In this document: one piece after another, positions 1 to 64,000 of the stretch
Position numbering within the stretch: position 1 is the stretch's first letter
Layout of the letters: each line of letters begins with the position of its first letter
Assembly: GCF_963921235.1 (NCBI RefSeq)
Contig: NC_086097.1
Location: forward strand, 24,988,001 to 25,052,000
Direction of reading: 5' to 3'
Source: Mobula hypostoma
Lineage: Eukaryota
Length of the DNA: 64,000 nt
Notes under the pieces: model-generated
Seen by the model: only the letters and a program-made list of their open reading frames with translations
Told to the model about the DNA's origin: nothing
Databases searched by the model: none
Translations under genes and position numbers: made by a program

Positions 1-870
1 TTGATGCAGACCTCCTGTTCCACTTCAACTGTGCCAATGAGTATGTTACTGTTGCCCTCACTCTGTTCCACAGCATGCATTTTCCTTGCGTGCTCCTTCG
101 ATTTGCACATCTTTGCAAAGTGATTTCTTTTCTGGCATAACTTGCATGTCTGACCAAAGGCTGGACATTTTCTGTATCCATGTTTATAACCACATCTGTT
201 GCAGTTAATTTCCTTTAGATCATTCTGTGGAGCTGGCTTTGTCCTACTCTTGCCAGTTTTCACAGTTACTTCTATTTTCGATTTCGTCTCCCCCCCAGCG
301 GGTTTCACAGTTTTTATTTTGTGCACTTCAATCTCTTCATTGAGCACTTTAATCTGACTTGACGTGATCTCGCTGGCACGGCAAACATCAATTCCCTTTT
401 CTAATGTAAGATCCGCCTCTCTCAATAGCCTGCCTCTCACTTGATCATCCTGTATGCCGCATACAATCCTGTCACGTATTAAAGAGTCATGCAGTTGTCC
501 GAACTCACAGTTTTTTGCCTTGTTTTTCAAATCTGTTACATAGGCGTCTATGGTCTCCATTGGTCCTTGAGCTCTCGTGAAAAACCTGTGTCGGATGTAC
601 GCAGTAATCTTGAAACTTTTTCTTCAACACTTCGATTTTATCTTGCTCATCATCTTGGAAGACAAACATGTTGCAAATCTTTATTGCCTCTTCCCCCGCC
701 ATATGCAGAAACGTAGCACGTTGCACTTTCTCCGTCTTTTCAGCTACGCTGCTAGCGGTGCAAAACAGCTCAAACTTCTAGATCCATATTTTCCAGTTCT
801 CAGCAAGATTACCTTGTAGGCTTAAACTTGACTGTGGCTGTAACTGTGACATCTTTTACATGTCTTCTCT
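1..870 (-). mobile_element. Gypsy (Mag-like) LTR retrotransposon A, gag region, running off the window edge
   Basis: The minus strand at about 100-210 translates to INCNRCGYKHGYRKCPAFGQTCKLCQKRNHFAKMCK (two CCHC knuckles). ORF 505-726 is gag-like. The frame is disrupted. Confidence 0.85.
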
Positions 871-889
871 TCCTTTTTTTTCACGATTT

Positions 890-901
890 CTTCTGACATC
901 A
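890..901 (-). other. Primer-binding site of Gypsy A (tRNA-Leu-like)
   Basis: TGATGTCAGAAG sits directly after the LTR's terminal CA on the minus strand, one mismatch from TGGTGTCAGAAG (complement of a tRNA-Leu 3' end). Confidence 0.7.
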
Positions 902-1035
902 TGTAATATTGATGTGACTCGGATACCACTGCAGATTGAACAACCACGTTTATTCACCAGACTTCCACTTTTATTTCTCCACGTCCTGACGTCATACGCA
1001 CTCTGACGCTACGAATACTCACACAATACATTACA
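902..1035 (-). repeat. Short 5' LTR of Gypsy A (134 bp)
   Basis: TGTAAT...ATTACA inverted ends, adjacent PBS and an internal minus-strand AATAAA. It interrupts the pol of Gypsy B. Confidence 0.75.
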
Positions 1036-2737
1036 GAAGGCAAGTTCATCCCAGCACTGGTTAAAATGGGGGTACTGGAAACTCTGCTGTACATTCCAGC
1101 TATTTTGGGTTGCTATGTAGACCTGAAACAGTGTGGGATCTTTTCTGGTTTCCCTGTAGATCATCTCTGCCATAATAGGGAGACTTTCAATTTGCATTAG
1201 AGAGAATATATCAAGAGAAGTGTCCTATTTTGTAAATTTTTCAGGTATTTCCTTTCCCAGGGGTAAATGGGACAATCCATCAGTTTTTCCATGATTAGTC
1301 ATCCTGTTGAATTTGATCTTGTAATTGTGTCCTCCATGAAACACAGCCCATCACTGCTGTTAATGGAACACTTCTGTGGATCAAAAATGGACACTCAATG
1401 TTTGATGGTCAGCAATGAGAGCAAACTCTTTCCCATACAGGTACTGATTGAAGTGTTTTACACCCCAAACGAGGTTCAAGACCTCTCTGTCAATAAGAGA
1501 GTAATTTTTCTCTGCAGGGGTAAGGGAATGTGATACAGATGATATGGGGCGTTCACTTCCAACCTGTTGTAGCCTGTTATAGTAATTGACAAATCCTAAA
1601 GAAGACTCTGACATGTTCTTTGGCCTTGGGGCGTCCACCACTGCCTGAATTCTCCCAGCACACTTGTGTAAATCTTGTGTGTCAATGGTGTGATCACAGC
1701 AAATGATGCTTGGTTGAAAGAATTCACTCTTCTTGCATTGTGCTCTGAGCCCATAATCTTCTAATCTTATTGAGACTTTGGAGAAGTTCCTTGTTATCCT
1801 TACTGTTAACAATAATGTTGTCTCGATAACACACTGAGTGCCTGGACAGCCTTCTGATACCTGGTCCATACAGATTCTGCCAGAGTGTGGGTGCAGACAC
1901 TACTCCAAAAATAAGCCTATTATTGTGATAAAGCTCTTTCTGAGTGTTTATGGTGAGAAACATTCCGGACTCTTCTTCCATCTCTATCAGCTTCAGCTAA
2001 ATCCACTTTGCTGAAGTGTTTCCGTCCATAGAGGTTTGCAAAGATATCCTCTATTCCAGGCAAAGGGAAGAGATCTACTTTCAGTACTGGATTGATAGTG
2101 ATTTTAAAATTATCAGAAATCCCGACAGAAACATCCTTCTTGGCTATTGGGACCACTGCTGTTGCCCATGGGCTCTACTTAACCTTGGAAAGCATTCCTT
2201 TGACTTCCATATGATCTAGCTCACTGGCTACTTTATCACAGGCGGTGTAAGGAACCAGACTGGTTTTGTAAAACTTTGGTGTGAAATTCTCATTTAACAG
2301 TTTTACCCTTGATGTGTTTGAGTTTTCCGATCTCATCCTTAAATACTGCTGTGGCATCATCCAGCACCTTTCTTAATTCACTTTCCATTGACTCTGTTGC
2401 AGGGGATGTGGCATGCAAACAGTGGATGGATCTCCAGTCAAGTTGTAGTTGTCTCAGCCAATCACAGCCCCACATTGCTGCCCCTCCTGTTTTTCCCATA
2501 TGAGTCCAATGTGGCTTGTTGGTTGTTGAATCTCACTGTTAAAACTGTCATTCCCACAGGAGTTACCTTTTCTCCAGTATAAGTTCTTAGTTGGATATCC
2601 ACAGGCTTCAGTTCAATATCTTTGAAATGCTGTTCAAACTCATTTTGTGGAATGGCTGAAACAGCTGAGCCAGTGTCCAATAACATTTCAATTAATTTGT
2701 CGTTCACTTCTGGTATAAGTCATATTACTTGTCTCTT

Positions 2738-2896
2738 TAAAAACGCAAACAACAGGAATTCTGCAGATGCTGGAAATTCAAGCAACACACATCAAAGTTG
2801 CTGGTGAACGCAGCAGACCAGGCAGCATCTCTAGACTGCACCTCTTCCCAGAGATGCTGCCTGGTCTGCTGCGTTCACCAGCAACTTTGATGTGTG
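2738..2896. mobile_element. Penelope-derived fold-back insertion
   Basis: Near-perfect inverted repeat (CACACATCAAAGTTGCTGGTGAACGCAGCAG... and its reverse complement) with a 13-bp direct repeat TTACTTGTCTCTT at 2725-2737 and 2897-2909. Confidence 0.75.
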
Positions 2897-4077
2897 TTAC
2901 TTGTCTCTTGTTAGATTTAACATTGTAAACTTCAAGGCTCCCAGTCCAGTGTCACTTTCATCATTATCAGATTTTTCATCAACAGCATGTAGATTAGTGC
3001 TCTCCTTGAAACTGCAGCTTTTGTTTTTATCTTTTTTCTTCCCTGTGCAATCCATTTATTTTTGTCTGCCTGGACATACTCTTTGTACATGCCCTACTTT
3101 GCTGCTTTTTCTGTAAGTTTCGCCTTTAAACCTGCATGTATGTGACAGTAACACAATTTGTTCAGCCAGGCAGATTTCTGTTCAGACGTTGTAATTTTGT
3201 TCACGCTCACTTCATTCCTAACTGCAGTTCATTTGTGTCTCTCACTGCTGTTTCCATTGATACAGCAATTTCAACTGTTCTGTTAAATGTGAATTATGCT
3301 ACCATTAGGAGCCATTTTTGAATACTTTGTTATAAGATCCACAAACTAAATAATCATTCAGTGCATCCTCAAGCCCATCACAGAACTAACAACACTCAGA
3401 CAATTTCTTCATGGAGTCCCCTTCCTTGTGATTCTGCTTATGAAACCAAAAGTGTTCTGCAATCAACAATGCTTTTGGTTCTAAATGTTCCTGTATTACA
3501 TTCCTGATATCAACAAAGCTCATTTGGGCTGATTTGTTTGGAACAGTTAAACTGCAAAGCAAACAGTGTGCTTTTCAAGCCTATTAAACTTCCTAACATT
3601 GGTACTCACTTTTCATTGGCCATTTCATTTGCTTCATGATACTGCTCAGTTCATTCAGGATACACCTTCCTGTTAACTGTTGTGTAACTGAATGCATATG
3701 TAGCCAGCCAGTTTGGCTTTTATTTATTTATTATTATCATTACCCAGTACCCACTGTTTATGAACCTGGGAATTTTGTCCATTTTCTTCCTTTTTTTAAC
3801 TCGAATGTTTCCCCTTCTGAAGAAAAACGTACTGTGTTTCAACAGGCAGATAGTCATCTTAGGTTCATTTTAAAACTTCCTTGTCACCTCCATTATGTCT
3901 TGTAACTCCAGAAACTAATTAAAAGAAAAATATGGGAGCCTGGGATACTTGGGTACCTAGTTTTCTTTTGGTGATGCACTCACATATGATGTGGTGCATA
4001 ATGATGTATACTCTTCACGCAATCCGCACATACAATGAATGACATAAGCAAACAGAGAATGCTTATCAAGCAATATA

Positions 4078-4384
4078 TATAGGCATCCGTTAGTCTCATG
4101 AGACCATAGATCTGCGCCTTGGAAAGTTTCCAGGGCGCAGGCCTGGGCAAGGTTGTATGGAAGATCAGTAGTTGCCCATGCTGCAAGTCTCCCCTCTCCA
4201 TGCCACTGATTTTGTCCAAGGGAAGAGAATTAGGACCCATACAGCTTGGCACCGGTGTTGTCGCAGAGCAATGTGTGGTTAAGTGCCTTGCTCAAGGACA
4301 CACATGCTTCCTCAGCCAAGGCTCCAACTAGCGACCTTCAGATCACTAGACGAATGCCTTAACCACCTGGCCACGCGCCAACAC
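4078..4384 (-). mobile_element. tRNA-derived SINE
   Basis: Minus-strand head with A-box TGGCCAGGTGG and B-box-like GTTGGAGCC. 13-bp TSD ATCAAGCAATATA (4065-4077, 4385-4397). The 3' part recurs at about 60180-60226. Confidence 0.75.
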
Positions 4385-5631
4385 ATCAAGCAATATAATT
4401 ACAATATTACTGAAATATGTCACGACCTGCGCCGGCAACATCGGAACGCAAGTGCGGAGGAAAGACAGACTCTGATGTAGAGACAGTGACCAGAGTTTAT
4501 TCATAATAATTCTAACAGTACATCGGTGGCTCAGCCAAGCAACACTGCGAGACGTAACATTCTCAAAACTAGGACCACCCAATTAGTGCTAATCGGGTGT
4601 CCGCTTAGATAATACATGTAACACAGGATCTCCGAGCCTATCAAAATAAACTGAGCAAGTATAAGCAGATAGCAACAGGAGACCACACTACAAAGAACAA
4701 GTTGCTCGAGAGGCAACACAAGGAACTCTAAACAATTAACGACTTTCGTTAAAACAACAATTTATCAATTCAGGTGCTCTAAAATGCTTGGAGCCCAGCG
4801 CTCTCTGGTTCCCCACAGAACTCATTGCAACCACAGTCAAGTCCTCCCTGTGACCAGGTATGTCTACCTCTGAGTGCTCCAGCTACCTCCCACGTCCCAA
4901 AGATGTTGCCACTATGAACTATCCCTCATTCATAAGTGAGTGGGGACAATCTGGGGAAAGTTGATGAGAAGGCCTTTTCTTTTCAGTCCTGATGAAGGTT
5001 CTTGGCCTGAAACATTGGCCTTTTATTCCCCTCCATAGATGCTACCTGACCTGCTGTGTTGCTCCATCGTTTTGTGTTTAGGTTTAGGTTTCTGGTATCT
5101 GCAGGATCTCTTGTGTTTATGATTGTTTGTACAGACAGGTGTAAGACTAGGAATGGGAATGGAGAAAGGGAGGAGGAGGATAAGGAATGGGCATGAAAGA
5201 GAGCTCATCCAACCCTTGCCAATGATATCGTACCAGTTTTTTTTAGGTTTAAAGGAGCCAATGTTTGCAGATTTTAAAAAGATTTGAACCAGGAAATTAT
5301 CAAGAATACTTGCAACACTGTATCTCAGATGTGATGTCATTCCACACAGAAAGAACCATGTGATTGTGTTGGAGGGAATATAGAGGAAGTTCACTGAGAT
5401 ATTGCCTGGATTGGAGGGTATTACCATAAGATATAGGAGCAGAATTAAGCTATATGGGCCATCGAGTCTGCTCCACCATTTCAGCAAGGCTAATTTATTA
5501 ATCCCTGTCAACCCCATTTCCTTGCCTTCTCTCCATGCTCTAATTATTATCTATCAACCTTCACTTTAAATATACCCAATGACTTGGCCTCCACAGTCAC
5601 TGTGCAATGAATTCCACAGATTCACCTAAGG

Positions 5632-6403
5632 CAGAGGTCCCCAACCTTTTTTGCACCACGGACCGGTTTAACATTGACAATATTCTTACGGACCGGCCGA
5701 CCAGTGGTGGGGTGTGTTCAAGTAGGGTGAAACTCACCTCAGCATGTCTTTTACAGTCAGGGTTGCCAACTTTCTCACTCCCAAATAAGGGACAAAAGTA
5801 GCAGTCAAATCCCGGGACTCTTGTGTTTACCCCAGGAAAGACTACCATGACCATGAAGCCTTGAGTGGACACCCGTGTGCGCATGTGCGTACGTGCCGAT
5901 TTTTTTTTCCACAAATCGGTTTTGGCTTAATCTTCCCGACTATACTGTACATACATAACTTCTTCTTTATATAGGCTGTGTATTTATCAAATAATTCCTG
6001 CTTTTACTATATGTTAGTGTTATTTTTGGTTTTATGTGTTACTTGGCATGATTTGGTAGGCTATTTTTTGGGTCTGGGAACGCTCAAAAATTTTTCCCAT
6101 ATAAATTAATGGTAATTGCTTCTTCGCTTTACGCGATTTTGGCACGAAAGGTTTCATAGGAACGCTCTACCTTAGCGGGGGAAATACGGGACAAGGGCAG
6201 TCCCACATGGGACAAACCAATTTAGCCTGATATACGGGATGTCCCAGCAAATACAGGACAGTTGGCAACCCTATGTTCAAGTTCAACAGTGCGTGACAGG
6301 AAATGAGGAAAGGTGCAGCTGACTCATGTCGTTTCCTCACGGACCGGTAGCACATGCTTTGCGGCCCAGTACCAGTCCACGGCCCAGTGGTTGGGGACCA
6401 CTG
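5632..6403. mobile_element. Non-autonomous hAT-Charlie (MER1/Charlie3-like) transposon
   Basis: TIRs CAGAGGTCCCCAACC / GGTTGGGGACCACTG, with 8-bp TSD ACCTAAGG on both sides. Confidence 0.85.
5723..6273. mobile_element. hAT MITE (TAGGGT ends) nested in the Charlie element
   Basis: TAGGGT...ACCCTA ends with 8-bp TSD TGTTCAAG (5715-5722, 6274-6281). Confidence 0.7.
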
Positions 6404-6409
6404 ACCTAA

Positions 6410-7100
6410 GGAAATTCCTCCTCATCTCTGTTATTACAGGGTGTCCTGCTATTCTTAGGCTGCTCCCTTTGGGCCTAGACTCTCCCACTGTTAGAAACAT
6501 CCATCTCTACACCTACTTTATCTGGGCCTTTCAATATTGATGACACCCTCCCTCCCACGCCTCATTCATCTAAACTCTAGCGAATACAGGCCCAGAGCCT
6601 CCATATACTCCTCATATGATAAGCATTTCATTCCCAGGATCATTTACATAAACATCCTTGGGACCCTCCGACAAAAGCACATCGTTTCTTAGATCGGGGC
6701 CCAAAACTGCTCCCAATACTCTAAAGTGGTCAGTCCAATGCCTTATAAAGCCTCAACATTACATTATTGTTTTTATATTCTAGTCCTCTCAAAATGAGTG
6801 CCAACATTGCATTTGACTTCCTAACCACCAACTCAACCTGCAAGTTAACCTTTAGGAAATCCTACACGACAACTCCCAAGTCCCTTTGCACCTCTGATTT
6901 CTGAATTTGCTCACCATTTACAAAATGGTCTAATCCTTTGTCCCTTGAATAACCATACACTTCAGTACACTGTATTCCATCTGCTGCTTCTTTTCCCATT
7001 CTCCTCATCTGTCCAAGTTCTTCTGCAGACTTCCTGCTTCCTCACTACCTGCCCTTCCACCTATCTTTATATCATCCACAAAGCCATCAATTATATTATC
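6410..7100 (-). mobile_element. CR1 LINE 3' fragment
   Basis: Visibly similar to 11170-11900. Its continuation lies at 5430-5630, on the other side of the Charlie insertion. Confidence 0.75.
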
Positions 7101-7109
7101 CAGATTATT

Positions 7110-7722
7110 ACTTTACTTTGTACTTTATTGTCACCAAACAATTGGTACTAGAATGTACAATCATCACAGCGATATTTGATTCTGCGCTTCCCACTCCCTG
7201 GATTACAAATATTAAATTTTAAAAATATTAAAAATAGTAAAAATTAGTAAATATAAAAAAATTAAATTATAAATCATAAATAGAAAATAGAAAAATGGAA
7301 AGTGAGGTAGTGCAAAAAAACCGAGAGGCAGGTCGAGATACTTGGAGGGTACGGCCCAGATCGGGGTCAGGATCCGTATGGCAGTCATATCACAGTTGGA
7401 AAGAAGCTGTTCCCAAATCTGGCCATACAAATCTTCAAGCTCCTGAGCCTTCTCCCGGAGGGAAGAGAGACGAAAAGTGTGTTGGCTGGGTGGGTCGTGT
7501 CCTTGATTATCCTGGCAGCACTGCTCCGACAGCGTGGGTGTAAAGTGAGTCCATGGACAGAAGATTGGTTTATGTGATGTGCTGCGTCATGTTAATGATC
7601 TTCTGCAGCTTCTTTCGGTCTTGGACAGGACAACTTCCATACCAGGTTGTGATGCACCCTAGAAGAATGCTTTCTATGGTGCATCTATAAAAATTAGTGA
7701 GGGTTTTGGGGGATAGGCCAAA
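7110..7722 (-). mobile_element. Rex1/Babar-type LINE 3' fragment
   Basis: Near-identical to 63010-63565; ends in a (TACTT)-like tail. Confidence 0.75.
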
Positions 7723-10404
7723 TTTACATTAACATATAACATGAAAAGTAGCAGAAGAAAATAGGATTAAATTGGGCTTTGGAGCAAAGAAGGCTGGGGT
7801 GGAGGGGTGATGATAGAGGTACAGTGTATATAAGATAGTAAGAAGCATATTTGCAGAATATATTTTCAATGATAGAAATAACTAAAACAAGGAGGCATGT
7901 TTAAGGTGAGAGTAAGGAATTTTAGTGATTCTGAGGGCTAAGAGACTCATTGTCAGAGATGGTGGTTGAATCAGATACAATCACTGGAATTGAGAAACAT
8001 TTAGACAGACAGTTAAACAAGCTAAGGCATAGTCCATACTGAACTGCTATTTGTCTAGTCCCATCGACCTGCACCTGGGCCATAGTCCTCTAAACCCCTC
8101 CCATACATATACTTATCTAAACTTCTCTTAAAGGTTACAGTTAAACCTGCATCCACTACTTCCACTGGCAACACAATACACACTCGCATCACCCTCTAAG
8201 TGAAGAAATTCTCTCTCAGATTCACTTAAATATTTCACCTTTCACCCTTAACCTCTGACCTCCAGTTCTGGTTTCGCCCAACCTCAGAGGAAAAAGCCTG
8301 CTTATATTAGCCTTATCTCATACTTCTGTATAGCTCTATCAAATCTTCCCTCATTCTCCTGTGCTCCAGGAAATAAGGTCCTAATCTATTCAAGCTTTCC
8401 CTGTAACTCAAGCGCTGGCAACATCCTTGTAAATTTTCTCAATACCCAGTATATCAATGTTATTGATACTTTTCCTGTAGGTAGGTGACCAGAACTGCAC
8501 ACAATACTCCGTATCTAGCCTCACCAATGATCTTTACAACTTCAACATAACATCCCAAGATCTTATACAACTTCAACATAACATCCCAAGATCTTATACA
8601 ACATCAACTTAACATTATGAGCCGAAGGGCCTGTAAATTTCTATGACTTTATTTGCCTCCTTTGGTTGATGGAAAATGTCTAATGCCCCCTACTTCATTG
8701 GAAATAACTCCTGGGTCTTGGCCAGATCTATCCCTCAACTAACATTTCTAATAAACAACGTTTGGCCGTTGTGACATTCTGTTTGTGGGAGCTTGCTGTG
8801 CACAAAATGGCCGCTGAATGTCTTACATAACCATAGAGCTGGCACTTCAGAAGGGACTTCACAGGTCATAGAACTTATTTTATTTACTTTATTTTGTTTA
8901 GATACAGCATGGAACAGACCCTTCCAGCCCAGTGAGCTGCACAGGCCAGCAACCCACCTATTTAACCCGAGCCTAATCATGGGACAATTTATAATGACCA
9001 ATTAATCTACTAACCAGTACGTCTTTGGAATGTGGAAGGAAACTGGAGTACCCAGAAGAAACCAACACGCTCACAGAAAGGAATTGAAATCCGAACTTTG
9101 ATGCCCTGAGCTGTAATAGTGTCGCGCGAACCACTCCACTACTGTGGCCATATCGGATGGCCAAGCTGGTAAAAGCCCCTTCAGAAGTTAGTTTTAGAGT
9201 GAATAGGTGTATCAATAAAAATGCCTTCTCTCTACACTCCACAGTCAAAGGCCAGCGATCCTCATGGTCAGATATCGGATTGGCAAGCACTGTATACAAA
9301 CACCACGGCAGGCAAAGGCTGGTGATCACCACCCCCTCCCCAGGTCGGAGAGAACCCCCAGGCCTGCAGGTCCTGGGATCAGCAGTCCTTGTGGGCAGGA
9401 GGCATGAGGGCCGGTGACCTCCTAGATTAACGAGTCAACGAGTCCTTGGGTCAAAACTGAAGATCATAGCCCAAAGGTTGAAGACCAAAGTCACCGAGTC
9501 CAGACGTTGAGGCCCGATGGCCAAAACCCTGGGTCTCCGAATACACTGGGTAAGTCAGAGACCGATGTCTTTGAGTCCACAAGTTCGCTGGAGGCTGGAG
9601 GCTCAGATATGGCGTGTGTGTGTGTGCGCACACGCAGGTGGAAGAAAGGAAATCTGCTTTGATTGATATTGTTGTTGTTGTTGCTTGTGTTATTCTGCAG
9701 AATATTGCGGGCGTGCTGTATTGGCGCCAAAATGTGTGGTGGCACTTGCAGGCTGTTGCCAGCACGCCGTTGTGTGTGTTGGTCGTTTACGCAAACGACG
9801 CATTTCACTGGATGTTCACGTGATAAGTAGATGACTCTGGATCTGAATGCTACTGAACCACAAGAGGAGAGGCAGAGCGAGGCAGTGAGGGCTGGGAGGA
9901 AGAGGAAGACTTGAGCTCTGGGTCTCTGAGAAAAAGACAAATGCTGTTCAAGGAGCCAGTCAGATCTGAGAAGGAAAGATGCAGACCTGAACCGGATTCA
10001 TTGTGGAGCAGGAAACTGTCTTGCCCTCGCTAACCCCTCCCAAACCACCGCCAGGAACGTGGGTCTGTAACTCCCTAAACAGGCAGAAACTTTTCATCAT
10101 GCTCAGGATTAACCTAATAAATCAGCCTTCAAGGTCTTGATCCGAAATGTTGACTGTTTATTCCTTTCCATAGATGCTGCCTGGCCTGCTGAGTTCTTCC
10201 AGCATTTTGAGTGTGTTACTTTGCACTTCCAGCATCTGCCGATTTTCTTGTAAAAGTGCAAGTACTTGTTTTGAGGTCATTCAATCTCAGCCCTGGTAAC
10301 CCAGCAACCAGAGCTGAAGAATGAAGAGTATTCTGACATTTCATCATTGTTTTAAAGGCAACTCTTTCTTCAAATTACTGTTTTATTTCTGACTGGGACA
10401 AGGG

Positions 10405-10715
10405 TGGAGAACATTCAAACCTCTTTCCCAGGAGGTCTGAGTGGGAGGACAGGAAGGATTCGGACCCCTTACCCAGGAGGTCTGACTGGGAAGAGGACAC
10501 AGAGGATTCAAACCCCTTACCCAGGAGGTCTGACCAGGAGGAGGACAGAGAGGATTCAAACCCCTTACCCACAAGATCTGACTGGGAGGATTCAAACCCT
10601 TGTCCAGGAGGTCTGTGGAGAGACAGTAAAGGAACCATTTGAACCCTTTACCCAGGAGATGCAGAGTGAGGAGGATAGGATGTATTTGAGCCTCTTACCC
10701 AAGAGATCCGACAGA
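10405..10715. repeat. Tandem repeat, about 47-bp unit, about 6 degenerate copies
   Basis: Recurring GGATTCAAACCCCTTACCCAGGAGGTCTGACTGGGA. Related degenerate units at about 12600-12750. Confidence 0.8.
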
Positions 10716-10924
10716 GAGATTTATTTTATTTAGTTAGAGGTACAGCACAGAACAGGCCCTTTTAGCCATACCACCCAGCAACCCACTCATTTAACTCCAG
10801 CCCAATCACAGGCCACTTATAAAGGCAAATTAAAGTACTAACTGTTACATCCTTGGACTGTGAGAGCAAACCAGAGCACCCGGAGGAAACCCACATGAGG
10901 AATGTAGAAGCTTGCTTACACAGG

Positions 10925-12600
10925 TCCATAAGACCACAAGACATAGAAGCAGAATTAGGTCGTCTGGCCCATGGAGTCTGCTGCACCATTCAATCATGGC
11001 TGATCCTTTTTTTTCTCTTCCTCAACCCCATTTTCCGGCCTTCTTCCTGTAACCTTTGATGCCATGTCCAATCAAGAACCTATCAATCTCTGCCTTAAAT
11101 ACCCCCAACAACCTGGCCTTCACAGCTGCATGCGGCAACAAATTCCACAAATTCACCATCCTTTGGCTAAAGAAATTTCTCCGCATCTCTGTTTTGAAAG
11201 GGTGCCCGTCTATCTTAGGCTGTGCCCTCATGTCCTAGACTCTCCCACCATGGGAAACATCCTTTCCACATCTACTCTGTCTAGGCCTTTCAACATTCGA
11301 AAGGTTACAATGAGATCCACCCCCCCTCATCTGAATTCTAGCGAGTATAGACCCAGAGTCATCAAATGTTCCTGGTATGATAACCCTTTCATTCCTGGAA
11401 TGATCCCTGTGAACCTCCTCTGGACCCTCTCCAATGCCAGCACATCTTTTCTGAGATGAGGAGCCCAAACCTGTTCACAATACTCAAGGTGAAGCCTCAC
11501 CAGTGCCTTATAAAGCCTCAGTATCGCATCCTTGTTCTTGTATTCTAGACCTCTTGAAATGAATGCTAACATGGAATTTGCCTTCCTCACCTCCGACTCA
11601 ACCTGCAAGTTAACCTTCAGGGTGTTCTGCACAAGGACTCCCAAGTCCCTCTGCATCTCAGATTCCTGAATTTTCTCCCTATTTAGAAAATAGTCCGCAC
11701 ATTTATTTCTACTACCAAAGTGCATGACCATGCATTTTCCAACATTGTATTTCATTTGCCACTTTCTTGTCCGTTCTCCTAATCTGTCTAAGTCCTTCTG
11801 AAGCCTACCTGTTTCCTCAACACTACCTGCCCCTCCACCAATCTTCATGTCATCTGCAAACTTGGCAACAAAGACTTCGTTCTATTCCATCATCTAAATC
11901 ATTTATATACAGCATAAAAGGAAGTGGTCCCAACACAGACCCCTGCAGAACACCACTAGTCACTGGCAGCCAACCAGAAAAGGATCCATTTATTCCCACT
12001 TGCTGCCTCCTACCAATCAGCCAATGCTCTAACCATGTTAGTAACTTTCCTGTAGTTCTATGGACTCTTAACTTGGTAAGCAGCCTCATGTTTGGCATCT
12101 TGTCAAAGGCCTTCTGAAAGTCCAATTTATCCACTGCATCCCCTTTATCTCCTCAAAGAATTCCAACAGGTTCATCAGGGAGGATTTTCCCTGAAGGAAA
12201 CCATGCTGACTTTGTCCTACTTTGTCCTGTGTCACCAAGCACTCCATCACCTCCTCCTTAACAATTGACTCTAACATCTTCCCAACCACTGAGGTCGGGC
12301 TAACTGGTCTATAATTTCCTTTCTGCTGCCTTCTTCTTTCCTTAAAGAGTGAAGTAATATTTGCAATTTTCCAGTCCTCTGGCACCATGCCAGAGTCCAA
12401 TGATTTTTTTTTTGGAAGATCATTTCTAATGCCACCACAATCTCTAACGCTACCTCTTTCAGATCGCTAGGGTGCAGTTCATCCAGTCCAGGAGACTTGT
12501 GTACCTTTAGGTTTTTCAGCTTTTTGAGCACCTTCTCTCTTGTAACAGTAACTGCACTCACTTCTCTTCTTTCACACACCACAACATCAGGTGTCTGGCA
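10925..12600 (-). mobile_element. 5'-truncated CR1 LINE (ORF2 RT, degenerate)
   Basis: ORFs contain LDFQKAFDKMP, GVLQGSVLGP and RLYKALVRLHLEYC. The 3' tail repeat is at about 10925. Confidence 0.92.
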
Positions 12601-12774
12601 TTGGATTCCAAAACCCCACACCCTGAGCTGCAACAGCATCACATGAACTGCTTTGCTACCATGGCACCCCAGGAACATTTGAACCTATTACCCAGAAGAA
12701 CTGACTGACAGAAGGACAGTGAACACTTGAACCCCTTGCTCAGATGTCCAAGGAAGGATAGACACCAAAGGAAG

Positions 12775-13420
12775 GAGGGACTTTACTGTAAAGATGAAGC
12801 CACACTCAGGTTGGAGGAACAATACCATATATTCCGTCTGGGTATCCTCCAACCTGATGGCATGAACATTGACTTCTCAAACTTCCACTAATGCCCTACC
12901 TCCCCCTCGTACCCCATCCGTTATTTATTTATTTATATAGACACATTCTTTTTCTCTCTCTCCTTTTTCTCCCTCTGTCCATCTCACTATACCCCTTGCC
13001 CATCCTCTGGGCTTCCCCCCTCCCCTCCCCTTTTTCTTTCTCCCTAGGCCTCCTGTCCCATGATCTTCTCATGGCTTCCTCTATTGCTACGATGAGGCCA
13101 AACTCTGGTTGAAGGAGCAATACCTCACATTCCATGGGTAGCCTCCAACCTGATGGCATGAACATCGATCTCTCTAACTTCAGTAATTTCTCCCCCCTCC
13201 CTCCTGCTCTCTTTTCCATTCTAGTTAACTTCCCACCCCTTCTCTTCTCTTCACCTGCTCGTCACCTCCCTCTGGTTCCCCTCCTCCTTCCCCTTCTTCT
13301 ATGGTCAGCTTCCCTCTTCAGCCCTTCCACCTATCGCTTCTCAGCTGTTTACTTTACCCCCTCTGCCCAACCCACCGGCCTTCCATCTACCTCATCTGGT
13401 ATCACCTTCCTTCCCAGTTC
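12775..13420 (+). mobile_element. Penelope-like element remnants (two tandem copies of the GIY-YIG C-terminus plus pyrimidine-rich 3' region)
   Basis: LYCKDEATLRLEEQYHIFRLGILQPDGMNIDFSNF at 12781-12890, repeated as ...GSLQPDGMNIDLSNF at about 13075-13185. Confidence 0.75.
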
Positions 13421-13429
13421 TAATTAAGG

Positions 13430-13582
13430 GTTTTGGTGTGAAGTGTCGGTTATCATAGCGTTTTGGTGTGAAGTGTCGGTTATCATAGTGTTTTGGTGTG
13501 AAGTGTCAGTTATCATAGTGTTTTGGTGTGAAGTGTTAGTTGTCGTAGTGTTTTGGTGTGAAATGTCAGTTATCATAGTGTG
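13430..13582. repeat. Minisatellite, 30-bp unit x5
   Basis: GTTTTGGTGTGAAGTGTCRGTTATCATAGT repeated head to tail with no spacers. Confidence 0.95.
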
Positions 13583-14579
13583 CATGAGGATGCATGCCCA
13601 CCTCCCCACCTCCCCATCAAACTTTGTTTCAATCCTTTGTGGATTATAGGCTCCATCGGTAGGGGCATACAAGATGACAAAAGGGATAGATAGGGTGAAC
13701 AGCCAGAGAATTTTCCCAGGATAAAAATGGTTAATACAAAGGAGTATAATTTTAAAGTGACTGGAAGGAAGTATGGGGTGGGGTGGTTCTTTACACAGAG
13801 AGTGGTGGGTGCATAGAATGCCCTGTCAGGGATGGTGGTAGAGCAAATACATTAAGGATTTTTAAGAGACTGTTAGATGGGCATGTGGATGATAGAAAAC
13901 AAAAAGAGGGGTGGGTAGGAGCGAAAGGGTAGATTGATCTCGGAATGCGTTAAAAGTTTGGCACAACATCGCGTGTCGAAAGACTGATACTGTGCTGTAA
14001 TATTCTAAGCTCTATGATCTATGAAATTGGAGACAGGTTGATGGAAAGGGTACTTAGCACGTTGGCTTTCATCAGACAGGGCACTAATTATTGATGTTAG
14101 GATATTTTATTGTACAAGATGTAGGTAAAAGCGCACTCATCATCATCTTCAAAAGGCAATGCCTCAAAAAGCAGCATCCATCACTATGAACCCCCACCAC
14201 CAGGTCACGCCCTCCTCTCATCACTGCGAAGAGGTACGCGAGTCAGAAGACACACACTCAAAAGTTGAAGAACAAATTCTTCCCTTCCCTTCTGCCATCA
14301 GATTTCTGGATGGCCAATAAGCCCATGAGCTACCTTACTCTTTTTGCTTTCTTTTTACATTACTTACTTAATTTTATTCCCTTTTGTAATTTATAGTATA
14401 TTTTATGCATGGTTAGTATATTTTATGCATGGCACTGTACCGCTGCCAGAAAGTAACAAATGTCATGACATATGTCAATCAGAATAAGCATAATTCTAAT
14501 TCTGATTGGAGTATTGTGTTCAGCTTTGGTCATCCTGTCACAGGAACTGCACCATTAATCTGGAAAGAGTGCAAATAAG

Positions 14580-16385
14580 TGTACGGAGTCTCTTTTTTTT
14601 GTATGTTAAATTTAAAATGGCTTCTTTGTTATGTTAAATACTGAGAAAGTCTCTAGCCAGACATTTGCTTGGGTTAGTACAGACAGCAGGGTGCTATTAG
14701 CCAATGGGTGTTCGGGTATCATTTTGTTTTCAGATGATAATGCTGTCTCATATGACTGGGGACAGGGTTTTTGGGGGGAGTCGGAGGAGAGACAGGGAGG
14801 TCGGCGGACGGGGTTTTTGACGGGGAGTCGGAGGAGAGACGGGGAGGACGGTGGACGGGTTTTTGGGGGGAGTTGGAGGATAGACGGGGAGGACGGTGGA
14901 CGGGGCTTTTGGCGGGGAGTCGGAGGAGAAACGGGGAAGACGGTGGATGGGGTTTTTGGGGGGGAGTCGGAGAAGAGACGGGGAGGACGGCGGACGGGGT
15001 TTTTGGGGGGGAGTCGGAGGAGAGACGAGGAGGACGGTGGACAGGGTTTTTGGTGGGGAGTCGGAGGAGAGACGGGGAGGACGGTGGATGGGGTTTCTGG
15101 GGGTGAGTTGGAGGAGAGACGGGGAGGACGGCGGACGGGGTTTTTGGGGGGGAGTCGGAGGAGAGACGAGGAGGACGGTGGACAGGGTTTTTGGCGGGGA
15201 GTCGGAGGAGAGACGGGGAGGACGGTGGATGGGGTTTTGGGGGGGAGTCGGAGGAGAGACGGGAAGGACGGCGGACGGGGTTTTTGGGGGGAGTTGGAGG
15301 AGAGACAGGGAGGATGGCAGACGGGGTTTTTGGGGGGGAGTCGGAGGAGAGACAGGGAGTCGGAGGAGAGACGAGGAGGACAGTGGACGGGGTTTTGGGG
15401 GGAGTCGGAGGAGAGACGGAGAGGACAGTGGATGGGGTTTTTGACGGGGAGTCGGAGGAGAGACGGAGAGGACAGTGGATGGGGTTTTTGACGGGGAGTC
15501 GGAGGAGAAACGGGGAGTCAGAGGAGAGACGAGGAGGACGGTGGACAGGGTTTTGGGGGGAGTTGGAGGAGAGACAGAGAGGACGGTGGATGGGGTTTTG
15601 GGGGGAGTCGGAGTGGAGACTGGGAGTCGGAGGAGAGACAAGGAGTCGGGGGAGAGACGGGGAGACGGAGGAGAGACGGGGAGTCGGAGGAGAGACGGGG
15701 AGACGGAGGAGAGACGGGGAGTCAGTGGAGAGACGGGGAGTCGGAGGAGAGACGGGGAGTCGGGGGAGAGACGGGGAGACGGAGGAGAGACGGGGAGTCG
15801 GAGGAGAGACGGGGAGACGGAGGAGAGACGGGGAGTCAGTGGAGAGACGGGGAGTCGGAGGAGAGACGGGGAGTCGGGGGAGAGACGGGGAGTCGGGGAA
15901 GAGACGGGGAGTCGGAGGAGAGATGGGGAGACGGAGGAGATACGGGGAGTCGGTGGAGAGAGACGGGGAGTCGGTGGAGAGAGACGGGGAGTCGGTGGAG
16001 GGACGGGGAGGACGGCGGATGTGCGGAAAGGCTCCGGTTGATCACTTCAGGTGGTCCCGAGCTGTGAGTTGACAGGATCCAGGTGGTCGTCAGGAATCGA
16101 TTGGGCTCCAACGGTTGCACACGAAGAACTTGGACTTTGATAAGTCTGGCGCTTTTTTTTCCCCATTACTTCCTTCTCTGTATCGCACTGATATTAATTT
16201 CATAGACTTAGTAATATCTATAAAGTGTACTTGGTAAAACGTACTGTGTGTGCTGGCTGATGATTGATGCTTGTGATTGATTCAGGTGGCAGTGGTACAG
16301 CAACCAACCCAGCAGGAAGCGTTCAGGCCGGTGCTGGGCGGGATTTCCCCAAGGCATATACGAGCCAATATAGCTGAGTGTTACA
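14580..16385. mobile_element. Solo LTR (about 1.8 kb) inserted in a CR1 fragment
   Basis: TGTAC...TTACA ends with 4-bp TSD TAAG (14576-14579, 16386-16389). Removing it restores the CR1 peptide ERVQIRFMRTLPG. Confidence 0.75.
14758..16015. repeat. G/purine-rich VNTR inside the solo LTR
   Basis: About 45-bp units (GGGGAGTCGGAGGAGAGACGGGGAGGACGGTGGACGGGGTTTTT) give way to about 19-bp units (GGGGAGTCGGAGGAGAGAC). Confidence 0.95.
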
Positions 16386-17973
16386 TAAGATTCATGAGAA
16401 CGCTGCCAGGATTTGATGGCCTGAGTTACACAGAGAGGTTGGGAGGACTAGGACTGTAATCACTGAAACATGGGGCACTGAGAGGTGACCTTACAGAGGT
16501 GTATAAAATTACAAGGGTACAAATAGGGTAAATGCAGTCAATCCCATGAGAAAAGAACTGTCAGGAACCAAGGGAACTAATTCTTGGCCTGCCCAACTTC
16601 TTCCTATAGCTCAGGCACCGAAGTCCTGACAACATTCCCATAAGCAATCGACATTTCAGACTGATGAAGGGTACTGGCCCTAAACCTCAACCACTTATTC
16701 ATTTCCATAGATGCTGCCTGACCAGCTGAGTTCCTCCAACATTATTGCTCTGGATTTCCGGTATCTGCAGAAAATTGTGTGTTGAACATCTCACAATTCT
16801 GTTTTGCACTCCTCTCAGCTTAATGACATCTTTCCTATATCAGGGTTACCAAAATAGAATACAGCACTTCAGGTGAGGCCTCAAAAACGTCTTGTACAAC
16901 TGTGACATCATATCCCAAATCCCACACTCAATATCCTGAAAGATGAAGGTGAGAGTGCCAAATACCTTCTCAACCCTGCAAACACCAATCGTCAAGGAAA
17001 ACCTTTTCTACAAATGTGCCCTTTTCATGTTGCAATTGTGCCCATCTCTATCACCTCCTCAGGCAGTTCTTCCCAAATACTCCCACTGTCTTTACAAAAG
17101 CCTTGCCTCATACCTGGGATAGTATACAGAGACTCTCATCAGCTCCAGTGTTTTGGAAAAGACCTGGAGAATTCTCCCCAGTTCTCTCCGGCTTCTGAAC
17201 CATAGAAAGCATTGTTTCTGGATGCATCAGGACTTGCTATGGCAACGGCTCTGCCCGTGACTACAGGAAACTGCAGAGAGTTGTGGATGCAGCTCAGCAC
17301 ATCATAGGAACCAGCCTCCTCCTTAAGGACCCTGTCTGTAGTTCCCACTGCATCAGTAAAGCAGCCAGCATAATCGAAGATCCCACCCACCCCGGGCGTC
17401 CTTTCTTCTCCCCTCTCCCATTAGGCGGAAGATACAAAAGCCTGAAAGTACATCCCACCAGGTTCAAAGACTCCCGCTGTTATCAGACTCTGGAATGGAC
17501 GTCTTGGACGATAAGATGGACTCTTAACTTCACAACCTACCTCACGATGATCTTGCCCTTCATCATTTGTCTGCACCGCACATTTTTTGGTCGGTTTTAC
17601 ACTTTATTCTGCATTGTTATCCTTTTACCTCTCAGCACTGTGTAATGATTTGATCTGTATGAACAGTGGCAAGACCGGTTTTTCATTGTATCTTGGTACA
17701 TGTGACAATAATCACCAATACTTAACCCTCAATTACCCAACCACACAAAAACAAAGACAACTTATCGGATTATTCCCCCTTGTTAGAGCCTGTAGGATTT
17801 TGCTGTGTGCGAATTGGCTAATGACAACACTTTTAAAAAATGGTTCACTAACGCAGAACCACACTGAGAGATCCTGGGGATATTGCTACATACATTGACT
17901 TTCATTACATAAGGATCATGTAATGTTGCGTCATGAATTGATAGAGAGCACGGCAGGTGAGTTACAAGATCTT

Positions 17974-17979
17974 TTTATT
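17974..17979 (-). promoter_or_regulatory. Candidate polyadenylation signal of the DIO2-like gene
   Basis: AATAAA on the minus strand about 135 nt downstream of the SECIS. Confidence 0.6.
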
Positions 17980-18111
17980 ACAATGCCCATCAAAGTACAC
18001 TCGGCAATAGCACCACAAATCGATTTCATGCATATAAATATATAAACAAGTAAAACTAACTTCAGCCAGTCAACGTATTTCACTCAGAGTGGGAGAACTG
18101 AGGGCAGGGAT

Positions 18112-18182
18112 GGGCTTCTTTCTCTTCCAACAACTGACAGAGTGGTGAACTCATTCTTCAGTCGCCTTCATTCTGTGAGCCC
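18112..18182 (-). promoter_or_regulatory. SECIS element (form 2) in the 3'UTR of the DIO2-like gene
   Basis: Minus strand: GGGCT CACAGA ATGA A GGCGACTGA AG AA T GAGT TCACC ACTC TG TCAGTTGTT GGAA GAGAAAGA AGCCC. AUGA/GA quartet, 9-bp helix II (GGCGACUGA:UCAGUUGUU), unpaired AA 12 nt after AUGA, apical minihelix GAGU/ACUC, helix I GGGCU/AGCCC. Confidence 0.88.
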
Positions 18183-19586
18183 GGCTCCAGCCCACAGCCC
18201 CCTCCACTCATGCTTAAACCAAACAGAACGTGTGCAACTCAGTAACTTAAAAGAGAGGCTCACCTTAGACATGAACCTGCAGATGGGGGCAACGTACAGC
18301 AATAAAAGAGAAACTTAAGACACTGGTGAGGTGGGAACATTTTGCACCTCATGAAAAGAATACATTTACCACATTAAAAACTAAAATAGGGAATGCAATG
18401 ATGTTCAAAACCTGTGTCAGGTTTATTATATAATTAAGTCTATGTTCAGAACAAAAATATTGACATTCAGCTCAACTTGTTCTGGTATTTTCCACTTTCA
18501 AAGCAATCTTCTGTGAGATTATTTGGAAATAGTTTCGTCTGACTTGCATTAAATTTTATTGATGCATGGTTCAGTATCAGCTGAGGACAGTTATACAAAG
18601 GCTGATTATCTAACGCCCAGAGAAAGGGTCTCGACCCGAAACAGCAATTGTCCATTTCCCTTCACAGAATCTGCCTGATCCACTGAGCTCCTCCTGTATC
18701 TGTGTGTGTGACTTCCGTGACCCCATTCCTTCAACACCCACCCCCAGCCCAGGAGGGGAGCTGCCTTCTTGGACTGCCACAGTCTCTTTGGTGACGATGC
18801 TCTCATGTTGCTGATGGTGGGGAAGGAATGGAGTGAAGAGGGGTAGGGGGGAGCTCCAGGAATTAGAGACCCAGCAATGTATTTCCAAATCAGGATGGTG
18901 GGCAACTCTTAGGGAGAGGGGTGTCAGTGAAGCCTGGAGATGGAAAGCTGCAGAGGGCTGACTTCTCAGCCAGCTCCCTCACAGGCCTGTTATCATGCTG
19001 TGGCTCTAAATAAAACAGGCACAATGCTCCCCACAATCGAGGACATCTCCAAACGATGCAATGCCTCAAGAAAGCTGCATCCATCATTGAGGACGTCACC
19101 TCCCAGCACACGCCCTTGTCTCATTGCAACCGTCAGAGAGGAGGTGCAGGAGCCCCGACATTTGAGGAATGGCTTTCTCCCCTCTGCTATCATATTTTGA
19201 AACAGTCAAAATCACTTATTATCACTGATGTATCTTGAAATTGGCTGTTTTGCAGCAGAAGTATAGTGCAAGACATTTAAAAAGTTACAATGGAAATATA
19301 TTTTTAAAAAATCAATAATGCTTGCAAAAACAGAGCAAAAGAGTGAGATAGCATGCAAGAGCCCACGAACCCACTATTCTGCTCTCTTTTCACATTTCAT
19401 TTATATTTAATATTTTTTATTGTAACGTAGTTTTTTTTTAAGCGTTGCACTGTACTGCCACAAAGCAACAAATGTCATGACAGATGACAGTGATTTTTAT
19501 TCTGATTCAGATTCCTTCCTTTCCCCCCTCTGTACGGCCAGCTGCCCTTGGCATCACCACCCACCCCTCCACCCCTCCCTCCCTCC

Positions 19587-20339
19587 TTACTGCTTGTCCC
19601 CTCGGCGCCGCTCCAGCCAGCTCCTAACCCCAGCCAGGCTGTAGTAAAGGGGTCCCATCCCTCCGAGGTGTGCCACCCTGCCATCCTGCACAACGCAGAA
19701 GCGCTCAAAGGCCACGCCGTAGGCCTGGCTGGCCCCATCCTCCATGGAGTCAGCCACCACCCGGCACCAGGGGTCCAGCCGGAAATGGCGCAGGAGGAGG
19801 GAGGCGGCTGCGAGGCGCTCGGCCAGTGACCGGTGTCGCGGCAGCTGGAAGGGCGAGGAGGCAGCCCAGCCGTCGGAGGGGTGGGCCTCCCCAATGTAGA
19901 CCACCAGGAAGTCCGCCGCTCCGGCGTACTCCTCGGCCAGCCGGCAGAAGTCGGGCAGGGTGCCCACGAAGGGGGGTCACGTGGCCGAGCCGAAGTTGAC
20001 CACCAGTGGGCGGCCCGGACTGGCCAGGTCCAGCAGCCGGCAGCAGGACCCCCCGCCCTCCGTGCCCACCTGCACCACTCGCGAGTTGGGGGCTGCTCCG
20101 CCCTGCTTCACCTGCTTGCGTGCATCCAGCTGGAAACAGTGCCAAACCGAGCGCAGGCCCGGCAGGGTCAGCATCCTCTGGCCCCCGGCCCGGCCTGAAG
20201 ACAGGCCAAAGCCACTCAGCAGGCCCACTACCTGCTTAATGAGCTGCACTGAGTCATAGGCGGCCAGGAACAGGCAGTTGGAGAAGAACCCGGGCAGGAT
20301 CTGCAGGCCGATCAAGAGGTCCACACTTAACAAGCCCAT
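19587..20339 (-). CDS. dio2: Type II iodothyronine deiodinase-like selenoprotein, 250 aa, single coding exon, Sec121 encoded by TGA at 19979-19977
   Basis: ORFs 19977-20339 and 19587-19967 are in one frame, joined by TGA-CCC-CCC-TTC. N-terminal TM segment MGLLSVDLLIGLQILPGFFSNCLFLAAYDS; active centre RPLVVNFGSAT-U-PPF (Ala at -2 as in DIO2); DFLVVYIGEAHPSDGW; YGVAFER. Kozak ACCATGG, TAA stop, SECIS downstream. Orthologue versus paralogue is unresolved. Confidence 0.95.
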
Positions 20340-20444
20340 GGTGTTGCTCCACGGAGATTAGCCGGCTTGCCTCAAAGTTTTTGTGGAAGTTGCTCTCTCC
20401 CTCTCTCTTCCACTCTCTCCGGTCTCCTCCAGCTCTTCTCCACT

Positions 20445-20465
20445 CTACTCGTTCATCCACTCCAT
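20445..20465 (-). promoter_or_regulatory. Upstream ORF (MEWMNE*) in the putative 5'UTR
   Basis: ATG GAG TGG ATG AAC GAG TAG holds the only ATGs I found between the TATA box and the main start. Confidence 0.6.
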
Positions 20466-20807
20466 GAGTCAGGATAGCGAGACGAATCCACCTTCCTGAA
20501 TCCCCTCTGTCTCCTGAAGCCACGCTCTCCCAAAGCTGCTGTGTTGCTCGAATCCACTTTCTCCCTCCCTCTCGAAGGCGCTCTTTCTCGCTTGAATCTG
20601 CGCGCTCTCTTGATTCGACGCTCTCTCTGCCTCTGACCAATGGAGATGCAGGCAAGGGGAGGGAAGGAGGACTGAGGCAGGTCCTACCAACCCCCTGCAG
20701 AGGTTTAACCCGGCCAACTTCGGTCTCACGTGCACTCGCCGGCCCTCCCAGTCACAGCTCTGTTGTCACTCGCTGTGGCTCTGCACCGACAGCAGGTTGA
20801 GCCGACC

Positions 20808-20897
20808 TTATATACCCAGCTGCTGCCAATTACTGTGACTCCACAGAGCAGGGCTAATCTCTACTGAAGATTGTGACGTAGGTGGCTGGCTGAGTCA
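20808..20897 (-). promoter_or_regulatory. Proximal promoter: TATA box (20808-20814), CRE-like site (20874-20881), AP-1 site (20891-20897)
   Basis: Minus strand has TGACTCA ... CTACGTCA ... TATATAA. CRE-to-TATA spacing of about 60 nt matches the known DIO2 layout (CRE near -90). TSS inferred near 20783. Confidence 0.7.
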
Positions 20898-23652
20898 GGA
20901 AAGTTTGCCCAGTGCTGGAAAAAAGAGCCCGTGCTTTGTAAAACAAACAGATTATGCTGTTGCTCCCCAGACTGAGTTGATGCAGCATTTTGCGCTAGGA
21001 AGCGGTAAAAATAGGCTGGGAATCAGCTTTATTATCGCTGACATATGTGGTGATATTTGTTCCTCTGTGGCAGCTGTACAGTCGCAATGGATAAAGTATC
21101 TGATAACTACAACAAAAATTAAGTACTGCAAAGATAGTAAGATAATGTTGATGAGTTCTTGGACTATTTGGAAGGAGGAGAAGCTGGGTGGTGGCTGTCC
21201 TAAATGGTGAATGCTGCCTTTTTGAGGATGTTTGTCCTCAATGCTGGAGAGGGTAGTGTCCCCATGATGGAGCTGGCTGAGTTTACAACCCTCTGTAGCT
21301 TTTTCCATTCTTTTCCCGCAGCAGTACAGCGCAAAGACATAAAATTATTGTAAGTTACTAAATAAATAAATAGTGCAGAAAGAAAGGAATAACAAGGTAG
21401 TGCCCATGGACCATTCAGAAACCTGATAACAGAGGGGAAAAAAGCTGTTCCTGAATCGCAGTGGTGTGTTGGTCTTCAGGCTCCTGGGCTGCCTCTGTGG
21501 TGATACTAACGAGAAGAGGGCATGTGTGGGGGTCTTTAGTGATGGATGATATCTTCTCGAAGCACTGCCTCGATAGTCAGGAGGACTAGTGGCCATGATG
21601 GAATCTACAACTCCAGTAGCCTCTTGTGATGTGATCCTGGGCACTGTGAGACTATACACCAGGCAGCGATGCATCCACTCAGAACTCCCTCCACTGTTCA
21701 TTGGTAGAAATCAAACCTTGTTGAAATACCAAGGATTCACGGATCAATTTAAATCTCAATTTTGCATTTCTATAGCCCCACTTGGGATGTGACATCCCAC
21801 TCCAGCTGGCCTGCAGACACTGGCTGGAATGCAGAGGCACCAGTCACACAAGCCCACACAAACAGCTACACAGTCCTGACTTGTAGCATAGAACGTAACA
21901 GTTCAGTACAGGTGCTTCAGCTGCAATGCTGTGCCAAACTTTTAACCTGCTTTAGTATCAATCTAACCTTCCTTCCTACAAAGCCCTCCATTTTTTCTAT
22001 AATCCATGTGCCTGTTATTTAAGAGATTCTAAAATGCCCCTAATATATCTGACTCTTCCACCACACCTGGCAGGGCATTCCACAGGCCCACCACAAAAAC
22101 CTACTTCTGACATCTCCCCTTTACTTTCCTCCAATCACCTTAAAATTATGCCACCCTGGGAAAATGCCTCTAGCTGCCCAGTCAATCTATTTTTTGCACT
22201 ACCTTACTTTCCATTTTTCTATTTTCTATTTATGATTTATGATTTAAATTTTTATATTTACTAATTTTTACTATTTTTAATATTTAATATTTGTAATCCA
22301 GGGAGTGGGAAGCGCAGAATCAAATATTGCTGTGATGATTGTAGGTTCTAGTACCAACTGTTTGGTGACAATAAAGTATAAAGTATAGAAGTATGTCTCT
22401 TATCATCTTGTACACCTCTATTGTCAGCTCTTATCCTCCTTTGCTGTAGCTTGCTCAGCCTATCCTCATTAGACATGCTCTCTAATCCAGGTGTTAGCAT
22501 GATGCTATTGCAATTCCAGGTGTTCCGTAGTTCGGAATTCAATTCCAGTGCCATTCTGTGAGGAATCTCTGTACGTCCTCCCCATGGAATGCATGCATTT
22601 TCCCTGGGCGCTCCCGTTTCCTCCCACAGTCCAAAGCCATACTAGGTAGGTTAACTGGTCATTGTGAAGATTTTAGCATTTTCACATAAGCAACACTTCG
22701 GCCCAGGGGAAAGGAGGAGTTCCAAGACATACACGCAGAAGTTATTAAGCCCCGGTGATATATTTTCAAATCAGGGTGTCGTTAAACTTGGAAGGGAGTC
22801 AAGAGTAGGTGGATTTCCCTAGTGTCTGCTGCCTTTGTCCTTCTTGCTGGTGAAGGCCATAGATTTGGTAAGTCCTGTGGGAGTAATCCAGACTAGTAAA
22901 TGCCAATTCTGTTGATGCACGCAGTATTGTGAGGAGGGGCCTCAATGTACAGGATCAGAAAGAGCTGCTGTAAACTCAGCCAGCCCCATCATGGACACTA
23001 ACCTCCGTACCATCGAGGACATCTTCAAATATGATGCCTTAAAAAGGCAAAATCCTTTATTAAGGACCCCCATCACTCAGGATGCCCTCTTACCATTAGG
23101 GAGGGGGGACAGGACAAAGAAGACACCCATTCAATGTTTTAAGAACAGCTTCTTCCCCTCTGCCATCAGATTTCTGGAAGGATCACAAACCCATGAACAT
23201 GACCTCACTAATATTGCTCCCTTTTGGCACTACTTAATTATTTTTATATAAATTTCTTATCGTGATTTGTAGTATATTTAATGTATTGCACTATATATAT
23301 TATCGCTGACATATGTCATGAAATTTTGCAGCAAAACAATGAATTTCACAACACACAGTACATCAGCTGGTAATAAACCTGACTCTGAACGGGACATGTC
23401 TGGCATCTGACATCCACTATGGCCATTGTGTAAGCTTAGAATCGCTGCATATGCAAGACCACCAGCAAGGGCACTCGATCTCCATCTCACCAAGAGCACC
23501 CAAATTCTGAGAAATCAGTTATTTTTCAAAGTTCAAAGTAAATTTATTATCAAAGTACGCATACAATATACATATACTGCCCTTAGATTAGCTTTCTTGC
23601 AGGCATTCAAGGTAGAAAAAAGTAGAACAATAGATTCAATGAAAACCTGCGT

Positions 23653-23688
<36 letters not shown>

Positions 23689-26133
23689 TGACAAACAACC
23701 AATATGCAAAAGAAGACAATCTGTGCAAATACAAAAAAGTAAAAGTGATATATAATATTGAGAACATAAGTTATAGAGTCCTTGAAAGTACTCTATGGAG
23801 TGCTTTCTCCATAGAGACTCGACGGAGTAGTAGGATTCTATGGAGTCCTTTGTGGAATTGGTTCAGTGTTGAGGTGAGTGAAGTTATCCACTCTGGTTCT
23901 GCAGTCGGATGGTTGTAGGGTAACAACAGCCCCTGAACCTTGTGGTGTGGGACCCAAGGCTCCTGTACCTCCTTCCCAATGGCAGTGAGAAGAGAGCATG
24001 GATGGTGAGATGTTTTGATGATGGATCCCACCTTCTTGTGGCAGTGCTCCTTGCAGATGTGCTCAATGGTGGGGAGGGTTTTCCCTGTGATGGACCCAGA
24101 TGTTACACCACTTTCCGTAGAGTCCTAGAAAAAGTACAGCACAGAAACAGGCCCTTTGGCCCATCTAGTCCATGCCAAACTATTTAAACCGCCTACTCCC
24201 ATCAACCTGCACCGGGACCATAGCCCTCCATATGCTTACCATTCATATACCTATCCAAACTTCTCTTAAACATTGAAATTGAATTTGCATGCACCACTTG
24301 CGCTGGGACCTCACTTCACACTCTCATAGCCCTCTGAGTGAAGAAGTTTCCCCTTAAACTTTTCACCTTTCACCCTTAAACCATGACCTCTGGTTGTAGT
24401 CCCACCCAACCTCAGTGGAAAAAACCTACTTTCATTTACCCTATTTGTACCCCTTCTAAGTTCTGCTATGTTCCAAGGAATAAAGTCCTAACTTATTCAA
24501 TATTTCCTTATAAATCAGGTCTTCCAGACTCATCAACATCCTTGTAATTTTTCTCTGTACTCTTTCAACCGTATTTACATCTATCCTGTAGGTAGGTGAC
24601 CAAAACGGCCACAATTAGGCCTCACCAATGTCTTGTACAACTTCAACATAACACCCATTTATTATGCTCATTGCTTTGATTTATGAAGGCCAATGTGCCA
24701 AAAGCTTTCTTTACAACCCTATCTACCTGTGACCTTTCCTTCTTGTGTATTGGTGTTTCCATACCATGCAGCAATACACCTTTATAGCATTACTCTTGTT
24801 CCAGGAACTGGGTGTTCTCAGTTAGTCCTACCCTGTTCCAACGATTACAGCAAACACACCAAAGAGTTTTTTCTCTGAAATACATTGAGTAATAACACTT
24901 TATTTTTTCAGTCTGCTGGTTTATAGAAGGCTTTCATCATCTCAGTGGTGTCATATTGAATTCCCTTGGCAGAACTTCAAGCCATCGATCGTGCTCTTTT
25001 AAATACACATTACGACCCGTTCCAACATGTGTCCATTGGGAGCAACATTATCTTGCAGCGACTACAGTACCTACAACCCGTTGCTTTCATTTTTACTGAA
25101 GCCTTGTAAGTCACAGAGTTCACCAATCCCTCCATCTGTGTGCCAGCTGCAGAGACTACGAACACACAAGTGCAGTGGATCAGAATCAGATTATTATCGC
25201 CAATTTATATGATGTGAATTTTTTTTGCATTGTGACAGCAAAGTTCAAAGTAAACTCATTATGAAAGTACAAATATATCACCATATACTACCTTGATATT
25301 CATTTTCTTGCGGGCATTTACAGGAAAATAAAGAAATGCAATAGAATTTAATACATACATGTCTTATGAGGAAGGTTGAGTGAGGTAGGACTTTCCCCTT
25401 TGGAGTGGAGGAGGATGAGGGGTAACTTAAAATGGTCTCACGATAATAAGAGGCATAGATCAAATGAACAGCCAGAGACATTTTCCCTAGGATGGAAATG
25501 GCTAATATGAGGGGTCATCATTTTAAGGTGTTTGGAGGGAAGTATAGATGTCAGAGGCACGTTGTTTCTTTGCAGAGAGTGGTGGGTGCGTGGAGCACCC
25601 AGGGCAGATATATTAAGGGTATCTAAGAAACACTTAAGAAAGGCATATGGATGATTCAATTCCCGCCACTGTCCTTAAGGAGTTTTTAAATTTTCCCTGT
25701 GACCACATGGGTTTCCTCCCAAATTCCAAGTTCGTAAGTTGCAGGCATGCTAATGTAAACTAGAGAAGTGTGGGGACATTCGCAGGCTGCCCCCAGCACA
25801 ACCTCAGTCTGTGTTGGTCATTGACACAAAAACAACGCATTTCACATTGTGTTTTATGTACATTTCAATGTTGACACAACTGCATTTATTGATCTTGAAT
25901 GTAAAAGGTTTTGCACTGTTTAATAGAGTCGTAGAACACTACAACACAGAAAGCAACTCTCGGACCACCAAGTTCGTGCCGAAATATTATTCTGCATAGT
26001 CCTGCACCAAACCCTCCCATCCATGTATTTACCCAAACCTCTTAAATGTTGAAATCGATCCCACGTCCACTAATTCCATTGACAGCTTGTTCCACACACC
26101 TCAGTGACGTTCCCTCTCACATTCCCCTTAAAT

Positions 26134-29100
26134 GGCGAATCGGCCTGGACAGACAGGAACAGCAGGGCTCTCACAGCCAACAGTACCATCTAACCGTTTA
26201 AAAAGTTCATCAGTTTGGCGCAGTAAGTGGGTGAGTAGACTTATTTTTCCTGTTTCATTCCTGTAGAATTAGATAGCATGCCTGCAGGGTTAGTGCTTTG
26301 TTCAGGGTGTCAGATGTGGGAATCCTGGGAGACCTCCAGCCTCCCTGATGGCCACATCTGTGCCAGGTGCACCGAGATGCAGCTCCTCAAAGACCGTGTT
26401 AGGGGTCTGGAGCTGCAACTTGATGACCTACTGCTTATCAGGGAAAGTGAAGAGGTGATAGACAGGAGCTACAGGGTGGTAATCATCCCTAGGCTACAGG
26501 GGTCAGATAATTGGGTGACTGTCAGGAGAGGGAAGGAAATGCCCAGATAGTGGAGAGCACACCTGTGGCTGTCCCCCTCAGCAACAAATATCTTGTTCTG
26601 GATGCTGTGGAGGGGGTTGATCTGACAGGGGACGCCCACGGTGACCGGGTCTCTGGCACTGAGCCTGGTGCTGTTGTGCAGGAGGGGAGGAGGGAGAAGA
26701 GGAATGCGGTAGTCATAGGGGATTCCATAGTCAGGGGAACAGACAGGAGATTCTGTGAGCCTGATGGAGATACCTGCATGGTGTGTTGCCTCCCAGATGC
26801 CAGGATACGGGGTGTCTTGGATCAGGTCCAGAATATTCTGAAGGGAGAGGGCGAGCAGCCAGTTGTCTTGGTACATGTTGGTACCAATGACATAGATAGG
26901 ATAAGGGAGGAGGTCCTGAAGAGAGATTTCTGGGAGTTAGGAAGGAAGTTGAGAAGCAGGACCTCCAGGGTAGTATTCTCGGGATTGCTACCTGTGCCAC
27001 GTGCTAGCGAGGGCAAGAATAGTAGGATCAGGTAGATGAATGGTGGCTGAGAGACTGGTGCAGGGGGCAGGGCTTCAGATTCTTGGATAATTGGGATCTC
27101 TTCTGGGGGAAGTATGACCCGTTCAAAATGAACAGGTTACACCTGAACCCGAAGGGGACCAATATCCTGGCGGGAAGGTTTAATAGAGCTGTTAGGAAGG
27201 GTTTAAACTAATTTGGCAGGGGGATGGGAAACGGAATGATGGAGTGGAGGAAGGGGAAAACAGAAATAAATCTAAGATAGTGAGCAGTAAAGATGTCAGG
27301 AAAAACAGGCAGGTGATGGGGCAAATTTGTAGCCATTGGAATGAGTTGCAGTGCAATAAAGTTGCAGTGAAATCAAAGCAAAAAGTACCAAATACTGGTC
27401 TTAAGGTGTTATACTTAAATGCACGCAGCATAAGGAACAAGGTGGATGATCTTTGTCGTACAGCTACAGATTGGCAGGTATGATATTGCGGCCATCACTG
27501 AGACGTGGCTAAAGGATGCATGTCTCTGGGAGCTGAACGTCCAAGGATACACGGTGTATCAGAAGGATAGGAAGGTAGGCACAGGGGGAGTTGTGGCTTC
27601 ATTGGTAAGAAATGATATTAAATCATTAGAAAGAGGTGATATAGGATCGGAAGGTACAGAATCTTTATGGGTTGAGCTAAGAAATAGCAGGGGTAAAAGG
27701 ACCCTAACGGCAGTTATATACAGGCCTCCAAACAGCTGCAGTAATGTAGACTACAAATTACAACAGGGAATAGAAAAGGCTTGTCAGAAGGGCAGTGTTA
27801 TGATAATTGTGGGGGATTTTAACATGCGAGTGGATTGGGAAAATTAGGTTGGCACTAGATCTCAAGAGAGAGAATTTGTAGAATGTCCGCGAGATGGCTT
27901 TTTAGAACAGCTTGTTGTTGAGCCCACTAGGGGATTGGCTGTACTGGATTGGATATTGTGTAATGAACCGGAGGTGATTAGAGAGATTGAGGTGAAGGAA
28001 CCCTTAGGAGGCAGTGATCATAACATGATTGAGTTCACTGTGAAATTAGAAAAAGAGAAGCCGAAATCTGATGTGTCAGTATTTCAGTGGAGTAAAGAAA
28101 ATTACAGTGGCATGAGAGAGGAACTGACCAAAGTTGACTGGAAAGGGACATTGGCGGGAAGGATGGCAGAGCAGCAGTGGCTGGAGTTTATGCCAGAAGT
28201 GAGGAAGGTGCAAGACAGGTATATTCCAAAAAAGAAGAAATTTTCAAATGGAAAAAGGATGCAACTGTGGCTGACAAGAGAAGTCAAAGCCAAAGTTAAA
28301 GCAAAGGAGAGGGCATACAAGGAAGCAAAAATTAGTGGGAAGACAGAGGATTGGGAAGTTTTTAAAAGCTTACAAAAGGAAACTAAGAAGGTCATTAAGA
28401 GGGAAAATATAAACTATGAAAGGAAGCTAGCAAATAATATCAAAGAGGATACTAAAATCTTTTTCAAGTATATAAAGAGTAAAAGACAGGTGAGAGTAGA
28501 TATAGGACCGATAGAAAATGATGCTGGAGAAATTGTAATGGGAGATAAGGAGATGACAGAGGAACTGAAGGAGTATTTTGCAACAATCTTCACTGAGGAA
28601 GACATCAGCAGTATACCGGACACTCAAGGGTGACAGGGAAGAGAAGTGTGTGCAGTCACAATTACGACAGAGAAAGTACTCAGGAAGCTGAATAGTCTAA
28701 AGGTAGATAAATCTCCCCGACCAGATGGAATGCACCCTCGTGTTCTGAAGGAAGTAGCTGTGGAGATTGTGGAGACATTAGCGATGATCTTTCAAAAGTT
28801 GATAGATTCTGATATGGTTTTGGAGGACTGGAAAATTGCAAATGTCACTCCGCTATTTAAGAAGGGGGCAAGGAAGCAAAAAGGAAATTATAGACCTGTT
28901 AGCTTGACATCGATGGTTGGGAAGTTGTTGGAGTCGATTGTCAAGGATGAGGTTACAGAGTACCTGGAGGCATATGACAAGATAGGCAGAACTCAGCATG
29001 GATTCCTTAAAGGAAAATCCTGCATGACAAACCTGTTACAATTTTTTGAGGAAATTACCAGTAGGCTAGACAAGGGAGATGCAGTGGATGTTGTATATTT

Positions 29101-30276
29101 GGATTTTCAGAAGGCCTTTGACAAGGTGCCACACATGAGGCTACTTAACAAGATAAGAGCCCATGTAATTATGGGAAAGTTACATACGTGGATAGAGCGT
29201 TGGCTGATTGGCAGGAAACGGAGAGTGGGAATAAAGGGATCCTAGTCTGGTTGGCTGCTGGTTACCAGTGGTGTTGGGGCAGTTTCTTTTTACATTGTAC
29301 ATCAACGATTTGGATTATGGAATAGATGGCTTTGTGGCTAAGTTTGCTGACGATACGAAGATAGGTGGAGAGGCTGGAGGTGCTGAGGAAACAGAGAGTC
29401 TGCAGAGAGACTTGGATAGATTGGAAGAATGGGCAAAGAAGTGGCAAATGAAATACAATGTTGGAAAGTGTATGGTTATGCACTTTGGCAGAAGAAATAA
29501 ACGGGCAGACTATTATCTAAATGGGGAGAGAATTCAAAGTTCTGAGATGCAACGGGACTTGGGAGTCCTCGTACAGGATACCCTTAAGATTAACCTCCAG
29601 GTTGAGTCGGTGGTGAAGAAGGCGAATGCAATGTTGGCATTCATTTCTAGAGGAATAGAGTATAGGAGCAGGGATGTGATGTTGAGGTTCTATAAGGTGC
29701 TGGTGAGACCTCACTTGGAGTACTGTGGGCAGTTTTGGTCTCTTTATTTAAGAAAGAATGTGCTGACGTTGGAGAGAGTACAGAGAAGATTCACTAGAAT
29801 GATTCTGGGAATGAGAGGGTTAACATATGAGGAACGTTTGTCCGCTCTTGGACTGTATTCCTTGGAGTTTAGAAGAATGAGGGGATACCTCATAGAAACA
29901 TTTCGAATGTTGAAAGGCATGGACAGAGTGGATGTGGCAAAGTTGTTTCCCATGATAGGGGAGTGTAGTACGAGAGGGCATGAGTTAAGGATTGAAGGAC
30001 GCCCATTCAGAACAGAGATGTGAAGACATTTTTTTAGTCAGAGGGTGGTGAATCTATGGAATTTGTTGCCACGGGCAGCAGTGGAGGGCAAGTCACTGGG
30101 TGTATTTAAGGCAGAGATTGATAGGTATCTGAGTAGCCAGGGCATCAAAGGTTATGGTGAGAAGGCGGGTGAGTGGGACTAAATGGGAGAATGGATCAGC
30201 TCATGATAAAATGGCGGTGCAGACTCAATGGGCTGAATGACCGACTTCTACTCCTTTGTCTTATGGTCTTATGGTC
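26134..30276 (+). mobile_element. Near full-length CR1 LINE (ORF1 zinc finger/SGNH esterase; ORF2 APE endonuclease-RT) with several stops and frameshifts
   Basis: ORF1 CSGC..CARC, VVIGDSIVRG, VHVGTNDI. ORF2 YLNARSIRNK, AITETWL, VGDFN, SDHN, YRPVSL, LDFQKAFDKVPH, FADDTK. 3' (TCTTATGG)n tail; possible TSD TAAAT. Confidence 0.95.
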
Positions 30277-31389
30277 TAAATATTTTACCTTTAACCTGTG
30301 ATGTCTAGTTTAAGTCTCACCCAACCTCAATGGGAAGAGCCTGTTCACATTTTTCCCATCAATAATCTTCATAATTTTGTATACCTCTGTCAAATCGCCC
30401 CTCATTCTCCTTTGCTCCAGGGAGAAAATATATCTTATTCTGAAATAAGTTCATTTTTTTTAAATAAAAAAATAAAAGGACTGCAATCCAGCTACATGGG
30501 ACTCTCACCAAAGCACTGACTGCCTCTTCACTCTTCGTCCTTCAGTCATTGATTTTTTTGTTCACGTTTGGAACCAACAGTAAGCCAGATTAACCAATCC
30601 TTCCTAATAACAAACTCCTGGAAAGAGTTTAGCAGGTTGAGCAGTAAATGTGTGCGGGGATGGAGGGAGGCGCAGAAAGGAAATTTGGGTCAGGACCCTT
30701 CATCAGGACTCAGTATTGCACAACCCACTGAGTGCCTTGAGCAGAATCAGGTTTATTATCACTGATTTTATGTTGTGAAACTTGTTGTTTTGTGGCAGCA
30801 GTAGAGTGCAATACACAAGAAACACGTATTACCTTAGAATATAAATAAGTAATGCAAATATGAGAAAATAGTGAGGTAATGTTCATTTTCTTGCAGACCA
30901 TTCATAAATTTGATGGTGGAGGAAAAGAAGATGATCCTCAAACATTGAGTGAGTGCCTTCAGTTACACTGGTGCAATTATGCACTGCCATCATAGACAGC
31001 ATCCTCACATCAGCCATTACTGTCTGGTTTGGTGCAGCATTCTCTCACAATATACGAAAACTAGAGCAAACAGGTCAGCAGAAAAGGTCACTGGTTGTGG
31101 TCTACCATCGCTGAGGAGTTGTCCATGTCCGGGACGAAGAAGCAGGCAGGAAAAGTCATTTGCAGACACAACCCACCCCGCAAACTGCCTTTTCCAAAAT
31201 CTCCCTTCTGCAAAGCACTATTGGCCTACTAAAACAAAAACAAATTATGCCATCCAAAGTTTCTTCCCACAGAAAGTTAATCTGATCAGCCATTCTATTT
31301 AGCTCCAACAAATCCCCTCTATCTATTATCTGAGTCATTGCACTGTAAATACTTTAAATTACTTTTAAATGCATTATATTTATTATGTA

Positions 31390-32760
31390 GAGTCATAGGA
31401 TCATAGAGCACTACAGCACAGAAACAGAACCTTTGGCCCATCTGTCTGTGCTAAACTATTATTTTTCCTTGTCCCAATGACCTGCACCTGGACCATACCC
31501 CTCCATACCCTTCCCATCCATGTACCTATCCAAATTTCTCTTAAATGTTGAACTCAAACCCACATCCACTACTTCTGCTGGCAGTTCGTTCCACATTCTC
31601 ACCACCCTGTGAGTGAAGAAATTCCCCCTCATGTTCCCCTTAAACCTTTCACCTTTCACCCTTAACCCATGACCTCTGGTTCTAGTCTTACCCAACCTTA
31701 TTTGTAAAACCTTGATTGAACTTACCCTATCTATACTCGTCAAAATTTTGTACACCTCTATCAAATCTCCCCATCATTCTCCTACACTCTAGGGAGTTAT
31801 TCCAGCCTATTCAACCTTTCCCAATAACTCACATCCTGAAGTCATAATAACATCCTTGTAAATTTTCTCTGCATTCTTTCAATCTTATTGATATCTTTCC
31901 CCTAGGTAGGTGTATTCTCTATCTACCAGGGATGGCACATTCAAGGCATAATGGATCTGTATTCCCAGATCCCTCTGTTCTACAGAACTCCTCAGTGCCC
32001 GACTGCTCACCATACAAATCCTACCCTGGTTTGTCCTCCCAAAGTGCAACACTTCATACTTGTCTGCATTAAATTCCATCTGCCATTTTTCAGCCAGTTT
32101 CTCCACACGCAAAACCCTGTTGACTAACCTTAATCAGTCTCTGTCTATCCAAATACTTATATATCCAATCCCTTAGATTACCTTCCAATAATTTACCCAC
32201 TACTGATGTCAGGCTCACTAGACTATAATCTTCTGGCTTATTCCTAGAGCCTTTCTTAAACAACAGAACAACATTAGCTATCCTCCAATCCACAGGCACC
32301 TCATCCATTTTAAATATCTCTACTAGGGCTCCTGCAATTTATGCACAAACCTTCTACAAGGTCTAAGGAAATACCTTTGTCAAGCTCTGGGGATTCATCC
32401 ACCCTAATTTGCCTCAGGACAGCAAGCATCCTCTGTAATCTGAATACAGTCCATGACCTCAATGTCGTTTTGCCTCATTTCTATAGATCCTAAGCCAGTC
32501 TCCCAAGTAAATACAGATTCAAAAAAGTCCAATTGAGATCTCCCACATCTCTTTCAACTCTGCATAGATAGCCATTCTGATCTTCAAGAGGACCAACCGT
32601 GTCCCTTGCTAACCTTTTGCTTTTAACATATCTGTAGAAGCCCCTGGGATCTCCTTCACCTGTTAGTGCAACCTCATGCTTTTTTAAACCCTCCTGATTT
32701 CCTTCTTAAGTGTTCTCTTGCATTTTTATACGCAAGTACCTCATTTGTTCTTTGTTGTCT
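31390..32760 (-). mobile_element. Older CR1/HER1-type LINE fragments
   Basis: ORFs 31459-31764, 31885-32112 and 32090-32308 encode CR1 ORF2 pieces (WRIANVVLLFKKG, KWQMEFNADK, RTRGH). Confidence 0.85.
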
Positions 32761-33347
32761 ATTTAAGTACATTTATTCCATATCTGTACTTTAACCTCTA
32801 ATTTTTCTAGAATTCTTTATAATGGTTGAATGTTGTAGATTTTGTCACATGTCGCGACAACAGACCGCAGCAAATTCCTAATAGACAAAGACATGCATGT
32901 ACGGTACATGGCAAATAAAGTTGATCCTCGAGTTGATCCTTAATGACAATTCCCCCATAAAGGAAGTTGGGAGTGAAACAAATTATTTCACAGGTCAGAA
33001 GGTTTGGAGAGAGGGAGACACAGAAGTCAGCTTGCAGATGTGGGGAAAGAAAACACCAAAAGTGTTGAAAAGACTCAACGGGTTGAGCCATATCTGTGCA
33101 TTGAATTTTATTTTATGTATTTAGAGAGACTGCACGGTAACTGGCCCTTCCAGCCCAACAAGCCCATGTCACCCTGGTTACACCCATGTGAGCAATTAAC
33201 CTAGTAACCCTTACATCCTGGGAATGTGGGAGGAAACTGGAGCACCCGCAGGACACCCATGCAGTCACATCGAGAATGTACAAACTACTTACCGACAGCT
33301 GAATCAAGCATTTGGGCATGAGGCCTTTTGTGAAACCTGCTATGTTT

Positions 33348-34030
33348 CAGAGGGGAGGAGAAGACGGCAGTGTGACGCAGCGTGCGCGGCTGCTCTGAAA
33401 TGATATCATATTTGTGAAGTAGGTACCGTGCACAATCCTGATTTGATGGAGACAGCCGTGAGAAGCATGGAGGAATGTCTGGAGAAACTTCTGAAATGCC
33501 CACTTCGCTGCCGCTGCTACTGTGTGATTGAGAATCTTCGGAGGGGAAGTCCCCAAATCCTCGGCTTTGCCTATTGCGCTCCTATTGCTTTCCCTAAGCG
33601 CTCGGCAGAGATGGTGCTCAGTGCTCAGTGTTGGAGGGCTGGTCGGAGGCTCGGAGTTTTCGGACGGACTCAGAGTCGGCTGTGGTCGGGTGCTTCCAGG
33701 GTGCTGCATCGGCAAGTTTGCAGCGCTGGAAGCTCTTGGCAGGGAAAGGTTTTCTTCTTTCTACTGTCTGCGTGAGATGATGGGACTTTCGAGAGACTTT
33801 GAGACTTCTTTTTTTAACCGTGCCGATGGTCTGCTCTTTATCAAATTACGATATTGCTTTGCACTGTTGTAACTATATGTTATAATTATGTGGTTTTTGT
33901 CAGTTTTTCAGTCTCGGTTTGTCTTGCGTTTCTGTGATATCATTCTGGAGGAACATTGTATCATTTCTTAATGCATGCATTACTAAATGACAATAAAAGA
34001 GGACTGTGTGTCCTCATAATCTAATCTAAC
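33348..34030 (+). mobile_element. Unclassified retroposon-like insertion with an (AATCT)n tail
   Basis: CpG-rich body, then AATAAA and TAATCTAATCTAA. No recognisable protein. Confidence 0.45.
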
Positions 34031-36569
34031 ATCTTGCAAGCAGCTTATCAGCTATTAAGCATGTTCTGAAGCTGTGCAAGGTGCAATCGAAATATAAGTT
34101 TTTCTTTAGACCAGCAGTCACTTTTGAGAAACACAGGTAAACAACCCAGGCATGAGTGCACTCAGTGTAGGCCCAGAGTGCTGTCCAGACCTATCCTGTG
34201 TAAGCATCTTTCAGCATGAGCAGCATCCTCTTCTGCACCCTCTCCAGAGCTTTCAAGTCCAAAAATGGGGCGACTAGTTTTGAATGCAATACTACAGATG
34301 AGGCAATATAAATCTGTAACTTCCCAGCTCCTGAACTCAGTGCCTTGACTAACAGACAATTCTGCCTCCTTCTACAGATTCTTGATCCACACCCCTAACC
34401 TCCCTCTCCTCTCACCCCACCGACGGACATCCAGCTGGGGTTTCACTGGTACAGCATGTCCTCTCGCAACAAAGTCAAACAGATTTTCCAAGAGCTTCTG
34501 ATGGGTCGAGGGCAAAGTGACACTAAGAAAGCCAGACAATGAGGACTAATGCCTGAAGAAGGACCATATGTTCACTGCTCAAGCACCTGCCCTATTAGAC
34601 CGGCATGAGAACTGACGAAACAAGAGATCACTTGTTCTCTCCTGCAGCCAAGACTGAGGGAAGGCCTGATACTTCATATGATTATGATGAGGCATTGAAA
34701 AGGTAGAGTTGGAACCTTCTTCCTAGTGTAGGGACGTTGAATACATGAGGATTAGCTTGTAAGCTTTGATGAGGAAAGTTTAAGGAAGATGTGTGGGGCA
34801 GGTTTCTCTTAACAGGGTAGCAGATCTGCCGGGAGGACTGATGGAGCATGATACAACAGTGGCATTTAAGGTGCAAAGTTAATCTTAACGGGTGACACAG
34901 TTTACAGTATCTGCTATACAATCAGAGTTTAATCCCTGCCACTGTCTGTAAGGGGTTTCTACGTTCTCCCTCGAGACTATGCGGGTTTCTTCCAGATCCT
35001 CCACTTTCCCCCCATGTTCCAAAGATGTATGGGTTAGGGCCAGTGAGCTGTGGGCATGTTATGTTAGTGCCTGAAGCATGGATGCACTTGTGGGCTGTAC
35101 CAGCACAATCCTCGATGCAAATGACGCACTTCACTGTATGTTCCGATGTAGCTGAGGCAAATAAAGCCAGATTTTATTCTGTGTTAGGCTGAATAGTCTG
35201 TTGCTGTGTTAATTAACCTCTATAACTCTGAGGTGAGCAGAAATTCAAGTCTTAGGGAACAGTGGTGGATAAGTAGGCAAACAAGTCTTGTATGATAGCA
35301 GGATTTAAAATGCTGTTAGGGAGACAGATGAATATGCAGGAAATGCAGAGACATGGATAACATTAGGACAGAAGGGAATTAGTTTGACAAATAAATCGCT
35401 GGTGGAATTCATTGGGTCTGGCAGCATCTGAGAACAGTCAATATTTCAGGTGGAGACCCTTCAAAATGACCATTGAAGGGTCTGGACCCAAAACCTCAAT
35501 TGCCCATTTCCTTCCATAGATCTACCTGACTCCCTGAGTTTCCCTAGTGGGAACTGCAACTGGTTTATTGTTACTGAAACATTGTGAAGTTTGTTGTTTT
35601 GCGGCAGCTGTACAATGCAATATGTGAAATGTACCATCAATTACAGTATGTATGCATACACATATACATTAATATATTATACATTAGTTTATATATGCTA
35701 CATATTATGTATAAAGAAGTAGTGCAAAAAAAAAGAGCAAAAATAGTGAGGTAGAGTTCATGGGTTTATTGTTTGTACAAAAATCTAATGGCGGAAGGGA
35801 AGATGTTCCTAAAACATTGAGTTGCATCTTCAGGTTCCTATCCGTCCTCCCTGATGGTGGCAATGAATGCAAATGGTGCATTGAGGTGGAACTAGGTAAA
35901 ACAATATCAATGCACAATTACTTTGGGTGTTGTTCCAGAACCTGGTATCTGCGATCTTTTGTGACTCCAGAGATTTTGTTCAATTTGGCATTGTTTTCAG
36001 TGCAGATACTGTGGGCGAAGGGGACAGTATGCTGTACTGTTCTATGTTCTGTGTGATATCAGGGGTTAAATCATTCTATCAATCATTTCTGATCTGATCT
36101 GATCTGGGCCTCAACCGCAGTTTGTTAACTAAACCCTACATTCCTTGCCTTCCCGCCTCCCCCCAAACATCTCCAGGTAGTATCAATGGAATTGGCAGAA
36201 TCAAACCCAGATGGGGGTGTGCAGATACAAGTAGGGGAGGGAGTTGAGGTAGGGAGCTGGGGGAAGAGGATGGAAAATGTTGGTGTGAGGGGTGTGGAGG
36301 GAGAGGATGCATTGAGTAAGTGTGATTGAAGTGAATGTTTCTCGTATCCTCCTGTGCAGGACCCTGGTGGGTCACCGCGACTGGATACAGAGCATGTTAG
36401 CAGGTTCCAAAGGGAACGTCACCTACAATTAGTAGCCAATAGTGAAATAAAAAGTCAGATTCTATGACCTACAGATTCATTTTCAAGGACTCTTTACAAC
36501 TCTTCTTCTCAGTACTCTTTTTATTTTCACAGTTGGTCTTCTGCGCATTGATGTTTGTCAGATAATAAT

Positions 36570-36810
36570 CACGATAGCATAGCGGTTAACATAACACTAT
36601 TACAGCGTCAGTGACACAGGTTCAATTCCTGTCACTGTCTGTAAGGAGTTTGTACGTTCCCCCTGTGACTACATGGGTTTCCTCTGGGTACTCGGATTTC
36701 CTCTTACATTCCAAAGGTGTATTTGTTAGTAGGTTAATTGGTCACATGGGTGTAATTGGGCAGCATGGACTCATTGGGCCAGAATGGCCTGTTACCAAGC
36801 TGTATTCATA
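36570..36810 (+). mobile_element. V-SINE/HE1-like SINE (one of several; others at about 8880-9140, 10720-10920, 22490-22670, 33100-33300, 34920-35170, 60680-60840)
   Basis: tRNA-like head (TAGCATAGCGG, GGTTCAATTCC) followed by the core GGGTTTCCTCTGGGTACTCGGATTTCCTC...CCAAAG. Confidence 0.7.
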
Positions 36811-39114
36811 AACAAAATTTTGTTTTTAAAATAATTTGAACTTTGAATACTTTTAACAGGACTCGTTTAGATCAAGTGGTGATCTGTAACCAGTGAACAT
36901 TAGTGCAACTAGAATAGAATTTGTAACCTGAATTCTCATCTCCCCATTCCGCCACATTTACAGCAACCCTGGTGTAAGTGTATCCAGTAATGGGAACCTT
37001 TTCTTTGGGATATAATGCCAGGAGCTGACTCACACTGGGAATTTCAAAATGCATTCTCACTTGGAGGTAACGATACAGTGGCAGACCAACATATTATCTG
37101 CTTGCTTGAAATTGCCTTGCAAAAAGATTGGCTGCCAGACCAGCTGCTCAGAAAACATTTCCAGTTCCATCAGAGGTCACTGACGTTGACCCTTGCTTGT
37201 GAACCTGGGTAAGCTGGAGTGAATTTCTCCAACTTCATTCCATCGTGTCTGCGGTGGTGATGCTACAAGTAAGTTTTCCATCACACCTGTGCATATGTGT
37301 GCTTCTGCACATGACAATAAACTCAACATTGAATTTTGACATTTTTTTGAAATTATTACCAGTTCCCAGTGTGAGCCAGCCCCAAGCATTGTACCCCAAA
37401 GATTTTCAGCACTCTATCAACCTCTAACACTTTATTTATGGTTCCTCAGTTGGAAATAGAACATAACAGCACAATACACGCCCTTTGGCCCATGATGTTG
37501 TGCCAACCTTTTAACTTTTTTAAGATCAACCCAACCCTTCCCTCCTACATAGCCCTTCATTTTTCTATCGTCCATGCATACTTAACTATCTAAGAGTTTC
37601 CTAAAAACCTAATTTATCTGCCTCTACCATCATTCCTGGCAGCATTCTTTGCATAAAAAAGAAACTACTTCTGGCATCCCCGGCCCCCCCCCCACCATAC
37701 TCTGTACTAATCACCTTAAAATTATGCCCCCTTGTATTAGCAATTTTGGTCCCAGAAAAATGTCTCTGCGTGTCCGCTCAATCTATGCCTCTTGTAATCT
37801 TGTCTGGCTCTGTCAAGGCACCTCTCATCCTCCTTCATTTCAAAGAGAAAAGCTTGAGCTCACTTAATCTATTCTCATACAACATGCTCTTTAATCCAGG
37901 CAAATCTCCTCTGCACCATCTCCAGAGCCTTCCACATCCTTCCTGCAAGAGGCAACCAGAACTGAACACAATATTGCATGTGGTCTGGACAGGGTTTCAT
38001 AGAGCTGCAACATTACTTTGTGGCTGTTGAACTCAATCCTCCAAATAATGAAGGCCAACACACCATACACCTTCTTACCAATCCCATCAACCTGAGCAGC
38101 GACTTTGAGGGAAGGTAGACCCCAGGATCCCTCTGTTGTTCCACACTGTCAAGGATTCTGCCATTAACCCTGTATGATGCAACCTAATGCATAGGGTGCC
38201 ACGAGCAAGGAAGGTATTCGTAATGACAAGCCACACTCCAGGCATTCTGTCAAGAGGACAACCCTAGTGGAGTTGGCATTCCCTATTCTTTCCTTGCCAA
38301 CCATATCTTGACAGATGATTTCATCCCTTTTCACCCTGGTATAAAAGGGGATCAGTCTGTCTCCACTTGAGATGTGGAACAAGACTTTACAATGTTGGAC
38401 TAAGGTCAGTGGTAAGGAAGGCAGGTGCAATTCCATCATTCATTCCAAGAGAACTAGAATATAAAAGCAAGGATGTAATGCATTGGCAGACCACATCTGG
38501 AGTAACGAGAGTATTTTTGGGTCCCATATGGCTAATACCCGGGGGGTGTAATTTTAAGGTGATTGGAGGAGAGTGTGGGGGGGCGGCACAAGAGGAGGTT
38601 TTTTTTACTACACGAAGAGTGGTGGATGCATGGAACACGCTGACAGGGGTAGTGGTAGAGGGAGATATACTGAGGACCTTTACTAGACTCTTAGGTAGGC
38701 ACATGAATGAAAGAAAAATGGAGGGCGATGTGAAAAGGAAGGGTTAGATTGTTCTTAAAAGATCAGCACAACATCATGGGTTGAAGGGCCTGTACTGTTG
38801 TATTTTATACATGTTATGTTGCATGTTCTATGTAGAAAATAAGACATAGGAGCAGAATTAGGTCATTCTTCCCACTGAGTCTGCTCCATCATTCAATCAT
38901 GGCTGTTTTATTATTCCTCGCAACCTCATTGTCCTGCCTTCTCCCTGTTACCTTTGATACCCTTACTAATCAAGAAACTATCAAACTCTGCTTTAGGTAT
39001 ACCCTATAACTTACCTCCACACCATCTGTGGCAGTAAATTCCACAGATTTACCAACTTCAGGCTAAAGTTGTCCTTCCTCATCTCTATACTAAGGGACGT
39101 CCTTGTATTCTGAG

Positions 39115-39729
39115 GCAGGAGGGAGATTGAAAATTTGGTTAAGTGGTGTAATAACACCAATTTCTCACTCAATGTCAATAAGACCAAGGAACAGATTGTA
39201 GACCAGGAGAGGGAAACCAGTGGTCTATGAGCCAGTGGTCATCAGAGGATCAGACGTGGAGAAGGTCAGTAACTTTAAATTCCTGGGTATCACCATCTCA
39301 GACAACCTGATCTGGACCCATCATATAAATATATTGTGAAGAAAGCACAACAACTCCTCTACTTCCTCGGGAGTCTGCAGAGATTCAGCGCGTCATCAAA
39401 AACCTTGGCAAACCTCTATAGGTGGTTGAAAGCGTGCTGACTGGCTGCATTATGGCCTGGTTTGGGAACACCAATGCCTTTGGGTGGAAATTCCTAAAAA
39501 AAAAGGTCACGGATTCAGCCTAGTACATCACAGGTAAAACCTTCCCAAACATCGAGCACATCTACATGAAACATTATCGTGGGGAAGCAGCATCCATCAT
39601 CAAAGATCCTCACCACCCAGGCCGCGCTTTTTCCCCTCGCTGCTGCCATCAGGTAGAAGGTACAAGCTCCTCAGGACTTGCACCATCAGTTACTGCCTCT
39701 CAATCATCAGGCTCTTCAACAACAGGAGA
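39115..39729 (+). mobile_element. Rex1/Babar-type LINE RT 3' fragment
   Basis: Homologous to 63349-63867 (LSLNVNKTKE, FKFLGITI, LYFL). Interrupted by the Tc1 element. Confidence 0.75.
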
Positions 39730-39731
39730 TA

Positions 39732-41339
39732 CAGTGGCTATAAAAAGTATTCCTTTCATCCCTCTCTGGAAGTTTTCACGTTTTATTGTTTCACAACATT
39801 GAATCAGAGTAAATTTAATTTGACACTGATCAACAGAAAATAGTTTTTGTGTCAAAGTGAAAACAAATTTCTACAAGCCAGTCTAAATTTATTACAATTA
39901 TTAAACACAAAATAATTGATTGCATAATTACTCACCTCCTTCAAGTCAGTATTTAGTAGATGCACCTTTGGCAGCAATTACAGCTGTGTGGTTATGTCTT
40001 TATCAGCTTTGGACATCTGGACACTGCAATTTTTTCCCATTCTTCCTTACAAACTACTCAAGCTCTGTCAGATTGCATGGGGATCGTGAGTGAACAGCTC
40101 TTTTCAAGTCTAACCACAAATTCTCAATGGGATTGAGGTCTGGACTCTGACTTGGCCACTCCAGGATATTAACTTTGTTGTTTTTAAGCCATTCCTGTGT
40201 AGCTTTGGCTTTATGCTTGGGGCCATTGTATTGTTGGAAAAGAAATCTTCTCCCAAGTTGTAGTTTTCTTGCAGACTGCATCAGGTTTTCCCCAGGATTT
40301 CCCTGTACTTTGCTGCATTCATTTTACCCTCTACCTTCACAACCCTTCCAGGACCTGCTGCAGTGAAACAACCCCACAGCATGATGCAGCCACCACCGTG
40401 CTTGACCATAGTGATAGTGTATTTTTGATAATGTATGGTGTTCAGCTTATGCCATACATAGCGTTTAGACTGATAGACAAAACGCTCAATTTTGGTTTCA
40501 TCAGACCCTAAAACCTTCTTCCAGCTGACTTCAGTGTCTCTCACATGCCTTCTTGCAAACTCTAGCCAAGATTTCATTGAAGATTTTCTCAACAGTAGCT
40601 TTCTCTTCATCACTGTCCCATAAAGCTGTGACTGGTGAAGCACCCGGGCAACAGTTTTTATATGGGCAGTTTCTCCCAAGTCAGCCACTGAAGCTTGTAA
40701 CTCCTCCAGAGTTGTCATAGGTCTCTTGGTGGCCTCCTTCAATAGTCCCCTTCCTGCACAATCACTCAGCTTTTGAGGACAGCCTGCTCTAGACAGATTT
40801 ACAGCTGTGCCATATTCTTTCCATTTCTTGATGATTGACTTAACTGTACTCCAAGGGATATTCAGTGACAGAAATTTTATTGTATCTATCTCCTGACTTG
40901 TACGTTTTAATAACCTGTTTTACAGAGATGCTTTTATCTTCATGGTGTAGTTTTGACAAGGATACTGACTCACCAGCAGTTGGACCTTCCAGATACAGGT
41001 GTATTTTTACTACAGTCAATGGAAGCACCTTGCCTGTACACAGGTGATCTCCATTTAACTAATTATGTGACTACTAAGACCAATTGGTTGCACCAGTGAT
41101 GATTTGGTGTGTTATACTAAAGGGGGTGAATACTCATGCAATCAATTATTTTGTGTTTTATATTTGTAATTAATTTACATCACTTTGTAGATATCCGTTT
41201 TCACTTTGACACAAGAGAGTCTTTTTCTGTTGATCAGGGTCAAAAAGAGCCAAATTAAATCCACTGTGATTCATTGTTGTAAAACAATAAAACATGAAAA
41301 CTTCTGGGGGAGGGGGGCAAATACTTTTCATAGGCACTG
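39732..41339 (-). mobile_element. Full-length Tc1 DNA transposon with long TIRs; transposase is a pseudogene (about 40943-39946)
   Basis: TA-CAGTG...CACTG-TA ends with about 200-bp imperfect TIRs. Motifs [30 protein letters not shown] (catalytic D replaced by Y) and [11 protein letters not shown]. Frameshifted. Confidence 0.93.
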
Positions 41340-44300
41340 TAACTACATTCATTTAAGGACTCTTTTAGCTTGTTATTTCATGCTTATTATTTATTACTAT
41401 TTATTTATATTTGCATTTGCACAGTTTGTTTTTCAATGATCCTGTTTACAGTTACTGTTCAATAGATTTGCGAAGTAGCCCACAGAAAAAGAACCTCAGG
41501 GTTATATGTAGTGACATGTAGGTACTCCAATAATAAATTTTACTTTGAACTTTGAACCTTTGTTTAATATCACCTGCTTATGTCGTGAAATTTGTTAACT
41601 TTGCTGCAGCAGTACAATGCAGTACATGACAAATATAGAAAAGAAATAGTTCTTCAGAAGTCAAGAATGAAGCATAAAACTTATTGCTTACAGTCATTTA
41701 TTAAGTGTTGCAAGAACAAAGGAACAAGGAAAGGAAGATGGCGAGGAGCAAAAGCAGAGCTAGGGGAAAGAAAGAGTCAAAGAGACTGATCCAGTATAGC
41801 CTGGTGCTCTTGAACCAGTTTGTTAATTCCATTGAATTTCCATAGCTAACAATTAGCCAATAAGATAGCTCGTATTTAAGTAATACCATGCACACCACTA
41901 AAACCAAGAAGTTTCCAGAAAAATGCAGAGGAACTATAACCATTAGAAAACCCATTGAACTATTACATGTATATAGGTAATTATATAAAAATACAAACAA
42001 GCATTATTGAATTGAATTGACTATATTACTTACATCCTTCATATACATGAGAGGTGAAATTAGTAGTCTATTGGAGGATCTCAGTGGGCCTATGGAGGAA
42101 AATGGACAGCAGATAATTCCAGTCAAGACCAATCATATGCAGGTGACGGACCTTGACCTGAACCATCAACTGTTCACACACACACACACACACACGCCTC
42201 CCCCCCACCCATTGAGTTTCTCCATCAGATTCTTTGTTACTCCACATCCCAGCATCTGCAATCTGTTGTGTCTCCTATACAATTTAGACCCCTCCCTCTC
42301 TGTCTTTCTCTCACTCTGTCTATTTGCACTCTCTCTTCCATTCCCTCTCTTCTTCTCACTCACTCTGCTCTCTTGCGCTCTCTCGCTCTCTCTCTCTCTT
42401 TCTCTCTCTCCCTAGCCCCCAGACTTTCTCTCCCACTTTCTCTTTCTCGCCCCCCCCCTCCTGAAATGTGGCTGGGTTTGGGCCAGTTCGAAATGTCAAA
42501 CAGCGGCTGCCAGCTCGATGACAGAATATAAAGATCTTTCCCCTTTTGGACACATTTTACAAATTTGCCTTCCAAATATTTGCTTGCTGACTTTGTAGAT
42601 GTCCAACATTTGACCACCTTTGAACGTTGGCAATGTTCAGAGGCTCTGAGATGCTCGGGAGCAAAGCCAAATCTTGCGTTAGCAGCTCAGATGTTAAGGG
42701 ATCTCTCTTTATTCCACATTCACTCACTGGGCTCAGAGAAATTATACGCAACTCACCATATAGCCATCAGTCATTTCCCAGATTCACATGCCCCGTTAAA
42801 CCCCTTAATCCCTGTATTATCCATCTCAACCCTTCAAGTCCCTCTCCCCAGAGGCATGGAATTATAAAAATAAAGATTAGCTTTATTTGTCACAGTTGGA
42901 ATATTGTGTTCAGTTCTGGTCATATTGTTCCATGTTCTATGATAAATTGTGGCCTGCTTTATTAGCAAGAATCTCTTTTCCACAGCGGAGGTGCCAGTAA
43001 CCAAGGAGCATTTATTTAAGGTTAACAATAGGCTTAGAGAATATTTGAGAAGGAGACTGTTCACTTGAAGAGTGAAGTGGTGGGGTCTGGTATTCTGCCT
43101 GAGAATCTTCCCCACGTATCATGGGGTTCATACCCCTCTAAACCTTTCCTATCTTACCCTGGGGATCTTGGGCTTCAAGACCATAGTTTCTTGAAAGTGG
43201 TTGCACAGGGTGATAGGTAATAAAGAAGACACATGGCATGCTTGCTCTTATTAGTCGTGGCATTGAGTTCAAGAGGCAGGAAGTTATGTTGCAGCTTCAT
43301 TAAACTCTAGCTGGCCTGCATCTGGAGTATTGCATACTGTTCTGATTGCTCCATTATGTGAAGGATGTCAAGGCTTTGGAGAGGATGTAGAAGAGGTTCA
43401 CGAGGATACTGCCTGGATTAGCGGACTGATGCTCTAAGGAAAGGTTGGATGAACTGAGACTGCTTTCTCTGGGGTGGCAGGGGCTGAGGGGAGACCTGAT
43501 AGAACATTATGACCACTTTGGTCACTTTGCACTAAAATGGGCTTTATTGCTTTTTGTTCAAATTGTGTTGTTTCTTGTAAAAGGTTTGCGTTTAATTTAC
43601 ATTTTCTTGTGAATGCTGCTTATTTAATGTTCTGAGCCTGTGATGCTGCTGCAGGTCAATTTTTCATTGCACCTGTGTATCCCCATACTTGTGCACATGA
43701 CTATAAACTCAACTTCAACTACAATTGTGAGGCTCCTCTCCATGGACCCTGTCCACACATCTCCCAGCCTCAGTAAAGTAGCTGGGATAATCAAAGACCC
43801 CAGTTGCCCCTGGCATTCTCTCTTCTCCCCTCTCCCATAGGGCATGAAGATAGCTAAAATCTGAAAGCCTGTACCACCGGGCTCAAGGACAGCTTCCATC
43901 ACACTGTTTTAAGACTACTGAACTTGCCCCTGTTATGATGTAATGGATTCTTGTCCTCATAGGCTACCTCATTTTAGCTTTGTTCCTCATTTTCTGCCTG
44001 CAATTCACTCCATCTATAAAAATTTGTTCTGCATTCTGTTACTGCTTTCCCTTGTACTACCTCGGTATGCTGTTGTAATGAAACGATCCGTATGGATGGC
44101 ATGCAAAACAGCGTTTTTCACTGCAGCTCAGTACAAGTAACAACAATAAACCAATTTACTGAAAAAGGAGGTAGGAACTCAACGGGTCAGGCAGCATCTG
44201 CAGAGGGAAATGAACAGTGTCTCTGAAACATTGACTGTCCACAGGTGCTATCTGACCCACTGAGTCTTGTTTGCATTCCTGTGATCCAGGGTTTGTGTAT

Positions 44301-45469
44301 TTATCTGAGTGCGTTTGTAAGCCCTTATGTGCATATTTGTACCTGAGGTAGCTGTGTGATTGCTCAAGTCGGAATGGTGTTCTCCAAAGGGGTTGTCTAT
44401 CGGTGGGTCCTCAGGCAACTGTAAAGGAAGATCTGGGATCCACATAGCTGGGATGTTAGGGTGGATTCCTTACGGCGGTGCATGACTTTGTTTAATATAG
44501 GGAGGCTGATACATGGGCAGCCACCACACGTTCCTTGACAAATTGAGATAAGAGTCTGGAAGCATGGAACTGGCTATCTTTCACTGCTGCAGTCTTCCTC
44601 CACTTTCAATGCTGCTGTGTTGAGTCATCATCTTCTTCCAGCTCCACTGTTAAGGTCTTGGTTAGGCCGCTCTTTGTCTGGAACTTCCCCCTTGACCTTA
44701 TCGCCAAGGGCGACCCTACAAGGGGCTAAGTGCCAGAACGGTAATCTCCAGACAGCATTGCTCTCAGGATGGCAGGAACTCACCAGCCTCTCCACCACGA
44801 CAAAGTGGCGATTCTCGGAGAGGATGTGCACGTGCATGCTTGCGTTTTAAGGTGTGTTTGTGTGACAGGAGCTGTGACAGTGTGGGGAGGGAGAGGCACA
44901 GAGAGAGAAGGGGAGAAAGCAAGGGAGTTGAGTAGGAGAAGGAGGGAGAGTGAGGAATATGAGTGTGGACGAGCAAAAAGAAGTCAAGTCAAAGTCAAAG
45001 TGAATTTATTATCAAAATATGTATATGACAACATATAGTCATAGTCATACTTTATTGATCCCGGGGGAAATTGGTTTTCATTACAGTTGCACCATAAATA
45101 ATAAGGTAATACCACCTTGAGATTCATTTTCATGTTGGTAAATAAAGGTATACAATAAAATTCATGTAAAACTGTACATAAACAAAGACTGGTAAATAAC
45201 CAATGTGCAAAAGAAAACAAATTGGCAAATTATTAAAAATTAATACTCAGAACCTGAATTGTGGAGTCTTTGAAAATGAGTCTGTAGTTTGTGGAATCAG
45301 TTCAAAGTTCAAAGTAAATTTATCTAGGTATGTATATGTCACCATATAGTACACTGAAATTCATATTCTTGCAGGCTTTCACAGTAAAACAAAGAAATAC
45401 AATAGAATCAGTGAAAAATACACATAAGCAACCAATATGTAAATACAATAAATAAATACTGAAAACATG

Positions 45470-45736
45470 GCTGGCTGGTGGCACAATGGCATCAGTGCCG
45501 GACTCCAAAGCCAAGGCTCCCGAGTTCGAATCCAAGTCGGGCCCCCCCCTCCCCGAACACGCTTTCCATCCGTGCCAGGTTGAGCGTCGAGCTAGCCACT
45601 CGGCCTCGTTAAAAAAAAATGGTCCAGTCAGCAACGTTCATATCGTAACCCGGTTAATCCAAAAGGAGCCCAATCCTGACACCACGCGCCAGACAAGAAT
45701 GACTGATTGTCTGGTGCGACACGCTAAACAAAATTA
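45470..45736 (+). mobile_element. tRNA-derived SINE
   Basis: A-box TGGCACAATGG, B-box GTTCGAATCC, A-rich tail, TSD AAAACATG (45462-45469, 45737-45744). Confidence 0.8.
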
Positions 45737-46892
45737 AAAACATGAGCTGTAGAGTTCCTGAAATTTGTCCCTAGGTTGTGGAGTCAGTTTAGATGTGTGG
45801 TGAGTGAAGTTATCCATGCTGGGTCAGAAACCTGATGGTTGAAGGTTAATAACTGTTCCTGAACCTGATGATTTGGGGCCAAAGGCTCCTGTAACCCCTT
45901 CCCAATGGCAGTAGCAAGCAGAGAGCATGGCCCGGATAGCGGGGTTCCTTCATGATGGCTACTGCTTTCTCGCAGCAATGCTCCTTTTAAATGTGGTGAA
46001 AAGAGGGAGAGACAGAAAGTTAATCATCATTAGAGGAACGAGAAGAGGAGTATGAGGGCGGGGAAGTGTGTGACAGTGGCGGAAAAGTTGGAAACAATGC
46101 AAAGACAAAGAGAGAGAACAGGGCATAGAAGCGGAGAAAAAGGCAGGTTGGGAGATTCCAGCATCAGCTCCATCTCCAAACTATTACTGGGGTTTGTATG
46201 TATTATAGGGGGTTGGCACTCCATCAATTCAAGGTTCAGTTTGTAGCCTATTCAGCCTATTGAGTCTGCTTCACCCGTTCAACCAAGGTTATTTATTTTC
46301 CTTGTCAATCCCATTCTCCTGCCTTCTCCCTGTAACCTTTGATGGCCTGACTAATCAAGGATCTATCAACCTCTGGTTTAAAATATACCCATTGACTTGT
46401 CCCCCACAATAGCCTCTGGCAATGAATTCCACAGATTCATCAACTTTGGAAAAGAAATTCCTCTTCATCTCATTTCTAGATAAGTGTCGCTCTATTCTGA
46501 GGCTGTGTCCTCTAGTCTTAGACTCTCTCACTCATGGAAACACCCTCTCCACATCTGCTCTATCTAGGCCTTTCAATATTCTGTAGATTTCAATGAGATC
46601 CCTTTTCAGCTTCTAAATTGTTGTGAATACAGGCCCAGAGCCATCAAACTCTCCTCACACATTAGCATTTTCATTTTGGAATCATTCTAATGAACCTCTG
46701 CTGGACCATCCCCAATACTACCACATCCTTTCATAGTTATGGGACCCAAAACTGCTCACAATAATCCGAATGTGGCCTGGCCAATGCCTTTTAAAGCCTC
46801 AGCATTACATACTTTTAGCCCTCTCCAAATGAATGCTAACACTTCTGTTGCTGCTTGCGTTGTTCTGTTGAACATTGCGAGCATGTTCTATT

Positions 46893-48052
46893 AGACCATA
46901 AGACAAAGGAGCAGAAGTCGGCCATTCGGCCCATCGAGTCTGCTCCGCTATTTTATCATGAGCTGATCCATTCTCCCATTTAGTCCCACTCACCCATCTT
47001 CTCACCATAACCTTTGATGCCCTGGCTACTCAGATACCTATCAATCTCTGCCTTAAATACACCTGATGACTTGGTCTCCACTGCTGCCCGTGGCAACAAA
47101 TTCCATAGATTCACCACACTCTGGCTAAAAAAATGTCTTCGCATCTCTGTTCTGAATGGGCGCCCTTCAATCCTTAAGTCATGTCCTCTCATACTAGGCT
47201 CCCCCATCATGGGAAACAACTTTGCCACATCCACGCTGTCCATGCCTTTCAACATTCGAAATGTTTCTATGAGGTCTCCCCTCATTCTTCTAAACTCCAA
47301 GGAATACAGTCCAAGAGCGGACAAACGTTCCTCATATGTTAACCCTCTCATTCCCGGAATCATTCTAGTGAATCTTCTCTGTACTCTCTCCAACGTCAGC
47401 ACGTCCTTTCTTAAATAAAGAGACCAAAACTGCCCACAGTACTCCAAGTGAGGTCTCACCAGCGCCTTATAGAGCCTCAACATCACATCCCTGCTCCTAT
47501 ACTCTATTCCTCTAGAAATAAATGCCAACATTGCATTCGCCTTCTTCACCACCGACTCAACCTGGAGGTTAACCTTAAGGGTATCCTGTACGAGGACTCC
47601 CAAGTCCCGTTGCATCTCTGAACTTTGAATTCTTTCTCCACTTAAATAATAGTCTGCCCGTTTATTTTTCTGCCAAAGTGCATAACCATACACTTTCCAA
47701 CATTGTATTTCATTTGCCACTTCTTTGCCCATTCTTCCAATCTATCCAAGTCTCTCTGCAGACTCTCCATTTCCTCAGCACTACCAGCCCCTCCACCTAT
47801 CTTCGTATTGTCAGCAAACTTAGCCACAAAGCTATCTATTCCATAATCCAAATCGTTGATGTACAATGTAAAAAGAAGCAGCCCCAACACGGACCCCTGT
47901 GGAACACCACTGGTAACCGGCAGCCAACCAGAATAGGATCCCTTTATTCCCACTCTCTGCTTCCTACCAATCAGCCAACGCTCTATCCACGTATGTAACT
48001 TTCCCGTAATTCCATGGGCTCTTATCTTGTTAAGTAGCCTCATGTGTGGCAC
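46893..48052 (-). mobile_element. Young 5'-truncated CR1 LINE
   Basis: ORFs 46980-47732 and 47642-48052 are nearly identical to 29130-30276. TSD CTATT. Confidence 0.93.
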
Positions 48053-48104
48053 CTATTGGCTCTGGAAATTGTGGCAACACTTGTCGGCTGCCCCCTGCAT
48101 GTCA

Positions 48105-48335
48105 AGATTCTAAGCAACACACACAAAATGCTCGATGAAGTCAGCAGGCCAAGCAGCATCTCTGAAAAAAAGTAACTAATTGATGTTTCGGGCCGAGTCC
48201 CTTCATCAGGATCTCAGCCCGAAACGTTGGCTGTTTCTTCTTTTCCATAGATGCTGCTTGGCCTGCTGAGATCCTCCAGCATTTTGGGTGTTGCTTTGGA
48301 TTTCCAGTATCTGCAAATATTCTCATGTTTGTGAC
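48105..48335. mobile_element. Penelope-derived fold-back with a degenerate hammerhead motif
   Basis: Inverted arms; minus strand has CTGATGAAGGGACTCGGCCCGAAACATC at about 48181-48208. Confidence 0.65.
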
Positions 48336-51300
48336 ATCAAGATTCAAGATTATTTAATACGATTTCCACTATACAGCTGTAGAGGAGAACAAAATAATTG
48401 TTACTCTGGATCTGATGCAGTACAAAAAAATTCAATAAGATAAAGAAAACAGTAATTAAAAAACACAATAAATATACTGAAAATACATAAGATAGCTCAT
48501 ATACATTGATTGATTGATTGTACATCCACAAAGTGATGCTAGGCACGAGAGTCTTTGTACATCCTTGGGTGTGTTGGCTGTTAACGCAAATGATGCATTC
48601 CACTGCATGGTTCAATGTACCTGTGACAAATAAATCAGAATCTGAATCTGCATTTAACTTTCAAAGGAATTCACAAAAGAGTTGCTCAGTGATATGACAG
48701 CAAAGTTGATAGTCAGCTTGGGACAAATTAAGTTGCACTTCTATACATTGTTAACCAGCTGGCCTGCCTCGATGCAAGCTTCATTAGTAAAGCAAGGAAC
48801 AGCCTGCCTTCTGAATGCACCTTAATTTTGTACATTAATTATTTCCTGAAATATAATTATTATTCAGTTTGCATTTCACAGAGAGCCTGAATTTCCACTT
48901 ATCTGTGAAGTACTCTTGATAGTCTAAGATGCAAATTTACAGGCTAAATAAAAGGTGAAATAATTCGTATTTGCACTCTAAGCGGGGAGTAATTTATTAG
49001 TACAAGCACCGGCTTATTTCATCTTAAAAGATTTACAATTTTGTCTAGCAAGTTTTACTGAATCCATATTATATCAATAGGCAGATGAAATACTGTATAA
49101 TGCAGACAAGGGTGAGGTGTTGCACTTTGGGAGGACAAAGCAGGGTAGGATTTACACAGTAAATGGTAGGGTTCCAAGGATTGTGGTAGAATAGAGAGAT
49201 CTGGGAAAACAGATCCATAATTCATTAAAAAAGGTAGATAGGGTCATCAACAGAACATGTCTGGTCACCTACCTACAGGAAGGAAAGTTATCCATAAGAT
49301 TGAAAGAGTGCAAAGGAAATTTCCAAGGATGTTACCAGGAATTAGTAGTAGTAGTAGTCATACTTTATTGATCCCGGGGGAAATTGGTTAAATTGGGAAA
49401 TTGAAGACCTGGAGTAGGCAATTGAATAGGTTCAGACTTTTATTTCCTGGAACCTGGGAGAATAAGGGGAGATTTGATAGAGGTATATGAAATTATGAGG
49501 GTGTAGATAAGGTAAATTCAAGAAGTCTTTTTCCAGTGAGGTTGGGTGGAACTAGAAATGGATTTCATGGGTTAAGGGGTGAGGGTGAAATATTTAAGGA
49601 GATCCTGAGGGGAAATTTCTTCATTCAGAGGGTGGGGTGAATGTGAGATGAGCTGCCAGAGGAAGTGGTGGATGTGGGTTCGGTTGTAACATTGAAGAGA
49701 AGTTTGGAAATGTGGAGGGATGTGGTCCAGGTCAGACTAATGGGACTAGGCAGAATGATATTTTGGCATGGCTTAGATGGGCCAAAGGGCCTGTTTCTGT
49801 GCTGTAGTGCTCAATGATTCTATGACTCCAGGTTCCATTGTATTGCTTATTACATATACCTGTATTTCAATTTAGTTATTTATTTTCAATTCCCTTTCAC
49901 AAGCTTTAATTTCTTGTATTAGGTCTTTAAATCTCTGTAACCCTTATTTGATTTATAGCTTCAAGTTGTTGTTTGGGGGGACGCTTTAAAGATGTCAGTA
50001 GATGGTGCAAAGGAGCAAAAAGAGAGGTAAGTCACACCTGCCCTCTTCCCCTTGCCTTTCACTGATTTTAATCACATTTCCTAGGGTAACACTTCAGTGC
50101 AAAGTATGAGGAATTGGTACAGTGTCAGGAGCGCCAACTTCTGGATGTAGACTCAGCAAGTAAGACTTGGCCCCAGAAATTGCCAGGCAAGATCAGGAAG
50201 AAGTTGAGGAACCTACACCAGTCCTCAACAGGGGATTAGCAGTGAGCATTTTCAAGTTCCTGGGTATCAACATCTCCGAAGATCTATCCAAGGCCCAACA
50301 TATTAATGCAAATACTAAGAAGGTATGACAGAGGCTATATTTCATTAGAAGCTTGTGGAGACTTGATGTATCACCAAAGACTCTTGCAAATATCTACAGG
50401 CGTACCATGAAGAGCATTCTAACTGGCTGCATCACCATCTGGTACAGAGGGGCCATTGCAAAGGGTCGGAAAACTATAGATGGAAACCACAGACAGAGAT
50501 GCAATTGAGATGCAGTCAGCAACGAAAGTGAGCATGAGCAAAATTGCATTGTCCGCTGTTGTGCCAGGGATGTGGATTACAAATTACATCAGGGAATAGA
50601 AAAGGCATGTCAAAATGGCAATGTCATGATAATCGTTGGGGATTTTAACATGAAAATGGATTGGGAAAACCAGGCCAGGTTTGGACCTCAGGAGAGAGAA
50701 TTTGTAGAATGTCTAAGGCAGCGGTCCCCAACCACCAGGCCGCGGACCGGTACTGGGCCGCAAACCATGTGCTACCGGGCCGCGAGGAAACGATATGAGT
50801 CAGCCGCACCTTTCCTCATTCCCTATCACGCGCACTGTTGAGCTTGAACACACACAAGCTCATTACCCGCGCGTCATCCATGTCAGCACAGGAAGGAGAT
50901 CAACTCCTTGAGCTTGCAAATGACGGCGGGCTGAAAAGTATGTTTGTCATAACATCTCTGCCGGCATTCTGGATCAAAGTCAAAGCTGAATATCCTGAGA
51001 TAGCCACGAAAGCACTGAAAATGTTGCTTCCATTTCCAACATATCTCTGCAATGAATGCAATGAAAACTAAACTGCGGAATAGACTGGACATAAGGAACC
51101 CCCTTCCAGTATCGCTGTCTCCCATCACCCCTCGATAGGACCGTCTTGTTGTAGGAAAACAAGCCCAGGGCTCCCATTGATTCGGCGATATTGGTGTGTT
51201 GCAATGATTTTATATGTTCATACGGTGAAAATATGTGCTGTGTGTTTAATATTGAAACGTTACTTAAAATGTTAACAAACAACAGGAATACTGCAGATAC

Positions 51301-51374
51301 TGGAAAGTCAAGCAACACACATCAAAGTTGCTGGTGAACGCAGCAGGCCAGGCAGCATCTCTAGGAAGAGGTAC

Positions 51375-51410
51375 AGTCGACGTTTCAGGCCGAGACCCTT
51401 CGTCAGGACT
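51375..51410 (-). ncRNA. Minimal type I hammerhead ribozyme motif
   Basis: AGTC CTGACGA AGGGTCTCGGCCT GAAAC GTC GACT: helix I AGTC/GACT, CUGANGA and GAAA cores, palindromic ACGU helix III, GUC cleavage triplet. Confidence 0.75.
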
Positions 51411-51480
51411 AACTGAAGGAAGAGTTAGTAAGAGATTGCCCCTCCCACTTTCAAATTTCTTACTAACTCTTCCTTCAGTT

Positions 51481-51516
51481 AGTCCTGACGAAGGGTCTTG
51501 GCCTGAAACGTCGACT
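51481..51516 (+). ncRNA. Minimal type I hammerhead ribozyme motif
   Basis: AGTC CTGACGA AGGGTCTTGGCCT GAAAC GTC GACT, the mirror copy of 51375-51410. Confidence 0.75.
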
Positions 51517-53500
51517 GTACCTCTTCCTAGAGATGCTGCCTGGCCTGCTGTGTTCACCAGCAACTTTGATGTGTGTTGCTTAAAATGTTAAGATGCTATT
51601 GACTTGTATAACCATATAACAATTACAGCACAGAAACAGGCCATCTCTGCCCTTCTAGTCCATGCCGAACGCTACTCTCACCTAGTCCTACTGACCTGCA
51701 CTCAGCCCATAACCCTCCATTCCTTTCCTGTCCATATACCTATCCAATTTTTCTTTAAATGATAATATCGAACCTGCCTCTACCACTTCTACTGGAAGTT
51801 CATTCAACACTTACTTCAAGCACCCCTGTCTGCCCCTGATAATTGACTTATCGCTATATTCATGCGAGGAAAATATGCGCTGTGTGTTTAATATTAAATT
51901 CGTTAGATAAACCCTTTTAGAAACGAAATTGAGTGTATTAGCCACTTATCACCTATATTCCAGGCGTGATTAACACTCCCCCCCAGGTCCGAACAGAATC
52001 GCCAAAAGCGATTTGTAGAAAAAAATCGACACGTACACTCATGCGCAAGTCACTCATGCGCACTGGTGCCTGTGCAAGGCTCCACGGTCATTGTAGTCTT
52101 TTCGGGGTAAACACAACGTATTTAACTGCTACTCTTGTCCGTTGGCAACCCTACTCCCCCCTCCCCCGGTCTGCCGGTCCGCAAGAATATTGTCAATAAT
52201 AAACCGGTCCGCAATGCAAAAAAGGTTGGGGACCCCTGGTCTAAGGGATGGCTTTTTAGAACACCTTGTTTGAGCCCACTAGGGGATCAGCTGCGCTGGA
52301 TTGGGTGTTGTGTAATGATCCAGAGGTGATAAGAGAGCTTAAGGCTAAGGAACCCTTGGGGAATAGTGATCACAATATGACTGAGTTCAGTTTGAAATTT
52401 GAGAAGGAGAAACTAAATTCCAATGTGTCAGTATTCCAGTGGAATAAAGGAAATGACAATGGCATGAGAGGGAAACTGGCCAAGGTTGACTGGAAAGGGA
52501 CACTAACAGGAAGGACAGCAGAGCAGCAATGGCTGGAGTTTCTGCGAAAAATGAGGGAAGTGCAAGACAGATATATTCCAAATAAGAAGAAATTTTCAAA
52601 TGGAAGAAGGACACTACCGTGGCTGACAAGCGAAGTCAGAACCAAAGTAAAAGCAAAAGAGAGGGCATGCAAGGAAGCCAAAGCTAGTGGGAAGACAGAG
52701 GATTGGGAAACTTTTATAAACTTGCAGAAGGAAACTAAGAAGGTCATTAGGAAGGAAAAGATGAATTATTAAGGAATCTGGTGACTAATATCAAAGAAGA
52801 TATTAAAAGCTTTTTTAAGTATACAAAGGGTAAAAGACAGTTAAGGGTAGATATAGGACCAATAGAAAATGACACTGGAGATATTGTAATGAGGGAAGCA
52901 GATATGGTAGAGGAACTGAATGCTTATTTTGCATCACAATGGAAGACATCTGCAGTATACCGGACATTCAAGAGTGTCAGGGAAGTGAAGTAGTGCAGTG
53001 AAAATTACGACTGAGAAGGTGCTCAGGAAGCTTAATGGTCTGAGGGTGGATTAATCTCCTGGACCTGATGGAATGCACCCCTGGGTTCTGAAGGAAGCAG
53101 CTGGAGAGATTACGGAGGCATTAACAATGATCTTTCAAGAATCAATAGATTCTGGTATTGTACCAGATGACTGGAAAATTGCAAATGTTACTCTGCTATT
53201 TAAGAAGGGTGGGAGGTAGCAGAAAGGAAACTATGGAGCTGTTAGCCTGACATCAGTGGTTGGGAAGTTGTTGGAATCGATTGTTAGGGATGGGATTACG
53301 GAATACCTGGAGGTACAGGACAAGAAAGGACAAAGCCAGCATGGTTTCCTGAAAGGAAAATCCTACCTGACTAACCTTCTGCAATTTTTTGAGGAAATTA
53401 CAAGCAAACTAGACAAAGGAGATGCAGTAAATGTGGTGTACTTGGATTTTCTGAAGGCCTCGGTCAAAGTGCTGCACATGAGGCTGCCTAGCAAGATAAT

Positions 53501-54352
53501 GATGACTCTGCCATAGTTGGATGCATCAGCAAGGGAGATTAGGCTGAGTACAGGGCTATGGTAGAAAACTTTGTCACATGGTGTGAGCAGAATTATCTGC
53601 AGCTTAATGTGAAAAAGACTGAGGAGCTGGTGGTAGACCTGAGGAGAGCTAAGGTACCGGTGACCCCTGTTTCCATCCAGGGGGTCAGTGTGGACATGGT
53701 GGAGAATTACAAATACCTGGGGATATGAATTGACAATAAACTGGACTGGTCAAAGAACACTGAGGCTGTCTACAAGAAGGGTCAGAGCCGTCTCTATTTC
53801 CCGAGGAGACTGAGGTCCTTTAACATCTGCCGGACGATGCTGAGGATGTTCTACAAGTCTGTGGTGGCCAGTGCTATCACGTTTGCTGTTGTGTGCTGGG
53901 GCAGCAGGCTGAGGGTGGCAGACACCAACAGTATCAACAAACTCATTCGTAAGGCCAGTGATGTTGTAGGGATGGAACTGGACTCTCTGACGGTGGTGTC
54001 TGAAAAGAGGATGCTGTCTAAGTTGCAGGCCATCTTGGACAATGTCTCCCATCCACTACATAATGTACTGGTGGACACAGGAGTACATTCAGCCAGAGAC
54101 TCATTCCACCGAGATGCAACACAGAGCGTCATAGGAAGTCATTCCTGCCTGTGGCCATCAAACTTTACAACTCCTCCCTTGGAGGGTCAGACGTCCTGAG
54201 CCAATAGGCTGGTCCTGGATTTATTTCGTAATTTACTGGCATAATTTACATATTACTATTTAACTATTTATGGTTTTATTACTATTTATTATTTATGGTG
54301 CAACTGTAACGAAAACCGATTTCCCCCGGGATAAATAGAGTATGACTATGAC
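53501..54352 (+). mobile_element. Rex1/Babar-type LINE, 5'-truncated at the RT DD motif, nested in CR1
   Basis: DDSAIVGCI...WCEQNYLQLNVKKTEELVVD...YKYLG...SRLYF; (TATGAC)n tail; ATAA flanks both ends. Confidence 0.85.
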
Positions 54353-56133
54353 TATAAGAGCCCATAGAATTACAGGGGAGTTACTAGCATGGGTGGAGCA
54401 TTGGCTGATAGGCAGAAAACAGAGAGTGGGAATAAAGGGATCTTATTCTGGCTGGCTGCCGGTTACCAGTGGAGTTCCACAGGGGGCAGTGTTGGGACTG
54501 CTGATTTTAACAATGTATGTCAATGATCTGGACTATGGGATTAATGGATTTGTGGCTAAATTTGCCGATGATACAAAGATAGGTGGAGGAGCAGGTAGTG
54601 TTGAGGAAACAGGGAGGCTGCAGAGAGACTTAGATAGTTTAGGGGAATGGACAAAGAAGCGACAAATGAAATACAATGTTGGAAAGTGTATGGTCATGCA
54701 CTTTGGTGGAAGAAATAAATGGGCAGACTATTATTTAGATGGGGAGAGAATTCAAAATGCAGAGATGCAAAAGGATTTGAGGGTCCTTGTGCAGGATACC
54801 CTAAAGGTTAACCTCCAGGTTGAGTCAGTGGCAAAGAAGGCGAATGCAATGTTGGCATTCATTTCTAGAGGTATAGAATATAAGAGCAGGGATGTGATGT
54901 TGAGGCTCTATAAGGCACTCGTGAGATCGCACTTGGAGTATTATGTGCAGTTTTGGGCTCCTTATTTTAGAAAGGATATACTGACATTGGAGCGGGTTCA
55001 GAGAAGATTCACGAGAATGATTCCAGGAATGAAAGAGTTACCATATGAGGAACGTCTGGCAGCTCTTGGGCCGTATTCCCTGGAGTTCAGGAGAATGAGG
55101 GGGGGATCTCATAGAAACATTCCAAATATTAAAAACTGAACAGATTAGATATGGCAAAGTTATTTCCCACAGTAGGGGAGTCTAGGACAAGGGGGCACGA
55201 CTTCAGAATTGAAGGACGTCCATTTAGAACAGAGATGCGGAGAAAAAATCTATGGAATTTGTTGCCATGAGTGGCTGTGGAGGCCAAATCACTGGGTGCA
55301 TTTAAGGCCGAGATAGATAGGTTCTCGATCAGGCAGGCCTTCTAAAAGGTATGGGGAGCAGGCAGGGGAGTGGAGATGACTGGAAGAATTGGATCAGTCC
55401 ATGATTGAATGGTGGAGCAGACTCGATGGGCCAAATAGCCTACTTCTGCTCCTATATCTCATGGTCTTATACACCAAAAAAATGCAGATTTAAAGGCAAA
55501 ATTTGCAGAAAATGCAACAAAGTAGGACACATACAAAGAGCATGTCAGGCTTACAATAATGAATAGACTACACAGGGAAGAGAAAACGTTAAAAAGTCAG
55601 GTGGCAGTTTCAAAAACAGCACTAATCTGTTGATGAAAAATCTGATAATGAGGAGAGTGACTAATAATTGTTTAGCCTTGAAAATAAGTATGAAAATTAA
55701 CATTAGACAAGCAGTAGGGCTTATGCTGGAAGTGAACAGTAAATCAATTAAAATGGAATTAAACAGTAATTCTGCTGTTTCAGTCATTCCATGAGTTTGA
55801 ACAGCATTTCAAAGATACCAAACTGAAGCTTGCAAATATCCAAATAAGAATTTATATTGGAGAAGAGATAACTCCTGTGGGAATGACATCTGCATTTGTG
55901 AAATGCAACAAACAATAAGCCACATTGAGCTTGTATGTGGTAAAAACAGATGGACCAATATTATGGGCCCATGACTGGCTGAAACAATTACAACTTAATT
56001 GGACATCCATCCTCGATTTGCATGCCACATCCCCTACAATGAAGCTGAATGAAAGCAAATTTAGAAAGGTACTGGACGATGCCACAACTGTCTCCATGCC
56101 GAACACCATGAACCATTGCCCAACAGAGGACAA

Positions 56134-56790
56134 ACGGCTATTGGTGCCAAAATCTGTGCCTCTGGTTGGAAAGCATATTGGACCAAGGAAGGACCATGCC
56201 GGTCAGAGGAATTGCAAAAATGACAAAAGCTGTGGTCCAACTACAACAGTTTTTGTTGGCAACATACCTTGGAAAATTTCTGATATGTTAATCAGGCGGT
56301 TACAAAATGTGCCTGGAAAAGAGTTCAAAGAGCTTCAGGAAAGTTGCAAGCATTCGGCATTTGTGGGTATAAAGAACCAGAATCTACTCTGCATGCATTA
56401 AGGTTATTGCATGAACTTCAAGTGAAAGACAAAAACGGCTTGCAAAAGTAGATGCAAAGACCAAAATCCAGCTCGATGAATGGAAGGCCAAAAAGAATGG
56501 AGTCAATGAAGATACAAAAACAGAGAATTCATTTGATGATGTTGTGGAAGAGAAAACCAAGAGGAGAGATGAAATTGTAAAGGGAGAAATAGGATTAATA
56601 AGAGAATATTCCAGAGACCTAAATGGACCTTCCTAAGATTGGAGTACACAAATTAGAAAAAGGAAAAGGAGGGAACAGATGGAGAGAAAGAATGTGAACG
56701 AGAAAGAGAAAAGTGCGAAAGAGAGAAGGAAGATGAGAAAGAAAAAGAAAGGGACCAAAGTAGATCCAGTGAGAGAAAAGGAGAAGAAAG
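56134..56790 (+). pseudogene. RBM25: Processed fragment of RNA-binding protein 25 mRNA (RRM and start of the RE/RD region) inside the Gypsy element
   Basis: Across frameshifts: LVPKSVPLVGKHIGPRKDH...CGPTTTVFVGNI..KISDMLIR / WKRVQRASGKLQAFGICGYKEPESTLHALRLLHELQV / KVDAKTKIQLDEWKAKK...KTKRRDEIVKG..LIREYSRDLNGPS. This is collinear with vertebrate RBM25 as I recall it. No introns; has stops and deletions. Confidence 0.9.
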
Positions 56791-57131
56791 GTAGCCAGAG
56801 CTGTCAGAACCACTTCCTGCGGTCTGGGAGTCAATTTCTACAAGCACCGCGGAGGAGGCCCCAGAACCTGGGATTTTTCACAGCCACAAGTCGCACCTGC
56901 CAAGCGGAGTGACCTCCCTTGTTAGGAAAGACATTGTCCAACAAGAGTAAGAAAGCCTCCACAGTGATGAAATCTTTCAGCCTAAATGAAACAAATTAAA
57001 CTTTACTGTGCTGTAGATATCTGTGTATAGTAGTTGTGTTATATAGTATACTGTGTATATAGTTGAGATGCACTCTCTGTTGAGTTGCAGTTTATCGCTA
57101 AGCAGTGAGGAGTCTTGTGTATTTAATATTT

Positions 57132-58186
57132 CAGAGGCTCCACGCAACCACTAAACTCCATAGAGAGCAGGTCCTGGAGCTGCAGTATGCAGACGACTGT
57201 GCTCTTGTGGCCCATACTCCGGAGGATCTTCAGACTGTCCGGGCTGTGGCGGTGAGAGCGTACCACAGGATGGGGCTGACTGTCAATACCACCAAGACAG
57301 AAGTGGTTTGCCAATGGAGTACTAGTGTCCCACCCACTCTACTTGCCTTCACTGTTGGTGATGAAAAGCTGTCAGTAGTGCCATCTTTCAAATATCTGAG
57401 GAGCATTCTCTCTGAGGATAGCGGCATTGACGACGACATCCAGAGCTGCATTAAACAGGCATCAACTGCCATTGGGAGACTTTGGCGTAGAGTCTTCCAG
57501 AACAGGAGCCTTCGTCCCTCCACAAAGGTCACCGTATACCAAGCGGTCTGTGTCATCACCCTCCTTTATCGCTGCGAAGCTTGGGTAACCTACAGCCGTC
57601 ACATCAAGTCCTTGGAGTGCTTCCACATAAGCTGCCTCCAGCACATCCTGGGAATTACCTGGCGTGAGCGGGTGCCTCACACTGAAATATTTGTAAAGAC
57701 CAACTGCAGGCTATTGAGGCCATGATCACCCAGCGTCAGCTGCAGTGGCTGGGGCACACGATAAGGATGCCCCCATGTCGGCTACCCCGCAGAGTGTTAT
57801 ACGGCCAGCTACACCATGGTCAATGCTCAGCTGGAGGGCCGAAGAAGTGCTATAAGGATCAGATGAAGAATGCTTTAAGGAAGTTCAAGATCAGATCCAA
57901 GAACCTGGGGGATGTTGCTGCTGACCGTACTACTTGGCGACAGCTGTGTAGGGACGGGGTTTGTATTCTGGAGATGAAAAGAACAACCAGAAGACAGCAG
58001 AAGAGAGCCAGGAGAAATGCAAACATGGTTGCCGCCACTACCATCACTACCACATATACATGTCCCATCTGCAATAGAGCTTGTGGGTCCAGGATAGGAC
58101 TGTATAGTCATCAAAGATCTCACCGTTAAAGGAGTGGACATCATCATCGGATTTCGATGGACAACCGAAGAGAGAGAAGAGAAGAG
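57132..58186 (+). mobile_element. RTE-clade LINE, 5'-truncated, inserted in the Gypsy LTR
   Basis: LQYADDCAL, GLTVNTTKTEV, LQWLGHTIRM, C-terminal CPICNRACGSRIGLYSHQRSH; (GAAGA)n tail; AATATTT on both flanks. Confidence 0.9.
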
Positions 58187-58910
58187 AATATTTGGGTACT
58201 CTTGTGTATATATTGGTTAATTTAGCATTCTTTTTCATTTAAGTAATTAATTACAGGTTATATATAAAAATACATAAATTACTTACATCATCACGCTACC
58301 ACATGATACATGGGCATCTCACCTGAAGTAAAGACTAAATTACACTCGTACTTCGGACTCTCATGTCTTCCTTTGAATTAATTTAATGTTTTGATGTTAC
58401 AAAACATAACAGTGACCACTTTGCTTTGACAGGCAACAGTGTTGTACAGCTACACTCCCTCCTTCCCGTCCACCTCATCGAATTTGGGTTACTACCAACT
58501 GCACCACTGTGTTGTCCCAAAAACCAACCACCACTGCTAACATATCATAGAAACAAGAGGTTCTGCAGATACCGGGAATCCAGAACAACACGTACAAAAT
58601 GTTTCTAATCCACAGGTGCTGCCTCACTTGCTGACGTACATAAGAACATAAGAAACGGGAGCAGGAGTAGGCCATCTGGCCCATCGAGCCTACTCCGCCA
58701 TTCAATAAGAACATGGCTGATCTGGCCATGGACTCATCTCTACCTACATGCCTTTTCCCCATAACCCTTCGTTCCCCTGTCTGTCCAGGTACCATTTCTG
58801 ATGCAGACTTTGGTGACCATGGTTTTGCATATAGATCTATCCTTCGTTTTTTGGATGACTTCCATTTCTTCAATGTGTAGCCACCTGGCCAGGCTTTCAA
58901 TGTACATAAG

Positions 58911-59611
58911 CGTAAACCCCCTTGCCAGCCTCAGGGTCGCTCGGCTCGCTGTTTTCTAGGGAAACAGCCCCCGGCCCCGCCAAACTAGGTAATTAGTTTG
59001 TGTGGATGCTGTGTGATGTACCCCACCCCACCCAAATAACAGACAATGCACCAGATACGATTAAATGATTTACAGTTTATAGATATTACTGGAACTATAT
59101 AATTAATAGAGAATAAAATATAAAAGGAAAATAAAAGGCGCCACACTTATCAAAGTTCAATCTCTTCGTGCGCAAACAGTTGGAGCTCAGGACCCTTCTT
59201 CTTCACCCTGCGACCCCTCGGACCACCTCAACCGGCCGCCTGGGACCAACAATGGTGGTCGACCAGACGCTCCACACGAGTCCGTCTCCGTCTCCTCGCC
59301 AAACACCCTCCTCAGGGTCTGACCCTGTTAGCAGACATCACAGCACCTGGTCCATCCTGTCTCTCTCTCTCTCTCTCTCGCCTTCTCCCCCAAAACCCCA
59401 CGTATACAGTATCTTCAAATACACCAAAAACATAACAATTATCCCAATTGGTTCGTAACATATTCTTATCACACTCCTAACCCAAAACAAGCTGCTAGCG
59501 CAAAACTTTCTCAACGTTTAACATAACAAAGAAGCATTCCCAAGTATAACATAACAAAGAAGCCATTTTAATGAGCCTATGCAGTAACATAAGAGACGAA
59601 ACCCCCTTACA
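58911..59611. mobile_element. Solo LTR (701 bp) inserted in an RTE-like LINE 3' fragment
   Basis: CGTAA...TTACA ends with TSD TAAG (58907-58910, 59612-59615). Removal restores the minus-strand peptide KPRGRPWLMYIESLARW. Confidence 0.7.
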
Positions 59612-61151
59612 TAAGCCAAGGTCTTCCTCTAGGTTTACTCCCCTCAATCTTTCGAGAGAGTATGAGTCTTTCTAGTTCATCTTTCCGCATGATATGTCCT
59701 AGGAATCTGAGTTGTCTTTCTCTTATTGTTGGTATGTTCATTCCCCTACTATGCAAAAATCTATCCAAAGTTCCTACCGAGTTCCTCCAGCATTTTCCGT
59801 GTACTGATTGTAACATTCGATAGAAGTAAGTCATTAACAAATTTAAGTTATTTTGGATGTGCTTATTAATATGTGTTAATGCTTTTCGGACATCATTCCA
59901 CATGTTAATGTTTATTTGGGCTGTGCATTGGACACAAGGGCAGGGGCTGTAAATGTTATCCTCACATTTTTAGTGTTTTCTGTGGGAAATCTGTGTCCAT
60001 GTCGGAAGTGATGGGTGCAGGCTCGATTTGAACAGTTAAGAGGAATTTAGTCAAGTTCATGGATGGGAGGGTATGGAGGGCTATGATCCAGCTGCAGGTC
60101 GATGGGACTAGGCAGAATAATAGTTTGGCACAAACCAAATAGGCTGAAGGGCCTGTTTATCTGCTGTAGTACCTATGCAAGACTTTCCAGGCGCAGATCC
60201 ATGGTCTCACGAGACTAACGGATGCCACCAACCAGTACTCTATGACTCCATAAATCCACTTCTGGAAAGGTCGAACACAAAACAATGCATCACAGTATGG
60301 GCTCTTCAGGCCGAACGTTTAACCTACTCTCAGATCAATCTAACCTTTCCCTCCCGCATAGTCCTCCATTTTTCTTTCATACATCTGCCTTTCTAACAGT
60401 CACTTAAATTTCCCTAATGTATCTGCCTCTACCACCACCCCAGCAGTGCTTTCCACACACCAACCACTCTCTGTGTCATGGATACAAAAAGGTTTAGAGG
60501 GAAATGGGCCAAGTATGGGCAAATGGGACTAGCTTAGCTTGGGATCTTGGTCAGCATAGATGAGATGGGCTGAAGGGCCTGTTTGTCTGCTGTATTACTC
60601 TTTGACTCTATAACGCTTTTGATTGAGAGTTCTGGCATTTTAATGAAACAAAGTGGAAGTAATGGTGAGATAATGGGCTGCCCGGTAGCATGGCGATTAA
60701 CATACAACTTTACATCACCAGTGATCAGGGTTCAGTTCCTGCCATTGTCTGTAAGGAGTTTTTACGTTCTCCCTGTGGCCACGTAGGTTTCCTCTGGGTG
60801 GTCCAGTGTCTTTCCACATTCCAAAAGGCATATGGTTTAGGCAGACATCCCACCCTGCAAAAACTCATTTCAGGGAGGTAGCACCACCATTTCACGGAGA
60901 TAGCACCCCCGTCCCCCGCAAACCCATACCCCCCCCCGTCGACCTCCAAGGGTGTATGTAATACTTTTTTTAGTGATTTTGTCTAATATGTAAGCCAAGT
61001 TGGGTATATGAAGCAAATGTGACATTAAAATATGTACTTATATTATCATGTTTATTCTATTACAACTTTAAGCAAGTCTACAGGGAGTTTGGCCTCATCA
61101 CGTAGGACATCAATAGCGTAGCTCCTTGGCAGCTAGCCAGCTAGCTTAAAT

Positions 61152-62345
61152 CAGGGGTCCCCAAACATTTTTGCACCGCGGACCGTTTTAATATTGACAA
61201 TATTCTTGTGGACCAGCCAACCCAGGGGTGGGGGGGAGGTGGGGGTGGGTGGGTGTTAAACGTGGCTGGAATATAGGTGATTCAACTATAAGTCACTTGT
61301 AAGTGGCTAATACACTCTATTTCATTTCTAAAGGGGTTTATCTAACGAATTTAATACTAAACACACAGTGCATATTTTCCTCACATGAATGTAGTGATAA
61401 GTCATTATAACAGTGGTCCCAAACCTGCAGGCCGCGAAGAACGCAGCAGTACAGCAATGGCCGGAACACACAATCTTTAAGAAAAAAGCCGAAATATACA
61501 AGCTAATTGATTAGATGCCACCTGGCACATAAATGTCGGCCCAGATCAGAGACGACGCAATCGGCAATCTCCTCTGATCCGGGCAGACATTTACGTGCTG
61601 GGCGGCACCTAATTAATTAGCTTGCTTATTTCAGCTTTTTTCTTAAAGATGTGCTGGGTGCCTTCCGGCCACCGCTGTATTCTTCGCGGCCCGGAGGTTG
61701 GAGACAACTGAATTATATGTCACTTATAAGTCAATAGTATCATAACATTTTAAGTAACGTTTGGATATTAAACACACAGCGCATATTTTCCTCGTATGAA
61801 CATATAAAATCACTGCAGCGCACCAATATCGCTGAATCAGTGGGAGCCCTGGGCTTGTTTTCCTGCAACAAGATGGTCCCATCGAGAGGTGATGGGAGAC
61901 AGTGATACTCGAAGGGGGTTCCTTATGTCCAGTCTATTCCGCAATTTAGTTTTCGTTGCATTCATTGCAGAAAACCCCGCTTCGCAGAAATATGTTGGAA
62001 ATGGAAGCAACGTTTTCAGTGCTTTCGTGGCTATTTCAGGATATTCAACCTTGACTTTGATCCAGAATGCCAGCAGAGATGTTCTGTCAAACATACTTTT
62101 CAGCCCATCTCATTTGCAAGCTCGAGGAGTTGATCTTTTTCCCGCGCTGACATGGATGATTCACTGGGGACATTCACAAATGGGTCACGGACCCAATCCT
62201 TTGCACGTCTTGGGTCACTGATGACCTCGCGTGCGTTAAAATTCAACAGTGCATGACAGAGAATGAGGAAAGGTGCAGCTGACTCATATCGTTTCATATG
62301 GCCAAATCATATTGTTTCCTCGTGGCCCGGTGGTTGGGGACCACT
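61152..62345 (-). mobile_element. hAT-Charlie deletion derivative
   Basis: CAGGGGTCCCCAAAC...GGTTGGGGACCACT ends. ORF 61837-62094 reads FWIKVKVEYPEIATKALKTLLPFPTYFCEAGFSAMNATKTKLRNRL. Confidence 0.88.
61411..61710. mobile_element. 300-bp palindromic Charlie-type MITE
   Basis: CAGTGGTCCCAAACC / GGTTGGAGACAACTG ends; arms are complementary almost to the centre (about 61560). Confidence 0.8.
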
Positions 62346-63009
62346 CTTAGCACGAAGAGAGACCAATCAGGACGCTCGCTCTCCCTCTCCCTCTCAAAAA
62401 AATCTATTTCCGGGATATTGTATATAATTTCCGGGCGTCAGGGAGCACTATCGATATGCGGGAGACTCCCGGAACTTCCGGGAGAGGTGGGATGTCTGGT
62501 TTAAGGCTAATAAGTTGTGGGCATGCTATGTTGGCACTGGAAGCATGGTATCACCTTCGGGCTGCCCCCAGCACATTTTCGGACTTTGGTGTTCGCTGAT
62601 TCAAATGACACATTTCACTGTATGTATTCATGGACATGTTGACATAGAACATAGAACAAAGAACAGTAAAGCACAGAATAGGCCTTACAGCCCATGTTGT
62701 TATGCTGATATTTTAGCCTACTCTAACACTAACTCTTCCCTTCTACAAAGCCCTCCATTTTTCTATCATCCAAGTGCCTATTGAAGAGATTCTGAAATGC
62801 CCCAGATGTATAGAGTCAGACACAGACCACTACAGGCCCTTTGGCCCAACTAGACTGTGCCAAACTATTCATCTCCTTAGTCCCATCAAACTGCACCCAA
62901 ACCATCGCCCTCCATACCCCTCCCATCCAAGTATCTATCCAAATTTCTTTTATATTTTGAAATCGACCCCGTGTCCACCATTTACACCAACAGCTCGTTC
63001 AACATTCTT

Positions 63010-63850
63010 TATACTTTATACTTTAATGTCACTAAACAATTGATACTAGAATGTACAATCATCACAGCTCCCTGGATTACAAATCGATAGAAATATTAAA
63101 AATTCAAATTATAAATCATAAATAGAAAATAGAAAAATGGAAAATTAGGTAGTGCAAAAAAACCAAGAGGCAGGTCTGGATATTTGGAGGGTACGGCCCA
63201 AATCCGGGTCAGGATCCGTTCAGCAGTCTTATCACAGTTGGAAAGAAGCTGTTCCCAGATCTGGCCATACGAGTCTTCAAGCTCCTGAACCTTCTCCCGG
63301 AGGGAAGAGGAACGAAAAGTGTGTTGGCTGGGTGGGTCGTGTCCTTGATTATCCCGGCAGCACTGCTCCGACAGCGTGTGGTAAAAGTGAGTCCAAGGAC
63401 AGAAGATTGGTTTGTGTGATGTGCTGCGCCGTGTTCACGATCTTCTGCAGCTTCTTCCGGTCTTGGACAGGACAACTTCCATACCAGGTTGTGATGCACC
63501 CTAGAAGAATGCTTTCTATGGTGCATCTATAAAAGTTAGTGAGGGTTTTAGGGGACAGGCCAAATTTCTTTAGCTTTCTCAGGAAGTAAAGGGGCTGGTG
63601 GGCCTTCTTGGCAGTGGACTTTGCTTGGTTGGACCAAGTCAGGTCATTTATGATATTGACCCCGAGGAACTTAAAGCTTTTGACTTGTTCCACTTGCACA
63701 CTACCGATGTAAATGGGGTCGTGCGGTCCGCTACTCCTTCTGAAGTCAACAACCAATTCCTTCATCTTGCTGACATTGAGGGATAGGTTATTGTCTTCAC
63801 ACCATGCCACCAGGTTCTTAATTTCCTCTCTGTACTCAAACTCATCATTC
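63010..63850 (-). mobile_element. Rex1/Babar-type LINE 3' fragment
   Basis: ORF 63349-63867: WCEDNNLSLNVSKMKELVVDFRR, FKFLGV, LYFLRKLKKF. Confidence 0.88.
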
Positions 63851-64000
63851 TCACCACATTGCCTCATGTTCCCCTTAAACTTTTCACCTTCACCCTTAAC
63901 CCATAATCTTTCATTGTAATCTCACCCAGCCTTAGTGGAAAAAGCCTGCATGCATTTACCCTATCTATACCCATCATAATTTTGCATACCTCTATCAAAT

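Follow-up and report, generated by a model that had tools for sequence, protein, structure and literature searches.

The closest described system to the gene analysed here, which lies on the minus strand of a 64-kb window (the whole stretch of DNA that was analysed), is vertebrate DIO2 (PDB 9H48). Common to both are the Pfam family, the SAT-U-PPF active site, an N-terminal membrane segment and the EAHPSDGW, HR and FER motifs as well as a 5'UTR bearing a uORF, a SECIS element (a candidate in the present gene) near the 3' end, the synteny with TSHR and GTF2A1 and the presence of DIO3 on the same chromosome. The gene departs from vertebrate DIO2 in that the AYKQ/VK coding intron is missing, the 3'UTR has a length of 1.6 kb, the active site is preceded by a shorter loop, GC3 amounts to 0.84 and G replaces D in YIDEAH and M replaces K/R in GGKGP, while the second, C-terminal UGA described for mammalian DIO2 (PMC3316567, available in part) is absent.

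DIO3 equally possesses a single coding exon and a Sec codon and is located on the same contig 18.8 Mb away, but shows 42% identity, carries SCT-U and a different N-terminus, forms a separate clade and has a SECIS element that is found by Rfam. The available part of PMC3316567 describes all vertebrate selenoprotein genes as multi-exon except Dio3 and SPS2b, and SEPHS2b of placental mammals as an intronless gene that displaced a multi-exon parent. SEPHS2b resembles the present gene as a functional intronless selenoprotein gene in one lineage with intron-containing relatives, but was retroposed to a new locus (PMC3316567, same excerpt), whereas here the original locus and promoter are found. Salmonid DIO2b and lamprey DIO2c are likewise DIO2-type selenoproteins that diverge from canonical DIO2, but coexist with it (PMC13134290, available in part), whereas the assembly analysed here contains one DIO2-like locus.

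We conclude with high confidence that the gene is the single orthologue of type 2 iodothyronine deiodinase (DIO2) in a cartilaginous-fish genome, situated at its true locus, expressed and devoid of the coding intron of bony vertebrates. Its sequence is unusually rich in GC and evolves fast. Its features are the following:

20776..20897, minus strand: putative core promoter with TATATAA at 20814-20808, an inverted CCAAT (ATTGG) from 20830, a CRE-like half site ACGTCA at 20879-20874 and an AP-1-like TGACTCA at 20897-20891 (motif scan)
20340..20775, minus strand: 5'UTR of 436 nt, GC 0.569, unspliced (full-length alignment of X1 and X2 contigs)
20445..20465, minus strand: uORF of 6 codons (MEWMNE) plus stop, with a nested ATG at 20456 (sequence)
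19587..20339, minus strand: single-exon CDS of DIO2, 250 aa plus TAA, start context ACCATGG
20111..20112, minus strand: site of the bony-vertebrate DIO2 coding intron (Q76/V77, AYKQ/VK), contiguous here (genome sequence)
19977..19979, minus strand: in-frame TGA, codon 121 in GSAT-U-PPF, selenocysteine codon, aligned with the active-site residue of the solved DIO2 and DIO3
17958..19586, minus strand: 3'UTR of 1629 nt, GC 0.441 (X1 contig)
18100..18195, minus strand: candidate SECIS of form 2 with AUGA at 18171-18168, a 9-bp helix II (18166-18158 paired with 18137-18129), an AGAAU internal loop, a 4-bp mini-stem, GA at 18127-18126 and an outer helix I (pattern scan and MFE fold)
17974..17979, minus strand: poly(A) signal AATAAA, with the transcript end near 17958 (sequence and contig end)

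Coding sequence, base composition and transcript

The frame of 753 nt on the minus strand encodes 250 aa and a stop, with one in-frame TGA in GSAT-U-PPF (19979-19977), as a preliminary description of this DNA had stated. Codon 121 aligns with the active site of PDB 9h48 and 4tr3, the crystallised constructs of which carry Cys at this position. The Pfam family T4_deiodinase (PF00837) matches with an E of 5.1e-81 and 271.9 bits (cut-off 27) over profile positions 1-236 of 237, and the catalytic motifs FGSATUPPF, EAHPSDGW, HR and FER are all present, while the solved DIO2 structure has approximately 10 residues more in the loop preceding the active site. The DIO2 type recognized in the preliminary description is borne out by the PDB scores (DIO2 9h48 192.6 bits versus DIO3 4tr3 161.4 bits), by the SAT-U signature with Ala two residues before Sec (GSATUPPF, as compared to GSCT-U-PPF in DIO3 of the same genome) and by the placement in the DIO2 clade. 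Full-length matches named by their source are all DIO2 or unspecified iodothyronine deiodinase, with 43-58% identity.

The characterization of the gene as very GC-rich and divergent also holds, with a GC content of 0.676 and a GC3 of 0.841 for the CDS versus a GC of 0.441 for the whole window, and with 50-58% identity to bony-vertebrate DIO2. At residues conserved in the other aligned DIO2 rows, YIDEAH is changed to YIGEAH, MDNNAN to MEDGAS, GGKGP or GGRGP to GGMGP and GPFFY to GPLYY. Such substitutions at conserved positions could reflect relaxed constraint. The drift of the CDS to high GC with many Gly, Ala, Arg and Pro replacements is the pattern expected from GC-biased gene conversion. As a side reading, strong GC-biased evolution in this lineage may have replaced K/R by M in GGKGP and D by G in YIDEAH, both next to the substrate pocket, and thereby altered the properties of the enzyme.

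Transcript contigs are derived from the runs X1 and X2, which were classed as RNA-like by a guess ('RNA?') and originate from two organisms. These contigs are unspliced and lie only within 20775-17958. Those of X1 (17958-19558 and 19591-20775) both have 0 differences, while those of X2, from another organism, have 31 differences and 1 gap (18106-19567) and 23 differences and 0 gaps (19597-20775). Inside the gene the depth is 62-800, while bins of unique sequence on either side (16956-17169 and 20808-21021) reach 0-1.3. The run X7, classed as DNA-like and from a third, more diverged organism, displays an even depth of approximately 8-19 inside and outside the gene, with one contig spanning 19470-20425. 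Repeat-derived sequence is present in 3'UTR bins from approximately 18454 to 19523, where the depth of X7 reaches 200-1400 versus approximately 8 in unique parts.

The contigs of both organisms stop at 20775, approximately 33-39 nt downstream of TATATAA, in agreement with the promoter of the preliminary description, and the motifs at 20776..20897 probably act as promoter elements. At the other end, the contig terminating at 17958 carries 25 extra letters unmatched to the genome, which are probably the poly(A) tail. The uORF and the poly(A) signal that had been noted earlier were located from 20465, with 6 codons, and at 17979-17974, respectively, and the expression check that had been proposed is answered by the unspliced contigs from 20775 to 17958 in the guessed RNA-like runs of two organisms. 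As uORFs are known from DIO2 mRNAs, the present one may have a regulatory role.

Candidate SECIS element and proposed function

The preliminary description had listed a SECIS element, although with no coordinates. A good form 2 candidate is indeed found at 18171-18126, while support by a match to Rfam SECIS_1 was not obtained. Within the 3'UTR no other site fits the pattern as well, and across 128 kb no other ATGA site is of equal quality; with GTGA also allowed, the candidate is one of 3 sites with a score of at least 9.5 in the pattern scan. The hallmarks of form 2, namely AUGA...AA...GA, a helix II of approximately 9-12 bp, AA approximately 13 nt past AUGA, a mini-stem, an internal loop and helix I, are all present at 18171-18126. 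The unconstrained MFE structure equals the centroid fold and adopts the form 2 architecture with -32.5 kcal/mol, modestly more stable than shuffled sequences (z -1.67), of which 11/200 fold at least as well.

Rfam SECIS_1 (RF00031) left the candidate unmatched at E up to 10 in searches of 8 kb, 7.7 kb and 181 nt. With the same model, the SECIS of the genome's DIO3 scores 28.3 bits, under the gathering score of 35 bits, and 6 matches are obtained in the whole genome, none of them on contig C1 near DIO2 (130 of 59,395 first-look candidates scored). In the control of the pattern scanner, the DIO3 SECIS scores 6.5 and ranks second in its locus, a score reached by 27 sites in 128 kb, and at the strict setting no site was found downstream of the DIO3 and DIO1 genes of this genome. 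As the DIO3 SECIS ranked low and DIO1 gave nothing, the sensitivity of the scanner is poor and a clean positive control is lacking. The candidate may function as a SECIS element, with selenocysteine inserted at the UGA.

The gene would thus be transcribed from its own TATA promoter into an unspliced mRNA of approximately 2.8 kb (20775 to 17958), the translation of which the short uORF probably dampens. Decoding of UGA codon 121 as selenocysteine would be assisted by the form 2 SECIS hairpin, located 1.8 kb farther along the mRNA and close to the 3'UTR end. The product is most likely an ER-anchored thioredoxin-fold selenoenzyme which, with a predicted enzymatic activity, would remove the outer-ring iodine of T4 to yield T3.

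Copy number, synteny and phylogeny

A protein search and a Pfam profile search of the 3.48-Gb assembly yielded 6 and 8 matches, respectively, at the same 4 loci, with all first-look candidates scored (all 10 and all 14). Of these deiodinase loci, one is DIO2-like, one is a single-exon DIO3-like gene and the other two are multi-exon DIO1-like copies in tandem on contig C50, either a true duplication or a duplicate of the assembly, and neither search detected a second DIO2-like locus in the assembly. DIO2 at 25.008 Mb (minus strand) and the DIO3-like gene at 43.81 Mb are 18.8 Mb apart on contig C1.

The last exon of TSHR is located 0.88 Mb from DIO2 as a 475-aa ORF with a 7tm_1 domain (C1:25,883,175-25,884,599, plus strand), the best PDB match of which is the thyrotropin receptor with 629.9 bits (LHCGR 511.2, FSHR 499.7). 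TFIIA/GTF2A1-like exons are found 0.90 Mb from DIO2 (C1:25,912,522-25,941,706, minus strand). A profile search of the genome for TSHR with PF12369 (GnHR_trans) gave zero matches, controls included. Such closeness to TSHR and GTF2A1, on a chromosome that also carries DIO3, is the canonical DIO2 neighbourhood known from human gene order. Inside the 64-kb window, a Pfam scan of 100 of the 228 ORFs of at least 75 aa detected no neighbouring host gene, but transposon domains only (reverse transcriptase, endonuclease, Tc1-type transposase and RNase H).

In a tree of 43 rows with SH-aLRT supports, obtained by a quick search without bootstraps and with several rows of half length, the DIO2 clade comprises 21 rows including the query (SH-aLRT 98). 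Therein the query belongs to a 6-row subgroup (SH-aLRT 92) together with the N-halves of Chiloscyllium and Scyliorhinus and three Logan halves, and this shark-type subgroup is sister to the 15 bony-vertebrate DIO2 rows (SH-aLRT 88). DIO3, itself a separate clade (SH-aLRT 100), is sister to DIO2 (SH-aLRT 94). The phylogeny of DIO1, DIO2 and DIO3 that the preliminary description had called for, run with shark rows, hence places the query inside the DIO2 clade beside shark DIO2. Query and shark rows have in common ASPGRP ahead of the active site and a 4-residue gap past GWAA, the tree branches of the shark relatives are longer than those of the bony-vertebrate rows, and the divergence of the named shark DIO2 N-halves from bony-vertebrate DIO2 is about that of the present gene. 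The warning that annotation is prone to truncation at the TGA is exemplified by the named shark entries P0128 and P0131, which end at GSAT.

The missing coding intron

The junction AAG CAG/GTG AAG (20112/20111) is contiguous in the genome, as described previously, and the frame continues unbroken across it in the genome, in the transcript contigs of two organisms and in the DNA-like contig of a third. All five exon-1-only bony-vertebrate-type ORFs (P0172, P0174, P0190, P0296 and P0300) diverge directly past AYKQV; therefore, the intron of other vertebrates sits at this position. This intron characterizes the gene structure of bony vertebrates and does not serve to decide on orthology. Four out of four N-terminal ORFs or models of shark type (P0124, P0128, P0131 and P0171) cross the junction, and among the 195 N-terminal rows screened no shark-type ORF ends there. 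The canonical locus, the transcript contigs and the contiguous DNA of the third organism together identify the gene as the true DIO2, which is expressed and, across a small set of relatives at least, intronless.

Two histories would account for the missing intron: it may have been lost precisely from the gene in place, as recombination with a cDNA could bring about, or DIO2 may originally have been intronless. Of the precise intron loss in the true DIO2 considered in the preliminary description, the true DIO2 without its coding intron therefore stands, but not the loss as such, as the intron could instead be a gain of bony vertebrates. In that case the ancestor of DIO2 and DIO3 was intronless, a state that the cartilaginous fishes kept, and the AYKQ/VK intron was gained on the bony-vertebrate stem, a tentative reading to which we assign somewhat less than an even chance. 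DIO3, the sister of DIO2, is a single-exon gene in this genome, in line with an intronless ancestor, and all detected Dio3 genes are reported as intronless in the available part of PMC3316567. Exon 1 of the DIO1-like copies in the same genome spans profile positions 3-118; therefore, these copies have no intron at the DIO2 position, and with DIO1 and DIO3 as outgroups a single gain is more parsimonious than a gain with subsequent loss. The shark-type rows that cross the junction also argue for an ancestral intronless state, although these four rows possibly derive from spliced models or transcripts, so that their gene structure is uncertain. In vertebrates, however, intron gain is rarer than precise intron loss, which counts against a gain in bony vertebrates. 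A published statement on DIO2 gene structure in cartilaginous fishes was not found in literature searches, and the available part of a 2026 survey (PMC13134290) does not mention an intronless DIO2, while its supplementary tree figures with graphical intron marks may already show it.

An origin as a processed retrocopy that took the place of its parent, in the manner of SEPHS2b in placental mammals, is improbable, and so is a retropseudogene in decay. Absence of the intron and the substitutions at conserved residues would fit such an origin, as would the report that intronless selenoprotein matches are usually pseudogenes (PMC13134290, in the part available), but none of the marks of a processed retrogene, namely a non-parental locus, lack of an own promoter, a genomic poly(A) tail and a parent elsewhere, is observed. 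Instead, the gene sits at the canonical locus, where TATA and CCAAT elements of its own precede the transcript start, the genome has no A-rich tail past the poly(A) site (no A-run after 17958) and no parent copy is found elsewhere in the assembly. The orientation of DIO2 relative to TSHR and GTF2A1, which we take to be the same as in human, also counts against a retrocopy, as do the intact frame, the Sec codon, the SECIS candidate, the transcript contigs in two organisms and the coding region of X2, which is without gaps.

Hardly credible is the headline of the preliminary description, in which the canonical gene would be accompanied by another DIO2 that arose as a duplicate or ohnologue. The divergence from bony-vertebrate DIO2 and the odd gene structure speak for it, but it is unsupported because the assembly holds a single DIO2-like locus with the canonical neighbours TSHR and GTF2A1-like and with DIO3 on the same contig, and because the gene groups with shark DIO2 in a clade where the gene tree matches the species tree and the named shark N-halves are about as divergent. 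The second, intron-containing DIO2 that had been suggested to be sought in the same genome was not found, canonical TSHR/GTF2A1-like neighbours take the place of the linkage to a paralogous block proposed as a sign of an ohnologue, and two of the three observations named beforehand as speaking against the paralogue, the only DIO2 in the genome and canonical synteny, are those made here.

For annotation, the locus represents a complete, expressed selenoprotein gene of the kind that pipelines tend to cut at the UGA. As regards evolution, the assumption of an additional deiodinase in the lineage falls away. The GC-driven divergence of a key thyroid-hormone activator provides a useful case for biased gene conversion acting on an essential enzyme. 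The gene demonstrates that a one-exon DIO2 is possible at the original locus; if the intronless state is ancestral, the intron of bony vertebrates would represent a rare datable intron gain in a vertebrate gene.

A single DIO2 in canonical gene order

The minus-strand DIO2-like selenoprotein gene had been put forward in the preliminary description as a candidate extra deiodinase paralogue, that is a second DIO2 (duplicate or ohnologue), or else as the true DIO2 after precise intron loss. Protein search (10 of 10 candidates scored) and Pfam-profile search (14 of 14) of the 3.48-Gb assembly, in which the window occupies C1:24,988,001-25,052,000, recovered the same four loci, namely the present gene, a single-exon DIO3-like locus (contig C1, 43.81 Mb) and, on contig C50, a pair of multi-exon DIO1-like copies separated by 46 kb; neither search found a second DIO2-like locus in the assembly. 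The DIO1-like copies (C50:44,778,388-44,783,179 and 44,824,406-44,829,302; loci L003-L006) are located on the same strand, each with three exon matches and an in-frame TGA at near-equal scores, and reflect a tandem duplication of recent date or else a duplicate created in the assembly; the available part of PMC13134290 is silent on any duplicated DIO1 in cartilaginous fishes.

A TFIIA-family gene is encoded on the minus strand of the contig that carries the window (C1:25,912,522-25,941,706), with another copy on contig C22. In human, the last exon of TSHR is arranged tail-to-tail with GTF2A1. The last TSHR exon was predicted just below the TFIIA-family gene, and the 100 kb examined there contain a 475-aa ORF with a 7tm_1 domain (C1:25,883,175-25,884,599, plus strand), which among solved structures matches thyrotropin receptors (629.9 bits) ahead of LHCGR (511.2) and FSHR (499.7). 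On C1, DIO2 (-) is followed by TSHR (+) and GTF2A1-like (-), and DIO3 lies farther on along the chromosome. This order is the canonical one, not the linkage to a paralogous block expected of an ohnologue.

The phylogeny of 43 rows included the query, 13 of the 120 listed protein matches, seven half-length rows, DIO3 and one DIO1 exon of the same genome, and the protein database rows P0232, P0091 and those of P0210-P0235 with at least 190 aa, except P0212, P0218 and P0221. In this tree, a quick search without bootstraps in which several long-branched rows are badly placed, the query falls within the DIO2 clade (SH-aLRT 98), in a subgroup of six rows (SH-aLRT 92) with the N-terminal halves from the sharks Chiloscyllium and Scyliorhinus and three other halves. 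Its sister group is formed by 15 bony-vertebrate rows (SH-aLRT 88), and DIO3 branches as the sister of DIO2 as a whole (SH-aLRT 94). A further database row, P0312, is a strongly diverged N-terminal half of DIO2-like type, 132 aa long, which crosses the AYKQ|VK position, ends in NFGSAS and may derive from a jawless vertebrate. With four loci only, canonical synteny and a place inside the DIO2 clade, the reading as an extra deiodinase paralogue is refuted for this assembly; what is left is the true DIO2, single-exon and, by every sign the sequence offers, functional.

An unspliced transcript across the intron site

The minus strand from 19587 to 20339 forms a single open frame of 250 codons, provided the TGA at 19979-19977, within GSAT-U-PPF, counts as a residue. 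The encoded protein matches the whole Pfam T4_deiodinase profile (E 5.1e-81), and the best solved structure is the type II deiodinase 9h48 (192.6 bits), with the type III enzyme 4tr3 lower (161.4 bits). The codons of Q76 and V77 directly adjoin in the gene (20112/20111) and unspliced contigs agree, so that both the complete frame and the contiguous AYKQ/VK junction of the preliminary description stand. In other vertebrates, the intron is placed after AYKQV, because all five inspected exon-1-only ORFs of bony-vertebrate type leave the alignment to DIO2 exactly there.

Contigs from four public sequencing runs were aligned to 16100-22500. Run X1 (organism A) shows zero differences in two contigs, 17958-19558 and 19591-20775, separated by a 32-nt hole within a G-rich stretch immediately past the stop codon; X2 (organism B, ~2% diverged) covers 18106-19567 and, with 23 differences and 0 gaps, 19597-20775. 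In both runs the upstream contig stops at 20775, with TATATAA (20814-20808) 33-39 nt above, and the downstream X1 contig ends at 17958, ~16 nt beyond AATAAA (17979-17974), in agreement with the promoter and poly(A) signal described earlier. At this end, 25 extra letters without a counterpart in the genome are most simply read as a poly(A) tail. X1 and X2, labelled 'RNA?' by guess, behave as RNA, since depth is 62-800 inside the gene versus 0-1.3 in unique bins on either flank (16956-17169 and 20808-21021). X7 (organism F) behaves as DNA, as its depth is even (~8-19) inside and outside the gene; one of its contigs, 19470-20425, covers the entire coding sequence and shows 44 differences plus 16 gap letters. 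From the X1, X2 and X7 contigs, therefore, transcription of the gene yields an unspliced ~2.8-kb mRNA, and at least the related organisms A, B and F share the lack of the intron.

The 3'UTR, its candidate SECIS and the surrounding sequence

A SECIS had been described for this gene; one candidate with the expected fold is present, while Rfam gives no SECIS match in the 3'UTR, even with a search space of 181 nt. Rfam SECIS_1 does match the DIO3 SECIS of the same genome (28.3 bits, E 0.047, below the gathering score of 35 bits), which has GUGA in place of AUGA and follows the DIO3-like coding sequence at a distance of a few hundred nt.

18171-18126, minus strand: candidate SECIS, sole pattern match in the 3'UTR
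C1:43,808,068-43,808,134 (locus L017, 6068-6134), minus strand: DIO3 SECIS, Rfam SECIS_1

The pattern required NTGA and, after a single base, a helix II strand (8-14 nt) and AA, followed by the apical part, the pairing strand and NGAN. On both strands of the 64-kb window, the scan found no second ATGA site of equal quality; with GTGA allowed, the candidate is one of three sites scoring at least 9.5, so ~0.04 such sites are expected by chance per 1.63 kb. The scanner is specific but insensitive, because it gives the DIO3 SECIS only 6.5 and finds nothing below DIO1. The unconstrained fold (MFE = centroid, -32.5 kcal/mol, z -1.67) has the expected architecture of helix I, a 10x10 internal loop with AUGA and GA, a 9-bp helix II, an AGAAU loop (AA 13-14 nt past AUGA), a 4-bp mini-stem and a 5-nt loop. 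The candidate is located in non-repeat 3'UTR, 1808 nt past the UGA and ~170-210 nt ahead of the poly(A) site. Of the 31 X2 differences in the 3'UTR contig, 24 are listed; these leave the quartet and helix II untouched and include one (18174) in the 5' internal loop of the candidate. The site at 18171-18126 is probably the SECIS of the gene.

The 3'UTR also has a repeat-derived portion (18454-19523; X7 depth 200-1400 versus ~8 in unique parts), and ~19030-19140 and 14140-14260 look alike by eye in predicted folds. A G-rich minisatellite (14760-16010; GC ~0.65, GC skew ~0.7; units of 47 nt x 15.9 and 19 nt x 21.3 copies) 2-3 kb past the poly(A) site has several open frames on each strand, without a Pfam match in these frames. 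The rest of the window carries transposon debris (26.5-30 kb, 40284-40919, 47-48 kb, 54-57.7 kb, 1384-1899), comprising LINE reverse transcriptase/endonuclease fragments, Tc1/mariner-type transposase HTH and LTR-type RNase H; a Pfam scan of the 100 largest window ORFs showed no other host gene.

Divergence and the origin of the DIO2 intron

The earlier view of a very GC-rich and quite divergent DIO2-type protein is upheld. The coding sequence has a GC of 0.676 (GC1/2/3 of 0.69/0.49/0.84; window 0.44), GC3 elsewhere in the genome being 0.77 (TSHR exon), 0.60 (DIO3) and 0.39 (DIO1 exon), and 35% of residues are Gly, Ala, Arg or Pro. Identity is 43-58% to full-length DIO2 proteins, 61-62% to the Chiloscyllium and Scyliorhinus N-terminal halves and 69-71% to two further halves. 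Common to the shark-type rows are ASPGRP ahead of the active site and, after GWAA, a 4-residue gap; their branches are longer than those of bony-vertebrate rows in the 43-row tree. Changes unique to the query among the aligned DIO2 rows at conserved positions are G in YIDEAH, M in GGKGP, MEDGAS for MDNNAN and LY in GPFFY. The strong coding divergence is read as GC-biased evolution; relaxed constraint may also lie behind it.

With respect to the intron, the DIO1-like copies have none at the DIO2 position, because their exon 1 covers profile positions 3-118, and DIO3 of the same genome has no intron whatsoever. The junction is crossed in all four shark-type N-terminal rows, which may be spliced models. 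According to the available part of PMC3316567, Dio3 genes are all intronless and every other vertebrate selenoprotein gene except SPS2b is multi-exon. The available part of a survey with nine cartilaginous fishes (PMC13134290) does not mention an intronless DIO2, and its figures, which mark introns graphically, may show it. Given the DIO1 and DIO3 outgroups, a single gain on the stem of bony vertebrates is no less parsimonious than gain followed by loss, provided other cartilaginous fishes and cyclostomes also are without the intron.

Follow-up and report, generated by a model that had tools for sequence, protein, structure and literature searches.

A single-exon DIO2-type deiodinase gene

The window analysed here, a stretch of 64,000 nucleotides of Mobula hypostoma DNA, carries on its minus strand a DIO2-type deiodinase coding sequence (CDS) that runs in a single exon of 250 codons over 19587 to 20339 and ends in a TAA stop. 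The predicted protein matched Pfam T4_deiodinase at 272 bits, with 236 of 237 positions covered. Its best matches were DIO2 proteins, the ten best of them at 51 to 58% identity, and mouse Dio2 scored higher against it than Dio3 did (192.6 versus 161.4 bits). The frame contains a UGA at codon 121 (19977 to 19979, minus strand), within the motif SAT-U-PPF, that aligns with the catalytic position of mouse Dio2 (PDB 9h48). It remains open for 129 codons past this UGA, and neither a frameshift nor any other stop was found in the 250 codons. The GC content of the CDS is 68%, reaching 84% at third codon positions.

All the proton-relay residues are kept (S118, T120, Y148, E151, H153 and H169), corresponding to Ser127, Thr129, Tyr157, Glu160, His162 and His182 of mouse Dio2, and so are the counterparts of Pro131-Pro132, Cys205 and Phe224-Glu225-Arg226; the proton relay and the substrate floor of Dio2 are defined in PMC11592359. 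The window protein shares with mouse Dio2 a DIO2-type N terminus, the SAT-U-PP motif, the proton-relay residues, the distal Cys and the Val-Ala-Phe-Glu-Arg substrate floor. An unusual residue is G150 (codon near 19890, minus strand) in the motif Y-I-x-E-A-H: glycine was found there in 1 of the 189 motif-bearing homologs, and DIO2 has Asp or Glu at this place.

Assembled contigs that we presume to derive from RNA covered the locus, in a comparison that included no DNA run. Contigs of four runs, which come from three studies and represent three organisms, covered the CDS, and those of three of the runs, X1, X3 and X4, also covered the stretch with the SECIS. The X1 contigs (17958-19558 and 19591-20775) showed no differences from the window, the X3 contigs spanned 18106-19567 and 19597-20775, and the X4 contigs (17990-18689, 18808-19127 and 19607-20762) differed from the window at 46 positions. 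Contig depth in X1 was about 100 on the gene versus 1 to 7 outside repeats and gene, and it was similar on the CDS and SECIS parts (105 and 96). None of the contigs listed bridged the CDS and the 3' untranslated region (3'UTR), the gap (19559-19590 in X1, 19568-19596 in X3) falling on a G-rich run of 30 nt that follows the stop codon, so that a single mRNA with both CDS and SECIS is what we infer.

The 5'UTR measures at least 436 nt (20340 to 20775, minus strand), close to the reported mammalian Dio2 mean of 409 nt; the ends of the contigs, at 20775 for X1 and X3 and at 20762 for X4, give a weak hint of where it starts. It contains an upstream open reading frame of six codons (20445 to 20465), in frame with the CDS and with a second ATG at 20456. 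A TATA-like box (20808 to 20814) begins 39 nt ahead of 20775, where the X1 and X3 contigs end, and a partial CRE (ACGTCA, 20874 to 20879), which we regard as a candidate, lies 104 nt upstream of 20775, both on the minus strand. The herring DIO2 promoter has full CREs (PMC8233318); for the mammalian DIO2 promoter, we found no CRE or TATA positions in the open literature.

A form-2 SECIS hairpin in the presumed 3'UTR

The 3'UTR extends over about 1.63 kb (17958 to 19586, minus strand), as delimited by the X1, X3 and X4 contigs, and at 1.6 kb differs from that of mammalian DIO2, with its reported mean of 5.2 kb. Within it, at 18112 to 18182 on the minus strand, folding and the strict SECISearch pattern identified a form-2 SECIS composed of helix I, an internal loop, the quartet, helix II, an apical AA and helix III. 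The core spans 18171-18125. Its 5' side consists of AUGA and the fourth quartet base (18167 to 18171) and its 3' side of G-GA-A (18125 to 18128), which fits KGAW, in line with the UGAN/KGAW consensus (PMC3753652). The quartet, UGAA at 18170-18167 and GGAA at 18128-18125, offers tandem G.A/A.G and was unpaired in the Watson-Crick ensemble. Helix II has nine base pairs (18166-18158 with 18137-18129), six Watson-Crick and three G.U, and no bulge; its pair probabilities were 0.93 to 1.0 in the folding ensemble. The apical AA (18154 to 18155) showed unpaired probabilities of 0.64 and 0.98. Helix III, the minihelix that makes the SECIS form 2 (18140 to 18152; 18152-18149 with 18143-18140), was present in both the minimum free energy (MFE) and the centroid structures, and helix I pairs 18182-18178 with 18116-18112. 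The two structures agreed, and pair probabilities were the same when 443 nt of context were folded.

A sequence-only reading of this DNA had proposed a form-2 SECIS for the UGA of an upstream deiodinase gene, and the fold, the pattern and the open reading frame support that proposal. Its parse of the core is identical, letter for letter, to minus strand 18171-18125; the AA lies at 18155-18154, the predicted 12 nt past AUGA; the GAGU/ACUC minihelix folds as four base pairs with a 5-nt loop at a probability of about 0.6; and the stop codon and the core, put about 1.4 kb apart, are separated by 1416 nt. From the UGA to the core there are 1806 nt, which falls inside the reported mammalian range of 207 to 5207 nt.

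We re-implemented the SECISearch patterns from the supplement of PMC3753652 and ran them on both strands of the window. The strict pattern matched seven times, the SECIS being the most stable of the seven (-12.1 kcal/mol) and the sole match in 17900-19586; it was fitted with p2 = 11, the apical AA following after an 11- to 13-nt helix II strand as the pattern prescribes. The SECISearch3 filter, as given in the same supplement, admits a helix II of 7 to 15 bp, a bend of at most 2, an apical part of 8 to 30 nt and an energy below -4. Checked by hand and with our own script, the SECIS lies within these limits, with 9 bp, 20 nt between the strands and -12.1 kcal/mol for the upper stem, and by hand it satisfies three of the four SECISearch3 grading points, the fourth being the Covels score. 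Among 2,000 dinucleotide shuffles of 17900-19586, 187 contained some strict match, 35 combined a folded helix II with a free AA, and 14 of these 35 had an energy of -7.4 or lower; none equalled the observed SECIS, where the thresholds for being as good were taken from that SECIS itself. Folding energy alone was modest, with z scores of -1.8 (71-mer) and -3.3 (18080-18215).

The sequence-only reading had also named a covariance-model search as a check and held that the lack of a match would refute the element. No SECIS family was found by Rfam 15 cmscan at the gathering threshold or at an E value of 10 or below, in the whole window, in 17800-19600 or in 18060-18230. We give this result little weight and do not take it as a refutation, since even the dedicated SECISearch3 Infernal model finds 74 to 91% of true SECIS elements (PMC3753652, Table 1). 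The weak Rfam matches that did appear (MIR8562, mir-3192 and others) scored far under their gathering thresholds and were dismissed as chance.

The seven strict matches in the window, the blank Rfam result and the z score of only -1.8 for the 71-mer could be read to mean that the hairpin itself fits a loose pattern by chance, with the true SECIS elsewhere or absent. However, it is the only strict match in the presumably transcribed 3'UTR, is followed 133 nt later by the distal AATAAA, and was approached by 14 of the 2,000 shuffles at the moderate standard and by none at the observed one. Moreover, a UGA at the Sec position, such as lies upstream of this hairpin, requires a SECIS. We see next to no chance that the match is accidental. 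The hairpin is a genuine and ordinary SECIS of a kind already known, and it is very probably functional.

Like other eukaryotic form-2 (type II) SECIS elements, it has a UGAN/KGAW quartet, 11 to 13 nt to an apical AA, a probable 3'UTR location, a helix II without bend and a third helix. Unlike them, it has no Rfam match, the first two pairs of its helix II, those next to the quartet, are G.U, and helix I is extended by an unusually long flanking stem (18080-18215, minus strand), the stretch whose z score against shuffles was -3.3. The human DIO2 SECIS is classed as form 2 (PMC3328465, Table 1), and the window gene resembles bony-vertebrate DIO2 in having a form-2 SECIS, probably within a long 3'UTR, and a long 5'UTR.

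Transcript ends, repeats and selection on the coding sequence

The X1 3'UTR contig ends at 17958, close to the transcript end near 17955 that had been anticipated from the sequence. Since 17958 lies 16 nt past the AATAAA at 17979-17974 (minus strand), this contig end, beyond which 25 further letters fall outside the alignment, likely carries a poly(A) tail, and the distal signal is probably the one used. No genomic A tract follows 17958.

Five proximal AATAAA or ATTAAA signals (19501, 19421, 19411, 18560 and 18427, minus strand) all lie between the stop codon and the SECIS, in a 3'UTR that had been described as invaded by repeats. That description held: four fragments of it match repeats elsewhere in the window. 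One, at 18617 to 18695, contains an 18-nt motif with eight matches in the window versus 0.03 expected and gave tblastx matches; we take it to be a Penelope-type end. A second, at 18943 to 19152 on the plus strand and therefore antisense to the gene, is a decayed LINE coding fragment, presumably Rex1-like, whose translation contains stops and which matched 14144-14221, 23003-23067 and 24018-24088 by blastn. The remaining two, at 19216-19275 and 19386-19509, are repeat-tail fragments that accompany the proximal signals at 19501, 19421 and 19411. Direct and inverted repeats in 17900-20950 were judged to be chance.

With five such signals, some of them brought in by repeats, many transcripts might be cleaved before a genuine SECIS, leaving its inclusion partial or regulated and giving a truncated product of 120 residues. 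The 3'UTR contigs of X1 and X3 nevertheless each pass through all five signals as single contigs, although contigs cannot reveal minor ends, and we regard frequent early cleavage as improbable. In X3, the summed contig depth climbs toward the 3' end over 18027-18187 (62, 800 and 7345), as in a 3'-biased library, and is a poor measure.

The sequence-only reading had called the SECIS the best evidence that the gene is under selection, which overstates the case: recent retropseudogenes also pass SECIS searches (PMC3753652), so that a SECIS alone is no proof of selection. Judged by its sequence, the coding region, with its Sec-position UGA, the 129 codons that stay open past it and an excess of synonymous changes, is the better evidence. 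The X3 comparison rests on the differences listed, which number 17 of 23 in the contig with CDS and 5'UTR and 21 of 31 in the one with the 3'UTR. Among those listed, seven fall in the CDS, five synonymous and two non-synonymous (V195A and G52R), which gives a pN/pS of 0.14 (binomial p = 0.017). The CDS, with 7 listed differences per 743 nt, is less divergent than the 3'UTR contig, with 31 per 1462. The UGA is absent from the listed differences, and the sole listed difference within the SECIS, at 18174, affects the internal loop, which is unpaired. The glycine at codon 150 is retained in X3 despite a synonymous change.

Intronless selenoprotein-like genes are mostly pseudogenes according to PMC13134290, and G150 and M228 are unusual substitutions, as might be expected if the locus were a transcribed pseudogene in which the UGA terminates translation and only a relic of a SECIS is left. 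Against this stand the 250 intact codons at 51 to 58% identity to the ten best matches, the intact catalytic network, and the five synonymous versus two non-synonymous differences and lower CDS divergence in X3. Neither disablements nor a genomic poly(A) tract, by which a processed retrocopy would be recognised, were found. We consider a pseudogene very improbable.

In X4, contig 30 continues past 19607 for 173 letters that fall outside the alignment, so that the C-terminal tail and the proximal 3'UTR appear to differ in this relative; the distal 700 nt, including the SECIS, align at 93%.

Probable orthology, the absent intron and the ubiquitination lysines

A search with the N-terminal half retrieved DIO2-type proteins of Chiloscyllium punctatum, Scyliorhinus torazame and Rhincodon typus as well as a Logan cluster (69% identity). 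In the N-half tree, a single clade (98/98) united the window protein with the Logan protein and the three sharks. In the full-length tree, which included two of the three sharks and eight rows of half length, the window protein paired with the Logan protein (96/91), this pair joined the two sharks (84/80), and these four proteins were sister to bony-vertebrate DIO2 in a joint clade supported at 98/97. A topology with the elasmobranch proteins beside DIO3 was not rejected by an AU test (p = 0.084), and a tree built from the C-half alone gave no resolution between DIO2 and DIO3. The gene resembles DIO3 in its single exon (PMC3316567), its short loop D and its form-2 SECIS, the class of the human DIO3 element (PMC3328465). 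It differs from DIO3 in its DIO2-type N terminus, its SAT motif lacking the proximal Cys, its higher Dio2 score and its place with DIO2 in the best tree.

Each shark species yielded a single DIO2-type protein, and a survey that includes nine cartilaginous-fish assemblies describes no DIO2 duplication among them, its reported duplicates being solely those of salmonids and lampreys (PMC13134290). Because the tree has the shape of the species tree, each shark has a single DIO2-type protein and the survey reports no chondrichthyan duplicates, the window gene is read most simply, on sequence grounds, as the elasmobranch ortholog of DIO2 rather than as an extra paralog.

A functional SECIS would equally suit an extra DIO2 paralog, retro-derived or an ohnolog, with a canonical two-exon DIO2 elsewhere in the genome. 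Such an origin would account for the intronless CDS, the long branch and the DIO3-like C-terminal half with its short loop D and no ubiquitination lysines, and it has precedents in SEPHS2b, which arose by retrotransposition, and in lamprey DIO2c, which falls outside all other DIO2 (PMC13134290). The species-tree shape of the elasmobranch clade and the lack of duplicates in our searches and in the survey argue against it, as do the TATA box and partial CRE directly upstream and a 5'UTR whose length is near the mammalian mean; the missing genomic poly(A) tract past the cleavage site also counts against it, weakly for an old copy. The window gene is like SEPHS2b, a placental retrogene that replaced its parent, in being an intronless selenoprotein gene with a SECIS, one that is functional in SEPHS2b, but within this window it shows no sign of having moved to a new locus and has a TATA box and partial CRE upstream. 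We hold a paralog to be unlikely.

Our preferred reading, which we consider probable, is that this hairpin serves as the working form-2 SECIS for an elasmobranch DIO2 ortholog, a transcribed single-exon selenoprotein gene. Its mRNA would span from about 20780 to about 17958. Following established SECIS biology, the G.A/A.G quartet would form a kink-turn that binds SBP2, and SBP2, together with eEFSec and Sec-tRNA, would recode UGA121 as selenocysteine. The ribosome would then continue to the TAA at 19587, giving a deiodinase of 250 residues. Repeats appear to have been inserted between the stop codon and the SECIS, leaving the SECIS itself intact. The SECIS confirms an ordinary selenoprotein gene of a type cut short at the UGA by automatic annotation, as happened to two of the shark DIO2-type records, named 'hypothetical protein'. 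More notable than the SECIS is the gene, a single-exon DIO2 lacking the lysines, which is probably present in public annotations but unremarked.

Unlike bony-vertebrate DIO2, the window gene has no intron at KQ|V. The corresponding position, 20111 to 20112 on the minus strand, lies within a continuous open reading frame in genomic DNA; with CAG-GTG at the junction, the context of a proto-splice site is intact. Among 215 DIO2-type N-halves, 74 diverge straight after KQ|V, as expected of exon-1 read-through open reading frames. The residue preceding the junction is Q in 208 of the 215 and the motif is missing from one; the other six, all without Q, comprise the three shark proteins and the three Logan cluster members. 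This non-Q residue in all six suggests from sequence that the splice constraint at KQ|V is absent throughout elasmobranchs. Among vertebrate selenoprotein genes, PMC3316567 found a single exon in Dio3 and SPS2b alone, and the window gene is an exception to that statement. In the literature searched, mainly open access, we found no intronless or lysine-lacking DIO2 of a cartilaginous fish, although the intron figure or trees of PMC13134290 may already show the intronless state. Filters that call intronless selenoprotein predictions likely pseudogenes, as in PMC13134290, could mislabel such genes.

Mammalian DIO2 is ubiquitinated through K234 and K241 after turnover (PMC11592359), and for one of these two lysines a further role has been proposed, that of placing the substrate correctly for outer-ring deiodination. 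In contrast to mouse Dio2, the window protein has Arg221 and Met228 in place of K234 and K241 (mouse numbering; codons within 19679-19656, minus strand), a shorter loop D and only four lysines in total, none of them in residues 79-248. Both ubiquitination lysines are kept in 90 of the 92 other DIO2-type C-terminal halves, the remaining two having R/K. Their replacement is known from the window gene and X3 alone, and none of the 361 proteins retrieved was a shark C-terminal half. Two DIO2 sequences of the eel group, P0013 and P0027, carry Arg in place of the first of these lysines. In the window protein, loop D is 10 residues long, versus 14 in 77 of the 89 other DIO2-type sequences. The region of the destruction loop also has 10 residues, a length shared among 102 sequences only with gars; a short destruction loop was consequently discarded as a unique feature, the gar DIO2 sequences P0057, P0269 and P0300 being of the same length. 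High GC content may lie behind part of these oddities.

Since DIO3, the sister paralog, is also intronless, elasmobranch DIO2, if single-exon and without the ubiquitin off-switch in general, could preserve a state in which the ubiquitination lysines, the intron and the longer loop D had yet to be gained by bony vertebrates, a proposal that we put forward tentatively and regard as rather doubtful. The alternative is a lineage-specific loss, possibly aided by GC drift. If the ancestral reading were true, substrate-triggered destruction of DIO2 would be an invention of bony vertebrates, and the enzyme of rays and sharks would be a natural stable or multi-turnover DIO2, possibly with altered ring selectivity. 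A DIO2 that lacks these lysines offers a natural test of the need for them and can also serve in dating the intron and the ubiquitin switch.

Elsewhere in the window, a tandem repeat array (14612-16072) is GC-skewed and produces long spurious open reading frames on both strands. A long broken LINE occupies 26511-30023 on the plus strand, its first open reading frame giving weak OSK/GDSL-like matches under the cut-off, and a fragment of a Tc1/Sleeping Beauty-like transposase lies at 40281-40919 on the minus strand, with matches to Pfam HTH_Tnp_Tc3_2 and HTH_SB.

Follow-up and report, generated by a model that had tools for sequence, protein, structure and literature searches.

Loss of the ubiquitin-acceptor lysines in the DIO2 of Mobula hypostoma and its relatives, with a shortened destruction loop in M. 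hypostoma

The genome of Mobula hypostoma carries an intact, single DIO2 gene in which both lysines that act as ubiquitin acceptors in mammalian D2 have been lost, together with most of the so-called destruction loop. In the textbook account, tissue T3 is buffered by a feedback in which substrate induces the ubiquitination of D2. On balance, we lean towards the reading that these signals were lost as substitution accelerated with a GC bias while constraint was relaxed, and that the enzyme escapes the canonical T4-triggered ubiquitin switch. The gene lies in a stretch of 64,000 nucleotides of contig NC_086097.1 (positions 24,988,001 to 25,052,000 of the forward strand; hereafter the window), in which the coordinates below are counted. 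The gene and all of its features given by position are on the minus strand, and related organisms are designated by letters.

Identity, transcript and copy number of the gene

The DIO2 coding sequence occupies a single exon (19587..20339; 250 codons plus stop, GC 0.68, GC3 0.84) with a single in-frame TGA at codon 121 (19977..19979), which is predicted to encode selenocysteine within the motif FGSAT-U-PPF and aligns with the catalytic residue of mouse Dio2 (PDB 9H48). The product matches the Pfam T4_deiodinase family (PF00837) with an E value of 5e-81 over profile positions 1-236 of 237, and in the alignment to 9H48 the Sec motif, EAH, AFER and the distal Cys are retained. As in mouse and human DIO2, the Sec-Pro-Pro site is accompanied by alanine at the proximal-Cys position (Ala119) and by a three-residue insertion at the distal Cys (Cys192), both of which are DIO2 features (PMC11592359; this and the other PMC sources are cited from parts of their text). 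The predicted structure (pLDDT 87.4) has a thioredoxin-fold catalytic core, and its top PDB match is 9H48 (E 1e-21, 56% identity to mouse Dio2 in the structural match), with the DIO3 structure 4TR3 also among the first. Residues 6-41, including Lys35 (20217..20324), form a predicted helix to which homology assigns the role of N-terminal membrane anchor. This helix and the fold are shared with mammalian DIO2, as are a CRE-like site, a TATA element, an upstream ORF (uORF) and long UTRs; unlike mammalian DIO2, the gene has no intron, no D-loop insertion and no second in-frame TGA near the C-terminus.

A sequence scan of the promoter (20809..20881) recognized TATATA at 20814-20809 and a CRE-like half site at 20881-20874; a conserved CRE has been described in the Dio2 promoter (PMC3163027). 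A six-codon uORF lies in the 5′ UTR (20445..20465) and an AATAAA poly(A) signal at 17974..17979. Contigs of two organisms, from runs labelled as RNA by a guess (X5, X11, X18 and X20), start at 20775 and run without a joint across the coding sequence and 3′ UTR toward the poly(A) signal, one of them ceasing to match at 17958; it is the ends of these contigs that suggest DIO2 transcription. No part of the coding sequence is more than about 1.2 kb from the start site. A SECIS-like hairpin (ATGA, stem, AA, mini-stem, GA; 18125..18171) is found inside the transcript span about 1.4 kb past the stop, as compared with a 3′ UTR about 5 kb long in mammals (PMC3316567). It is the best of 48 scan candidates, with 10 paired stem positions; Rfam gave no SECIS match, whether the gathering score or an E value of up to 5 was applied, and the hairpin as a whole folds no better than shuffled sequences (65 of 200 as good, z -0.42). 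High-copy repeat fragments occupy 18617-18694, 19056-19154 and 19409-19514, between the stop and the hairpin, and a GC-skewed minisatellite of about 1.25 kb (14760-16010), built of 19-bp and 47-bp units, lies 2 kb past the poly(A) site.

This locus is a genuine DIO2 orthologue and the only one in the genome. Searches of the 3.48-Gb assembly with its own sequence (all 10 candidates scored) and with a bird-cluster DIO2 (all 17 scored) recovered it as the sole DIO2-like locus, besides a separate DIO3 on the same contig (C1, 43.8 Mb) and two DIO1-like loci on contig C50. The latter two are near-identical, about 46 kb apart (G000:C50:44778412-44780401 and 44824430-44826402; L003-L006), each with an in-frame TGA, and reflect either recent duplication in tandem or a duplicate introduced by the assembly. 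The one neighbouring gene examined, TFIIA, sits on the same strand 0.9 Mb upstream, as GTF2A1 does relative to DIO2 in human. In a tree of 29 C-terminal halves, from which DIO1 was excluded, the gene falls within the DIO2 clade (support 98/99) and the cartilaginous-fish DIO2 rows form one side of a 98/99 branch (Callorhinchus P0454, P0230, P0229/P0231, Chiloscyllium P0235 and Scyliorhinus P0238); it is sister to P0229 (99/99) on a long branch (in changes per column, 0.30 + 0.31). The genome's own DIO3 clusters with shark and chimaera DIO3 (99/98). The gene resembles DIO3 (4TR3 and the genome's own copy) in being intronless and in its short loop (12 residues in DIO3); DIO3, in contrast, is only 42% identical, belongs to a separate clade, possesses the proximal Cys and is an inner-ring enzyme.

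A retrocopy or extra paralogue is ruled out, as neither search recovered another DIO2 in the genome and the gene has its promoter and its SECIS-like hairpin. In organisms C and D, too, DNA contigs span the coding region without a joint, and their DIO2 is likewise intronless. Vertebrate Dio2 is described as multi-exon (PMC3316567, PMC8143656); the absence of introns may already be visible in published DIO trees that map intron positions in nine cartilaginous fish (PMC13134290, Figs S4/S5). As five of the seven coding differences to organism B, among the 17 of 23 differences listed, are synonymous and two are replacements, the gene is, by this comparison, still under constraint. Within codons 216-231, replacement changes are about as frequent as silent ones.

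Acceptor sites, destruction loop and their distribution

The two acceptor sites carry Arg221 (AGG, 19677..19679) and Met228 (ATG, 19656..19658), which HMMER aligned without gaps opposite both lysines of mouse Dio2 in 9H48. These lysines correspond to K237 and K244 in human numbering. The mouse ubiquitination sites are Lys234 and Lys241, and the numbering agrees with an offset of +3 between mouse Sec130 and human Sec133 (PMC11592359). The first-pass annotation had placed the loss of both lysines at 19656..19679, exactly where the alignment puts it, and had counted four lysines with the catalytic fold free of them except for the penultimate residue, as the translated ORF bears out: lysines occur only at 35, 75, 78 and 249, and residues 79-248 hold none. 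Lys75 and Lys78 (20106..20117) lie in the cytosolic linker, equivalent to mouse K73 and K76, and are possible alternative acceptors, as is the C-terminal Lys249 (19593..19595) by position the penultimate residue. Mouse K76 cross-links to both acceptor lysines, as does K261 (PMC11592359, Table 2), so that with K78 one lysine remains on the acceptor surface.

How exceptional this state is was surveyed in 537 proteins, of which 331 were distinct and gap-free over residues 214-230 (the 206 dropped being duplicates or not covering the segment); 199 scored as DIO2-like, and 196 remained once the query and two clearly non-vertebrate-DIO2 sequences (P0341, P0342) were removed, a set consisting mostly of teleosts, birds and mammals. 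Both lysines are present in 191 (K/K), R/K occurs in two (Aldrovandia and Gymnothorax), T/K in two (carp) and K/R in one (P0229), and none lacks both. Among bony vertebrates the K244 site is Lys in 193 of 193 and the K237 site in 189 of 193; the acceptor lysines are thus near-invariant in ordinary fish DIO2, and variation of the kind that would speak against an unusual loss was not seen in this alignment. Over aligned residues 134-246 the query has no Lys, against 5.1 ± 1.1 (minimum 1) in 188 bony-vertebrate DIO2s. In the two elopomorphs, Aldrovandia (P0013) and Gymnothorax (P0027), the K237 site was lost independently and the single C-half Lys is the one at the K244 site.

The shortened Dio2-insertion, or destruction loop, comprises residues 87-101 (20037..20081), that is 15 residues between the flanking motifs, and is the joint shortest among 166 distinct DIO2 loops, whose lengths run from 15 to 37 with a mode of 29. 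This is three residues more than in the genome's own DIO3 (12) and 14 fewer than in primate DIO2 (29), while two sharks have 21 and 25 and P0231 has 22. The near-deletion of this loop was missed in the first-pass annotation. A gar (P0057) has an equally short loop with both lysines kept, and loop loss and lysine loss therefore need not coincide. The loop is reported to be essential for ubiquitination (PMC11592359, PMC10164501, PMC3163027), and of two features of ubiquitin-switched D2, the acceptor lysines are absent and the destruction loop of 15-18 residues is nearly so. A further change lies in the small Dio2 insertion before distal Cys192 (19764..19775), where the alignment shows Asp189 in place of the proline beside the distal Cys, a residue (mouse Pro202, PMC11592359) that all 193 bony-vertebrate DIO2s share. 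The query thus differs from mammalian DIO2 in R/M at the acceptor sites, in a loop of 15 versus 26-29 residues and in the replacement of Pro202.

Two adjacent cysteines, Cys99 and Cys100 (20040-20045), are found in the shortened loop; only Cys100 is conserved in other DIO2s, and P0231 is without the extra Cys. Related peroxidases carry a resolving Cys in the equivalent insertion (PMC11592359), and by analogy the extra loop Cys could matter for re-reduction. The three-residue D-loop insertion of mammalian Dio2 is missing from the query (residues 158-166; 19850-19870) and from P0229, P0230 and the chimaera, and it may be a bony-vertebrate addition.

An assembly error at codons 221 and 228 is ruled out by a contig from a second sample of the organism that covers 19591-20775 with 0 differences. 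Loss confined to this species is likewise ruled out, as organisms E, G and H carry Arg221 and Arg228 (AGG at the second site) and organism J carries Arg221 and Met228 like the query (four runs over 19600-19730; the state of J comes from one 151-base contig at depth 3). The lysine loss is a clade trait, neither an error nor a private variant. Other cartilaginous-fish DIO2s are already Lys-poor (2-3 in the C-half) and rich in Gly, Ala, Arg and Pro; unlike the query, they retain at least one of the two lysines, and their loops are 21-25 residues long. The chimaera Callorhinchus (P0454) and the shark-like P0230 are K/K and P0229 is K/R, these being the three cartilaginous-fish C-terminal sequences in the comparison, and a search of cluster representatives added no closer relative. 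Arranged without a species tree, the states would form the order K/K (chimaera, P0230), K/R (P0229), R/R (E, G, H) and R/M (query, J). Gap counts imply 12 additional bases in organisms C and D, somewhere within 19478-20425. In the 118-residue fragment P0454 the only two lysines are the two acceptors, which suggests, from sequence comparison, that these were specifically retained against a lysine-poor background.

Base composition, constraint and selection

The first-pass annotation had allowed for GC-biased drift as a contributor, and this explains the pattern well: asparagine has been lost as completely as lysine. The GC3 of DIO2 (0.84) exceeds that of the genome's own DIO3 (0.59), of 99 TFIIA codons (0.44) and of two DIO1-like exons (0.35-0.39), and the window has a mean GC of 0.44. 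Residues 134-246 contain 0 Asn versus 5.9 ± 0.9 (minimum 3) and 1 Ile versus 3.6 in the 188 bony-vertebrate DIO2s, and the AT-rich residues (FYMINK) together make up 11.5% versus 24 ± 2%. Near-invariant sites of the C-half have changed at 20 of 66 in the query, 15 of 66 in P0229, 9 of 66 in the chimaera and 8 of 66 in P0230. Conserved AT-rich residues were changed in 11 of 20 cases as against 9 of 51 for the others (Fisher p 0.003), and leaving out Lys the AT-rich figure is 8 of 17 (p 0.024). When the count is confined to sites that P0230 and the chimaera conserve as well, 6 of 12 non-Lys AT-rich residues, 4 of 40 others and 2 of 2 lysines have changed; against this background the joint loss of both lysines would be expected about one time in four, and no lysine-specific selection is needed for it. 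Across 191 DIO2s, Lys count falls as Gly/Ala/Pro content rises (rho -0.51, with relatedness ignored). The double lysine loss thus looks mainly compositional rather than lysine-specific, as judged from these residue counts: measured by the family it goes beyond chance, but measured by the background of the gene itself it does not.

GC pressure alone would normally not suffice, since other GC-shifted DIO2s (the two elopomorphs with one C-half Lys and the chimaera with two) retain the Lys of the K244 site, and a share must also fall to relaxation or selection. The R228M step (AGG to ATG) opposes the GC bias, so that some release from constraint is needed here too. GC-biased gene conversion may be the process. 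The whole coding sequence, with its short distance from the start site, may be exposed to promoter-proximal GC bias, and weakened ligase recognition would have left the lysines free to drift.

The leading alternative is an adaptive dismantling of the degron, in which selection for a long-lived, substrate-insensitive T3 producer removed the loop, Pro202 and both lysines; we regard this as unlikely, though the best of the alternatives. Four features linked to D2 instability are altered within one lineage, the lysine that survives at the K244 site in all 193 bony-vertebrate sequences and in other GC-rich DIO2s has gone, R/R is common to three related organisms, and the differences to organism B are those of a constrained gene. 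Asn, Ile and other AT-rich residues without a ubiquitin role were lost at a similar rate, however, and the change extends to 20 of 66 near-invariant C-half sites. D2 may also operate near single-turnover in vivo (PMC11592359), so that stability need not, and by itself would not, raise T3 output. The strongest form of this proposal, a clade of rays in which a one-exon DIO2 under selection stepwise shed the loop, the proline and both lysines to become a natural vertebrate D2, the first of its kind, as stable as DIO3 and without post-translational T3 feedback, is equally improbable in our estimation. For scale, the half-life of human D2 is about 40 min and that of mammalian DIO3 about 12 h (PMC8566136).

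Predicted consequences for the ubiquitin switch and for catalysis

The first-pass annotation had claimed an enzyme that escapes substrate-induced degradation and serves as a stable T4-to-T3 converter. The first part is supported for the canonical switch by the near-invariant fish lysines, the sole DIO2 and the nearly deleted loop, and we consider it probable that the canonical WSB-1/TEB4 switch does not work as in mammals, neither acceptor being present and the recognition loop being largely gone. A long-lived, constitutively productive T3 enzyme would be a further step, as K75, K78, K249 and non-lysine acceptors remain. The predicted product would be an outer-ring deiodinase anchored in the ER, which substrate would no longer inactivate within minutes and whose control would lie mostly in transcription (CRE, TATA, uORF) and in general turnover in the ER.

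Human D2 mutants of the K237R/K244R and loop-deletion types have reportedly been engineered, and organisms E, G and H, being R/R, offer a natural counterpart of the double K-to-R mutant, which is reported to be stabilised despite retaining K76 and the C-terminal lysines. Unlike in these mutants, about 30% of near-invariant C-half sites are changed here, and their effects are therefore not directly transferable. It is somewhat less probable still than adaptive dismantling that the enzyme is short-lived after all, being degraded by MARCH6/TEB4 or ER quality control through K75, K78, K249 or Ser/Thr/Cys with little regulatory effect. Three cytosolic lysines are left for such a route, mouse K76 and K261 reach the acceptor lysines in cross-links, and MARCHF6 uses serines on squalene monooxygenase while five C-terminal lysines of SC4MOL are dispensable (PMC10176258); against it stand the near-absence of the recognition loop and the stability reported for the human double mutant.

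The changes might also concern catalysis and not turnover, a reading to which we give a low probability: cartilaginous-fish D2 would never have had the tetrapod ubiquitin switch, residue 228 would have been held as Lys or Arg for the substrate carboxylate, and Arg to Met would be the sole functional change, shifting affinity or ring selectivity. Mouse K241 lines the substrate crevice, the dipeptide there being Gly-Lys for Dio2, Gly-Arg for Dio3, with Ala, Ser or Pro in Dio1 (PMC11592359). K to R preserves charge and yields the Dio3 state, which is that of organisms E, G and H, shark and fish loops are without the mammalian loop motif, and in coral deiodinases the two sites are occupied by R and M. 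The K237 site is near-invariant too, however, with no substrate role proposed for it in the available part of PMC11592359, and the chimaera fragment, whose only lysines are the acceptors, suggests a lysine-specific constraint shared by both. Independently of that reading, Met228 may alter catalysis, because K244 lines the proposed substrate-carboxylate site; Met removes the charge and would weaken the proposed grip on the carboxylate. Decay toward a pseudogene, to which the long branch and changes at otherwise invariant sites (for example D150G, N201D, N202G and N204S) might point, is very improbable given the open frame, the catalytic motifs, the SECIS-like hairpin, the promoter and full-length RNA-guess contigs of a sole copy, with no indel within 19600-19730 in four related runs.

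No report of lysine or loop loss in fish DIO2 was found in the literature searched, the coverage of which leaves out most subscription journals, and the main text of a 2026 selenoproteome survey, in the part consulted, makes no mention of such a DIO2 feature. Similarly, the literature consulted, including part of PMC8143656, gave no evidence that the ubiquitin switch has been tested in any fish. The DIO2 of this clade is not a new kind of system; it is a real, clade-wide change largely explained by GC-driven divergence, with a predicted functional effect. The textbook D2 switch rests on mammalian work, and here is a lineage whose sole D2 is without the known signals. The natural series K/K, K/R, R/R and R/M, together with the passage from long to short loops, asks whether the switch is ancestral and whether it is dispensable in a vertebrate, and also whether the role of K244 lies in turnover or in binding the substrate. 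The lineage is, in addition, a clean candidate for GC-biased substitution erasing an otherwise invariant regulatory site.

Follow-up and report, generated by a model that had tools for sequence, protein, structure and literature searches.

How sequence from the mRNA of the splicing factor RBM25 came to lie inside a Gypsy retrotransposon, and whether it multiplied with the element, is the question raised by a locus of Mobula hypostoma. In this study, we examined it in a stretch of 64,000 nucleotides (contig NC_086097.1 of assembly GCF_963921235.1, positions 24,988,001 to 25,052,000, forward strand), here called the window. A sequence-only reading had placed at 55470..57131 an element in which RBM25 sequence stands in for reverse transcriptase (RT), RNase H and integrase, and had read gag knuckle, protease remnant, linker, RBM25 part, pol tail, polypurine-tract (PPT)-like stretch and LTR in this order on one strand. 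All of these parts are present in that order on the + strand of a decayed Ty3/Gypsy element, which is interrupted by two LINE insertions. The range itself was too narrow: the element extends to a gag fragment at 50475-50553 and to the remainder of an LTR at 58187-58411.

The RBM25 part spans 56088..56779 on the + strand, in sense orientation and in place of the RT/RNase H/integrase core. It is intronless, as had been claimed, and its length is 692 nt rather than the earlier estimate of about 650 nt. Over 56081-56684 and in three frames, the DNA matches the shark RBM25 proteins P0069 (67-76% at the amino acid level, E 6e-72) and P0070 (57-69%, E 2e-68 in tblastn), and RE-rich sequence runs on to 56779. 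The nearest RBM25 match is that of the shark Heptranchias perlo at 77%, the remaining 67 of 68 matches lying at or below 61%. The insert comprises a shark-type segment of 16 amino acids, the whole RRM (RRM_1, residues 72-140 of P0070, falls within the matched range), the helix/lysine-rich region and the start of the RE-rich region; the C-terminal half of RBM25 with its PWI region has no match in the insert. Frameshifts near 56290-56302, 56430-56448 and 56635-56657 and a stop at 56634 attest to its damage.

The 16-amino-acid segment occurs in 3 of 123 RBM25 proteins (P0001, P0069 and P0070), all from a shark cluster. It lies before the RRM exons and has a 4-amino-acid alternative at its end, with the captured mRNA corresponding to the shorter (X2) form. 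A retained intron was considered for this segment and set aside: in the window copy the segment does not open like a splice donor, and its end is where 4 amino acids set the two shark isoforms apart.

Closer examination of the insert shows that four intron positions are crossed without introns, at about 56138, 56305, 56350 and 56505; these positions are deduced from other vertebrates, through gene calls that read through introns and a locus termed L001, and not from Mobula's own RBM25 gene. Among 106 proteins with the motif RQLL(A/S), 35 continue in V, which reveals the donor site, and 65 have the spliced form. The acceptor in front of the VLVP exon is evident from P0072-P0074 and P0084, the KLQ/AFG intron site from P0076, P0061 and P0065, and L001 has an AG acceptor and a GT donor around the next exon of 183 nt. 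This exon aligns to 56521-56672 of the window (0/300 shuffles), and the following 84-nt exon gave no alignment in the window copy (159/300 shuffles), having been lost either in this copy alone or family-wide. At the second intron site the window copy has small deletions, and 98 contigs of sequencing run X1 cross it in spliced form. The expected exon-exon joins are thus present, and a match to a single exon is ruled out. At the level of sequence comparison, these data show the insert to be a piece of a spliced host RBM25 mRNA.

L001 is a metagenome contig with two vertebrate RBM25 exons, at 129-311 and 2833-2916, both with AG/GT ends, and probably represents host DNA in the sample. Among the matches listed in the metagenome scan, it was the one RBM25 genomic locus, and no chimera was found.

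To which element the flanks belong can be judged from Gypsy B, a relative of the same family at window 1030-4460 on the minus strand. Gypsy B retains a 5' LTR, a TGG primer site, gag, protease and remnants of RT and RNase H (Pfam RT_RNaseH, E 1e-16), and is cut off near 1030; its 5' LTR is split by a short repeat near 4082-4380. Adjoining it, window 1-960 holds another gag-like stretch on the minus strand, with a CCHC knuckle at 146-105, apparently of a separate LTR family. The window also contains two near-perfect palindromes of one repeat family with 128-nt arms (98%), at 51310-51581 and at 2779-2903, the latter in the gag-protease spacer of Gypsy B; as a guess, we take them to be Penelope-like inverted ends. 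Two tandem arrays, of G-rich 47-nt and 19-nt units, lie side by side at 14671-16037.

At the 5' side of the chimera, the gag fragment at 50475..50553 (+) matches Gypsy B 3185-3262 with 75% identity (79 nt, E 1e-9), and no further Gypsy-like DNA was found upstream of 50475 within the window. It is followed at 50554..55470 (+) by a LINE inserted in gag, outside the chimera proper, of which three pieces are collinear with a LINE at 27744-30272 (80-83%) and which carries Pfam RVT_1 in 54339-55136 (E 1e-9); presumably it is CR1-like. Two insertions are nested in this LINE, namely a LINE-like piece at about 53500-54353 and a DNA transposon at 50719-52238. The transposon has short terminal inverted repeats and an 8-bp target site duplication (TSD) inside the LINE, and we take it to be hAT-like; ends resembling it were seen near 5637, 6389 and 62332.

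Behind the LINE, the 3' remnant of gag at 55471..55704 (+) contains many stops, is 79% identical to Gypsy B over 55482-55661 and harbors a CCHC zinc knuckle at 55504-55545, which is one of two matches in a knuckle scan of the whole window (the other being 146-105 on the minus strand). The protease remnant follows at 55705..56087 (+), together with the protease-RT linker as far as the first residues of RT. This part had been likened to the linker of Gypsy B and indeed shows 77% identity to it (E 1e-79), with the counterpart of 55705-56086 at window 2350-2734 on the minus strand. The protease active-site motif is decayed in the chimera and intact in Gypsy B. Furthermore, 55784-56116 is 42% identical in amino acids to residues 2-114 of polyprotein P0090, whose domains are RT, RNase H and an integrase zinc-binding domain. 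Of the Ty3/Gypsy order, the chimera thus has the knuckle and the protease remnant, and the order RT-RNase H-integrase is seen in the relative P0090.

Gypsy B lacks an RBM25 insert at the equivalent point, and at least 1.3 kb of pol continues there. As RT/RNase H/integrase follow after the same point in Gypsy B and in P0090, the pol core of the chimera was replaced, not interrupted. Downstream of the insert, 56780..57099 (+) is read as the C-terminal tail of pol (integrase) plus the 3' untranslated region. This stretch has no counterpart in Gypsy B and so lies outside that comparison; Pfam gave no family for it, the Atlas a single match at 0.76 that is a lead at most, and the protein databases no match. 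Its assignment as a Gypsy integrase tail is our assumption from a general likeness to such tails, and is based in addition on reads: three contigs of run X22 have letters other than RBM25 before 56780 and then the tail. In run X1, depth over 56780-57099 is about 19-23k throughout, save one dip.

A PPT-like stretch at 57100..57112 (+; 11 of 13 purines) is weak evidence when taken alone and is supported by its position. The 3' LTR starts behind it at 57113..57131 (+), reading TC where TG is usual, and the likeness of these first 19 nt to the LTR start of Gypsy B is not significant by itself (58/500 shuffles reach the score). A 5'-truncated LINE, again outside the chimera proper, lies in the LTR at 57132..58186 (+), flanked by a 7-nt duplication (57125-57131/58187-58193). 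In this LINE, which we take to be RTE-like, Pfam reports RVT_1 at E 3e-6 and zf-C2H2 at E 6e-4, both under the curated cut-offs. The remainder of the 3' LTR at 58187..58411 (+) ends in CA and has no TGG primer site behind it; TGG is found behind the LTR of Gypsy B. Its distal part, 58207-58409, matches the LTR of Gypsy B at 4079-3893 with 62% identity over 204 columns (E 8e-10; 0/500 shuffles). The window, in which the element breaks off at 50475, contains neither a recognizable 5' LTR of the chimera nor a TSD of the element.

Searches of the pieces against general resources added little. Pfam gave no meaningful family for six element pieces (one chance-level AMH_N row), the PDB gave no match for two pieces and weak RRM matches for a third (E 0.12 or worse), and a word-index search with the protease-linker returned 0 of 5 candidates. 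Since both the 5' flank (75-79% to gag and protease) and the LTR match Gypsy B, they belong to one Gypsy family, as had been proposed.

We then located the two junctions. At the 5' side, the alignment to Gypsy B stops at 56086 and that to P0070 begins at 56081 (A-T-T-V-S-M) in the same frame, which places the switch at 56081-56087. Both parents read A-T in the two-codon overlap 56082-56087, allowing a putative microhomology of 6-7 nt, with the likeness at the codon level. The 3' switch lies at about 56780 and is purine-rich on both sides; the RE-rich frame 56657-56791 continues past a stop at 56792 into what we presume to be the frame of the pol tail. Both junctions are displaced from the suggested 56090-56135 and 56790. 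Likewise, a gag-pol/RBM25 fusion frame at 55925-56401 had been described; the fusion exists, runs from stop to stop over 55919-56401, and joins the C-terminal half of the protease and the linker, not gag, to RBM25. This frame leaves that of RBM25 near 56302 and is therefore a remnant, not a gene. No protein spanning the Gypsy-RBM25 fusion was found in the databases, where searches with the fusion frame match RBM25 and Gypsy proteins separately. P0099 was inspected as a junction-spanning fusion and rejected, being an RBM25 gene call that reads through an intron.

In agreement with the first description, the insert has no poly(A), the longest A run within about 60 nt being 5, and no repeat lies flush with both junctions as a TSD. 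The best shared word, a 9-mer at 56063 and 56785, was rejected as a TSD: it belongs to the Gypsy-derived part and does not abut the junctions. Foreign flanks, a TSD or poly(A) of the insert's own and a match to a single genomic exon had been set in advance as the observations that would speak against capture by the element, and none of the three was made.

A different route to an identical-looking end product starts from a processed RBM25 copy that a LINE inserted in a Gypsy element; a single later deletion would have taken away the pol core together with the poly(A), the 3' TSD and two-thirds of the mRNA at its 3' end, before the product was amplified. LINEs are abundant in the window, purine-rich deletions occur and the 84-nt exon is missing. 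Furthermore, a survey links the number of retrocopies to the non-LTR content of genomes and reports 14,081 retrocopies in cartilaginous fishes (bioRxiv 10.64898/2026.06.26.734816). However, this route needs two events, left no trace of poly(A) or TSD, and has to contend with a 5' end that is in frame where the two parents overlap by two codons. Sense orientation, 3' truncation and replacement of an ORF together form the pattern described for LTR-type retrocopies (PMC5131818), and poly(A) and TSD versus LTR flanks are criteria that separate the retrocopy types (PMC5470649). LINE-made processed pseudogenes resemble the RBM25 part in being intronless mRNA copies, but have poly(A), a TSD and the mRNA 3' end, which are absent in the chimera (PMC5470649). 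Also, every LINE-made pseudogene is a separate insertion, whereas the copies of the RBM25 chimera have a common junction. We regard this route as improbable. Judged from such features, double template switching, the cause proposed at the outset, is more probable than LINE insertion plus deletion.

Exchange at the DNA level would be a further possibility, in which an RBM25 retrocopy or cDNA that already existed recombined with a Gypsy copy or its cDNA, or served as template for its repair, and the product was then amplified. Short junction likeness also fits microhomology-mediated repair, and exchanges at the RNA and DNA levels look alike in the present tests. However, such an exchange calls for an unseen donor retrocopy, and no other RBM25-like DNA was found within the window; template switching by reverse transcriptase gives both junctions in one step. 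We consider DNA-level exchange very unlikely. An amplified non-autonomous chimera is the endpoint of capture by template switching and of both of these alternatives alike, and of this endpoint we are highly confident.

To assess amplification, 55440-57140 was mapped at 80% likeness to four of 24 sequencing runs: X1, X5 and X9, which are DNA-type, and X22, presumed to be RNA. Among the DNA-type runs, it matched 20,813 contigs for organism A, 18,162 for organism B and 22,059 for organism C; the presumed RNA run had 963. Of the contigs in each run, 81-85% were less than 95% alike. Among the 32 longest pieces (63,711 more matched), 16 bridged the 5' junction, reaching 31 nt or more into both sides with identities of 79-85%, and these came from all four runs. 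Five X22 pieces bridge this junction; the RNA status of X22 is a guess, and the run may hold DNA. Many diverged copies with a common 5' junction are thus present in three organisms. The proposal of a multi-copy, non-autonomous family holds for this junction and is more tentative for the other: the 3' junction was bridged by 31 nt on each side in 1 of the 32 pieces, which is 98% identical and probably the same locus in organism B, and a second piece has 30 nt on one side. Ten bases before the 3' junction, at 56770, 90, 67 and 90 contigs share one difference from the window copy. This fits a common 3' junction, short of proof, and such a junction may be common to diverged copies.

Median summed depth in the insert was 997-1,736x single-contig depth in X1, X5 and X9, with flanks of the same order, and 2,189-2,484x in the 5' junction bin, which shows no dip. 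Summed depth is not copy number and serves as a rough gauge, read here as hundreds to a few thousand. In X1, the insert peaked at 31,056 and the flanks at 30,823 and 21,584, and in all three DNA runs the peak of the insert was at least as high as that of the flanks. As insert and flank depths peak alike, the insert would appear to be present in most close relatives. Depth dipped in X1 at 56637-56750, to about 1,000-4,000 from about 20,000 on either side. In one X5 contig, with a join from 55535 to 56153, the RBM25 part follows the gag knuckle almost immediately; it represents a shorter deletion derivative of the chimera.

Where the window copy has the LINE in gag, gag continues in other copies (137-226 contigs in X1, X5 and X9); lacking this LINE, these copies are not duplicates of the window locus. 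Transitions predominate among the differences between copies, as expected if decay has been neutral and long-standing. Over 228 nt, one X1 contig agrees with the window copy in every letter, and the window locus is therefore probably present in organism A; X1, from which the window itself may derive, does not count as independent evidence for this locus. That the depth reflects segmental duplication or a Gypsy-independent RBM25 repeat, with a one-off juxtaposition in the window, could draw on the weak sharing of the 3' junction and on depth not being a copy count, and is scarcely credible against 16 diverged pieces from four runs with the same 5' junction, the undiminished depth in the junction bin and other copies free of the window locus's gag LINE.

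Taken together, capture of RBM25 mRNA by template switching, followed by old non-autonomous amplification and the death of the window copy, is in our view the probable history. We infer template switching as the cause, a single founding event, mobilization in trans and the copy number from the patterns described. Spliced RBM25 mRNA would have been packaged along with the RNA of an autonomous Gypsy element. During minus-strand synthesis, reverse transcriptase would have left the element within the integrase tail and continued on the RBM25 mRNA for about 0.7-0.8 kb, from the RE-rich region to a point shortly 5' of the RRM exons, before re-entering the element at the start of RT via the 6-7 nt likeness. 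The product would have kept gag, protease, PPT and LTRs and lost RT, RNase H and the integrase core. Helper enzymes acting in trans would then have spread it to a number of places on the order of 10^3, where neutral decay set in, and the window copy would later have been hit by the two LINE insertions.

A bolder extension of capture by template switching is that the founder encoded one polyprotein, Gag-protease-RBM25(RRM + RE-rich)-integrase tail, whose RNA-binding module aided the stability, export or packaging of the element RNA and let the chimera outnumber its autonomous parent. Hints in this direction are the in-frame 5' junction, the capture of the whole RRM and the insert peak depth, which is at least that of the flanks. 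A further hint is the RE-rich frame entering the presumed tail frame at the 3' junction of the window copy. Codon-phased microhomology and escape from nonsense-mediated decay favor in-frame junctions anyway, and elements without pol often proliferate regardless (PMC5131818). We consider such a founder doubtful. If the cargo did aid the element, a vertebrate retrotransposon would have domesticated the domain of a host splicing factor.

LTR-mediated retrocopies of animals have already been described by Tan et al. in 2016 (PMC5131818). As in the RBM25 chimera, a partial, 3'-truncated mRNA takes the place of part of the internal ORF in an LTR element, poly(A) and TSD are lacking, and non-autonomous copying follows; short likeness at the switch is described there and is putative in the chimera. 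The multi-copy cases described there are small, with two fly retrocopies at more than one site and 18 sites for nine retrocopies, and cartilaginous fish are absent among the species named. In contrast, the signal of the RBM25 chimera is of the order of 10^3, in three organisms, and its copies are 15-20% diverged from the window copy. The maize element Bs1 similarly holds host exons in an LTR element, partly in frame and with switch points common to its copies, but has three donor genes, 1-5 copies and a reported hybrid protein (PMC5131818), compared with one donor, many copies and a dead window copy here.

TR-GAG and GAG/PROT-only elements of plants likewise have gag and protease without RT, RNase H and integrase ("semi-autonomous"), but belong to plant lineages and have no host cargo in the described cases (PMC13570524). 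In the chimera, stops and a LINE disrupt gag, and host mRNA fills the gap; at most, it works like TR-GAG. In plant giga-genomes, transposable elements (TEs) also multiply captured exons, with a possible silencing conflict with the donor gene, but there the average is 16-39 TEs per donor gene and all TE classes take part (PMC13477047). We found no RBM25-carrying element among the papers listed on RBM25, retrotransposons and retrocopies, a search confined largely to open-access literature, and the family may already have an entry in repeat libraries. RBM25 does not occur in the main text of the preprint on retrocopies in 244 genomes (10.64898/2026.06.26.734816). The capture mechanism is known, and its scale seems unusual among the animal cases compared.

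The locus extends LTR-mediated gene capture to cartilaginous fishes, in which a captured set of host exons reached perhaps a thousand copies by way of a non-autonomous element. Element amplification, rather than repeated LINE activity, may inflate the retrocopy counts of sharks and rays. The top retrocopy parents reported for cartilaginous fishes are MIPOL1, SUDS3, SDF2L1, SLU7 and ZNF276 (bioRxiv 10.64898/2026.06.26.734816), and we speculate that further captures amplified by elements may lie behind their retrocopies. If the cargo is neutral, the family is a striking but ordinary dead repeat family. The many copies make it testable whether the cargo was selected for the benefit of the element and whether small RNAs directed against the element also strike an essential splicing gene. 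The family shared between organisms is also a possible clade marker, and it preserves an old splice form of RBM25.
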